DNA from: Nageia nagi
Lineage: Eukaryota; Plantae; Pinophyta
Assembly: GCA_050084985.1 (NCBI GenBank)
Contig: JBITNC010000001.1
Coordinates: 14,880,001-14,944,000, forward strand
Reading direction: 5' to 3'
DNA: 64,000 nt
Position 1 is the first letter of the stretch. Every line of letters begins with the position of its first letter. Below the pieces are notes generated by a model. It was not told where the DNA came from, ran no database searches, and saw nothing but the letters and a program-made list of their open reading frames with translations. Shown one piece after another: positions 1 to 64,000 of this stretch. Made by a program: the position numbers and the translations under genes.

Positions 1-3000
1 AGTAGTACATAATTTAGCATTAAAGCCTGATGCTAAACCCGTTAAACAAAAATTACGTAAAATGCATCCTACTATAGCATTAATGGTAAAAGAAGAACTT
101 CAAAAATTATTAGAAGCTAAATTTATACAACCTATAGATTACTCAGATTGGATATCTAATATGGTACTTGTGAAAAAACCAAGTGGAAAAATAAGAATAT
201 GCACAGATTTTCATGATCTTAATAGAGCTTGTCCTAAAGATGATTTCCCTCTACCTAGCATTGATAATTTGGTAGACTCGACAGCAGGACATGATATGTT
301 ATCATTAATGGACGGGTTTTCTGGTTATAATCAAATAAAAATAGCTACTGAAGATCAACATAAAATGGCTTTTATAACTCCTTGGGTACCTTTTGTTATA
401 AAGTTATGCCTTTTGGATTGAAAAATGCCAGGGCAACTTATCAAAGAGCTATGACTTATATATTCCATGATTATATGCACAACATGTAGAAGATTATGTC
501 GATGATTTGTTGGTTAAATCTGAATATCGAGTAGATCATGGAAAAGATCTAATTAAAGTCTTAGATAGATTATTAGAACATAAAGTAAGATTAAATATGA
601 AAAAGTGTGTTTTTGGTGTAACTTCAGGGAAATTATTAGGGTTTATTGTGTCTCAATGAGGAATTGAAATAGATCCTAGCAAAGTGAAGGCAATAGTAGA
701 CATGCCACCTCCTGCAAATCTAAAACAATTACAGAGTTTACAGGGTAAGTTACAAGCCATTAGAAGGTTTATAGCTCAACTTTCTGATAAATGTAAACCA
801 TTTACAAAATTATTTAAAAAGGGAGTAGAATATCATTGGGGCAAAGAGCAACAAGATGCATTCGATGAAATTAAAAGATATTTATTATCGCCTCCTGTAT
901 TAAGTCCACCAAGGAAAGATGTACCTTTTTTGTTATATATCTCTGCTACTAAAAATGCGTTAGGAACAATGCTTTCTCAAAAGAATGAACACAATAAAGA
1001 GCAAGCTATATATTATCTGAGTAGAACTCTAGTGAGCTACGAGATTAAGTATATATATTTGGAAAAATTATGTCTTGCTGTCATTTTTGCTACTAAAAAA
1101 ATTTGACATTATATGCTTAATCATACAACATATGTCATCTCTAAAATGGATCCGTTGAAATATATGATGAATAAAACATATCAAAATTCAAGGACCGCAA
1201 AATGGATAATGCACTTAACTGAATTTGATTTACATTTTATTGGACAAAAGTCGATAAAAGGATAAGTAATTGCTAACTATCTCGCTGATGCTCCATTGCA
1301 AGATAATAAACCCCTTGTAATTGAATTACCTAATGATGGAGTATTTCAATTAGATGAAATTGAAATACTTGTAGAACCTGAAGATGATTGGGATATGACA
1401 ATACACTTTGATGGTTCTCATGTGAACAAGGTGGTGGAGCAAGTGTTGTATTTATAACACCGTAAGGTATCCCTATACCATATTCATTTAAACTAAAATT
1501 TCCTTGTACTAATAATAATGCAGAATACGAAGCTTTAATATTAGCATTAAGAACTGCTATTAAATTAAAACTTAAAAGAATTAAGATTATTGGAGATTCT
1601 TTACTCATCGTCAATCAAGTGAAAGGAATTTATCAATGTAAAGAGCCTTTACTTCAAAAGTATAAAGCATTAGTTGAGAAATTATTAAAATCTTTTGATC
1701 AATTTAGTATAGAAGTAGCACCAAGATCATCTAATAGATTTGTAGATGCTATGGCTTCTATTGGATCTCTTATCCCAGAAGATCCTAAAAAATCCTCTAT
1801 TCAAGTGGAAATAATTCAATTTCTCAATCATCATTACAACAGGAAGATGAGGAAAAAAGCGTGTTAAATATAGACATAACTGATAAAGATAATTGGTACA
1901 AAGAATTGACAAATTTTTTAAAATTTGGAAATCTTCCTATAAACCTTAATAAATCATCATGACGAGCTTTTAAAATCAAAGCAACTAAATATTGTTTGAT
2001 AGGGGATATCTTGCATCGACGAAATTTTAATGGTATTTTACTCAGATGTCTTGAATGGAATGATGTTAAAAAGGCTATATCCTCACCCATGATGGAACAT
2101 GTGGACATTTTAATGGTGTTGCAATTGTAAAAGATTAATACGAATGGGGTATTATTGGCTGACTATGGAAAAAGATTGTTAGAATATGTTAAAAAATGTT
2201 TTAAAGTCAATAATATGCTCATTTATTTTCACAACCATCTCAAGAACTACATCCTATACAATCACTTTGGCCATTTTCTAAATGGGCATTAGATTTAATA
2301 GGAAAATTACACCTACATCTTCTGGTGGACACAAGTTCATCATCACAGTAACTGAATATTTTACTAAATGGGTAGAGGCTATTCCCATGACTTCCACCGT
2401 TGGTTCACGAATCATGAATTTTATAGAAAATTATATTATATGTAGATTGGTATACCTAATTAATTAATTATGGATAATGGGAAAAAAATTTAAAATAAGA
2501 TGTAAAACAAATATGTGATAAATATAAAATTAAACAAAGTTTTTCTACTCCATATTATCCACAAAGTAATGGATAGGCAGAGGCTACTAATAAAACTATT
2601 CAGAACATCTTAGCAAAAATAATAAATGATTCTCATAGAGATTGGCATATCCAAATACCAAAAGCCTTATGGGCTTATCATACTAGTGTACGTACTCCTA
2701 TTGGGGCAACACCATTCTCTTTGGTATACAGAATAGAAGCTATCCTACCCATAGAACTTGAAATACCATCTCTTAGAGTAAGTCTAAATGAGCAAAATTC
2801 TGACAAAGAAGCAAGACAAACTCATTTAGATCAGTTATTATTGTTAGATGAAAAACATATTAATGCTTTAGAGCATATGCATGTTTATCAGGAGAGGATA
2901 AAACGAGCCTTTGATAAAAGGGCTCTAATTCGTGAGTTCAAAATAGATGACTTGGTTTTAAAAGAAAATCAACAAACTTCACGAATAGAACGATAGCTTA

Positions 3001-3142
3001 GAGACAAGTTTGCTCCAAATTGGTTAGGACCATATATCATTAAGAAAAAATTCGGTAAAGGAACTTATCATTTATCATACTTAGAAGGAAATGAAGAGCA
3101 TGAACCTATAAATAGCATGCATCTTCGACCCTTCTATACATA
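1..3142 (+). pseudogene. pol: Degenerate pol: reverse transcriptase, RNase H, additional (archaeal-type) RNase H, integrase
   Basis: RT motifs RICTDFHDLNRACPKDDFPLP, DGFSGYNQI, FGLKNA.ATYQRAM, YVDDL; RH LYISAT..ALG..L.Q...EQAIYYLSR; second RNase H FDGS...NNNAEYEAL...GDSLLIVNQV...NRFVDAMA; INT GHKFIITVTEYFTKWVEA, YYPQSNG.AEATNK, W.GPY; many stops and frameshifts. Confidence 0.95.
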
Positions 3143-3227
3143 AAAAAAAAAAATGTGTACATTAGTTTTCTTTTGTTTTATTTTATTGTTGAAATAATAA
3201 ATAAATAAAAGTATTGATATTTGTCAA

Positions 3228-4472
3228 GTGTTAATGATTAAAACAGAAAGGATGAATCTGACAAAGGAATCTGCTGAAGGTAGCATGATGCCACCACAAG
3301 TACGATTTCCATCACCAAGATATCTAGATGATTTGGCATTGACATATTTAAAACATGGGTTTGATATTAATCTCTTAAATTATTTACAATTGACTATTGA
3401 TGAACAATATGAAAGAACATATCATATGTTTTGTGGTAGAAATAATGATTGGAAAGTCACCTTTTATGGATATGAAGTAAGCATTATTTTAGATCTGCAA
3501 ATCTATTTCACCCATATGGAAAGAATATCACAGGAAATAACGATTTTCTACCTACAATGGCCTTATGGAATATCGAGAATCGTTATAAATTGCCAATTGA
3601 CTGAGTATTCACTCCTTTTAGCTAGGCAGAAATACATTAAACAATTAACCAAAAGCCTGGAATGGATGGATGAAATTTTACATTATTTACCTCATAAAAG
3701 GGTGATTTATGATTTTTCAAATACTTTTGTGGCTTTTCCTCCTAGAACATCACAACAATACTATAGGCAAATTCATATATTTTCTCGCATGCAAATGCAA
3801 CACACAATTTGGAAATGAAAGTTGGAGCAAAAGCAAGCTTGTCATATTGCCGAACTTACAACGATGAATCAAATAAGGGTTAGAAATGAAATTATTGAAA
3901 AATTGTCAAAAGAACGTAGAATACAAAATAATGGAAGTTATCTTCTGGGGTTCGAAAGTAGGTATGATAAAGACCTTTTTATGAAAGTTATTCATAACAT
4001 TCCTACTCCTTTGTATTCAAATGTCTTTTCCATGCCTATAGAAATACAACAAAAATTGGCCTTGACATTCTATGATACATGTGAATCTTACAGTTGGGAT
4101 GTCAAAGTAAATGGATATCAAGTTATTGTTTGTATCAATGCCTTTGAGTTATGGTGTTCTCCTAACTCAGAATATGATTTAATGATATATTTCTATCTTC
4201 TATGGCCTATAGAAAAGCCCAAAATAATAGTCAATTGTACTCACAACTTGACTTTAAAACATCGAGAATGAATTATCTCTATCACACAAACCATGACATC
4301 CGAACATTTAGATTATTGTGTTCCAAAAATTTATCATAATCAAGTGGTATTAGATTTTAGTTTTTTATTTAGTTCAACACATTGTTCATTTAATTCTGAT
4401 GCAGTTCAAACTCGATTTGAACACGTCATGAATAGATTCCTTAGAAAAAATGATAAAATCCTAAAAAAATGA
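3228..4472 (+). pseudogene. Extra sense ORF downstream of pol (~410 aa, unknown function, two homologous halves), broken by two in-frame TGA
   Basis: ORFs 3228-3818 and 3822-4271 are in the same frame and the frame continues to TGA at 4470-4472. Halves align: WKVTFYGYEV..IFYLQWP..SRIVINC..RVIYDFS vs WDVKVNGYQV..YFYLLWP..PKIIVNC..QVVLDFS. Confidence 0.7.
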
Positions 4473-4938
4473 AAAATTATAAAACACATAAAAATTATAA
4501 ATGTTTCTAAGCGGGATCGAGGGGTTAATCCTTATCAGGGCTATGGACGCCTGACTGGCTATGGGGCATACCTTACAAGTGGTGATATGTCTATTTTGGT
4601 TAGTGACCTTCTTTCCTATGGACCTCTATATGTTTCATATGGATAGACTAGCTTATTAATGTTTCTAATATATTTCATCTCAAATGATCTAAGAAGGGAA
4701 ATGAATCTCACTACACACACTGGAGTTTATAGATTTTTTTTACCAACATATAACAATATTGTTTGACATCATCTTAGGTTGTTAAATCTTAAGATAAAGA
4801 AAGATAAGGTAGATGTTATAATAACTTGGTCGTTAATCTAAAATCACTTGATCTTTTGTCATAATTTATACTTTTTTTGTGTTTAAAATCATTTGTGTCA
4901 TTTTGTTAAACCCATCCCTCTTGATAATAGCATCACCA

Positions 4939-5203
4939 TTGAACATTATTAAAATTGTTTTTCTTTGGAAAGGATAAGAATGATTATCTATTATTCCCCT
5001 GACCAAGATAAAGTTAATGTTCATATGCATCCATAAGTCACTAGTGTGTCATGTCAAGCCATTTTTATTATTATCTATTACCTTTGAACATTATTAAATT
5101 TGCTTTTCTTTGGAAAGGATAAGAATGATTATTTATTATTCCCCTGACCAAGATAAAGTTAATGTTCATATGCATCCATAAGTCACTAGTTTGTCATGTC
5201 AAG
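4939..5203 (+). repeat. Two ~120-bp direct repeats (period 145 bp) in the Ogre 3' internal region
   Basis: 4939-5058 and 5084-5203 are nearly identical (ttgaacattatt...gtcatgtcaag). A looser pair (aaaattgccaagtgc..gatga) follows at ~5215 and ~5325. Confidence 0.9.
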
Positions 5204-5975
5204 TGGTTTATTGTAGAAAATTGCCAAGTGCGGAAGATGATGAGTTCCGATTTCATAAAAAATACAATAAACCAAGGTATAATTGATATTCATGTATAGT
5301 CTATTATGTGGAGTGTTTTATTATAAAATTGCCAAGTGCAGAAAATGATGCATCTGATTCCGCAAAAAACATTCAAAAATATGTTATTAATTATTGAATT
5401 AATTAGAAGGTTGATTATCTATAATTTATAATCAATCAGTTATTCAAACAACTATGTTATTCCATGTTATCAATAACTTAAAGTAACTTAACTTATAAAT
5501 TAGATTTATTATTTATAGCAACTATAATTGTATTTATTATTAAATTAATTTTGAGATTAGCAATATCATCAAATTGATTTATTGATATATATTGTATATT
5601 TTATTATTTATAAAAAGTATCTTCAAAATTATACATCATATAGTTTACAATTATATCTATGCATCATACATTCTGAAAGTTACATCTATCATTAACATCT
5701 ATTCATCATCAAGTAATTAAAAGACAATTATGTTTATTATAATCTACATAACATCACATCATACTTATTTTTATCATAAATCTATATATAAAATGTAAAA
5801 CCATGCATCAAAAATCATAGAAATACTATAACATACCATCAGTCTATCCATGAAATAATAAAAATAATCTAAGTAGTACATCAAGAAACCATAATCTCAT
5901 AATCATCATAACAATGTGAGCCATAATAACAAAGAATAAAAGGTACATTATATATATATCATCAAAAATAGAATA

Positions 5976-8480
5976 TCAATGTCCTCTAGTAGATACAACA
6001 TCATCATGAGGATCACTAGGATGATCTGAAGAACCCTCATCCCTAGTAACAAATCTCAAACCTATATCATATGTCCTAGGAGATACACCCCTAATAGTAG
6101 TTTGAGATCGAGAAATTGATGTTGCTTGTCAGCCTCGACTCCCAGAATGACCCAAGCCACCTAAAATTGGTGAATGAGGAAACCCTAGTGCTAGTCTAGG
6201 TGGTGAACTAGGACCATCTGAAGAATATCTCAGGAAACCAGGTAACCAAAGCTCCACAGCCTTGCGATAGTAATCACACTCCCTCAACTGATCTGCATGC
6301 TCATCTATAGAGGGAATCAAAGTACCGACACTCAAATCTATAACCCCACTAGATAACTCAATAATATGAGCATTAGCATCCATCAGAGATCGATGAAGAG
6401 TATCTCACTCAGATCTATATCTCACGCGAGCGCTGTCTGAACGTTTGAGAGCTATCATCTCAGTCCTCATGGAAGTGATATCTCCTCTCAAATTGGCTAA
6501 CTCCAAAGAAGAAGCATCCTAAAGAGTGTAAAGCTCCTCAATCACATACTAAAGCTCTATGATCTTAGCCTCATAAGAAGTAACACTCCTCCCATTGGAC
6601 TCCCCTCTCTCAAATGTAGTCTGAGTAGGAACCTCAGGCTGTTGAAACCTAACCCCCTCAGTCTCTAGCATCTCTAGCTGCACCCCCAGCATCAAGACCC
6701 TCAAAATCCTCTAGAGTAAAATCATCTCCACCAGTAGTACTAGCAAGCTCCTTAGTCACTATCTCTAGAACTGCATCCACCTGAGCTCTCTGAGTAGGAT
6801 GCTCAATGGTCACCTCACTCCCAAAAAACTCTACCAGCTCAGTATCCCACCATGTTGCAAAAGCCTCTAAAGTCCCCACATCATCCATAGGCATATCCTC
6901 ATCTGGGATATCCTCACCAGCTCTAAGAACCATAGGTGAATAAGTCAACAAAGAAACACTTGATATAGGAGCATCCCCCGGATGAAGATATCGAAGGGGT
7001 GGAGGTGGAATGTCCTAAGAAAGGCTAAACTATCGACAAAACCAATCATAATGAAAATACTCTATGATACCTGCTCGTGGACCCTATAAAAAATAGTGCC
7101 TGTCTAGTCCCATATAAATGGAAACTAGTCTCAACAAAATTAGCAATCTGCAAACCAATCCTCCATCGAATCTGACTAGGAGTCAAACTGCTCAAGAGCT
7201 ACCTGTAAAAAGTGATGTCTCTCTGAATGCCATCCCTACATGGAATAGCTAGTAAATGGCTCCAACGTTGAATACCTAATGTATATCTATAAGTAGTATA
7301 TGTAGGATCAAGTAATCCTAAAGGTCGGTAAGGATAAATATGCTCATATGCCCAAGCCTGTAAAATAAGTGTTGTAGCAACTGTAGCTCTAGGAGTTTGT
7401 ACTAATAAATAAAGCTCCCTATAAATAAGGGCCAATAATGAAGGGGCCCAAGCAAAAGTGATCCTCAAATTAATCATCTGATGGAGCACACCCATCAAAG
7501 CCTAAGGAAATCTCCCACCACTAGCATCTGGTGCACCATAACACATGATACATCCCATAAGATAAGTAACACAAACATATGCAGGATGCTCCTCCTCTGA
7601 TAATCCTCACCAAAACTAATAATACATCAGGCCTCCTACCTGAATCTACATCATCAACTCCTCAACTACATCCTCTCCAAAAAGCTCGCTCACCAATGGT
7701 CAAGCCTCCTCTCTAGTCTGAAGAAGAACAATATCCATCCCTCAAACTGGAAGTCTTAGAATGTGATGAATGTCCTCCACTGTGATAGTGATAGGACCAG
7801 TAGGGAGACAGAAAGCATTAATCGTTGGATCCTATCTCTCAAAAAGTGCTGCTAAAATTGCTAGGTCCTTTTGGATATGACCCATATATGGGGCCACTCC
7901 AAAACCAACATCACAGAGGAAAGCATGATCTGTGTCAGGTACTTGACCACTAAGGTCGTGGAGAATCTGAGGGTAATGACCCCTAGAAGTAAAAACCTCT
8001 GAAACCTAAAAAGAATAGACATAAAAATTTAGTATATAATATTTTTAAAACATGACATACCAAAATATTTAAGTTGATTAATTATTCTAAACATAAAAAA
8101 AAAATGTAAATATGATCACCATCGATCGTGTTAAGCAATCAACGATGACTTTTAAGAGATCGTTATCGATCTTCAAATCAGCGACGATTCTAAGGAGATC
8201 GTTGGTGATCGTTAAAATCACCAACGACTCCATAAAAACCAAATCTGAGGTGCAAACCCTTGATTAGGGTTTTAAAATTACACATACAAACATAAAAACC
8301 CTAAAAACCCTATGCTAACACAACCTACATCATGATAAAATCTAGATAAACATTTTTAACTATCAATATTAACCTAGTTCCAAAAAAAAAAACCATAAAA
8401 TAAAACAAAGAAATGGATGGGTAAGATACCTCTTTAGAGATTGATTTGCCTTTTTTCGAAATCCTCTTGCATGGCGCCAT
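5976..8480 (-). pseudogene. Antisense Plant Mobile Domain (PMD, aminotransferase-like) gene with a predicted intron (exon1 8480-8430, exon2 8005-5976)
   Basis: Minus-strand translation gives AALFER*DPTINAFCLPTGPITITVEDIHHILRLPV and FAWAPSLLALIYREL...LQAWAYEH, which are PMD signatures. Exon1 MAPCKRISKKGKSISKE|GTATCT joins in phase 0 to ..ttctttttAG|VSEVFTSRG. Stops and at least two frameshifts; final TGA at 5978-5976. Confidence 0.85.
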
Positions 8481-10500
8481 CTGATTTGCTAAAAATTTGG
8501 TAAAGAGACGAAAATGACAGGTAAGAAAAGACAAAAGCGGGAAAATAAACAAAAAGTGAAAAGTAAAAGGTAAAACTATTTTCTTTTAAAACCCTCATGT
8601 CAGGGATCGTCGTCGATCATCAACAATTTTAAACAGATCATCAGTGATCGTTACACTAATCGTCAACGATTTCTATATGATCGTCAACGATTTCACACTC
8701 ATCTGAAAATGCATAATATGAAGTATATTTTCTTTAAATATTTTAAAATTTATTTGTGTATAGACAAAATTAAAAGCTTCGTTCACTAAGATGAAAGTGA
8801 ACAAATTATAAATTACATTATTTTTCGCCTAGAAGAATGCTCCAATGTCACATGACTGCCAAATACATCGGCACATGAAGGACTAGTATTGAGTAAACTT
8901 ACTAGGTAAAATAATTAAAATTGCCATCAAAACGTGTCTAAACACAAAAAACTAAGATATTTTTAGCAAAATATACTATTATAAAGATAGTATTTTTACT
9001 ATACCAATCGACGATGATTACTTTATGATTGTCAACGATCTTGGGAAGATCGTCGATGATCCTTGACTAAGTCAAATATGAAAAGCAGATCAGACTAAGT
9101 TTGAGCTCAGACGACAAAACAAGCATAGGATGTAAAAGATCATCTTGAAACCCCGTTGTCGGGACAAAGGACAACACCATTAAAATTCATATACTAAAGA
9201 AAACTTATATGGTATAGGTGCACTTAGACATGCAAAATGATATAACAGAAATGTCATGCAACTGTCACATAAGCTCAATACAACCTCATGCTGAAAATAG
9301 TCACTTCTGAAGTATATTCATATTTGTTTTCAAAACTATATCAAATGTTAAAGGAAAACACATTTTATCATAATTTGATAAATTAAAATTTTGAGTCATC
9401 TGAGAAATTGAGTCAAAATTTATATCATGGAAAAGTAGCAAAATATAATCAAACAACAAGTCTTCTCATTATATATTTTTGAAATTATCAACCTCATCTT
9501 CGGTTGATAATTCAAAAAGGGGCAAAATTTAGACACTCAAAATAAACCCTACATTTAGTTTAACAACATATAAATAAATAAAATAAGTATCTTTCTAACA
9601 TATAGCACATTAAAATGATTATAACTCCTTATACAAGCTTCAATCAAGCTTTAAAACTCTATTATTGGATAGATCTTTGTGAGTAGATGCAAAACAGGTG
9701 GTCATATGACCTCTTTTCATTAAAAAATGATCGTTGGACGATCATTCCAATATTAGTATAAAATTTACTAAAAAATCATTGATGATCTACTACAATCATT
9801 GATGATCCTCTAGGATCATTGACGATCCCTGAATAATTCAAAAACTTACAAATCTAAGCCCAAAATAGCCTAGTATGCACAGTTTAGAGTTATGGACATG
9901 GAGTTGAGATAATAACACCTCAAGATTTCACACGGAAGGTTACCTGGAATCTTGTGACGGCAAAACAAATTAATAACAAACTTTTGAGCTTATAAATACA
10001 AGCTCTGTATGTGAACAAAGGGACCCAAATTTACTGTAGTGAAACTCTATAGAAATTAAACCAGAAGTTTGTAAGCAAAGGTTTGAGGCTTGATCAATAG
10101 TGAATCTACCATCTGGTATATTTTTATATTATGTTGTTTACTTCTGATTTATATGTATTAGTAGGTACGCTTTGATGTTTCATTTGTTTTCTGTGTGTAG
10201 AGTCAATACAGGAATAGAATGATAGAAGCAAGCGTAAAGGAGAACAACTAAGAAGAGATACAAATATTTCAAAATTCTACGAAAAGTTCACTATAATGCC
10301 ATAAATCGTCTACAATTTACAGATCGATCGACGATGATTTCTCAAATCGGTGACAAAAGCCGAAAGTTTACAACAAGCACAACAATAGTGGGAGACCATT
10401 GATCGTTGCCGATCCCTGAGAAGATCGCTGTTGATCCATAAAGATCGTTATTGATCAATAATAAATCGATACCGATTCATACAGATCGATAACAGTCTCT
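8120..10500. repeat. Clustered degenerate 14-bp palindromes, consensus GATCGTCGACGATC, about 24 copies spaced ~20 bp within clusters
   Basis: Clusters at ~8120-8230, 8600-8695, 9005-9062, 9728-9830 and 10300-10500, e.g. gatcgtcaacgatt, gatcgtcgatgatc, gatcattgacgatc, gatcgttgccgatc. Confidence 0.8.
9483..9527 (+). other. Stem-loop directly upstream of the polypurine tract
   Basis: aattatcaacc-tcatcttc-ggttgataatt (11-bp perfect stem) followed by AAAAAGGGGCAAAA. Confidence 0.75.
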
Positions 10501-11912
10501 TATTGTATTAAATTTCATCAAAATCTTTTTCATTGGATATAATATCTGCATTATTATTGATGTGTAATATTGAATGTGTTCTGATTTATTATGTTGAATG
10601 ATTTATCTGACTAAATTGCATTTTAGGTGCACAATTCAATATACACAATTCAGAAGATTGAACTTTCAATAGATAATGAGTGGTCAAAGATCCTCATAGT
10701 TTTGCCAAAGGATGGAATAGCTTAAGTTATATTTTGTACATATTGATAGAGTGTTGTAGTTTTTCCTTAGTTCATAAAATGGTAGCATAAATCCACCAGT
10801 TGGTCACTAGAATATATACTTATACATATTTTTGGAGCAATAAGAAGAGCTTTGTATGGGTATGGTTTATTTTGATCCTTTATTATTTGATAGAATGATT
10901 GATACTTAGTCAATTTTGGACATTTCCTATAGTGTTTGATTTTGGCAGAGATTTGGTATTAGAATAGACAAAGTTTGTCAAAATAGTAGCAAAATAGAAT
11001 AACATTATACTTAGCCATTTTTGAATGTTTTGCAAAGCATCTAATTTTGGTCAATCGAAATAGCAAAGAAATCAAACAACTTCATTTTCTTTAGCACAAG
11101 TCTTGTTAGTGGTGGTTAATCATATATCAAAATGAATCATAGTTATCTTAACTACATGAAGTGTTAAAAAAATTAAGATTTTAGTTTCAACCATCCAATT
11201 TGAAATATGTTCAAATAATTCCATCAAAATAGTGTTATTTCCTTTGTATTTGGTTTTTATGGGTCCATTCAAATCTAGATACCTATAAATACTATCGAAA
11301 CTCTAGTAAGATATGTTTTCTTTCGAAGAATATGGTTGCAGCTCCCAAATTCAAATTTTCAAATCCCGATCAAGCTAGAGGATGTTAATACAAATGAAAG
11401 GATGATTTAGATATTTGTATGCTTGAAAGATAAGATGTCTATATGTTATCAGAGAATCAAATCTGATACTTTGTACATGTCTAGTTAGTTACAAATATTT
11501 CATAGTTTATCAATAGTTTGTTAGAAGTTAGTTAAAATATTTTTCTTGAAAGAGAAGCTATATGTAATACCTTCATTGAAGGAGATAGGAGCCAAATATA
11601 GTAGATATTGCCCCTATTTTGTACTAGCATCATTGAATATGAAATACAACTTACTTATTATTCTCTTAATCATGATTTATCTTACATTGTTCTTAAATTA
11701 TTATGTAATATGTTTATTTGCACTTTGGGAATTATGAAAGTTTATCAATGGTTAATCTATATTTGTAAAGCGCTTTGTAGAACATAGTTACTTGGAATGT
11801 TGTATTTTATTTGGTGGCTATAATATCAAATTATCTTATGAGCTTGGATTCTACTATAATGAATGTCTGTGTTGGTCAAAATATTTATTTTACCTATTTG
11901 TAACCCACTACA
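9528..11912 (+). repeat. 3' LTR of the Ogre element (~2.4 kb)
   Basis: Starts directly after the PPT and ends ACTACA; TATAAATA boxes at ~9990 and ~11284. The second LTR is not in the window, so the ends are not confirmed by alignment. Confidence 0.65.
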
Positions 11913-14900
11913 CTAGCATTTTAAGTTCATTTTAGTTTTGCAAGTTTTTTTTTTCACCCTTACCTTTTGGTAAACCCTAGTCTAATCTAGATAGGAATCA
12001 ACCTTCTCTCGAGATTGAATTTTAGTTGAAAGGTCATTCATTAGAATTATAGTTATGGCTTAGATACTTAGGTGCATATTTAAAATTACCACATCTTAGT
12101 CAATAACATGACACTCAATCAAGGCTTAATGATATCTATTAACTCATTAACTTATCTAAAGACTTTTTAAGAAGGTAGAGGCTCCACACTATGATAAGCT
12201 ACACTTGACTCACATCATGCTTAGGAAAAGGGTTGTTGAAAACTTATAAGCATTGATTAGGTGGTGTGATTGGTGCTCCTATTAACACTACTCCATCATC
12301 AATAAGATCTTCGACTAGATGTTTCAATCACATGCACCCATTGGTGTTGTGTCCCTTTTACCTATGATATTCGCAAAAATCATTCTCCTTATACCAAGGA
12401 TGAGTAGAAGCATATGGATTCTCTTTGACTTCAAGTAATATTATCATACCCACTTGTATCAACTTATGTAGGAAATTCAATAAATTTTCTCCTAAAGGAG
12501 TGAACTATCACTTTTGTTGTTACACTTGATTATTGATTTGATCTTGTTCATGTAGAACTGGTTGTTGAGGAGCTCTTTTTTGTTGAACTGATATGATAGG
12601 TTTCATTTTATTAACATCATAAGATACATGATGGTTGTGTGATTTTTGATAAGCTTGCTTGTTGTTTCCACTATTATTATGTTTTTGTTCATTATTGTTG
12701 TTCTTCTTTCTCAACTTCATGTCACTTGATTAGACCTTAACCTCTTCAATCAACTTTTCTTATCCTAAGGCACCCTTGAAAGACTACTATTATTGAATTT
12801 GCAATATAGAAGATGTATCTTTGTTGAAACTCCTACTAAACATTTTGATAAGCTCCTCTTGAGGTAGAGATTATGGAAAATATGTTATAATTTCTCTCTA
12901 TCTTGACACATAATCATTAATTGATTCATCATCATATTGTGATATTCTTACTAAGCCTGTGATAGATGATATTTTCCTTATTTTTATTGCAAAATGGTCC
13001 AATAATTGATTAGAAAGTTATGGAGAAGAATAAATACCATGCTAGGGTAAGTTGTTGTACCATTCCAAAGCTTATCCCACTAATGTTATTTGAAATATTC
13101 TCAACATAACATAATCATAATTTGATATGATATAATAAGCATATTTAAACTATCTTAAGTGTTCTTTTGGATCTTATTTACCTTTGAATTTCTCTATGTT
13201 GGGGACCTCAAACTTGTAAGGAAATTTCTTGATGAGAACCAAGGGGTTGATAGGTTCATTGGTGATAAATTGATATGACATATTATTCTTATTTTATCTA
13301 TTGATCTTAAGCTCTATTTATTGCAACCTCTTTAGAATGTTATCATGAATTGTTGCAAGTTTTTGATAACTTTGTTGCATGCTTTATGTTTGATATGTTC
13401 ATCAATAACTTTGTTAGATACTTTATCCCAAAGGTTGGTTTGATTTTTTATTGGAAGAATAACTATTTTACACCATGAAAGGTTAATTATGTTGGTGAAT
13501 TGTGTGATTGATATTTCCTTGAGGTTGATAGTAAGGATGACTCAAAACATGATAAAAAGGAGAGGCATGACTCACATGTTGAAAAGCTTAATTCAACATA
13601 CCTTGATGATCCACTTGATATAAGTTATTTTACATTTAATTTTGATCATGTTGGTTTGATTGATAAGAAAGGTTAGGTTTTCCAACATGAGTAACTTGAT
13701 TAGATTTAATTTGGTTATGATTAGTTATCCTCTAAGGCTTAAGATTTGGATAATCCCTAGGCCTTATGACACAAGTTATTTAGGTGTGATTAAAGGATTA
13801 GATGGTACAACAAGAGAACTTGAAGGTATAACTTTTTGTAATTGAGATATATTTTGATCAAAGAATCTTGTTGAAGGCATTCTTGTAGCTAGGGGTTGAA
13901 TTAAAGGTAATTATTGCTCTTGATTCGAAAGAAAAGGCATGATTGAAACAATTGTGGCTGATGAGATAAAGTATTTATAAATATCAATTATATTTTGAAA
14001 AGGCAATATTCTATTCCTCAATTTTCTTATGGTGTTCAAGGGAGAATCCTCTTGTTCATTATATTATATATCATAAGAAGGATTTTGATGATGAATCTCA
14101 TTTTTCAAATGAGAATATTGAGATAAACTTGATGGTAATTATAGCTCTTGATGATAATAAGCTAAATCCAATGTAGCTATGATTGGATGTGATGAGGTAT
14201 GAGGATTTTCAAATCAAAATAGGTTCATCACAATCAAGAGGGATCTCAATAATTTTTGGCTTAGGTGAAGATGATACATGTTAATTAGCCTTAAATTTCT
14301 CAAAATGATTTTGGAATCTAGGATCACTCATAAAAATATTTTGCAAATTGATGACATCTTGATGGGATTGACTAGGTCCTTCAAACAAAGGACTGATGGT
14401 CATGCTAGAAACTCAATGTTCCTAGGTGAAGGTTGGGACTGACAACTTTGATATATTTCACCCATTAATTATTTAGTGTTAGCTTAAGATCTTGTTTCAA
14501 CTAAATTAATATTAATATTATCCATTATTCAAAGAAAATAAGATATTCCAATGGTGCCTAAAATCTTTTTATGGTCTTTATTTAATAGATGCAGGACTAA
14601 GACAATCAACCTATATTATATTTTAAAGATAGCAATCCTATATGATAAATCTCGATAATAAAAAAGATACCAATGTTGATTAATCTTGATTTAGTATCTT
14701 CTTTGTTCAATTTGTATATAATATTTTTAATATTGATTAATTTTAAATTATTATTTGCCTCTTGATTTAGTTTCCCCTAAGTGAATCTATTCAATTGTTT
14801 ATGGGTGAAGGATTGATCTCTAAGGGGGTGGAATTTTTAAGGCTAAAATACTTTTGTACCCCACCTTGGCAATGACCTCCAAGTGTGGGTGAGGCCATGA

Positions 14901-16500
14901 TGATGAAATCCATGTTCCCCTCAAAGAGACCTAGGCTCAATGTCATTAAATGAAAATGTTGAAAAGATAAAACAATGTGCAATTTAATGGATGCAAATTT
15001 TAACCTTTTCAAAAATATGCAACACTCCTACCGAAAATAATTTTTTTCTCTAATTCAAGTACAAATAAAAAAATAAAAGGCTTTCTTTTCTTTTTAATTT
15101 TTCAAAAGAAAAACTCTAAAACATAAAGAATAAATATAAATTTATGTTAAAGCATGAAAAAAGTAAAATACTAACTTGAGGGGCTTCCACTCCAAGCTCC
15201 CATCACATAAAATACCTATTTTTATGCTTTGATCATGATCGATTTGTTGAAGATCAATTAGAAGTACCAACTAGTCAATCAATCAAATAATCATCTAGTC
15301 AGTCATAATGATACCTAGAGATATGCTAAAAATGCTAAAGACTTCATAAAAAACCTATGAAAAGGGTATCCTAGGTATAAACAAATAGGAAGTGGAATAC
15401 CTACCACATACTACAAACTTTGTTCTTTTATTATGAAAATAAAACATTGATATAATCTAACAAAATGACCTTAAAAATTATTTTAACTAGAAAACAAGGT
15501 TGATCGACCTATAGAGGCCTAGCCTACAATGATCACTTGGTATGCATAATATTGACTGGGATGGATTCGATCTATTGTATATTGGTTTGCACTGAATAGA
15601 CCTCAAAGGACCAATTTGCAGGTGCTAACTGATCTGATCATAACTAGTTCATTATGTATGATATTTGATGATCATACAATTTCCTATCTGAACTTTTGAT
15701 GATGTGATATTTGACCCTACAAAAAGATAAAAAAATAGATCAGGATCTAAAATTCTTAAAATGAACATAAGAAAGGGCATAACAAAATTTGAAAACAACA
15801 AAACAAAGGATTATGGTTTTAGAATTCTTATCCAAAATTTCATTGCTCTCATGATGTCATAGATGGTATCATCATGATTACCATTTTGTAGTGCCCCCAA
15901 ATCCACCTAAGTTCACCTATAACTAAGAAAACCTAAAGGACACTACCAAGTGTTCAAGGAGTTTATCTATTTCAGTGATCTCTATTCTTGTGATGGTCTA
16001 AAAAACCTATAAAATAAAATGTGTTAGAGGGAGTTTCAATCCCCAATTCCATAGGACCTTAGAGATGGGTTAGTGAGATATAACTCCAAATAAATAATCA
16101 TGTAAACCCCCTAATCCCAAATCAATGGGATAACATAAAAGATCTCCATTCCTAGAATGATATGCATGTTATTCTAGATGCCAATCAACCTTGCTTTTTA
16201 GTGATTTTGCTTTAAATAGGTAAAATAATGCATGAAAAACCTTAGGATGTGATTATCCTAATATGAAGCTACATGTACACACATGCAAATAAAAAATCAA
16301 ATGCATGCTAATGCTAATGGTATTAATCTATCTTCATAGCTCCATTTCTCCTCCCAATGATTGAATACCTAAATAAAACTATGCAATCCACACCATCCTT
16401 GTAACAAACCCTTAAAAGGTTGATAAAACTCTCATGGTGATTAAGTTCTCCAAAACCTTAACAAATATCTAATTGGGTGTTAGGATGCATGGATCTTGTC
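11913..16500 (-). mobile_element. Older Tat/Ogre element, 5' part (5' LTR end, PBS, 5' UTR, decayed gag), interrupted on the left by the + strand Ogre
   Basis: Minus-strand gag ~14510-12000: VETRS start, PNIEKFKGK.DPKEHL, ALEWYNNLP, WYKENDFCEYHR.KGHNTNGC..LK knuckle. LTR end GGCACTACA at 15887. Right boundary is uncertain. Confidence 0.8.
15870..15883 (-). other. Primer-binding site, tRNA-Arg type, CpG-decayed
   Basis: TGGTAATCATGATG lies 3 nt after the LTR end and can be derived from TGGCGACCACGACG by C>T/G>A changes. Confidence 0.6.
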
Positions 16501-17142
16501 ATTAAGATGGATGAGTGGATAGGTAGGGTTCAACTCTCCATATTATTTGTATGGATGTGTCAGCTCATAGAGGGAAAATGCAACTGATGAGATAACTCAA
16601 ATTATTTGAAATTATACTTTATTTGTGATCTTTTTTCTTATCGGTATGTTGGTTAGGGTTAGCAACCTTAATCTATATGTCAACTTATCGTTGTTTCTAT
16701 TTTTAGCTTATTTTGGTAAACTTTTACCAAAAATCTATATTTAGCTTATTTTGTCAACTTTTCTTGATTCATATGATTATAATCTATTGTGTTTAGAATA
16801 TTATTGGATATGATTTATAGTTATTTTCATATGGATTGTTAATCTTAGTTTGGATTGTTATAAGTCTTGAGAGGATTTATCTCAACAATATGTATCTATT
16901 CTAGTTCTCACAAAGAACTATATAACAATGTATCCATTTCGATTTTAATAAGTAGAATGAGTAAGATATAGAGCTATGTAGGTTGTAAAATGTTTGAACC
17001 CTATTACAAACCTAATATTTCAAATAAAGGATTCTTTAACAATATTCAATAATATTCTCATAAAATTATTAAAACCACCTTAATTGTACAAAACCACTCA
17101 ATAATATGAAACCAATTTATAATAAATAACTATAATATAATA

Positions 17143-18408
17143 TGTGATGATCCTAATTTAAAAATTGGCCACAAACTAGTAATACAAGATCATCAAGACC
17201 CAACATCAAGTCTAGGGCATCCATAATACACAATCAAACCCTCATGCATGCAACGTTAGTGTTAGGGAATTCACATTCAACATTCAAATACCCAAAATGC
17301 CAACATTATGCATATACAAGCATACATTAATGAATATAATGTTAGATTGCCAATGTCTAGCTCATGCATGCATAATCCAAACCCTATTTCATTAATGTGC
17401 CATTGAATGATGAATACAAGTACATATAAATAATAAGATCCAATGCATGCACAAGTATGAAATGCATAACACAATAATGAGATACAACTACTCTCTGGCT
17501 ATACGAATGATAAATAATGATAGGAAATATAATACCAATACCCAATGGGCATTCATTGGTCTCAAGGGAGCCAAATAGGGCATAATGCTTTTAAACCTTT
17601 AACATTGAACAACTTCCAAACCATGGGATAGACGTACTCCCTTAGATCCCAAATCCTCTCCACTGAAGGAGCCCTCCTTGAAACTTGGTGAAACACTAAA
17701 GGTAGAAGTAAATCCTTGGAATACCATCGGATGGGCAAGGTACTCCACTTATGTCATAGATAATCAAGATCATGTTGGTTGACTACCCTCTAGATACTTT
17801 GCTTAGGAATGGAATACTTAGAGCCACTACGACTTATGCCTGAAGGTCTGTAGTAAGTGTAATAATAATTAATGGATATCCAATACTAAAGCTTCAATGT
17901 CTATTTATACATTACTTGTATCTAAAACTCACCAAGGATTCATCCTAGGCCCATCTAATCCAACGTTGGGTATTTGGGTGGTTGAATCACTTAAATTTCC
18001 AAGGTGGGGATCATGATCATATAATATACCAATGTGGAGGTCATGACCATATAAAGTGCCAACATGTGGTCCCTAGCACTTAAAGTGCCAACATGGGGAT
18101 CCTAGAATCCTCAAGAGCCAATGTGGGGGTATGGGTCCCTCCCTAGTGTAATGCTAGTATGTTGGTAGTTGTCTAATTCACTAATGCATAAACATAACTT
18201 GAGATTCCCACAATCTGAGATCTCTAATGCAATACATGCCTAATCTACTACTCAAGAGGGATACATCCCACTTGGGGCTCATAGTGGGGTCTAAATGACC
18301 CATTAAACTCCTATCCTAAGTTACAACAATGCAAATGCAAATACATCAAACAAATATAGTATAAGATGACCAAACTGGTCCTACTAAAAGTGCAAGGAGG
18401 ACATCACA
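17143..18408 (-). mobile_element. Solo LTR (1266 bp), same family as the LTRs at 48732/53097
   Basis: TG...CA ends with 5-bp TSD TAATA on both sides; the empty site is visible in the sister LTR at ~20560. The reverse complement matches the LTR at 48732. Confidence 0.92.
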
Positions 18409-18769
18409 TAATACTAGCTAAAATAATCGCCTTTCCCACTTCGAGGGGGGCACCTCCTAGAGAATGAATTCTCTCCTTAAAAGCTTATTTTATTCCTTGG
18501 ATGAATTATAGTAGGGAAGGCTCTCATATCAATATTCTTTTATGACCCTTCACCTTCCAATTCTAATACATATGGGATCAATACAAATACAATATTAATA
18601 ACATGTTATGGTATCATAAAATTTCCATTTCCTTAAATATGCTTTATCCTCAAAGCTTGTACAAAGTACAATCCATCCATGAATAATAAAGAGAGTATAG
18701 AACCAAGTAATCCAACTCGAACAAAGTAGCCAACAACTCACCAAAGATGAATAAGTTCCCATATGTGTA

Positions 18770-19561
18770 TCACGATCGCGCCAAAGTAATGTTGCTGCTA
18801 AGGAGTGGAAAATAAAAAGAATGATCTTGAAGAGTCAAAAAAGAATCCACCATGTTTTTGTGATACTCAAAATTCTTGACATGAGTGCTCCATGAAATTT
18901 TGTTGCTCCACCATGTCCATACTAATATATCCTCACACTCTACAACATACTCCACTAAACTTGAAGAGACTACATCCACATCATCTACACTAATACAAGT
19001 AATAGGAAGGACTTCACACTCTACAACATGCTCCTCTAAACTCAAATAAATTGGTTGCACATCCTTTATATTGATACAAATGAGAGGAATATCCTTACAC
19101 TCTACAACATGCTCCTCTACACCCAAAGAAACTGTGTCCTCAAGAACAAACTCACAAAGGTCTTGAACAAGAAGAGTACGTTTCTCATTAAAAGTGGTAA
19201 ATTAATCACCACTAGTACATAGGTCATTAAAATTCATATTTAGTTCATCAAAATGCATATGCATATCATTAAATAACTCATAATGCTTAAGTCTCTCCTT
19301 TTCAATTGCTCCACAAAATGGAAGTTTATTATTCTCAAGCATTGCTAGTTTATCCTCTTCAATATTTGCCATTGAATATCCTACATTTATGGTTTTTGGA
19401 TTTAACAACATTGCATTCCCTTTATTTTTTTTACTTGGTCCATTAATGAAGTAATCAATAGATGTATCCTCATCCAATTCATATTTGGCACAAAAATCTT
19501 CAAATTCATCCTTATATTGTTTCAATGTATGTGTATGTAAAGGTGGAACAAGAGTATCCAT
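18770..19561 (-). pseudogene. Gag-like ORF with three 27-aa (81-bp) EHVVEC repeats and one in-frame stop
   Basis: ORFs 19202-19561 and 18770-19126 are in the same frame. DYFING.....AMLLNPKTI..Y..A..EE resembles the chromoviral Gag FISGL..NPKTL segment. Confidence 0.55.
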
Positions 19562-21120
19562 TTTTAGAAATTAAAATAGATATCAAAATTATTTCAATAA
19601 TTATAAAACAATTTATTGTAAATATTTACCATTAATAACCATCCAAATCTAAAATTTCCTCCAAAATTGATATCATATGCAAAAAATATGAAGACTTCAC
19701 CTTTTTCCCCTTTTTACCAAAATTGCAATCACCAATTTTATCATAAATCATCCAAATCTTCTTGAAACAAATTCACTAACCAATCCTAGTACAAATATAT
19801 GAAAACACACAAAATTATAGAACCAAATTCAAATGAATGAGAGAGATGTGATCGTTTTACTCTTACCCCTTCTAGATCTTAGAGTGTTTATAAGGAGACC
19901 CAATGTTTTTCACACAAAATGGATAAAATAGCTCCAAAATTTTTGAAATTTAAATTTTGTACTCATAAAACAATGATATACAAATAATTTAGGTTTTAGA
20001 ATAAAAATTCAAATATGTAAAAGATACAATCAATTATTTTTTCCCCTTTTTTTATAATTCTAGATCAAGGGTTTTTTAGAGGAACTACCAATCTTATCAT
20101 AAGTTAACAATATTTATCCAAATAACCTGAAATTTTGATTGAAATAGGATATTATCTTTTAAAACATTCTCACAAAATTTCATAATAAAAAAACCTTTTC
20201 TTCAACCATATACAAACATTTTATTGCAAAAATTAAAATGCTTGTAAAATTTGCAAATGAGATCCAAAATACTTGAAATTTTTGAGCCTTCTTGACTTGA
20301 TTCTCTACAAACTCTCAAAAATTAATATAAAATACCTTTATATACAATATATATGAATGATTCACTTGAACTAGCCAAAAACCCTTCAACTTCTCCAAAT
20401 CCACCCATCAGTGCTAAGATCATGCTTTAATACCACTTGTTAGGAACTTGATATTTTAAATAAAGTATTTGTCAACAATATTCTCATAAAATTATTAAAA
20501 CCATATTAATTGCACAAAACTACTTGATAATATATAATCATTATATAATAAATAACTATAATATAATACTGGCTAAAAGAATTGCCTTTCCCACTTCAAG
20601 AGGGGCACCTCCTAGAGAATAAATTCTTTCCTCAAACTCTTATTTTATTTCTTGTATGAATTACAATAGGGAATTATATGATATAAATAGCATTTTTTGA
20701 CCCTTCACCTTCCAATTCTAATACATATAGTATAATACAAATAACATTAATAACATGTTATTGGGTCATAACATTGTCACCCCCTTAAACAAGCTTTTTC
20801 TTAAAAGCTTATACAAAATACAAAGTGCAATCCCATCCATGAATAATAAAGAGAGAATCGAACCAAGGAATCCAACTTGACCAAAGTAGAGAGCATATGT
20901 GATTAGTATAATATTCTTTTAGAATATATGCAAAGTTCATTATTTATGTTATGTATTGATAATTAATAGACAGTGTATTTTCTACAACAATCTCAACTAG
21001 TTTATTTCTCCATGATGATGTATTGATTCTTGCTCAAATTCTACTTCATTGAGTTAGTGTGGATGTTTGGTTAGTTCCAAACTTAAGATCTTGGATGAAA
21101 TGGTGAAAAGTTCAGCTCTT

Positions 21121-21123
<3 letters not shown>

Positions 21124-21187
<64 letters not shown>

Positions 21188-21198
21188 TATATATATTA
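21124..21198. repeat. Interrupted (TA)n microsatellite
   Basis: Direct reading. Confidence 0.95.
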
Positions 21199-23356
21199 TG
21201 TTTATGTTTATGCTTCAGACTTATAAGAGTTCATTAATCTTACAAAGGTTATTGTAACATTGTTTGAGTTGAACCTTAAGAGTTATTTATGTAGTAAATA
21301 TATTAATATTATACACTTGGTAACTATGGTTAAATATGAGGATCTATTTTAAAGATGAATAATGAATTGAAAAATTATATTTTTTCCATTTACAAAATGA
21401 AATGTTGCAATTTTTTTTGTAGAAATCTATGTATCTCTAAATCAAATTCTTAGACCATATTGTAATACCCATTTTTGATTCAATCATTTTGGTATAAAGG
21501 GTTATGTGTTGTTAGGTCAAAATATTTATTCCATGTAGTTTAGGTTACATTTAATCCATTTATTTTATAAAACCCACCATTTTTGAAAATCCTCTTTTTG
21601 CAAGCTGAAAATAATAGCTTTCAAAATAAGTAAAAACTTTAGAGGTCAATATCTCCTAAACCATAAAGAATTAGTGAAAAACTAAGAGTAAATGGTTGTT
21701 ACCTTTTTAAACCTAGCTCATTGCAACCATATTTTCAAGATGATCATTTTAATATATAGCACCCATACACTTTTTTAATTTCCAAAAATAATAGTTTCAA
21801 AAAATAGCAGGTTTAAGCCTAATCCATTTTGATATTATTTCAAGTAGCTAAATTCCATCAAGTGGTTAAAGGAAGAAGAGCTCAAGATTTAGAAAAATAG
21901 CCCATGATATTTAACAGGGTCAATGATATGCTAACTCAAGTCAACCTCAAAAGTGCCTTTAACAATGTGGAGACAAGAATAGCAGGGTTAGATGCCAAAT
22001 ATAAAATCATAAAAAAGAACTTTAAACTAGTTGAATAAGTGATACAATCAAATGTAGGAACATAGTCTCCACATATTAGGTTCATGTTGTCATCACTCTA
22101 TAATAAAAACACAACAAATGCACCATGGTCCTCAATAAGCATCCATTATTCCAAAAATAACTAAGTTACATTTTCCAAAATTTGATGGCAATAAATCAAC
22201 CAATTGGATTTAAAGAATGAAATAATATTTCTTATTGAACCAAATTATTGAGATATATAAATTCAATATTGCATCATTCCATCTTGATCACAAATCCATC
22301 CAATGGTACTATTGGTTTGAAAATACATATGGCACTCCTACTTGGGGAGAATTCATAAAAATTTATTAATTATATCTATACCAAGTGATTTTGAATATTT
22401 TACAGGAGCTCTAACCAATTATGCCAAACTACATCACTAAAGGAATATTTAAATTTGTTTGAGAAACTTGGAAATTGCACAAAAGAGTTAGATGATTTCT
22501 TTTTCAAGAGTTACTTCATTAGTGGTTTGAAGGAAGAAATAAGAGTGAAAGTGAAAATGTTAAATCCCAACACCATGATGGAATTCATCTACATTAGTTA
22601 AGATAAGTTCAATGCCTAGTGTTGAAAGGGGAAGCAACCATTTAGAAAATCATAAATTTCTTAACTTACTCCAAAATTCCAATTGACCCTTGCAATTTAA
22701 GAAACTCATTCTAAAGGAAATGAAGGATTGAAGAGAGAAGGATTGTGATAAAAATATAGACCAAACCATAGATGCACAATACAAAAATTGTATTTATTGA
22801 ATACATATGTTCATGGTGATTTAGTAAAGGAGGATAAGGTATAAGTGGATGAAGTGGCAGATGAATTCATAATCAAAATGGAGATACTCTAAAACTTCCT
22901 TTCAACTCCATTTTAAGATTTTCTTCTCCACAAACTATGAATGTTAAGGATAATTCAAGTGATAATCTAATTGTGCTTATTGATTTAGGAAGTACATATA
23001 ATTTCATTTATTTGAGAGTGGAAAGATAGGCCAATTACTATATACAATCTCAAAATAACTTTGAATAGATAATTGGTAATGGAGGAAAGATTACATATAA
23101 AGGAAAATATCATAATGTTAAATTAACCATGGGTGATTATATTTTGAAGAGTGACATGTATGTACTCCCATGAGGAGGGTACAATGTGATCTTTAGAGCT
23201 CAATTATTACATATATTGGGATCTATATTATGATATTTTTCTTAATTATGGATGAAGTTCATGTTTGAAGGATTAAAATACATCCTCAAGGGCCTACACT
23301 CAAACCGTTCATAGATGATAAGTTCCCACCATATGGAGAAGCTTCTTAAAAAAAAA

Positions 23357-23383
23357 GGGGGGGGGGGGGGGGGGGGGGGGGGG
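23357..23383 (+). repeat. G27 homopolymer preceded by A9
   Basis: Direct reading; lies in the PR-RT linker (MEKLLKK-GGG...). Confidence 0.95.
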
Positions 23384-25533
23384 TTGTATAATTATTTTTA
23401 TTCTAGCAAACCAAGGAGGGAAAGGTGAATTGAAAGAAATAAAATAACTTTGGCACACCATGAAGGATTTTTTGAAGAAGCAAAAGGGCTACCCCCAAAT
23501 CACCCTTAAGATTATGCTATACAACTTTTCCCTATAAGTCAACCACTAAACATTCATTCCTATCATTATCCTTATTTGTAAAAGAATGAAATTGAGAAAA
23601 TGGTACACAAAATATTGGACAAAAGAATTATTTGAGCAAGTGTAGGTCCTTACTCTTCCCCAGTCTTGTTGGTTTGAAAAAAGGAATGGTATACATGCAT
23701 CAACTTTAGAGTTCTTAATAAAATCACAATGAAGGATAAATTTCCCATTCCTATTATCAAATGAATTATACGAGGCTAAATACTTTTCAAAAGTAGATTT
23801 ATGATTAGAATAGCATCAAATTAGGCTCAGATAATCCCAAAATAGGATTCTACATACATGAATACCACTATGAATTTTTGGTAATGCCATTCAATCTCAC
23901 TAATGCTCCTTCCACTTTTTAGAGTCTAATAAATTAGGTATTTCATCCTTACCTTAGAAAATTTATTTTAGTTTTATTTAATGATATTTTAATATAAAGC
24001 AAGAATTGGGAGGATCATGTATTCCGCTTACATTAGACCTTACAAATTCTCCAAGACAACTAATTATATATCAAACATTCAAAATGTTCTTTTAGGCATA
24101 TTAAATTTCAGTATGTAAAGCATATTATTTTAGAAGAGATAATCAAGGTGAATTCTGACAAAATTGAATAAATAAAGGGTTAGTACCTTTCCAAATCACT
24201 AAAGGTTTGCTTATCAAACATTTATGAAGGATTATGATAAAATTATAACCCCATTAACATCCTTCATAAAAAAGAATGATTTTGTTTGGTCACCTATATT
24301 GAAGATGCTTCTAATAGATTGAATCAAGTTAGGTGCTTCACTCTAGTTTTGTCCATGCTTGATTTCTCTAAAACCTTTTTAATTGAGAGTGATGCTTGGT
24401 AAGTAGGAATCGATGCAATTTTGATGCAAAAAAGAAGATCCTTATCTTTCACTCGTAAAGCATTTTCAGGAAGGAATTTGGTAAAATCCATGTATCAAAA
24501 GAGATGCTTACATTCATGTTACTCAAAGGTTAGGATTGTATCTAATTAGTTGATATTTTATTATTCACGCATATCATCATAAAGTATTTTATGGAATAAC
24601 ACATTTCCACTCCTAAGAAATACAAGTGGATTACTAAACTATTGGGGTATTATTATGAGAGTATGTATTGGAAGGGGAGAGAAAATGTGGTAGTTTTTTC
24701 CCTTTATTGCAAATTTGAAGAACCAACAATATTGTAGAAAATATATTCATCAATCCCCTAATGGATAGATTACATAAAAAAGGAATAACTCAATGATAGT
24801 TCTACTCAAATATTTATTCAATGACTTTAAAATGATCCTTTTGAAAAATCCAATGTCATTTGAGAAATGGAGGACTTCGATTTAAGGGTCATATTGTACT
24901 ACTCTCCAAATCTTCATTGAGAATCTATTGAATTATTATGGTAAATCTATCATCATGGTTGTGGTGGATCGAATATCCAAATATGCATATTATAGTTCCT
25001 TATCTCACATATATAAGGTTATTCATGTGGCTAAACTCTTTATTGATAATGTTTTTAAGCTCCATGGTATTGCCTTTATTATAGTAAGTGATCAAGACCC
25101 TACTTTTACCACTCAATTTTGGCAATATTTCTTCAAGATTTGAGGAAATCAACTCAATATGAGTTTGGCATATCAACCCTAAAATGATGGACAAATAAAG
25201 ATTATTGATAAGTGCTTAGAGACTTATCTGTGTTATTTTTCTTCTACATAATCAGTTCATGAGCTAAATGGATTCCTTTAATAGAGTGATGGTTTAATAT
25301 TTTACATAATATTGGAATTAAAATGGCACTTTATGAATATTTTTATTTTTAAGAACCACCATATGGATTCTTATATTCTTAGCAACACCAATGTTCAAGC
25401 AATTAAATCTGAGTTAACCAATTGGGGGATATCTTATGCCTTCTTAAGGAGAATTTGCAAACAACTCAACATTGAATGAAATAATAGGCTTATCAATAAT
25501 GGGATAAAAATATTTTTAGGAATGTGACATGGT

Positions 25534-26277
25534 TGTAGACTCTAAATTGTGCAAAATACAAATATACACAATAAATAAAATGATCTAAATATAAGAAGAT
25601 ATAGATATGTACACTATATCACATACAACAAATATACATGAAAAGCATGCACCTGATATGAAGTGTATGTACAATCCTTAAAAGTAGATTGCAATAAATC
25701 TTCAAAGGATTAGGATCAGATTGGAGGAGAGCACTTCACATGTATGAATCAATAGCCTTTGCCACCAAAATTTGAAACCCTCGATCTAAAACATGCATGC
25801 CGTTGACGGTAATAGACAAGCATGCTACTAATGGCCTAAGAGAAGCACATCATTAAATGCATAGGATATATCGAATTATATCATGCAAAAAATATAAAAA
25901 GTCTCAGAGCTTAGAGTATAACAATTTCTCATAATAAGTGGCATCCAGAGATACCATTACAATCAACAACCACCTATCAGAGTTCTTATCATATCAAAGA
26001 ATTTCAATCTATGGAGATCAACCTATTCCACCTATTTATATAACCTGTAAAGACATAGAAAGGAGTGAAGGCTGACCTTTTGCAATAATATAATCATTTT
26101 ATATTCAAGATACTTTTAAAATAAGGCCCATGATATATGATATAGCATTTAATATAAACACATAGCATTGCATTATAATATCCTTTTATCTTGACATATA
26201 TAATATTGCATTAAATCATGTAAGAAGTCTAAATATGATTTATTAAATAAATAATAAATCATTTTTAGGAATTTACA
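25534..26277 (-). mobile_element. Solo LTR (744 bp) inserted in the integrase of the chromovirus
   Basis: TGTAGAC...TTTACA ends with exact TSD ATGGT; the integrase frame resumes at 26278 (MVFLQLQPY). A TATAAATAGG box on the minus strand gives the orientation. Confidence 0.9.
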
Positions 26278-27184
26278 ATGGTTTTCTTACAACTTCAACC
26301 ATACCGTCAAAAATCTCTCAAGATAAAGGGACCCTATAAATTAGCTCCAAAGTTTTATGGGCCTTACAAAATTCTTCAGTGTATTGGACCAACAAAATAT
26401 AATTTAGAGTTACCTATATCTTCAAAAGTTCATTTAGTATTCCATGTCTCTTATCTGAAGAAGGTAGTCATTTCACAAGTAAAATTTTAGACATAATTAC
26501 CTAAATTCAAAAAGGATGGGTCCATAATGGTTAAACTTGAAGAAATTTTAGAATGACACACTTGTTAACTTTGTAACTACACCATTACTAAAGTTCTTAT
26601 CTAATGAAATAAGTTGGAACTTGAGGACATGATTTAGGAGGTACTTCATCAACAATTTCCTTAGTTTTAGCTTTGAGGGTAAAGCTCCTTTCCAAAAAGG
26701 GTGGCATGTTAAGATCCCCTATCCTAACATTTAATTATTATTAGTAGTTTAATTAATTATAAACTTGTACTAGCTTGTAATGTGAACTATCATATTTTTG
26801 TAAGGTGAATCATCATATTGTAATGAAAAATCAATTATGGTAAAGAGAACATCATTATAAATATGTGTAAGAGGGATAGAGATAGAATCTTGTATAAATA
26901 TTTATAATAAGGAAGCCCCTTCAAAGAGGCCTATAATTTGTATTGTTATTCAGTAAACTTATCTTATTCTACTATATTCTTACAATTATGAATCACATTA
27001 CTTTCATATATGTTCTATTTGAATCACAAAGTTTTTATTTTTTGTATTTTGTTTCCATTTTGTATAATTTCCTTTTAAGATTTTTTGGGCTCATAACACA
27101 CATACGAGAAGAATACTTACAAATGTTATTGAATTTGGTCTAAAACCAATCAATTTTATTTTCTAAAAAAATTGAGGGATTACA

Positions 27185-27570
27185 AACCATGCTCTTTTTG
27201 TGCATATCCCATGATCATTGCATTATATGAGATTGTATTTCTTTAATGCATTTTCTTAAAAAGGTTCAATGCCTCATCAAGAAACCCATTTTGTGCATAG
27301 CTTGTAATTATTGCATTCCATAAGATTCTTTCTTTGTATTTCATTTCCTTAAAAATATTTTCAACTTTAAGAAGACTATTCTAGACATATCCTATAATCA
27401 TTGAATTTCATGAGATGGTATCTCTCTGCTACATTTCTTCAAATGTTACACAAGCTTTTTGTATATTCCCAAACATAGCATACATGTTTATAAAAGTATT
27501 AATCACACCAATATATGAGTGCAAACCACTTCTTATTATTTTTTGATGGATATCAACACACTCTACCATG
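27185..27570 (-). pseudogene. PLS-class pentatricopeptide repeat (PPR) gene fragment
   Basis: IHQKIIRSGL..NTFINMYAMFGNIQKA..FEEM.QRDTIS*NSMI.GY...ILWNAIITSYAQNGFLDEALNLFKKM..RNTISYNAMIMGYAQ; several stops; cut at 27184 by an LTR-like end GGGATTACA. Confidence 0.85.
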
Positions 27571-28641
27571 TCTCAATAGAGTTGGTGATTTAGTTCTGCA
27601 TGAGTTGAAGATATGTTGAAGAGTGAAAATTCAGGTTTGCAAGAGCATTAATATTTTTTTTAAATTATAAGAGGGTGGTTTTAAATGTATTTAAGAGCAA
27701 TTTAAAGTTGTACTTAAAGATATTTAAAATGATAATTTTTGGAGGAAATTTTTAGTCATCATATGTGGGTAAATTTTAACGATGCCCTCATATACAATGA
27801 CTAGAAAACCATCATTAAAAATATTTAAATATGGTTTTATTTCCACCCTTAAAGGCCAAATTTGGTGTAGATTAGTCCAAGGCTAGACCTATTTGGTACA
27901 TAGATTTAATGTATTGTACCTTCTATCAAACTAATGTACATGATACAAATTAAAATCACTAACTCAAATACCTTATCTAATACCTAATTTAATCTTGTAA
28001 CATATAGCTTGATATCTCCTTAGCCCATTCAAACTAAAACTTAAAAATCCTCCATAACCCTTTTCTCCAATATTAAGTAACATAAACTAATCTTATATCC
28101 AATCAATACCATATAGTAAACCCACCTAATGAAACCAATTTGGCTAACCATCTAGTTCCACATACTATATTTGTGGGGACCATTCATATTACCACACAAG
28201 GTCAAATATGATCCCATGGTCAAAATCCTTATCCTTCCAATCAAAACCTTGGTCCTAGTTACGACTCAAGTCGATCCAATCCTATTCCATTTTTTGAACA
28301 AGGGAGATCTCATTTATATATCTTGTTCCAATATTAACAACCACCCAAATTCATGATATACCAAGGGTATAATCTCAACTTCAACTAAGGCTTATCTATT
28401 ATTTTCATTCATTCCACTATCATGGACCAACTTAAGTATACCCCACTAAAATGTCCTTGTATAAGCTAGTCCAAACTTCACTATAACATCGATAAGCCTT
28501 GATTGAGTTATTAAAAATATTAAAATCTAATCTACTTATACCCAAGCATTTACCAATTTTATGGGAAACGTCCAAACAATCAATAAACCCATGATTTTCT
28601 TTTATAACCATGGAATTATATCAAACCACTCAAGTGAAAAT

Positions 28642-31600
28642 TATTAGAATATGATCTAGCATTATATGTATCTAGCATTTTCCTAAGTCTATGTAAGCAT
28701 AGATATTTAGATTTTGTTAGTCATAGCCTACTAATAGAGTCTGATGCTATTACTTTGGTCTGATGCTATTTTTTAGGTTTCTCTTTGCACTATAAAATAT
28801 AATCATTTTGAGAATAATATTAAGTTTTTTTCAGATTTCATATTTGGTATGAGAACAAGGTTATCCATCTCCGGATTGAAATCCTGCGGGCGTATAAACA
28901 TCATTATGTTTGTGTTGCAACTTAAGGAGAGGACGTGAAGGAGTTTTGTACTTCTCTGTCTGTGCGTGTTGCATCCTAAGGGAAGAGTATACTAGAGCCT
29001 GTGTGAAGAGAAGAAGCAGACCCGAGCCCATTTTGGCACCAGGAGATGTGTTCCAAAGAGGAATCCATGTGCATACTGACGATGCTCACGTCAGGTCACA
29101 ATGCCACCTGAATTGATATGGTTCGATCACTGCTATTGATAAGCACCAACATAGATAAGACTATTGTAAAATTTTGAAACCTGTAGAGGTGAAAATATCT
29201 GCAGAGCTCATGAAGAGGAGTCATTCCACAAGTAGACATCTCATTCTCTCATCAAAAGTCTATTACTATTCTCTTGAGTGCCAAAGTTTGTAGTTTTAAA
29301 AACAAAAGAGATTATGCAGCCTATGTGGAGTTATTGTAGCTACCACTGTACGTGAGAAAAAGAATACTAGATGTGAAGGTTTGTTGTTCCTTTCCTGAAA
29401 GGAGGTTGCTGTCAAATGTAAAGACTGGACATGGAGTTTGTTTTCAGTGGCTGCTGACAACATGGTCTATTGTTGTTCGCAAACGAATGTTTGGATACGT
29501 GCTTTTGTTGTTTTATAGTCCAACATTGTGAGAAGAGGGAAAGCCCGTGTTGTGCAAAAGTTTGCCAGCCCATGTTGGAAGAAGAACATGTAGTAAATGG
29601 TTGTTGCTGATTTTTGTTAATTTTCCTGCTTAACAACTATTGTTGCTGTTGAAATATGATGGCCACATGATCACAGAAGTCTACAAAGTTAAAAAAATAT
29701 ATATATGTTTTTTGAATTAGATATGCCTTCTCTACGTTTCGTGGAGACTGAGATCGAATCTGAAGTTGCTGCCCATGGGCTGAAATAACACGTCTACCGC
29801 TCGTCTATTACAGTTGTCCATTTGTTGGATGTCTGCTATTATTTGTTGCATACAAAGTCTAGTTTTCTTGTGAGCGGGCAGTCAAAAATAAGCCTACACT
29901 TTAAGAAGAACGTGAGGAGTTTAGTTGTTGCTATAATTGTGAAAGTCAAAGCTGTGTGTGAAGGAGTCTTGTTGATTTGTTGAGCAATGGCTGCAAACAA
30001 TAACAGTTTGCCTATTCCATAGTTCAAGGGTGAGAACTATGAGTATTGGTCCATCAGCATGAAGCATTTGCTCATCAACAAAAGTGCTTGAGAGATTGTG
30101 GAGGATGACTATGTAGAGCCTACTGATTTGAGTGTTGTTCCAGCTGCTAATAAAGCAACAATAAGAGAGGCACAAAAGAAGAATAGTTTGGCACTCTTCT
30201 ACTTGCAAGCAGCCTTGGATGAGATAATCTTTCCAAGGATTGCAAGTTGTGCTTCAGCTAAGGTAGCATGAAAAGATCTAAAAGAGAGCTATGAAGGCAA
30301 CACCCAAGTCAAGCAAATGAGATTACAAACTCTCAAAATGGAGTTTGAAAATCTCAGAATGAAGGAGGCTGAAAAAGTTGGAAACTATTGCATGAGAGCC
30401 AAAGCATGTGTTGACAAAATGAGAGCTTTTGGTGAAAAAGTGGAGAATGAAGTCATTGTAAAGAAAGTGTTAAGGACACTTTTTTCCAAATAGAGAGAAA
30501 TATCTATCATAATTGAGGAGACTAAGGATCTTACAAATCTCTCATATGATCAGCTTGTAGGTTCATTAATGTCTCATGAGGAAATATTTGACACTCCAAA
30601 TTTTTGGGGTATGGATGAAAAAGCCTTTACATCCAAAGAAGGTGAATCAAGTGCAAGAGGTAAAGGAAAAGGGAGAGGCAAATCTCCTTCAAGAGGTAGA
30701 GGAAGAGGTATATCAAGAGGTGAGAATCAAGGAAGAGGAAGAGGAGGTGACAAATTAAACAAGTCTTGCTATCATTGTGACAAATTTGGTCACTTTCCAA
30801 GAGATTGTAGACTCAAGGCTTCTCAAGAAGGGAGAGGTAATAATTATGGAAACTATGGTGAAGAGGAAGGGACTTCAAATTTGTTCCTTACCTATGGAAA
30901 ATCATATCAAAATCTCAAAGAAACTTGGTTTTTGGATTCTGGTTGCTCAAATCATATGAGTGGCAAAGAAGAATTATTTGCTACAATGGATTCCACATTC
31001 AAGTTAAAAATCAAATTAGGAGATGATAAGGCACTACAAGTTGAAGGCATGGGAGCCATGGAGGTTCCAAAAAATGAAGGCACAAAGAAGATAAATAATA
31101 TTTATTACACTCCTAACCTCAAGCATAATTTGATTAATACAGGACAAATGATGGAAAAGAACTATAGGCTTATTTTTAAAGATGGAAAATGTGTAATTTT
31201 TGATAAAAACAATTTTAATAGAATTATCACACAAGTGCCTATGATAAAGAATAGGTTGTGTCCTCTTAAATTTGGAAAACAAGGAGGTACTCAACTTGCT
31301 AATGTAGACATTGAAAATCCAAGTATACTTTGGCACTTGAGATAAGGTCATCTTAATTATGCAAGCTTGAAGTTGTTAACTTCTCAAGCTATGGTGTGTG
31401 GACTACCAAAAGTTGAAGAGCACAAGGATGTTTGTGAAGGATATGCTTTGGGAAAGCACTCAAGAACAAAGTTTCCCAGAGGTGAAGCATAGAGAGCAAG
31501 CCATCCCCTACAATTGGTAAATTTGGATATTTATGGTCCAATGAAAACCAAAAGCATGGATAACAATACTTACTTTCTTACCTTCATAAATGATTACTCT

Positions 31601-34356
31601 CGATATTGTTGAATTTATTTTTTGACATCTAAAAGATGAAGCTTTTGAATAATTTCAAGATTTCAAGAATAATGTAGAGAATCAAGATGGCTATGTGATC
31701 AAATCTTTGAGGATAGATATAGGAGGGGAGTTTTGTTCAAATGCGTTTCTCCAATTTTGTAAAGAATGTGGGATCAAACAACAACTAACAACTGCCTATA
31801 CCCCACAACAGAATGATGTGGCTAAAAGGAAGAACTACACTATTGTAGAAATTGATAGATCAATGCTCCAAACAAAGAAGCTAAGTAACATGCATTGGAC
31901 TGATACTATTAGAATAAGTGTTTACATTTTGAATAGGAGTCCCACTTCTAGTTTAGATGGGATAACTCCCTATGAGGGATGGTATGGAAAAAAGCCAAAT
32001 GTACGTAAAACACTTCAAAGTTTTTGGTTATCTTGCATATGCTCATATTCCTAATGAACAAATGAGGAAACTTGAACCCAAGATTCAAGCATGTATATTC
32101 ATTGGGTATAGTGAATCTTTAAAGGCATATAGACTCTACGATCCAAAAACACACAAAGTTATAATCTCAAGAGATGTAATTTTTTATGAAGGGGGAATAT
32201 GGGATCATAAAAAACACTTTGTTGATGATGGATCTCAAGATGAAAGTTCCTCCCAAGTGCAGTCCATTGCCAAGAACAACAATACAAGTCCTCCTCCAAG
32301 TCCAAAGAAGAGGTTTACTTCAAGTACACTAAGTACTAATACAAATTATCCACAAGGACCACCAAGAGCATCAAGTTCTTCTCCAATGCAAATGGAAGAA
32401 GATACACCATGATCACCAAGAGGTAAAAGAACACTCGAATATCATCCTTCTTTCCAAATGTTGGATAAAAAATTTCAAAGAAGATACACTAAGAACCAAG
32501 TTAATGACATGAATGAAGTCTTGAAAAGACTTGAAACATTTGCACATGCATGGTGATGAAGAGTCTTAGGATCCTAAGGGAGATATTGTAAACTATGCTT
32601 TAGTGACTAGTGTAGAGCTAGGGCCATCTAGTTATGAAAAAGCATGTAATCATGATTTATGGCAACAAGCTATGAAAGAGGAAATGAACTCCATAAAAAA
32701 GAATGATACATGGGAGCTAGTGGAGCTTCCTAAGGGAAAGAAATGTATTGGATGTAAATGGTTCTATAAAACCAAGATCAATGCTGATAGAAGCATTGAA
32801 AGACACAAGGTAAGACTAGTAGCAAAAGGGTTTATTCAAAAGCATGGGATTGACTATGAGAAACCTTTGCTCCTATGCCAAGGCAAGAGATCATTAGACT
32901 AATACTTTCTTTGGCTATCCACAAATGTGGAACATTCATCATATGGATGTTAAAAGTGCTTTTCTAAATGGGTACTTGAATGAAGAGGCTTTTGTGCAAC
33001 AACCTCAAGGTTTTTAAGAACAAGGTAAGGGAAATCTTATCTACAAAATTAAGAAAGCATTATATGGGCTGAAATAGGCACCAAGAGCATGGTACTCTCG
33101 CATTGATGGCTACTTTCAGAACTATGGATTCACTAGGAGCAAAAGTGAACCCTCCCACTACTACATGAATAAAGGTAAAGACATCCTTCTTGTTTGTTTA
33201 TGTGTGGATGACCTTATATTCATGTGTAGTAATGCTAAAATGAATGAGGAGTTCAAAAAATCCATGATGCAAGAGTTTGAAATGAAGGATCTAGGTTTGA
33301 TGAATTACTTCCTAGGAATGGAGGTATATCAAAAGAAAAATGAGATCTTCATATGTCAATTCAAATATGCTCAAAACATGATAAACAAATTTACCATGGA
33401 GAAGTGCAAGCTAGTTGCAACTCCAATAGGGCATGGGATACAACTAAGAAAAGATGATGGAGCATCAAAAGTTAATAAGACCATTTACAGAAGCATGGTT
33501 GGGAGTTTGATGTTTCTCACCAACATAAGGCTAGATATTCAGTATGTTATTTCTTTAGTATCAAGGTTTATGGTTGATCCATCTGAACTACACCTTCAAG
33601 CAAGTAAAAGAATTTTGAGATATGTAAATAGTACAATAGATTATGGGATTCATTACCATCAAAATGATGATGTAAAGTTAGTTCGCTTTAATGATAGTGA
33701 TTGGGGAAGCAACATAGATGATAGGAAATCTACTTTAAGGAATTGTTTTAGTCTTGGGTCTGGGCTAATCACTTGGAGTTCCAAAAAGCCAACCATAGTA
33801 GCACTATCATCTACTGAGGCTAAGTACATAGCACTTACCACTGCTAGTGCCCAAACCATATGGCTAAGAAAGGTTCTTGAAGAAATAGGAGAACAAAGAA
33901 ATGGGCCTACCATATTGTATTGTGATAATATGAGTTCCATTCAATTGGCATATAATCCTATCCACCATAGCAGGTCAAAGCACTTCGACATGAAGTATCA
34001 TTTCATCGTAGACATGGTGGAGAAAAATGTGATTGAGCTCTGGCATTGCAGCACTTTAGACAACATAGTGGACATCTTCACCAAAGGAGTTACTAAAGCT
34101 TAATATTTAAAGATGAGAGACTGTTTGGTTAGCCATCTCAACTTTAAGGGGATAATGTTAGAATATGATCTAGCATTATATGTATCTAGCATTTTCCTAA
34201 GTCTATGTAGGCATAGATATTTAGATTTTGTTATTCATAGCGTATGAATAGAGTTTGGTGCTATTACTTTGGTTTGGTGCTATTTTTTAGGTTGCTCTTT
34301 GCACTATAAAATGTAATCATTTTGAGAATAATATTATGTTCTTTTAAGATTTCATA
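28642..34356 (+). mobile_element. Full-length decayed Ty1/copia (Ivana/Ale-like) with 201-bp LTRs
   Basis: LTRs 28642-28842 and 34156-34356 (about 15 differences by eye); TSD AAAAT; PBS TGGTATGAGA(A)C; PPT AAGGGGATAA. Confidence 0.95.
29987..34103 (+). pseudogene. Copia gag-pol (Gag, CCHC knuckle, PR, INT, RT, RNase H)
   Basis: FKGENYEYWSI; CYHCDKFGHFPRDC; WFLDSGCSNHM; YTPQQND; CKWFYKTK..RLVAKGF; VDDL; DSDWG..DDRKST; SSTEAKY; RSKHFDMKYHF; stops and frameshifts. Confidence 0.95.
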
Positions 34357-34449
34357 AAAATAAAGATAACCCTTTATACATTATTACGAAAATCAATAAC
34401 AAAATATTTAAAAGAGTTTATCTCTAGCCTAAACAACATTTGCCTTACC

Positions 34450-36645
34450 ACCTTGAAGAAACTTGGTATTTTTATTAACATTATCATATAACATAATATT
34501 ACCTTGAGAGCCTTCATTGATTCCCTGTATCCAATATTGAGTATAGTTATTCTTTCTATAATCATCAAAACCAAAATACTACATATTCAATTTTATGTAA
34601 TTGAATGTTAATTACAATATAACATTTTTCTTGGGCAATATTTGATTCATGAAATGTGTTGTATTCCCTCTACTTTACATTGTTTCTTAAAGTATGAACA
34701 CAATGGAACTATCCATAGTATACTTGTTGATCCTAGACTTGAATGTTGCAATTATATGAATACATTTATGAGGACCCTATACTCTTAAACTAATTAACTT
34801 TGACTTAATCATCAAACCAAGCCTCTACATCTAAACAACCCATTGTTATCCCTTGTTCCTTAAAATGGAAGGAGGATATCCACATTATGAACTTTAGAGT
34901 AAGAAAATACAAGATCTTTGAAACACCCCTAGCTATCTAGAATGTCAAAGACATGGATTTCCCTTATATTTAAAAGTCTTATCAACCAAATAAGAGGATC
35001 ATACTTAAATTTATAATTCTACCCACCCAAATAGATCTGGTCTATGAGGAACTCAATCAAGACATCCTTTAATCATGTGAATCCATCGCCTTAACAATCT
35101 TATAAGAATACTTCCAATAATATAGACAAAAGAGATTTATCTTAGGAAAATATATGCGTGACTCAAGATATCCTATTGAACTCTAATATTAAGAACCCTT
35201 TGATAAGATTAAACTCAAATTCAAGGATAAGCCATATGACATAATTTCAAAGCCTTTGTTGAATTATTTCTTAAGCATGATAATTATGATGAAGATAATC
35301 CTATACTTGATAAAGATTATTAAATAGAAATAAATAACAATGTCGCCATTCCTCCTACATTTTTCTACATTAATAACATCATAGAAAAATTAGGGTTATT
35401 AACCTATTTGTTAATAATTAATTCTAAATCATACATCATGTTAATAAATAATTTATTTAATAAATCATATTTAGACTTCTTAAATGACTTAATGCAATAT
35501 TACATATGTCAAGATAAAGTTGATATTACAATGCAATGACATGTGTTATATTAAATGTTATACTATTTATCATGGTTTATATTTTAAAGTATCTTAAATA
35601 TAACAAAGTTTATATTATTGCTAGAGGTCAGCCTTCACTCCTTTTTATGTCCTTACAGGTTATATGCGAGTGGAATCAACTGACCTCCACAGATTGTAAC
35701 TCTTTGATATGACAAGATCTTTGATAGGTGGTTGTCTTCTGCTATCTTCATCAAGCAACAATGTCTCTTGATGTGACATATTATGAGAAATTGTTATACT
35801 CTGAGACTTTCTTTCTTTTGTGCATGGTATAATTCGACATATCATATGTAGTTAACGATGTGCTTCTCTTAGGCTATTAATAGCGTGCTTCTCTTAGGCT
35901 GTCAATGATGTGCATCTTCTAGATTAAGGGTTTTAGATGTTGGTGGTAAAGTCTATTGATTCATACATGCAAAGATCCATCACAAGCTCACCTCTAATCT
36001 GATCCCAATCCTTAGAAGATTCATTGTTATCTACTTTCGACGATTGTACATACACTTCATATCAAGCGCATGCTTTTTATGTATATTTGTTGTATCTGAT
36101 ATAGTGTACATATCTAACTCTTCTTTTATTGTAGATCATTTTATTTATCATGTATATTCATATTTTACACAATTTAGAGTCTACAGAACCCATCATAATT
36201 GGTCATTTTCACAAAATGAATATATAATCCTAACCCTCCTCAATGTTTGAAACCATATTCTTCCTAGAGATCATCATTGTCAATTTTATCTAACTCTCCA
36301 TCATTATGCTTATTTTAGAGAGGAAATATTTGACCATGATATCCTACAACATGACATGGAAACATGGTTTTGATATCAATTTGATGACCAATCCCCCATG
36401 CTCAATGAGGGGTTTATCAAAATTACTATAAGAACATCTAAAGATAAGAAGCTTGTGCAAATTGGTCAATCATTGGCCTTAGAAGAATAAGAATAGTTTG
36501 TACAACTATTAAAGGGTTGCATCAAAATTTTCACTTGGTCATATACTAACATACTAAGAATTGATCCTTCCATCGTATTCCATAACATCATAGTAAAAAA
36601 GGAAGCAAAAACTTTATAAAATGCACCCCAAGGTTTCTCTTCTAT
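34450..36645 (+). mobile_element. Very decayed Tat/Ogre pol fragment (protease region to RT start)
   Basis: Near 36450-36640: LVQIGQSL..EE...VQLLK..IKIFTWSY......IDPSIV.HNI......K..MHPKV, matching the pre-RT segment also seen at window position 1-90. Confidence 0.55.
35400..36185 (+). mobile_element. LTR copy (probably solo) of the 25534-26277 family, in the opposite orientation
   Basis: Reverse-complement match (taaatcatatttagacttct, ggtcagccttcactcc, acaatttagagtctaca). Left end is uncertain and no TSD was found. Confidence 0.75.
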
Positions 36646-36649
36646 GATA

Positions 36650-38240
36650 ATAATATTCCTTTAAGTATCGAAAGGTTCCATAGGGTCCAAAGTCTTCTAG
36701 AGTTTTCATTATCTTATACAGTTTCAATTTATTCAATTTTCCATATTGCATTTTTAACGAAGGTGATTTTATCTACTTGAATTTTTGAGTCTTGAATGAA
36801 GATTAGGATATATGGATTAATTTCTTTGCACATGTTTCTTAGTATTCTTTATCTAGGGGTGGAGTTGTAACCCCTTATGTTCCAACTTAGAATCTTCAAT
36901 TGTTACCTTTTGAGGTCAGTTTGGCCCTACTTTTCTTTAAAGTGCATTAGGTGCGTTGCTTTATCTTTTGCAATTTCTCTTATTTTGATTATGGATTTAG
37001 AGGGTATTCCTTTTGGATATTTCCCCATATCTATCATCTTTTATGAATATCTTGTTAGCTTGGTTATGGTGTTTTCTCTTTTATAAGAGTGTTGAGTTCC
37101 ATTGGATTGCTTTCCTCTTATTTATTTTATATTCTTCCAGTTTAGTAATCTTACTTTCTTAGGTGGTTTTGTTTCATTATCTTTGTCAACATTTGTGTTT
37201 GAGTCTTCTATTTATGTTGTAGCATTCTTATCTTTTACATTGATCCTTAAAACAATTTCTCACTTGTAGCTGGTGTTATGTTGGGGATGGCTCTTCCCTC
37301 ATTTGTGTCTCTATTTTGTCTTCCTTGATTTCACCTTCTTCCCCTTTTTCTTCATTATCAAGGAGATGGAAAGGAATTTTTGACTTATTCATGGTCCTAT
37401 CATTTTCTTGGGATATTTCATTATTTTTTCTCTTCCAAACTTGCCTTGGAATGTTTTTCCATTCATTTGGTGCCATTGGTTCCTTCTTTGAACATTCATT
37501 TGCCATATATCCCATTTTCTTGCAAAGATTGCATCTTGGAGATAAGTTTTCATATTTGATCCTTTATTTCCATGAACCATCCTCTAAGTCAAGTATAATT
37601 CAATTAGGTAGTTTCTTGGGGAGGTATACATTTATGTAGAATCTAACTACCATCATTATGCTCTTTTCCCTAGTTATTGTATCAGTTGTTACTAATGATG
37701 AATGACTCTTGCAATACTTTCAATGATATTAATATTCTATAATTTGATTAGTAAGTTTAGAAGAGTAACCCTTATTGGAGCAATATGGATGTTTTCAATT
37801 TTAGGGTGAAATCCCTTGTACATTCACTTAAAAAACTTTTTTTATTAGATAACTATGGTCCTTTCTCAAGGCTATTGTTTGCATCATTTACTTGATTCAA
37901 ATTGAAAAGCAAAAAATCTTTATGAAGTGCAACAATACCTATCCAACCTTTGATATGCCATTTTTCTCTTGCCCATTTCCAAATTATATTGATATTAGGC
38001 CTTAATCCAAAAAAATTGTTAATTAAGGAATTCCTTTTGTTGGTAGACTCTTGATCAATGATAACTTTAGGGATGAAAATTCTAGCAACAATATTTTTTA
38101 CATGTGATTCAATCAAGACTTCTTTGATTATTTCCTCACTCCAATCTCTTTTTAAGGATGTTTACCTAAAACATACCTAAATAGCCATTTCCATAGTTAA
38201 ATCTCCATATTATTGCTTGATTATAGCTTTACTTCACTTT
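36650..38240 (-). mobile_element. L1-type LINE ORF1 relic (DUF4283-like RRM region plus zinc knuckle); no ORF2
   Basis: FFGLRPNINIIWKWAREKW......IVAL.KDFLLF.......N.LEKGP; CNLCKKMGYMANEC (decayed CCHC); QVWKRK. Confidence 0.8.
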
Positions 38241-38439
38241 TGCTACAATTTTACTTCACTTTGTGTGGCATGAAAAATTACAACCGTAAAAATAGATGAA
38301 AAAAAAAACGCATACAATGATAAATTTGTCAATAACTACAATTGTTTCAAACAATAATTCTACAATTACTTTTTAACCTTATTTTTTTAGATATTAAGAT
38401 AATTGTACAAGTTTTCAGTATTAAAGGATTATTATCTTC

Positions 38440-38925
38440 TTGAAATAGGCCCGGCTTAAGACACTATCTCCAAATAATAAATAGGCACCGACAACCAAAC
38501 CTCATTACTTACCCAATAAATGCAATTAAGTATCCCAATTAAAAACTAGTTAATAATAGATACGAAATCTGGTGAAATTAAATTTACCCTTAGCAAAACA
38601 CGTTGCCGATTTAGCCGGGCATTCGAGGTAGAAAATTTGGTATTTTACTTTTTTCCAAGCACGCACTGCAAGCTTGCAAACTTCAGTTTTCTTGCATTGC
38701 ATGCAGAAAGAAAACTCCCACCACACTTGCAGAGACACGTTGCATTGCATTGCAGCAGCCCACATACTCGCGCGCACACCTCTCTCTCTCTCTATACCTC
38801 TTCAATATACACATTCTACGTAGCTCCAAACAGACAACTCTCTCTATATTATATTGCAGACCGAACAGGAGATGTAGGAGGGCAAACAGAAGCCTTTGGA
38901 GCAGCAAATTATATGCATTGTGAAG
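38440..38925 (+). promoter_or_regulatory. Probable promoter/5' UTR of the helicase gene
   Basis: CpGs are retained, unlike the flanking TEs; GGCCC site-II-like motif; two CACGTTG boxes (~38599, ~38735); CT-repeat at ~38780; TATA-like tatattata at ~38845. Confidence 0.55.
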
Positions 38926-39867
38926 ATGGCTGAAATGGGTTTCAGGGCCATGAAAGTTGTGGACGAAGGTGTGGAGGAGTTTATGAGTGAGAAGCACAAT
39001 GTTCCTTCGAATAAGATAGGAGAGAAGTATCCAAGCGTGGAGGATTACCTGGGCACTCAGTTTAGATTGTTGAAAGAGGATTTAATTACGCCATACAAGC
39101 AAACGGTGAAGGAGTTCAGGAAGAAGAAGGTGTCGGGGGAGTTTAACAGAAAACAGCTCAGCGATGTGCAGATATACAACAATGTGAGATTGGTTGGCAT
39201 GCGGGCTGATAATGCAGGTATGGAGTATGTTTTGAGGTTTGGTACTGTAGAGGGTCGTAGTAAATATGTAGATTGGGTGAATGAGAAGCTGCTGATGTTT
39301 AATTCCCTGCTCTGCGTTTCGTGCGATGGGTATGAGAGTTTTTTCTGGGCCGTGGTTTCGACCAGGAGGCCCAAGGAGTTGAGTGTCGGGAGGAGGTTTG
39401 GAGCGAGGGGGATTGAGAAGTGGGAAGTTGGGTTTGAGCATGGGGTGGTGTATACGATGTTTGAGTCCACAAGTGCTTTTTTTGAGGCTTACCAACATGT
39501 GTTGAGGGTGTTGCAGAGGAGAGAAATGGAGATGTTGGAGTTTATGAGGCATTTTGTGTTTCTGGAGCCGGAGGTTGGAATCCCAAAGTATTTGGAAAAT
39601 GTGGGTGGTAGGTCTGATGCTTGTCCTAGTGGTGGTGGTGGAGGAGGAGGCGGAGGTTGTGGTGGTTGGGGGAATGATGGGTCTCATTCGTCTCACGGTC
39701 CTGGTGGTGGTGATGGTTGGAGTGATGAAGAAAACAATTGTCCACTTGGTGACAGCAATGTTGGTTGGAGTTGTGCTTTAGGGAATGAAGGGAGCAATTG
39801 GTCACATGCTGATGGTGGTGGTGGTGGTTGGTCTGGTTTTTATTGGAGAAGTGAATTCCCACATTGA
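38926..39867 (+). CDS. ZNFX1: ZNFX1-like SF1 helicase, N-terminal part plus the first half of a Gly/Trp-rich insert
   Basis: KYPSVEDYLGTQFRLLKEDL, DVQIYNNV, VDW..EKLLMFNSLLCVS.D, Y.MFEST.AFFEAYQHVL..LQ and P.YL match the ZNFX1/Hrr1 pre-helicase region. First ATG is at 38926. A -1 frame change or an intron is needed to join the next ORF. Confidence 0.85.
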   Translation: MAEMGFRAMKVVDEGVEEFMSEKHNVPSNKIGEKYPSVEDYLGTQFRLLKEDLITPYKQTVKEFRKKKVSGEFNRKQLSDVQIYNNVRLVGMRADNAGMEYVLRFGTVEGRSKYVDWVNEKLLMFNSLLCVSCDGYESFFWAVVSTRRPKELSVGRRFGARGIEKWEVGFEHGVVYTMFESTSAFFEAYQHVLRVLQRREMEMLEFMRHFVFLEPEVGIPKYLENVGGRSDACPSGGGGGGGGGCGGWGNDGSHSSHGPGGGDGWSDEENNCPLGDSNVGWSCALGNEGSNWSHADGGGGGWSGFYWRSEFPH

Positions 39868-42302
39868 ACACAATTTCCCCTGAAGAAGGAATAGAAGGGA
39901 AGAGTTCAGCAGCAGGGGACAATGTAAATAATGATGATCCGGGCACAAAACAAATGGAAATAGATGCTAGTGGCCAATCGGGTATTTGGGCAGTAGCTGT
40001 TAGCAACGAGAGGGCGGGCAATGCTTCAGAAGACGAATTGGAGTCAAAATCATGTTGGGGTGGACAGAGTGATAGTTGTGCCCAAGGCAATGAAAGGGAT
40101 AGTTGTAGCTGGGGACCGAAATTGGAGGTTGGAACTGGCTGGGGCGAACAAACCCATAATTCAGTGCAAGGTGATGATCAATGGGAAGGGTGCAATATTG
40201 GAAAAGAGAATGCTTTCGATGATACACCAGAAGATGAACTTATTGGGTCTATTGGGCTTGGGAGTCGGGGTGTTGATTATAGCCAGGAGGCAGCTATCAG
40301 GCATGGATTGTCGAAGAAGCTGGCCATCATTCAGGGCCCTGCAGGGACTGGGAAGACATTTGTGGGTCTTCTTATCACAGAATGTTTGCTTGCAGCTCGA
40401 AAAGTGCAAGGTCCTATAGTTGTGGTATGCTACACCAATAGAGCTTTGGATCAATTTTTGGAAGGGGTTTATAAGTATGAAACTAGCCTTGTGCGTCTAG
40501 GAACAGGAAGCAAGAGCCAAGTCTTGCAACAGTGCAGTGTAGAACAGTTTCAGAAGAAACTAAAAATTCGACTCCCACGGTATCTACGACAAGAGAAAGG
40601 CAGACTCAAGTTCAATCAGGAGAAACTGGCTGGTGAAGTAAATTTTTATGCGGAGTGTATGAATGCGGAACGGGTGACTGGAGAAGCTCTTAGAAAGAGT
40701 GCAAAAGAAGAGCATTTTAATAGCTTGTACTTCTGTAGTGAATGCAGACAGGATGAGATTTATCAATCATGGTTGGGTGGGAATGACAAGATGCACGTTA
40801 CCTCTACTTGTCCTTTTTCAGTAACACAGTCTAAAATCGAAAGCACTATTGAAAAACAATCTTTGGTCTTTAGAGGGATTGGAGATGAGGGCGATTCTAC
40901 AAGCATTGGGTTAATCCTTGAATATGGTGATATAACTGATGTTTGGATTTTGGATGTCCAGTCCAGGCAGAGATTAGACCAGCATTGGTTAGAGAAAATT
41001 AGATTGCATGGACAGAAACAGTTTGGGAATTTGACTTCTCAATACGAAGATATATGCAACAAATTGGCAGAGATGAAAAACAAAAGTCAACGGTACATGC
41101 TTAGCTTTACAAAAGTCTTGGGCATGACAACAACTGTTGCAGCAAGGTATTTTGACATTTTGTCTGCGTTAAAACCACAAGTTATGATAGTAGAGGAAGC
41201 AGCAGAGGTTTTGGAGGGCCAACTTTTAGCATGCCTAAATCCGTATATTCAACATCTTATCCTCATAGGAGATCACATGCAGCTCCGGCCTTTTGTTGCT
41301 TCCCCACAGCTTGCAAGCAATTACAATTTGGATGTTTCCTTGTTTGAAAGGTTGATAAACAATGGTATACAGTACAAAACATTAGAAATGCAAAGGAGAA
41401 TGAGGCCTACAATTGCCTATCTTAGTGCAGGTTTTTATCCTACTGTTAAAGACCACAGATGTGTGAGAACTTTAGACAATGTAACGGGTGTTAAACACAA
41501 TATCTTCTTTTTTGATCATGCAAATGCAGAAAGTTGTGCGGATAATTCAGGCAGCAAATTGAATCTTGGGGAGGCTGATGTAGTGGTTGCTTTCGCAATG
41601 TATTTGTTGAACATATGTGGTTATTCTTCAAAGGATATAACAATCCTGAGCATGTACAGATCCCAAGCTAATGAGATCAATCAACGTTTTATGCAACAGT
41701 TTCCTCGAAAAAGGAAGGATCGCGTTAAATTCCTCAGTGAAGAAGTACCAAGGGTTAGAAGTGTAGATGAGTTCCAAGGGGAAGAAAGTAACATTGTTAT
41801 TCTTTCTTTAGTGAGGAATGTGACTCAAACCTCCGAAAACTTATCCTCAAATCAAATATCACCTATAGAATCTATTGGCTTTTTAGGTGCCGCAAATAGG
41901 ATTTGTGTTGCTCTTACTAGAGCTAAATTGGGGCTATATATGTTTGGGAATTCATCACTTCTTTCTGAGAAAAGTCATATATGGAATGACATCATGGACC
42001 GTCTGATTACTTGTGGATGGATTGGAAGGAGGATGAGACTCTGTTGTCCCAATCACACGGATATAGAATTCCGCATTTGTACATCAGAAGAATTCTCTAG
42101 AATCTACTGTCCAATGAATTGCAAATTTACTCTCAAATGTGGCCATCCATGTTCCCGATTTTGCCATGTGGGAGGTCATCAGATTATATATTGTGAGAAG
42201 ATTTGTGGCAGGAAACTTGAATGTTGTGGACATCTTTGTGGAAGGATCTGCCATTTGGGTTCATGTGTTCCATGTTATGATTGTAGCCTTGAGATGGTCT
42301 GA
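39864..42302 (+). CDS. ZNFX1: ZNFX1-like (NFX1-type zinc finger-containing) UPF1-family RNA helicase core plus two NF-X1 zinc fingers
   Basis: Uninterrupted 812 codons: SQ..A, IQGPAGTGKT, VCYTNRALDQFLE, GMTTT, IVEEAAEV (ZNFX1-type Walker B), LIGDHMQLRP, SLFERL, VDEFQGEE, NRICVALTRAK; C-terminal CPNH, C...LKCGHPC...CH and C...L.CCGHLC...CH. Confidence 0.92.
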   Translation: MNTISPEEGIEGKSSAAGDNVNNDDPGTKQMEIDASGQSGIWAVAVSNERAGNASEDELESKSCWGGQSDSCAQGNERDSCSWGPKLEVGTGWGEQTHNSVQGDDQWEGCNIGKENAFDDTPEDELIGSIGLGSRGVDYSQEAAIRHGLSKKLAIIQGPAGTGKTFVGLLITECLLAARKVQGPIVVVCYTNRALDQFLEGVYKYETSLVRLGTGSKSQVLQQCSVEQFQKKLKIRLPRYLRQEKGRLKFNQEKLAGEVNFYAECMNAERVTGEALRKSAKEEHFNSLYFCSECRQDEIYQSWLGGNDKMHVTSTCPFSVTQSKIESTIEKQSLVFRGIGDEGDSTSIGLILEYGDITDVWILDVQSRQRLDQHWLEKIRLHGQKQFGNLTSQYEDICNKLAEMKNKSQRYMLSFTKVLGMTTTVAARYFDILSALKPQVMIVEEAAEVLEGQLLACLNPYIQHLILIGDHMQLRPFVASPQLASNYNLDVSLFERLINNGIQYKTLEMQRRMRPTIAYLSAGFYPTVKDHRCVRTLDNVTGVKHNIFFFDHANAESCADNSGSKLNLGEADVVVAFAMYLLNICGYSSKDITILSMYRSQANEINQRFMQQFPRKRKDRVKFLSEEVPRVRSVDEFQGEESNIVILSLVRNVTQTSENLSSNQISPIESIGFLGAANRICVALTRAKLGLYMFGNSSLLSEKSHIWNDIMDRLITCGWIGRRMRLCCPNHTDIEFRICTSEEFSRIYCPMNCKFTLKCGHPCSRFCHVGGHQIIYCEKICGRKLECCGHLCGRICHLGSCVPCYDCSLEMV

Positions 42303-45149
42303 AGGTTCTGTGCGGAGGCGAATTTTGTGGGAAGTGCTCGTGTCAGATTCATTTTGAGTTGCAATGGTTTTCTGCATCTATTTGTTGTTGTAAAGAAGTA
42401 AGTGGGTCATTTTTTAGACTGATATCTAACTGTCTATGCAATAGTTTCAGGTTCAAACGACTTTATGCTCCGAGCTTACATTGGTCACTTTAGTTTTTTC
42501 TGAATTCAGGAAAAGAGGGTTGGTTATTTATGGAATTGAACTCACTCATGCCTTTTCTAGAGGATGTTTTTAAAGCCTAAACTCCTATGCTTTTTCTGTT
42601 ACAGAATCCTTCAGATTATGGGAACGTTTGCATAGTTATGAAGTTTCTCCAACTTGGTCAGCCAAACAATGAATTGTGTTTCTGAGATATCTGTACTTAC
42701 AGGGATTGATACAAACCTCAACCAAATTCCAGGTCAGTTTAGAATCTTTACACTGTTATAAGCTACTATAAATTGTCAATTGTTTTATTTTGTTTGTGTT
42801 ATGACAACATAAATATTAAGGCATGTTTTACTTGGGATATTGCCTTTTGCAACAGCAAAATCATGTTTACCAACAATATTTATTCTACTCTCCAAGTCAT
42901 TTTTACATTTGTATTCTTTACCCTTGGCACATCAGAACTTTCACTGGGGAGGCAGTTTCCTTTTCTTTGCAATCATTAATCTACAAATTGATTCCTGGGG
43001 AAGTCTACTTGCTTCAGTTCTACCTCTTTATGACTCAAAAGATTATAATTCTTTTGTGAAATCTTCTAATGTTGTCTCTGCATATGATTTAAAAGCTTAT
43101 GATACTTTTGTGAGATCTTCTAGCACTCTCTATATGAATCAAAAGCTTATAATACTTTTTGTGAAATTTCATAGTGTTGTGTGTAATCATTTGTGTTTTG
43201 AGGAGTTGCTTTGTGTTTTCCATAATTCAAATTGATGTTAATAGTTGGTGTACTTGAACCTTGTTTACTGTTTCCTCTGTCATCATTCACTGCAGATCTC
43301 TTTTTGGTATTTGTGACATGTAAATCTATATTTCTTCAGCAACTTCTACTCGAGTTTGGCACAGATTTTTGTCCTGTCAACAAGATTACCTCTTTCAGTC
43401 ATCTTTTTGCTTGTTTGCATGGTCGTCTGTTTTTTATTCATGGCCTTAGTGTCCTTAAGTTTTATAAGCTGTCATAATATCTAGGATAGAACATTGTCTT
43501 CTCTTCAGGCATTGGTTTCCAAACACACCTCTCTTTGCCCACCACATCATTTTTTGTCTTCATTTTTGGCCCTTTGAAGAGTAATTTGCTCCTAGAAAAC
43601 CTTATCTTTCTCAGATGTGCACTCAATCTATGTTGCTACTACATCGCAGTTGTGTTCCATTCTTTGTATCTTTCAGGATAAATATGCTTGCTGTGTAAGA
43701 ATTTTTATCTACCAAATAACACTGAGTGTTTTAGAAAATATAATCTGCAATGGATCGCAGTTGATTACATTTGTTTGGACATTGAAGGTTGAAGATAACA
43801 ACAATATTTGTTGATGGGATGTTCAAATGTAAATTGTTATACCTTGTATTCTGAATATTTAGAATGAAACAGCCAGATACGTTTATTTAATATGGATTTG
43901 TCTAGACGTTTGCTGTTTGTTTGATGTTCTTGTCCTTAACTGGACTTTTCAGAAAGATATAAGAAACACTTTTCAGAAAACTGAAGAAGGCGTTATGAGA
44001 AACCATAATGTGTCTCTGCCTTAATTTATGACAAAAGCGTTTAGTATGCACAGAATGTAATAACTGATACTTTAAGGATATCTCCATGTTTTGTGGCTTC
44101 CCAGGCTAATTTAACTGTTTGGAGTCTCGACTATTTTTCAGCATTCAGCAGTTTTGATGATTTTAGATTAAATAATCCAATAAACTTGAGAAGCCTAAAA
44201 TGCAAATGATTTCAGTGACCTCAGAGACATCAGAACATTTAACTGTTACTGGATTATTTAAATGATTCAGTCTACTAGGGTTATTTTTTGATGCTCCTAG
44301 CTTTATTTTGTTTTGGAAATGTGCAATGACCTTGACTTTCTAAAAATAAATAAATAAATAATGCATGTACGTAAGTGGAAAATATCCTGAACAGTTAGTG
44401 GGAAATTAATGCGTGCATGTTGGTAAGGAATTAATGTAGACAGTTACTTGTTGTTTCAATTAATGCATGCATGTTAAGAGGGAATTAATATAGACAACTA
44501 GTCAAGTGTTCTGTTTCAATTATATATTTGGATGTCATTTGCTTTATATTCAAATTTTTTTGGAGGATCCCTTTCAAATCTGTCAAGCAGCAGCAACATT
44601 CTGGAGTGTAAGGACATTTTACCCTTCCCCTTTTCCCTGGTTTTTCTTCTTTCTAATTAGAAAACAGTCAAAGTTGTGATGCAGCTGTGTATAGCAGTTA
44701 AAGTTTTAATCAATCTTGGGGACAAAAAACCTTCATGTGCAGATTGGAACAGCAGAATGTCATTATATTTGTGAGTGTGGTATATTGAGTTTAATATACT
44801 ATGTGGATTTCAGTTATCTATTTATTTGTGGTTTATATTTATCATCTATATAAAAAATATACAAAAAGAAACAAATCAGTTGTGTGGAGGATATTACTGT
44901 GTGTGTTTCTTGTTTAAGTATATTATAGTGGTCTCAGAGTCTAGATCTGGCCAACCTGTGGGAGAAAAAAAGCTGTTTAAATATTGTGTATGTCAGCCAG
45001 CGATAAGGAAATAAGGTATCAGCTAAGCGAGCAAAGAACGTTACAGAAGATGACATAATAATGACGGAGAGTTGGAGTTTTTTAACATAATGCGAGCATT
45101 GAAGGATGGACAACAACAACTCATTAATCTTTTGACCTGGGTAGTGTGA

Positions 45150-45638
45150 GCTCATGTATTAAATCTTATAACGATACCCTAAAGAAATAATGAACAGGGA
45201 GAAACCTCAGTTTCTGTGGCAAATCAAATCACCTTACCCAAATCAACTTTTGGTTCCAAATTACTACAAGTTACCTTTTTCCATAGGGAGGCCATGCAAC
45301 AAGGAAACGACATGATGGATCAACAAAAAGATGACCCAGATGCTCTCCATGCCGAATATGCAACAAAGAGATATCTCCTTCATGAACTTCTGCAATTTGA
45401 AGTCCCAAACTAAAGATCGGAATGAATGGAAACCTGCACACAATCAGCCTCTCAGGGATTTGTAGCACCATCTAGGAAAGCTTACTATTCCCTCATTTGA
45501 TGTGTCTGATAACTAGAGCATGGATCTAAAAGCTAAACACATACTTCTCATTAAATCCTATGTATGAAAAGGAAGCCTTAAAATTTGTTATCCTTTATCT
45601 AGAAGGAGTAGCCCATGAATGGTGGTACCATGGGTTAG
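45150..45638 (+). mobile_element. Chromoviral gag fragment, the target of the tandem element; resumes at ~61044-61080
   Basis: KLTIPSFD..RAWI.KLNTYFSLNPM.EKEALKF..LYLEGVAHEWWYHGL, continuing after the insertion as ..TQGHDLVT. Left boundary is approximate. Confidence 0.75.
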
Positions 45639-48600
45639 TGTGACGTCCCCCGTTGATTATTGTAATTAGTTGGATTCCCTCTTTGTATATATTTAATTAT
45701 TTAATTGTGCTTTATTAGTTAGGACTTGGGATAGAAGATATAAAGGTCTGTTGGACCCCATTGTGAGCCTCAACTGGGACGTCTCCCTCTCAAGTGTAGT
45801 TTCGTGTGATTTAATGTACTTGGAGATCCCAAAAAGTGATTGTGGGAATCCCAAGGCTTATTTAGCACTTAGAGCATGGATAGTCATCTATTGGCCCCAA
45901 CTTTGAGATTGGGAGTACTTGTAAATATGCGCCAACCTTGGGGAGACTCCTAGACCCCATGTTGGCCCATGACACCATGCATGCCTCCTAGGTACCCAGA
46001 ATGCCTCTTGACCACGCATGCCCTCTAAGGTCCACATTGAGCTTGAGGACCACGTGAGCATAAGGGAGGCCTAGATACCCACATTTGGCCTAGAATGACC
46101 CTTAGGTGCCATCGTTGGGTTTGAGGGTTGGGTGATGACTTTGAGGTGAGATCTAGATCCAGTGTGAGCTATATTAAGCCTTGGAGCATCATTGCTAGAT
46201 ACACAAACTTGATATTATTACTCATACCGTCCAACGGACACCAATTTTGGCGTAGTGTCAACCACATCCCTAGGTGCAACATCTAGGAGAGTTAACAGGT
46301 TGAGGGATCCTATTCATCTACGGCTAAGGTGTAGCATCTTAGTCCATCCGATGGCATTCCGAGGTCGCATTCCTACCATTTAGTTGGTTCCTAGGATTTA
46401 GAGAGAGCTCCTTCAATGGAGAGGATTCAGATTTTGAGGGGGTGAGGTTGTCCCATTTGTTCCATCTGTCTAGCATTGATCATACTTGTTGTATCCTAGT
46501 TAGTTCCTTGGAGGCCAATGTTGAGCCCTATGGGCCTAGTATTGTATCATTGTTCATTCTGTATCATTAATACAAGTTGTGGGCATTTGGATCTCATATG
46601 CTATTGTGTACTTGTCCATATTTGCAACATTGTGTTGTATATATCCATTAATGCATGTATGAGCCAGACATTCTTAGTTGTATGTTGATTAAGCTTGTAT
46701 TTGGTGCCCTAACCCTAATGTTGGCATATTGAGATGTTTGATGCTTGTAATTGCCCTTCTAGGCTAGACATGGGTATTGGTTTGATTGAATTTGCTTAAT
46801 TGCATTTGAAATTGTGATTGGGATTCTAGAGTGGTATCAGAGCTTGGATTTGACCAACTTGTGAATGAAACCTACAGATCACAACTACTACACCATATCT
46901 AGCATCAGAAGAGAGATGGCTTTAACAAAGAAGAGTGGGAAGACACAACATGAAGAAACCCCCTCTAGAGCCACCCATGATGAGGATGAGTGGCCTTGGA
47001 TGAATGACGTCCTTGATGAGGATAATCTTGGTGAGGAGAGTGAGGTAGGAAGAGACAGATCCACATCAGCCAGGAGGAGGAGCCCTACTTCGACTAGAGA
47101 GTCCACACCAGAAAGAAGGTTTAATGAGCTCATCTCGGCCATCCACAATATGACAGGAGTCATAACCACCATGCAGAAGCAGATGAATGACGTTAACAAA
47201 TTCATCAGAGGTTAAGAAATACCAAAGAGGCATGTGAGCCCCCCATGTCCTATGTCAGATGAAGAAGAGCCACGAGAGGATAGGATGGAGAGAGAGTTGA
47301 GCTTGAGGAGATCTCGTAGTCTGAGGGATAGAAGATCCACCCATCACAGATCCATGGGCTTTCCAAGACTCACATTTTTGAGGTCCCATCCTCATAGAGC
47401 TCCATAGGGAACTAACCCTCTCCAGGGAGATTCCTAGATGAGGACATTGGGAAGATAGGGGAGCAGTCCATAATTCGCAAACCATCCAAGCCCATGTTTG
47501 CCAAGAAGTCTACAAATGAAACAAAGAACCGGATCCCCGACCCTCTGGAGTTGAACCAAATTTTCAGAGAGTACTCCATGCTGGATCCAGGGTTGAGAAA
47601 TATGAACTTCAAGGCTACTTGGAGATTTTGGGGCTGAAAGGAGGTAGCTCTCACGGCACACACTCCCAAAGCAATTCGTGGGGTTATAAGAGGGATCTGC
47701 AGCAGAAAATCAACCAAGATGTAAGTACCCTTATATGACAGCAAGAGGATGATGGATAGGGCTTGGCTACATTAGCTACAAACCTACTTCACCTTGAGTT
47801 CGAACATGGTAGAGGAGGATGCCATTCATTTTGCATCACTGCACTTTGAGGGTGATGCCCTCGAATGGTGGCAGCATGGAGTGATCAACCAAGATTACTC
47901 CCATATCACCTCTTTTGATGAGTGTACCCAGAGATTGGTAAAGAGGTTTGATCAGAAAAGGGAGAATGATTATTTCAGGGAATTGACATCTCTGAAACAA
48001 CAAGGTGCGATAGATGAGTATGTGTTCAAGTTTCAGAAGGTTGCAGTTATGATTTGCAACATTCTTGAGGAGAGATTGACATTTCTTTTCATAGAAAGAT
48101 TGATGGAGCCATTGTAGGGAATGTCAAGGTATCTACACCAAAAACCTTGATGACACCATTAGAGCTGCATATGACTTAGAGCCCACCATGAAATCTCTCA
48201 AAGGAGGGAAAACGTACAAGGGGTAGGCCAGTCAGAAGATGTTTGCAGAAAAAGAGGGGCCTAGTTGGTCCAAACCTTTTCCCTTGCCTAGAACAAGCCA
48301 ATTGGACACAGCCAGCTGGAGAAAGTTGAGAGAAGAGGGTAAGTGCTACTGTAAGAAGACGTGGAAGCTAGGACATTGTTGCCAAGACAAAGGGTAGATG
48401 CATTACATTGAGGTGTTTTCAGATGAGGAGGAGGACGATTCGGATTTGGACCTTGGTATGGACATGTTGTACCAAGAGGCACCTAAGGTAGAAGGCTCAT
48501 TGGGGAGCATGATTGCTTCACTCCATGGGGTGAAGAAGTACCTCACATTGAAGGTAGTGGGGCAAGTAGGTGGTCAGAATGTGATGGTCTTAATTAACCT

Positions 48601-48731
48601 TGGAGCATCTCACAACTTCATTGATGAGGGATTTGCAGAGATGAAGGGCCTCAAGATCAAGGGGTTTAAGGGTTTCATAGTTTCCAATGTCAATGGGAAA
48701 TCTCACTTTTGTGGACCAAATCATGAAGAGA

Positions 48732-51700
48732 TGTGACATCCCCCTTGTAGTTTTAGTGGGACTGGTTTGGTCACCTTGTACTATACTTATTTGATGTATT
48801 TGCATGTGCATGGTTGTGACTTAGGATAGGAGACTTAATGGGTCAAGTGGACCCCATTGTGAGCCCTAAGTGGGACGTCCCCCTCCTAAGTAGTAGATTA
48901 GGTATGTATTGCATTGGAGATCCTAGATTATGGGAATCCCAAGGTATTTTTATACATTAGAGTGATGGACAGCCACCAGCATGCTAGCACCACTCTGGGG
49001 AGGGTCCCATACCGCCACGTTGGCTTAGTAGGACTCCAAGACCCCCACGTTGGCACTTTAAGTGCTAGGGACCCCACATTGGCTTATTAAGTGATCATAA
49101 CCCCCACGATGGTGTTATGAATGATCATGACCCCCACCTTGGCATTTTAAGTGATTGGGTCCCCCAAATACCCAACATTGGATTAGATGGGCTTGGGTTG
49201 ACTCCTAGGTGAGATTCGGACACAAGAAATGTATAAATAGGCATTGGAGCTTCATTATTGGACAACCATTATTGATCATTACTTCTACTATAGTCGTTAG
49301 GACAAAAAGTCTTAGCGGTGCTAAGCATTCCATTCCTAGGCGGAGCGTCTAAAGGGTAGTCAAGCGTTGGGAGCTTGATTATCTACGGCATTGGTGGAGC
49401 AACTTTTCCCATCTAATGGCTTTTTGAGGGTTTACTTCTACCGTTCAATCGGTTAGCTAGAGTTCGAGGAGGGCTCCTTCGATGGAGAGGAGTCAAGGTC
49501 TGAGGGGGTGAATCTATCCTGTGGTTCCACAATTGTCCAACATTGAAGATATCAGATTGTTGTGCCCTAGTTGGCTCCATGGAGGCCAACGACAGACCAT
49601 TGGGCTTGGTATTGTATCACATTCATTGTATATCATTCATATACAGCCAGAGGGCTTCAGATGTCATTATTGTGTTGTATTGTCTCATACTTTTGCATGC
49701 GTTGGATCTCATTGATTGTATGTACTTGTATTTATCATTTGATGGCACTTTAATTTATTAGGGTTTGGATTATACATGTATGAGCCAAACTTGGCATTTT
49801 GAGATTGTATTCATTGATATATGCTTACATATGCTAGATGTTGGCATTCTGTGTATCTGAATGTGTAATCTTGATGTCTTAACCCTAACATTGTATACTT
49901 GAGGATTTGTTGTCTTGTGTATGATGCCCTAGACTTGACGTCAGGGTTTGATGATCCTGTATTGCTAGTTTGAGGCGGAATTTAATTTTTGGATCATCAC
50001 AAGTGGTATTAGAGCTTAGATTTGGCCAGCTTGTGTATGAGACCTAGAATCCACGATGGCATCTGCTAGGAAGAGCGGAAGATCTAAGGAGACAATAGAG
50101 AGAGCCATCTAGGATGAGGAGAGACGGCCATGGATGAATGAACCACCGAAGGAGAGGAATTCCGGTGACGGGAGAGAGGCGTAGGAGGTAGACAGAGGAC
50201 TGCTAGGAGGAGCTCCACTCCGGTTCAGGGATCCACTCCTGAACAGAAGTTTGATGAGCTCATTTGGGCCATTCACAATATGACTAGAGTGATGACTTCT
50301 ATGGAGCAGAAAATGACCAGACATTGAGTAGACATTGTGGATCCAGAGAGGCACCAATCACCACCACGGTATGCCAGAGATGATTGGAGAGCACAATGCC
50401 ATGTCCAAGATGAGAGGGAGCACCCACAACTGGCCAGGGATCAAATGGAGCACCCACAATTGGCTAGGGAGGACAGGGAGCATCCATGTCTGGCCAGAGA
50501 TGACTAGGATACCTCACGTCCAGCTAGGGAGGGCAAAGGAGCCCCACGTTTGGCCAAAGGAGATGGAGATGACTAGATTGAGGAGGATCGATCTGATTGG
50601 GAGCACAGCTTGAGGAGATCCAGGAGCTTGAGGGATAGAGAATCCACACACCATGGATCTTTGGGGTAGCCAGAGGCCACTTTCCTAAGATCTCATTCAC
50701 ATAGGGCACCCTAGGATACAAACCCTCCCTAGGGAGGTACTTGGAGGAGGACATTGGTAGAATGGAGGAGCAACTTGTAATTTCGAAGCCGTCCAATCCC
50801 ATGTTTGCACAAAGACAGGGGAGGCTTCGAAGAGTAAGGTGCCTAGTCTAGTGGAGTTGAACCAAATCTTTAGAGAGCATTCCATGTTGGATCTTGGTAT
50901 GGGGAGGGACGTCATCTTCAACGGCTATCTGGAGCTCTTGGGGTTGAAGGGTAGTAGTGCGCATGGCCCACGACATTCAAGGAGCCAATGGAAGGAGAAG
51001 GACCTGCAGCACAATATCATTAAAATGCAGGTTCCCATGTATGACAGAAAGAAGATGACTGCTAGGGCATGGTTGCATCAGTTGTAGACATACTTCACCC
51101 TAAACCCTAGCATGGAGGATGTGATTCATTTCGCATCATTGCGCTTGGAGGGTGATGCCCTAGAGTGGTGGCAACATGGAGTGATCATCTAGGGGTATTC
51201 ACTCATCACCTCATTCGATGAGTTTGCTAGGAGGTTGGTGAAGAGGTTGACCGGAAGAAGGAGAATGATTACTTCCAAGCTTTGACAATGTTGAGGCAGT
51301 CAAGGGCTATGGACGAGTATGTGACGGAGTTTCAAAGGATAGCCTTCATGATTCATCACATTCTAGAGGAGAGATTGGCTTTCCTCTTCATTGAGGGGTT
51401 GACGGAGCCTCTGAGAGGGATGGTCAAGGTGTCCTCTTCTAGAGCCTTGACGATGCTATTTGGGCAGCCTACAACTTGGAGCCCATTGTGAAATCCCTTA
51501 GGGGAGGATCGGTATCGAAGGGATCGGCTAACCGAAAGTCGTTTGTTGAGGGGCCTAGCAAGGCCAAGACATTTCCTCCATCCAAGACAAGATTAGTTGG
51601 ATGCAGCTACACGAGGAAGTTGAGGGAAGAGGGCAAGTGCTTCTATTGTAAGAAGACTTGGGAGCCTAGGCACCATTGTTTGGGGAAGGGACAGGTGCAC

Positions 51701-54312
51701 TACATTGAGGTGTTCTCGGAGGAGGATTCGAAGGATTCAAACTTGGAGTTGGGAGCTGATGTTGAGGACTTAGGGTCACCACGAGTTGAGGGTACACATG
51801 GGAGCATGATCTCTTCACTCCATCGAGTGAAGAAGTACCTGACTCTAAAGATTGTGGTACAGGCAGGTGGATAGGATGTGATGGTGCTGATAGATCCTGG
51901 AGCATTCCACAACTTCATGGATGCCGGCTTTGCAGAATGAAAGAACTTGAAGATCAAGGCATTTGAGGGGTTTCGAGTTTCCAATGCCAACGAGAACTCA
52001 CCTTGGTCGACCACATTGTTGAGCGGATTGGAGTGAGATTGCAGAGCTGTGTAGTGAGGGAGGATTTCTACATCTACCCCTTGAAGGGGTACCCTCACAT
52101 CATTCTGGGAGTTCAGTGGTTGTTTGACTTAGGGGATATTCATACCAACTATCAGAAGGTCGCTATGAGTTTCGAAAGAGATGGTAAGACACACATACTA
52201 TAGGGTATCAGGGATGATGTCCATAGGTGGACAAAAAGCGTCTAGAGGGATTGAGTGGTGTCAGTAGAAGGAGGCTGAAGGAGAATCCACATTGCATCCT
52301 GAGGAGCCGAGAGGGGCCACATTGGGTCATGGAGGAGCTAGGATCTTGACATTGAGCACATAGGAGCATTTTCACCCCACATTGGGCACACTGGAGGTCT
52401 GCAAGCCCACGTTGGGCATTCAAGTGCCTTACCCAACCATGTTGAGCATCTAGGAGGCATGTCATGTCACATTGAGCTACTAGGAGGATTAGAGCCCCAC
52501 ATTGAGGATTAGGGAGGCCAGGGTTGCTGTTGAGAGGTGTCATGGTGATGGGCACCCCATTTTGAGGTTTGAGGAGACTAGGATTGTTGATTGGAGGTAC
52601 CATGATGGTGGGCACCCATCATTGAGCTTGATGGAGGCTGCATTCCCCTCATGTTGGTTTCAAGAGCTGAGGATGAGGTGGTTTCTTGCCTCACAGTGGC
52701 CATGAGGAGTTTGGGAGTTTTTGAGCAGAGTTTGGGGGAGACACTACTGTCTGAGTGGAGCTTAGGCTTTACTTGTTTTTCACTGACCATTATCTTTCCC
52801 AAGTTTTTGTAGGTACAGTTTAGCCTTGGTGTGCATGCACTTCCATGGCTATGGAGGATCATCATTGAGCATCTATTGAGAAGTGGCAACTATAGCAAAC
52901 CAGAGAGTTTGCCACTTGTATTGAGACAAGAGCATGGAGCTCCAACCGTCCACTCCTCACCACCATCTAGCATGGTGCATATTGAAGTTGCATTCCGCCA
53001 CCATGTGCTTCGGTTGACAATTTCAGAGGATGCATGAGAGACTGGATACTGTGATCTACGATTTCTTGAGGACAAGCAATTCGAGAGGGGAGGCTTTATG
53101 ATGTCCCCCTTGTATGGTCACCTTGTACTATACTTATTTGATGTCTTTGCATGTGCATTGTTGTGACTTAGGATAAGAAACTTAATGGGTCAAGTGGACC
53201 CTACCGTGAGCCCCAAGTGGGACGTCTCCCTCCTAAGTAGTAGATTAGGTATGTATTGCATTGGAGATCCCGAATTGTGGGAATCCCAAGGTATATTTAT
53301 ACATAGAGTAATGGACGGCCACCAGCATGCTAGCACCACACTCCGGAGGGCCCCATACCCCAATGTGGCACTTTAAGTGCTAGGGACCCCACATTGGCTT
53401 ATTAAGTGATCATAACTCCCATGATGGCATTATGAGTGATCATGACCCCCACGTCGGCACTTTAAGTGATTGGGCTCCCCAAATACCCAACGTTGGATTA
53501 GATGGGCTTGGGATGACTCCTAGGTGAGATTCGAACACAAGAAATGTATAAATAGGCATTGGAGCTTCATTACTAGACAACCATTATTGATCATTACTTT
53601 TACTATAGTCCTTCGGACACAAAGTCTTAGCAGTGCTAAGCATTCCATTCCTAGGCGAGCGTCTAGAGGGTAGGTAGGTGTTGGGATCCTGATTATCTAC
53701 GACATTGGTGGAGCACCTTTGCCCATCTTGTGGCATTTCAAGGGTTTACTTCTACCGTTCAGTAGGTTAGCTAGAGTTAGAGGAGGGCTCCTTCAGTGGA
53801 GAGGATACGAGGTTTGAGGGGTTGAATCTATCCCGTGGTTCCATAGTTGTCTAGCACTGAAGATATCAGGTTGTTGTGCCCTAGTTGGTCCTTGGAGGCC
53901 AACAACTGCCCATTGGGCTTGGTATTGTATCACATTCATCTCTATCATTCATACACAACCAGAGGGCTTCGGATCTTATTATTGTGTTGTATTGTCTCAT
54001 ACTTGTGCATGCTTGGATCTCATTGATTGTATGTACTTGTATTTATCATTTGATGGCACTTTAATGTATTAGGGTTTGGATTATACATGTATGAGCCAAA
54101 CATTGGCATTTTGAGATTGTATTCATTGATGTATGCTTGCATATGCTAGACGTTGGCACTTTGGGTATTTGAATGTGTAATCTTGATGTCTCAACCCTAA
54201 CATTGCATGCTTGAGGGTTTGTTGTCTTGTGTATGATTCCCTTGACCTGACATCAGGGTTTGATGATCTTGTATTGCTAGTTTGAGGTGGAATTTAAATT
54301 TTGGATCATCAC
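48732..54312 (+). mobile_element. Non-autonomous gypsy family B nested in the protease of family A copy 1
   Basis: LTRs 48732-50001 and 53097-54312; PBS TGGTATTAGAGC at 50004; PPT GAGAGGGGAGG; imperfect TSD (A)GAGA. The empty site is seen in copy 2 at ~58680. gag and PR only. Confidence 0.92.
52270..52760 (+). repeat. Degenerate 30-bp tandem array replacing pol in family B
   Basis: ccacattg/ccacgttg/ccatgttg cores recur every ~30 bp. Confidence 0.8.
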
Positions 54313-54569
54313 GAGATTTGGGGTGAGGTTGTAGAGTTACACGGTGAAAGGATTTCTATGTCTATCCTTGAAGGGACATCCTCACATCATTCTAGGCATA
54401 CAGTGGCTGTTTGAGTTGGGTGACATTTGCACCAACTATCAGAAGCTCACCATGAGCTTCGATATTGATGGTAAGACCCACACATTGCAGGTAATTCAGG
54501 ATGATTTCCCACAGGTCGCCAACAAAAGATTAGAGATGATTGAGTGGTGTAAGAAAAAGGAGGAAGAAT

Positions 54570-55170
54570 ATGAGTCCACATTAAACATGGAAGAGCCTTG
54601 GTATGAGGCAAGAAGTGATGAGGAGCTCCCATACCTCACGTTGGACATGGAGGAGCTTCTACCCCTCACATGGGACATTAAGGAGGCTTGCTACCTAACG
54701 TTAGGCTTGGAGGGGCTCTTGCACCCATCTTTGGACTTGGGGGAGCTTCTACACCTCACGTGGGAGACTAAGGGGCTTTGGTACCTGATGATGAAGCATG
54801 GAGGGACTCTTGCACCTTACATTGAGCTTTGGAGAGGCCTAGGCACCCAACGATTGGCATGGTGGAGTTCTCGCATTCCATGTTGGACCTGGATAGGCTT
54901 GGGCACCTAATGTTGGGCATGGAAGAGTCATGGCATCCCTCGTTGAGCATGGAGAGGCTACAACGCCCCCCGATGGGCTTGAACGATAGTTTGGTACCCC
55001 GTGTTGGAGATTAGGGAGGATTGGGACTCTACAACGCCCCCTAATGGGTTTGAAGATAGTTTGGCACCCCATGTTGGAGATTAGGGAGGATTGGGACTCC
55101 ACGTTGGTAGCTGGGAGAGTTTGGGATCCAACGTTGAGCTTGGGGGAGGCTTGGCCACAGCCATGGAGCA
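54570..55170 (+). repeat. Degenerate 30-bp (10-codon) tandem array replacing pol in family A copy 1, including a ~70-bp local duplication
   Basis: LTLDMEELLP / LTLGLEGLLH / PSLDLGELLH periodicity; 54960-55030 is duplicated at 55031-55100. Confidence 0.85.
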
Positions 55171-58100
55171 AAGGCTCCACCTGTTTGTACTCATGCTTGA
55201 TTTACTTGATTTTTTGCAGGTACATCTTTCAGGAGGCTTCCATATGCACACAACTACAACTAGATACCCAACATGGATGGATGCATCAACATCTCTGCAT
55301 ACACTCCCATGTTTTCTGAGGATGATGGCACCAAAATGCTTGTAGACATTTTGGCACTTGATGTGGGGTGACAACAGCAACATATCAAAATTTTTGCATG
55401 CAATGTTGAAATATGTGGAGGCAGCTTCAACGTTTCATACAAGACCTTCACCATGGAGGAGACTTATTGATGTTGCATTCCACTCCAGTAGATTGCAATC
55501 AACAAGGCTGAAGGATTCTTGAAGGACAATATGCTGCAACATTCTACCATTGCTTGAGGGCAAGCAATTCAAGAGGGGAGGCTTTGTGATGTCCCCCTTT
55601 GATTAATGTAATTAATTCTGGAATCCAATGGATTTCCTCTTTGTATATGTTTAATTATTTAATTGTGCTTTATTAGTTAGGACTTGGGATAGAAGATATA
55701 AAGGTCCGTTGGACCCCATTGTGAGCTTCAAGTGGGACATCTTCCTCCCAAGTGTAGTTTAGTGTGATTTAATGTGCTTGGAGATCTCGAAAAGTGATTG
55801 TGGGAATCCCAAGGTTTATGTAGCACTTAGAGCATAAATAGTCACCTATTGGCCCCAACGTTAAGATTGGGAGTACTTGTACATATGTGCCAACCTTGGG
55901 TAGACTCCTAGACCCCCATGTTGCCCAATGACACCCATGCATGCCTCCTAGGTACCCATGAATGCCTCCTTGACCCACGCATGCCCTCTAAGGTCCACAT
56001 TAAGCATGAGGACCCATGTAGAGCATAAGGGAGGCCCAGATACCCACATTGGGCCTAGAATGACCCCTAGGTGCCATCGTTGGGGTTTAAGGGGTTGGGT
56101 GATGACTTTGAGGTGAGATCCAGATCCAGATCCAGTGTGAGCTATATTAGGCCTTGGAGCATCATTGTTGGACACGTAGATTTGATATTATTACTCATAC
56201 CATCCAGTGGACACCAGTTTTGGTGCAGCTTCAAGCACATCCCTAGGTGCAACATCTAGGAGGGTTAACAGGCTAAGGGATCCTATTGATCTACGTCTAA
56301 GGTGTAGCATCTTAGTCCATCTGATGGCATTTCGAGGTCGCATTCCTACCATTCAATTGGTTCCTAGGTTTTGGAGAGAGCTTCTTCGATGGAGAGGATT
56401 CAAATTCTGAGGGAGTGAGGTTGTTCCATTAGTGTTCCATCTATCCAACATTGATCATACTCGTTGTGCCCTAGTTGGCTCCTTGGAGGCCAACATTGAG
56501 CCCTATGGGCCTAGTATTGTATCATTGTTCATTCTGTATCATTAATACAAGTCATGGGCATTTGGATCTCATATTCTATTGTGTACTTGTCCATATTTGC
56601 AACATTGTGGTGTGTATGTCCATTAATGCATGTATGAGTCAGATGTTTGCATTTGTATGTTGATTAAGCTTGTATTTGGTACCCTAGCCCTAACATTGGC
56701 ATATTGAGATGTTTGATGCTTGTAATTGCCCTTCTAGGCCAAACGTGGGTATTGGTTTGATTGAATTTACTTAATTGCATTTGAAATTGTGATTGAGAAT
56801 CTACATTGGTATCGGAGCTTGTATCTTGCCAACCTATGAATGAAACTTGCAGTTCACAACTACTACACCATATCTAGCATTAGAAGAGAGATGGCTTTAA
56901 CAAAGAAGAGTGGGAAGACAACATGAAGAAACCCCCTCTAAAGCCGCCCATGATGAGGATCGACAGCCTTGGATGAATGACGTCCTTGATGAGGACAATC
57001 TTGGTGAGGAGAATGATGCAGATCCACATCAGCCAGGAGGAGCCCTGCTTCGACTAGAGAGTCCGCACTAGAAAGAAGGTTTAATGAGCTCATCTTGACC
57101 ATCCACAATATGACAGGATTCATAACCACCATGCAGAAGTAGATGAATGGCGTTAACAAATTCATCGAAGGTCAAGAAATACCAAAGAGGCATGTGAGTC
57201 CCCCACATTTTATGTCAAATGAAGAAGAAGAGGCACGGTAGGATAGGATGGAGAGAGTGCCGAGCTTGAGGAGATCCGCAGTCTAAGGGATAGAGGATCG
57301 AGCCATCACGAAACCAAGGGCCGTCCAAAACCCACGTTTTTGAGGTCTCATTTTCATAGAGCTCCATAGGGAACTAACTCTCTCCTAGGGAGATTCCTAG
57401 ATGAGGACGTTGGGAAGATAGGGGAGCAGACCATAATTCTCAAACCATCCAAGCCCATGTTTGACAAGCAGTCTACAGATGAAGCAAAGAATTGGCTCCC
57501 TGATCCTCTGGAGTTGAAGCAAGTTTTTAGAGTACTCCATGTGGGATCCAAGTTTGAGGAGAAATATGAACTTCAAGGGCTACTTGGAGATTTCGGGGCT
57601 GAAAGGAGGTAGCTCTCACAGCACACGATCCCAAAGCAACTCGTGGGGTGAGAAGAGGGATCTGCAGCAAAAATCAACAAGATGCAAGTACCCTTATATG
57701 ACGGCAAGAGGATGACGGCTAGTGCTGGCTACATCAACTACAAACCTACTTCACCTTGAGTCCGAACATGGTAGAGGAGGATGCCATTCATTTTGCATTA
57801 CTGCACTTTGAGGGTGATGCCCTCAAATGGTGGAAGCATGGAGTGATCAGCTAGGATTACTCTCACATCACCTCTTTCAATGAGTTTGCCCAAAGATTGG
57901 TAAAGAGGTTTGATCGGAAAAAGGAGAATGATTATTTCAAGGAATTGACATCTCTGAAACAACAGGGTGCGATAGATGAGTATGTGTTCAAGTTTCAGAA
58001 GGTTGCAGTTATGATTCACAACATTCCTGAGGAGAGATTGACATTCCTTTTCATAGAAGGATTGATGGAGCCATTGCAGAGAATGGTCAAGGTATCTACA

Positions 58101-58944
58101 CCAAGAACCCTTGATGATGCCATTAGAGCTGCATATGACTTGAGCTCGCCATGAAATCTCTCAAAGGAGGGTAGATGTACAAGGGGTAGGCCATTCGGAA
58201 GACGTTTGCAGAAAAAGAGGGGCCTAGCAAGTCCAGACCTTTTCCCTCACCTCTAACAAGCCAATTGGATGTAGCCACCCAAAGAAAGTTGAGAGAAGAG
58301 GTAAGTGCTTCTGCAAGAAGACATGGGAGCTAGGACATTGTTGTCAAGGCAAAGGGTAGGTGCATTACATTGAGGTGTTTTCAGATGAGGAGGACAATTT
58401 AGATTTGGACCTTGGTATGGACATGCTGGACACGGAGGCACCTAAGGTAGAAGGCTCATTGGGGAGCATGATTGCTTCACTCCATGGGGTGAAGTACCTC
58501 ACACTAAAGGTAGTTGGGCAAGCAGGTGGTCAAGATGTAATGGTCTTAATTGATCTTGGACCATCTCACAACTTCATTGATGAGGGCTTTGCAGAGAAAA
58601 AGGGCCTCAAGACCAAGGGGTTCGAGGGTTTCAAAGTTTCCAACGCCAATGGGAAACTCTTTTTGGTGGAACAAATCGTGGAGAGATTTGGGGTGAGGTT
58701 GCAAAGTTACACGGTGAGAGGATTTCTATATCTATCCTCTGAAGGGACATCCTCACATCATTCTAGGCGTACAACAGTTGTTTGAGTTGGGTGACATTTG
58801 CACCAACTACCAGAAGCTCACCATGAGCTTCGATATTGATGGTAAGACCCACACATTGCAGGGAATTCAAGATGATTGCCCATAGGTTGCCAAAAAAAGA
58901 TTAGAGGTGATTGAGTGGTGTTAGAAAAAGGAGGAGGAAGAAGA

Positions 58945-59465
58945 TGAGTCCACGTTGAACATGGAAGAGCCTTGGTACGAGGCAAGAAGCAATGAGGAGC
59001 TCCCATACCCGTTGGACATGGAGGATTTTCTACCCTTCACATGGGACATTGAGGAGGCTTGCTACATAACGTTGGGCTTGGAGGGGCTCTTGCACCCCAC
59101 TTTGGACTTGGGGGAGCTTATGCACCTCACATGGGAGACTGAAGGGCTTTAGTACCTGATGATGAGCATGGAGGGACTCTTGCACCTTATGTTGAGCTTG
59201 GAAAGGCCTAGGCATCCTACGATTGACATGATGGAGTTCTCGCATTCCATGTTGGACCTGGATAGGCTTGGGCACCTGACGTTGGGCATGGAGGAGTCAT
59301 GGCATCCCTCGTTAAGCATGGAGAGGCTACAACGCCCCTCGATGGGCTTGAAGACAATTTGGTACCCCATGTTGGAGATCAGGGAGGATTGGGACTCCAC
59401 GTTGGCAACTGGGAGAGTTTGGGATCCAATGTTGAGCTTGAGGGAGGCTTGGCCAGAGCCATGGA
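58945..59465 (+). repeat. Degenerate 30-bp tandem array in family A copy 2
   Basis: Same units as 54570-55170 but without the local duplication. Confidence 0.85.
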
Positions 59466-61648
59466 GCAGAGGCTCCACATGTTTTTGCTCATGATTGATT
59501 TACTTGATTTTTTGCAGGTACATCTTTCAGGAGAGCTTCCATATGCACACTACTACAACTAGATGCCTAGCATGGATGGATGCATCAACATCTCTGCATA
59601 CACTCCCATGTTTTTTGAGGATGATGGCACCAAAATGCTTGTAGACATTTTGGCACTTGATGTGGGGTGACAGTAGCAACATATCAAAATTTTTGCATGC
59701 AATGTTCATATATGAAAAAACAGCTTCAACGTTTCAGACAAGACCTTCACCATGGAGGAGACTTATTGAAGTTTCATTCCACTCCAACAAATTGCAATCA
59801 ACAAGGCTGAAGGATTCTTGGAGGACAATATGCTGCAACATTCTACCATTGCTTGAGGGCAAGCAATTCAAGAGGGGAGGCTTTGTGATGTCCCCCTTTG
59901 ATTAATGTAACTAATTCTGGAATCCAATGGATTCCCTCTTTGTATATATTTAATTATTTAATTGTGCTTTATTAGTTAGTACTTAGGATAGAAGATATAA
60001 AGGTCCATTGGACCCCATTGTGAGCCCCAAGTGGGACGTCTCCCTTCCAAGTGTAGTTTAGTGTGATTTAATGTACTTGGAGATCCCGAAAAGTGATTGT
60101 GGAAATCCCAAGGCTTATTTAGCACTTAGAGCATGGATAGTCACCTATTGGCCTCAACGTTGAGATTGGGAGTACTTGTACACATGCGCCAACCTTGGGT
60201 AGACTCCTAGATCCCCATGTTGCCCCATGACACCCATGCATGCCTCCTAGGTACCCACAAATGCCTCCTTGACCCACGCATGCCCTCTAAGGTCCACATT
60301 GAGCATGAGGAACCATGTGGAGCGTAAGATAGGCCCAAATACCCATGTTGGGCCTAGAATGACCCCTAGGTGCCATTGTTTGGGTTTGAGGGGTTGGGTG
60401 ATGACTTTGAGATGAGATCCAAATCCAGTGTGAGCTATATTAGGCCTTGGAGCATCATTGCTGGATACACAGATTTGATATTATTACTCATACCATCCAA
60501 TGGACACCAGTCTTGGCGCACCATAAAGCACATCCCTAGGTGCAACATCTAGGAGGGTTAATAGGCTGAGGGATCGTATTGATCTACGACTAAGGTGCAA
60601 CATCTTAGTTCATCCGATGGCATTCCGAGGTTGCATTCCTACCATTCTATTGGTTCCTAGGATTTGAAGAGAGCTCCTTCAATGGAGAGGATTCAAATTC
60701 TAAGGGAGTGAGGTTGTCCCATTCAGTGTTCCATCCATCTAGCATTGATCATACTCGTTGTGCCCTAGTTGGCTCCTTGGAGGCTAACATTGAGCCCTGT
60801 GGGTATTGTATCATTAATACAAGTCATAAGCATCTGGATCTCATTATCTATTGTGTACTTGTCCATATTTGCAATGTTGTGGTGTATTTGTTCATTAATG
60901 CATGTATGAGTCAGACATGACCTAACCCTAATGTTGGCATATTCAGGTGTTTGATGCTTGTAATTGCCATTCTAGGGCAGACGTGGGTATTGGTTTGATT
61001 GAATTCACTTAATTGCATTTGAAATAGTGATTGGGATTCTACAGTTAATGACACAAGGACATGACTTGGTGACAACTTGTGACCGGTTCTGTAAATTAAA
61101 TGGAAAGAACTATGGTGTTGTGAGCATCCTAATACTTTTGTGGCAAGAAATATGTTGAAGGAAGTTCGACATTTATGAAGTCTACTTACTCTAGGCACCA
61201 TGGGTCAGAACCCAAGGTCTTCTTTTTATGCAAGACAGATCATGGATATTTTTAGGTTTCAATTGTTGTTGCACTGAATAGATGTAAAACATCAATCACT
61301 ATTCTATTTTTCTAAAGAATCAAAATACTATAGGGCATTATCAGTTGCTCTAATTTCAGAAATTATTTTGGTGTGTATTTGTTGATTTCGATAATTATAT
61401 AGAGTTTATTAAGTACATATATTAAAGTGGAAGCAACAAATTTAGGAAATGACACATTCTATTGAGAGATTCAAAATTCTCATGAATTCTTCAACATTTA
61501 GTGGCAGACAACAAGGAGTGGAATAATCTTTTATGTTTTGTCCTGCTCAGAGCCATCTGAAGAAATCTTTTTGCTAATTGTGCAAATGACATTGTAGCTA
61601 GTACATGTCACCATAACTATATCATTAAAGGTATTAGCAAAACGTAAG

Positions 61649-62675
61649 CAATGTTATACGGGATGCGTTCCCCTTGTGAAGGTCGTTTCCTGTCTTCGGA
61701 ATCCTCGAAATGGGTAAGCGGCTAAGGGGACATTTCCCTAACCATCCCCTTTTGGGGGACCTGTTGGGGGCCGTCCCCAAGATCTCCAGCCAAAATTGGA
61801 GACATTTTTGGCAGGATTGTCATCTTTGGGGCACTTCCATGACGACTCCAAAGACGACTAGCTGTCCCCGAAGTGGCTGAGGTTCGTACCTAGCTAAAAA
61901 AACAGTCAAAATTTTGCTTTAATTTTGAAAAGTAAGGGAGTAGTAGGCTCCACCAGGTTGTACGATTTGGGTCAGGTTCAGGGGCTCTGCCCTTAAACTC
62001 GTAAGCAACAAGGGGGATGCACATGACAAGGGACCGTCTTACACTGTACCATCATGCACCACTATGCTGAATAACATTGGAGATCTGGATATTGAATTCA
62101 CCTCCTAACAAGTTCTCGCACATGAATCACACCCATAGTTTGATTTGGGCCTTGGCCTTTTGCCATTTTGGTATTGTCATGACTGTCATAGTATTATTAT
62201 GTATTTGTTTATGCCATGAGACCTATGACCTATAACTTATCAATGGTGATGAGATTGTCATGACTGTCATAGTATTATTATGTATTTGTTTATGCCATGA
62301 GACCTATGACTTATGAATTGTGATAAGATTTTAGATTGCATTTGGCATTTCATGTTTTAATTTATTTATATTATTTAAGTTTTTAATTTTACGCTTTAGT
62401 ACGATGAATGAGAATGTCAATCAGTTGTATTTAATAAGTTAATATTTAATAGTTAATTATGATAAAAATTGTTATTTAAATGGCTTAAGTTTTAAATTTT
62501 AGCTTTATATTTTGAATTTTCTGTATCTTTACTATATTATTATATATGTATGTATGTATGCTACTTCCCCTTTTTGTCCCCCCGGCATTTCCTAAAAATG
62601 GGTCTGCCATATCCGTCCCCAAAACTCATCCCCTGTCTCCTGCCGTCCCTGTTTCTGAGACTCCATGTAACCTTG
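61649..62675. mobile_element. hAT-like non-autonomous DNA transposon (MITE)
   Basis: Imperfect TIRs CAATGTTATACGG / CCATGTAACCTTG; many subterminal CCGTCCCC/GGGGAC motifs at both ends; decayed 8-bp TSD AACGTAAG/AAAATGAG (5/8). Confidence 0.7.
62173..62310 (+). repeat. Perfect 57-bp direct repeat inside the MITE
   Basis: 62173-62229 equals 62254-62310. Confidence 0.95.
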
Positions 62676-64000
62676 AAAATGAGTGAAAGGAAGTGGCCAA
62701 GCTTGGAAACATTTTTGAAGCCATTATGTGCCTTTTTCTTCACTCTATTGAGGATTTTGATCTGGCAAAATACATTTGGACACAAATGTTACCCATATTT
62801 TTTCAGTAAATATTTATGTAAGCCTAGTTCATCTTTGATTTTGATATAGAGTTTTGTAGATCTCAAAATGTTTCTGAAATGCATTCTTAGAATGGCATAG
62901 ATGGAAGATGAGATTGAGGAGTTGACTAAACAAAATTTGTTAAAAGACTAACTTTAGAACCTGATTGCAATTAATGAAGCTTCAGATAGATGTATGTGTG
63001 GCTTCTTATTCTCCAAGTATAGGCCTTTTCCCATTTATTATCATTGTGTTGTAACATTTAAGGTTTGTTCTTGTCATATTTCAGGACTTAAGTCATTCTC
63101 TAAACCATTTAATTGTCTGTTAGAGAGAAGTTGAATCCATACCATTGAAACTATATCCAACATGAGGCATGGATCGGTTTTCACTTGCCATTCTTTACAT
63201 CCAAGAACGGCTGCAATAAAGAACAAAATATGGCATCCAAAGGAAATTATCATTGGCAAAGGTCAGGAAAAAGTCAACTTAGAAGTTTTCCTGTAGTCGG
63301 TATAATTTTGTCAATCCTCTGCCTCTACAGTGGTCCATAATTGGGAAACCTGGGATTATTTTCAGCTAGGACTAGTTGAAATGTCAGTAAGGAAAAAATA
63401 TGTTGCGTTTGTTGCACACATTTGGGATAGACTAGAATGCTGCTTCTTCCACGACAATTATGTGGAGGAGAGATTCAACCTACTTTCAAAAGAACAGAAT
63501 TAAGCTGGTGAATACCATTTTCAAGAGAATGTTGGTGGCAGTTTTTCTTAGAATATCTGCACATTGTTGAATATTTTTCTTTGTATGGAAAGCAATCATT
63601 CAAATACTTGATTGATATATATTTACTTCTGGAAAAACTCTGAAAGGTCCTACAAACCAATGGGTTTAAAAGGATGTTAAAAGATTACCGATTTAGTTGC
63701 TCTTATCATGAAGCTCAAGGGGTGATTAAGCAAGATTCAATATCAGAAGTAACTTGTCCACGGGTAAATTCAATTGTCGGGTCTTTAGTTCATTATGAGA
63801 AATCCATTTGGCATCTTTGAGTGTTTCTTCATGTGTATATGCATGAGTTTTAGATGTAAGACTTTTGAAAACCAATTGCTATCAGCTATGGACAATATTT
63901 ATTTGCTTCACAACATAAAGTTTCCTTGGAGTATACTATATTTGTGATTATGCACTAGATCATCATCTATGGATTAGTATCAGATTTTAATTTGGCATCT

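What the first reader, a model, noticed from the sequence alone, without database searches (positions are those of the whole stretch)
39600..40270. ZNFX1/Hrr1-like helicase carries a GW/WG-rich insertion resembling an Argonaute hook
Seen: between the conserved P.YL motif and the SQ/Walker A motif lies a ~220-aa low-complexity G/S/D/E/N stretch with regularly spaced Trp: GGWG, DGWS, VGWS, SNWS, GGWS, GIWA, SCWGG, CSWG, TGWG, DQWE. Seven of these are in GW/WG context. Known: GW/WG repeats bind Argonaute (plant NRPE1, SPT5L, SDE3; animal GW182). ZNFX1 relatives couple Argonaute to RdRP amplification (S. pombe Hrr1 in RDRC, C. elegans ZNFX-1), but I do not recall a hook at this position in them. 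Inference: a plant small-RNA amplification or TE/antiviral silencing helicase with its own AGO dock, outside the pathways characterised in Arabidopsis.
Basis: partly seen in the sequence, partly recalled or inferred. Interest (0 to 1): 0.85.

Follow-up and report, generated by a model that had tools for sequence, protein, structure and literature searches.

The report
Tryptophan-rich loop in gymnosperm ZNFX1 helicase
A gymnosperm relative of the RNA-silencing helicase ZNFX1/Hrr1 carries a ~190-residue disordered, acidic, tryptophan-studded loop that looks like an Argonaute docking platform and is shared by Ginkgo, Cryptomeria and Taxus but by no other relative examined; whether it binds Argonaute is untested, and this genome's copy has a one-base frame break inside it.

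Summary
It is not one open frame here. One base is missing after 39857, compared with contigs of a close relative, and a TGA follows at 39865.

The gene (38935-42302, no introns) is a true ZNFX1-family SF1 helicase. The insert marks a single clade: window, Ginkgo, Cryptomeria and Taxus. All four have 178-224 extra residues with 4-6% Trp, almost no Phe or Tyr, net charge -26 to -33 and a recurring spacing of about 16 residues between Trp. About 70 other relatives have linkers of 59-135 residues with 0-2 Trp; these include the sister gymnosperm paralogues, ferns, bryophytes, fungi and animals. AlphaFold2 predicts the insert as a disordered loop between two confident domains.

Caveats:
- Within the window alone, the Trp excess is only about 1.5-fold over its G+T-rich base composition (P about 0.09).
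- Single Trp turn over between Cryptomeria and Taxus.
- Ginkgo's repeats fail a plant GW composition score.
- No RNA data were found.

Best reading: a multivalent Argonaute hook, at about 45%. It would be a new variant of a known kind. The scan has two other notes on this same gene.

The parts
38935..42302 (+). Whole single-exon ZNFX1-like helicase gene (about 1120 codons), interrupted by one frame break
   Evidence: ORFs 38896-39867 and 39864-42302. The N-terminus MGFRAMK and the C-terminus match Ginkgo P0001 and Taxus P0280 end to end. The gene keeps 140 of 150 family-conserved residues.
39154..39471 (+). ZNFX1 domain (PF25396)
   Evidence: Pfam E 9.1e-17, residues 87-192 of ORF1, full profile length. 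pLDDT is above 90 in the Taxus orthologue model.
39595..40274 (+). Trp-rich acidic low-complexity insert (candidate Argonaute hook) between PKYL and DYSQ. It holds 11 TGG codons at 39667, 39718, 39766, 39799, 39829, 39844, 39987, 40056, 40110, 40140 and 40182.
   Evidence: Both halves have no stops in frame, while the other frames have 1-16. Both halves fall on the disordered side of the charge-hydropathy boundary. The homologous segment of Taxus has pLDDT below 50.
39857..39867 (+). Frame break: one base is missing after 39857 relative to contigs of a close relative, and an in-frame TGA follows at 39865-39867
   Evidence: frame 1 to frame 0. Read laying, table 4: 'A put in behind 39857' in one contig each of runs X1 and X2, which restores a continuous ORF.
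39629..39666 (+). (GGT)n microsatellite encoding the Gly9 run; a second one lies at 39813-39828
   Evidence: Tandem Repeats Finder.
40275..41954 (+). SF1 helicase core (AAA_11 and AAA_12). Walker A GPAGTGKT at 40335-40358, VEEAAE at 41190, LIGDH at 41262, QRRMRP at 41391, VDEFQGEE at 41763.
   Evidence: Pfam E 2.1e-23 and 4.6e-36; motif coordinates.
42045..42299 (+). Cys/His-rich C-terminal region with two NF-X1-type patterns (CGHPCSRFCH, CCGHLCGRICH)
   Evidence: Pattern match. It aligns to the Zn-finger region of ZNFX1 9q9z (query 348-804). The Pfam zf-NF-X1 model was not reported at E below 0.01.

Best explanation
The gene encodes a compact, intronless gymnosperm paralogue of the ZNFX1/Hrr1/SAD-3/RnhA silencing helicases. 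After duplication from an insert-less sister paralogue, and before Ginkgo and the conifers split, a unit of about 16 residues holding one Trp was tandemly expanded. The expansion lies in the surface linker between the ZNFX1 domain and the first RecA domain.

The result is a disordered, strongly acidic loop of about 180-220 residues with 7-12 Trp as almost its only aromatic residues. I propose that these Trp insert into the Trp-binding pockets of the Argonaute PIWI domain. One helicase molecule on a target RNA could then hold one or several small-RNA-loaded AGOs, or be brought to the target by them, and so promote small-RNA amplification or stable silencing. Arabidopsis SDE3 and SGS3 work this way through GW motifs, and worm ZNFX-1 and fission-yeast Hrr1 do so through AGO association.

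Shown: family membership, position, clade restriction, composition, predicted disorder, and persistence of Trp density across four lineages.

Inferred: AGO binding, its multivalency, and the link to amplification.

The copy in this assembly has a one-base gap that splits the ORF. That is either an assembly error or a very recent lesion.
For: - Family: Pfam ZNFX1 plus AAA_11/12; solved ZNFX1 9q9z at E 5.8e-103.
- Clade: the tree gives (Ginkgo,(window,(Cryptomeria,Taxus))) with SH-aLRT 100, sister to the insert-less gymnosperm clade (100), nested in land-plant ZNFX1.
- Linker: 225-247 residues with 7-12 Trp in these four only, against 59-135 residues with 0-2 Trp and no GW in about 70 other relatives.
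- Trp density: the three orthologues (the window gene is not in that protein set) hold the three highest Trp counts in polar 80-residue windows among 284 family proteins.
- Insert properties in all four: Trp 3.9-6.1% against 0.8-1.2% elsewhere, only 1-3 Phe+Tyr, net charge -26 to -33, and 40-100% of Trp spacings within 13-19 residues against 17% for random placement.
- Sequence turnover: non-Trp identity between deep lineages is only 16-21%. Only Trp, period and polarity persist, which is how the GW domains of NRPE1 and SPT5L are described (PMC2910046; the 17-aa NRPE1 repeats in 10.1101/111831).
- GW composition score: with the matrix of PMC2910046 the window scores 41.8, 24.7, 11.9 and 10.3 half-bits and Cryptomeria up to 28.2. 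The best score of any other protein in the set of 120 first-search hits scored, outside the clade, is 22.2.
- Disorder: the AlphaFold2 model of Taxus P0280 has pLDDT below 50 and no secondary structure for residues 237-413, and above 90 on both sides.
- Precedent: ZNFX-1 co-precipitates with WAGO-4 and needs it to bind target mRNA, and Hrr1 acts with Ago and RdRP (10.1101/220111). The AGO1 Trp pockets, GW motifs in the SGS3 disordered region and an acidic patch drive siRNA amplification, and SDE3 is a bona fide GW interactor (10.1101/2025.10.18.683247).
- Coding status: both halves are open in frame while the other frames are stop-rich. Helicase motifs are intact and 140/150 conserved residues are kept.
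Against: - No binding, expression or splicing data exist; no RNA run was found.
- In the window alone, the Trp excess over local base composition is weak (P about 0.085). Gly next to Trp follows from Gly richness.
- Between Cryptomeria and Taxus, Trp columns are no better kept (9/14, 64%) than other residues (64%).
- Ginkgo's repeats (DCQWGQEP..AELEN) are E/L/Q/C-rich and score below the published GW cut-off. The AELEN block is as conserved as the Trp.
- My re-implementation of the score lets 27 of 51 scored family proteins pass the published cut-off, so passing it means little.
- Periodic Trp could simply be inherited from tandem duplication of a unit around an ancestral linker Trp (column 113).
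- Aromatic residues in disordered regions also drive condensation, and the NRPE1 repeats retain function with WG changed to AG (quoted in 10.1101/111831).
- The window copy is frame-broken.
Confidence: 0.45

Rival explanations
1. The Trp-rich acidic loop is functional but is not an AGO-pocket ligand. The Trp could act as aromatic stickers that drive condensate formation, as in Z-granule or siRNA-body behaviour. Alternatively they could bind another Trp-recognising partner, such as CCR4-NOT/CNOT9-type pockets or receptors for acidic-Trp motifs.
For: - The loop is disordered, acidic and has evenly spaced aromatics.
- Worm ZNFX-1 is a condensate protein (10.1101/220111).
- The SGS3 preprint warns that Trp-dependent co-IP can reflect condensation (10.1101/2025.10.18.683247).
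- Many Trp sit in acidic contexts (DGWE, DTDW, DQWE) rather than pure GW, and Ginkgo's context is not GW-like.
Against: - Sticker-type low-complexity regions usually use Tyr or Phe, whereas here Phe+Tyr number only 1-3 against 7-12 Trp.
- A net charge of about -30 without matching positive residues disfavours self-association.
- The family's known biology centres on AGO.
Confidence: 0.25
2. The insert is a tolerated, essentially neutral expansion of a repeat in a surface linker. Trp is frequent because the founding 16-residue unit held the ancestral linker Trp and because G+T-rich DNA makes TGG common.
For: - Base-composition null: 3.0-3.4% TGG expected and shuffle P = 0.085.
- (GGT)n microsatellites lie inside the insert.
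- An ancestral Trp is conserved in all linkers (column 113).
- Individual Trp show no excess conservation between Cryptomeria and Taxus.
- Ginkgo's units are near-identical copies.
- Close relatives differ in structure upstream of 39824.
Against: - Four lineages whose split reaches back to the Ginkgo-conifer divergence keep 4-6% Trp, though the rest of the insert has diverged to 16-21% identity and to different compositions (G-rich in the window and Cupressales, E/N/A/L-rich in Ginkgo). G+T richness therefore cannot explain Ginkgo.
- The reading frame is kept open over about 200 codons in all four.
- The insert has never been lost in the clade.
- Trp is normally depleted in disordered regions (general knowledge).
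Confidence: 0.15
3. Whatever the insert does in the family, the copy in this genome is a recently inactivated pseudogene. The one-base deletion after 39857 ends translation at 39865, leaving a 310-residue ZNFX1-domain protein with six Trp and no helicase.
For: - The frame shift and TGA are in the assembly.
- Contigs of a related organism have the extra A.
- The site is not a homopolymer, where assembly indels are commonest.
- The window has the longest terminal branch in the clade (0.37).
Against: - The downstream 812-codon frame is fully open with all helicase motifs.
- Only 10 of 150 family-conserved residues differ. Seven of these are shared with orthologues and the other three are conservative.
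- No reads of the same individual could be examined, so an assembly error is equally possible.
Confidence: 0.3
4. The frame break marks a short intron (GT 39836 ... AG 39885, 50 nt), or most of the GW segment is spliced out.
For: A GT-AG pair 50 nt apart would restore the frame (read).
Against: - Related contigs carry one more base inside that span and then read straight through. The same 'intron' would be 51 nt there and would break the frame.
- 50 nt is below the usual plant intron size (general knowledge).
- The orthologous gene models keep the insert as coding sequence, and it is open in all four species.
Confidence: 0.03

Closest known systems
ZNFX1 family: human ZNFX1, C. elegans ZNFX-1, S. 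pombe Hrr1, N. crassa SAD-3, Mucor RnhA
   Same: ZNFX1 domain, UPF1-like SF1 core and NF-X1-type Cys/His fingers. The family repeatedly works with Argonaute and RdRP in small-RNA amplification or inheritance (10.1101/220111; PMC5384783).
   Different: The protein is much shorter (about 1060-1120 aa, two finger patterns) and the gene has no introns. It carries an extra Trp-rich loop of about 140-185 residues between the ZNFX1 domain and Walker A. That loop was absent from about 70 relatives checked. The worm and fission-yeast proteins themselves were not in my set.
Arabidopsis SDE3 (MOV10/Armitage-type SF1 helicase with GW motifs)
   Same: An SF1 RNA helicase that carries GW motifs in a disordered region. 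SDE3 is a bona fide AGO1 pocket interactor and is implicated in RDR6-dependent amplification (10.1101/2025.10.18.683247).
   Different: It belongs to a different helicase family. SDE3 has few GW motifs, near the C-terminus (from memory of Garcia et al. 2012). Here 7-12 Trp sit in an internal loop built from repeats.
NRPE1 CTD, SPT5L and SPT6L AGO-hook platforms; animal GW182/TNRC6; S. pombe Tas3
   Same: Disordered, fast-evolving repeats in which only Trp and a polar composition persist. NRPE1 has ten to twelve 17-residue repeats (10.1101/111831; PMC2910046), close to the period of about 16 residues seen here.
   Different: The carrier here is a helicase, not a polymerase, elongation factor or scaffold. 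The insert is much more acidic and richer in Glu and Cys than the plant GW matrix favours, and Ginkgo's version fails that matrix.
Arabidopsis SGS3 disordered region (GW/WG plus an acidic patch)
   Same: GW Trp combined with negative charge, used to couple AGO1 to RDR6 amplification (10.1101/2025.10.18.683247).
   Different: SGS3 is not a helicase and has far fewer Trp. No homology.

Membership tests
ZNFX1/Hrr1-type SF1 helicases | N-terminal ZNFX1 domain (PF25396) | tested here: met
   E 9.1e-17, full profile coverage
ZNFX1/Hrr1-type SF1 helicases | UPF1-like SF1 core (AAA_11 + AAA_12) with intact motifs | tested here: met
   E 2.1e-23 and 4.6e-36. Walker A, VEEAAE, LIGDH, QRRMRP and VDEFQGEE are present. 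140/150 conserved residues are kept.
ZNFX1/Hrr1-type SF1 helicases | Closer to ZNFX1 than to other SF1 helicases; placed inside the family tree | tested here: met
   PDB 9q9z ZNFX1 at E 5.8e-103 against UPF1 at 2.5e-29. Nested in land-plant ZNFX1 with high SH-aLRT support on a quick tree; the careful search was not finished.
ZNFX1/Hrr1-type SF1 helicases | NF-X1-type zinc fingers C-terminal to the helicase | tested here: inconclusive
   Two C-x-H-x-C-x3-C-H patterns at 42045-42299, which align to the ZNFX1 9q9z C-terminus. The Pfam zf-NF-X1 model was not reported at E below 0.01.
GW/WG Argonaute-hook domains | Several Trp in an intrinsically disordered, polar segment | tested here: met
   11 Trp in 224 residues. 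Both halves lie on the disordered side of the charge-hydropathy plot. The orthologous segment has pLDDT below 50.
GW/WG Argonaute-hook domains | GW-domain amino-acid bias (W, G, N, S up; L, I, M, Y, C, H down), scored as in Karlowski et al. 2010 | tested here: inconclusive
   The window (41.8, 24.7, 11.9, 10.3) and Cryptomeria (up to 28.2) exceed the published 6.99 half-bit cut-off, and Ginkgo does not. My re-implementation lacks the ics filter, and 27 of 51 scored family proteins also pass.
GW/WG Argonaute-hook domains | Among orthologues only Trp and composition persist while the sequence turns over | tested here: met
   Trp is 3.9-6.1% in all four against 16-21% identity of other residues between deep lineages. 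However, single Trp are not better conserved than their neighbours between Cryptomeria and Taxus.
GW/WG Argonaute-hook domains | Trp-dependent binding to the PIWI-domain pockets of an Argonaute | not testable with these tools
Pull-down experiments are needed.

The most novel reading that the evidence does not exclude
Gymnosperms keep ZNFX1/Hrr1-type silencing helicases that flowering plants appear to lack. In one paralogue a repeat expansion next to the RNA-binding core created a multivalent Argonaute dock. A single protein would then join target-RNA binding, AGO recruitment and (by analogy with RDRC and Z granules) RdRP-dependent amplification. That would be a seed-plant small-RNA pathway with no counterpart in Arabidopsis, possibly relevant to TE control in giant gymnosperm genomes.
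Probability: 0.3. Interest if true: 0.75.

Novelty: new variant of a known kind. Interest (0 to 1): 0.6.

Why it matters
ZNFX1-family helicases work with Argonautes in worms and fungi, but how they contact AGO is poorly defined. For plants, the paper searches I ran found nothing on this family in small-RNA silencing.

A clade-specific, Trp-studded disordered loop kept since before the Ginkgo-conifer split offers a concrete physical link that can be tested with W-to-A peptides and AGO pocket mutants.

It also points to silencing machinery in gymnosperms that cannot be learned from Arabidopsis. It would be a second, independent case after SDE3 of an SF1 helicase acquiring an AGO hook.

If the loop proves to be a condensate sticker or a neutral repeat, the finding reduces to an unusual low-complexity insertion.

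Tried and rejected
- **Short-intron reading (GT 39836 to AG 39885, 50 nt).** Rejected. Related contigs carry an extra A after 39857 and read straight through.
- **RNA evidence.** The look-up of sequencing runs found no RNA holder and no run with more than 12% of the words. The four runs laid are low-depth contigs, probably DNA, so expression and splicing remain untested.
- **Published GW cut-off (6.99 half-bits).** In my re-implementation 27 of 51 scored family proteins exceed it, so I use only the ranking against them.
- **Trp enrichment from the window alone.** Not significant against local base composition.
- **Search with the first piece (310 aa).** No hits in the allowed length range.
- **ESM Atlas search with the Taxus insert.** Best score 0.78, uninformative.
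- **Loose-end sequence of the related contigs.** Not found elsewhere in the window.
- **The look-up of encoding contigs was closed.** I therefore could not fetch orthologue DNA for codon-level tests or gene structure.
- **Second structure job not run.** In alignment A2, MAFFT aligned the window's poly-Gly run to the Walker A loop, which would mislead the fold.
- **Joined protein.** No protein read through the break was sent to any search tool; the two pieces were searched apart by reference. In my own scripts they were joined only with an X at the break, for the tree and alignments.
- **Horizontal transfer of the compact intronless gene.** Not favoured. It nests within land-plant ZNFX1, next to a fern clade. 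A retrocopy origin of the common ancestor of the two compact gymnosperm clades is not excluded.


Full report
**What is in the sequence**

Window 38935-42302 (+) holds one long coding region without introns. ORF1 (38896-39867, frame 1) carries a complete Pfam ZNFX1 domain (PF25396, E 9.1e-17). ORF2 (39864-42302, frame 0) carries AAA_11 and AAA_12, the UPF1-like SF1 helicase core (E 2.1e-23 and 4.6e-36). It ends in a Cys/His-rich tail with two NF-X1-type patterns.

The best solved relative is ZNFX1 itself (9q9z_A, E 5.8e-103), far ahead of UPF1 (2.5e-29). Both ends of the protein match the Ginkgo and Taxus proteins.

**The observation**

Between PKYL (39583) and DYSQ (40275) lie 224 residues rich in G, S, E, D and N, with 11 Trp. 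Seven Trp touch a Gly. Trp makes up 4.9% of the insert against 0.9% of the rest of the protein.

The stretch is not a single ORF. Frame 1 stops at TGA 39865-67 and the helicase continues in frame 0.

**The frame break**

No RNA run, and no run holding more than 12% of the sampled words, was found. I laid contigs of four small runs on 38900-42300. In one contig each of runs X1 and X2 (organism A, about 96-99% identical across the gene) there is an extra A behind 39857. With it the frame runs on..GWSGFYWRSE-L-PTLNTISPEEGIEGK...

The window therefore lacks one base relative to a close relative. A 50-nt GT-AG intron (39836-39885) would also restore the frame, but it is inconsistent with those contigs.

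The window copy shows no decay:
- The downstream frame is open for 812 codons.
- All helicase motifs are present.
- Only 10 of 150 family-conserved residues differ. Seven are shared with the orthologues and three are conservative.

The break is thus an assembly error or a very recent lesion, and I cannot tell which. Upstream of 39824 the related contigs no longer match the window at all. The first half of the insert therefore varies in structure even between close relatives.

**Is the Trp excess more than chance?**

From the window alone, only weakly.
- The insert DNA is G+T-rich (G 36%, T 25%) and contains (GGT)n microsatellites.
- Overall base composition predicts 3.0-3.4% TGG, and 8.5% of mononucleotide shuffles reach 11 TGG.
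- Codon-position-specific frequencies predict 1.3%.
- Against a proteome-like 1.3%, P = 2e-4.
- Both halves have no stop in frame, while the other frames have 1-16. The segment is therefore coding.

**Comparative evidence**

Searches with ORF2, with Ginkgo P0001 against 1.84 billion representatives, and with Taxus P0163 found only three other lineages with the same feature:
- Ginkgo Gb_12564 (P0001)
- Cryptomeria LOC131071300 (P0002)
- Taxus chinensis KI387_004582 and KI387_040712 (P0280, P0163)

Their linkers between the FEAY.H.L motif and Walker A measure 225-247 residues with 7-12 Trp. About 70 other relatives have 59-135 residues with 0-2 Trp and essentially no GW. These include the gymnosperm paralogues P0003-P0006, ferns, Marchantia, fungi and animals. 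Among 284 family proteins, these three orthologues have the highest Trp counts in polar 80-residue windows; the window gene itself is not in that protein set.

A quick IQ-TREE run (LG+C20, SH-aLRT; the careful search did not finish) gives (Ginkgo,(window,(Cryptomeria,Taxus))) with support of 100. This clade is sister (100) to an insert-less compact gymnosperm clade. Together they sit next to ferns inside land-plant ZNFX1. The insert therefore arose once, before the Ginkgo-conifer split. The window's organism sits on the conifer side.

No named angiosperm protein is among the 120 best hits. This is suggestive, not exhaustive.

**Properties shared by the four inserts**
- Length: 178-224 residues.
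- Trp: 3.9-6.1%, against 0.8-1.2% elsewhere in each protein.
- Phe+Tyr: only 1-3.
- Net charge: -26 to -33.
- Hydrophobic residues: 11-15%.
- Trp-to-Trp spacings of 13-19 residues make up 40-100% of all spacings, against 17% for random placement. The series are Ginkgo 16,16,16,18,16,18; Cryptomeria and Taxus 19,16,16...; window 17,16...

Between deep lineages the non-Trp residues are only 16-21% identical, and the compositions differ. The window and Cupressales are G-rich. Ginkgo is E/N/A/L/Q-rich, with units like DCQWGQEPAAAELEN.

One Trp column is shared with insert-less relatives. This suggests the array grew by tandem duplication of a unit of about 16 residues around an ancestral linker Trp.

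An AlphaFold2 model of Taxus P0280 (60-sequence alignment, pTM 0.77) has pLDDT above 90 in the ZNFX1 domain and the helicase. Residues 237-413, the insert, have pLDDT below 50 and no secondary structure. Both halves of the window's insert fall on the disordered side of the charge-hydropathy boundary, and the flanking domains fall on the folded side.

**Hook-likeness**

I re-implemented the composition matrix and boundary rule of Karlowski et al. 2010 (PMC2910046).
- The window scores 41.8, 24.7, 11.9 and 10.3 half-bits.
- Cryptomeria scores up to 28.2.
- Ginkgo scores nothing above the published cut-off of 6.99.
- The best score among the other first-search hits scored, outside the clade, is 22.2.

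My version lacks the second (ics) filter, and 27 of 51 scored family proteins pass the cut-off. Only the ranking is meaningful.

The period of about 16 residues recalls the ten to twelve 17-residue Ago-hook repeats of the NRPE1 CTD (10.1101/111831).

**Evidence against**
- Between Cryptomeria and Taxus, Trp columns are conserved 9/14 (64%), the same as other residues (64%). Trp are gained and lost while their number stays at 11-12.
- Ginkgo's AELEN block is as conserved as its Trp.
- Aromatic residues in disordered regions can drive condensation without pocket binding (10.1101/2025.10.18.683247).
- NRPE1 repeats are reported to work with WG changed to AG (quoted in 10.1101/111831).

**Mechanism proposed**

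I propose a multivalent Argonaute hook on a ZNFX1-type helicase (about 45%).

The precedents come from papers.
- ZNFX-1 co-precipitates with WAGO-4 and needs it to find target mRNA.
- Hrr1 acts with Ago and RdRP, and SAD-3 and RnhA act in fungal RNAi (10.1101/220111; PMC5384783).
- AGO1 Trp pockets, GW motifs in the SGS3 disordered region and an acidic patch promote RDR6 amplification.
- SDE3, another SF1 helicase, is a bona fide GW interactor (10.1101/2025.10.18.683247).

Domain architecture, clade restriction, predicted disorder and persistence of Trp are shown here. AGO binding and any role in amplification are inferred.

The rivals are:
- a condensate sticker or another Trp-binding partner (about 25%);
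- a neutral repeat expansion (about 15%);
- independently of these, this genome's copy being a recent pseudogene (about 30%);
- an intron or a spliced-out insert (about 3%).

**Novelty**

My paper searches for ZNFX1 together with Argonaute/GW motifs, or with Arabidopsis and small RNA, returned nothing on a plant ZNFX1 helicase or a GW insert in this family. AGO hooks and hook-bearing SF1 helicases are known, and so is ZNFX1-AGO cooperation. This is therefore a new variant of a known kind.

**Earlier notes of the scan and limits**

The scan holds two other first-reader notes on this same gene: s1-846286 on the frame break and s1-846287 on the compact intronless ZNFX1. My results bear on both. 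The break is a one-base difference from related contigs. The gene nests within land-plant ZNFX1, which argues against horizontal transfer.

In scripts the two pieces were joined only by an X.

Noticed in passing
Proteins P0055, P0110, P0111, P0062, P0064, P0080, P0056, P0105, P0081 (Mucorales 'RNA helicase', residues about 40-95): These Mucorales ZNFX1/Hrr1-type helicases are probably RnhA orthologues. They carry three spaced Trp in a polar N-terminal tail (for example QNW..QQGWGG..VGWGE). This may be an independent Argonaute hook at a different position in the same family.
   Followed up: partly
window 39824 and upstream (39584-39811): Contigs of runs X1 and X2 match the window from 39824 onward but continue upstream with unrelated sequence that occurs nowhere in the window. 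No contig of the four runs covers the first half of the insert. The insert seems to vary in structure even between close relatives.
   Followed up: partly
Proteins P0003, P0004, P0005, P0012 (Cryptomeria, Taxus, one unnamed assembly): There is a second compact gymnosperm ZNFX1 clade (825-836 aa) with a linker of only 59-61 residues. It is sister to the Trp-insert clade. Gymnosperms thus have at least three ZNFX1 lineages: long (P0122, 1676 aa), compact, and compact with insert.
   Followed up: partly
window 39082-39696 (-) and 39626-40090 (-): Antisense ORFs of 204 and 154 aa overlap the gene. Their His- and Thr-rich low-complexity stretches mirror the GGT repeats of the insert; they are by-products rather than genes.
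   Followed up: no
Animal ZNFX1 proteins such as P0230, P0200, P0191, P0185 (within the helicase insertion): A single conserved acidic G-W-[EQ] motif, followed by a basic run, recurs just before the 'VW.L...RW.LY..W' helix in many animal ZNFX1 proteins.
   Followed up: no
window 1-38000 and 46000-62000: Sequence flanking the gene is very AT-rich (27-36% GC over most of 1-38000), while the gene is 41% GC. A 16-kb stretch at 46-62 kb has 42-50% GC but no ORF above 190 aa. I did not examine it.
   Followed up: no
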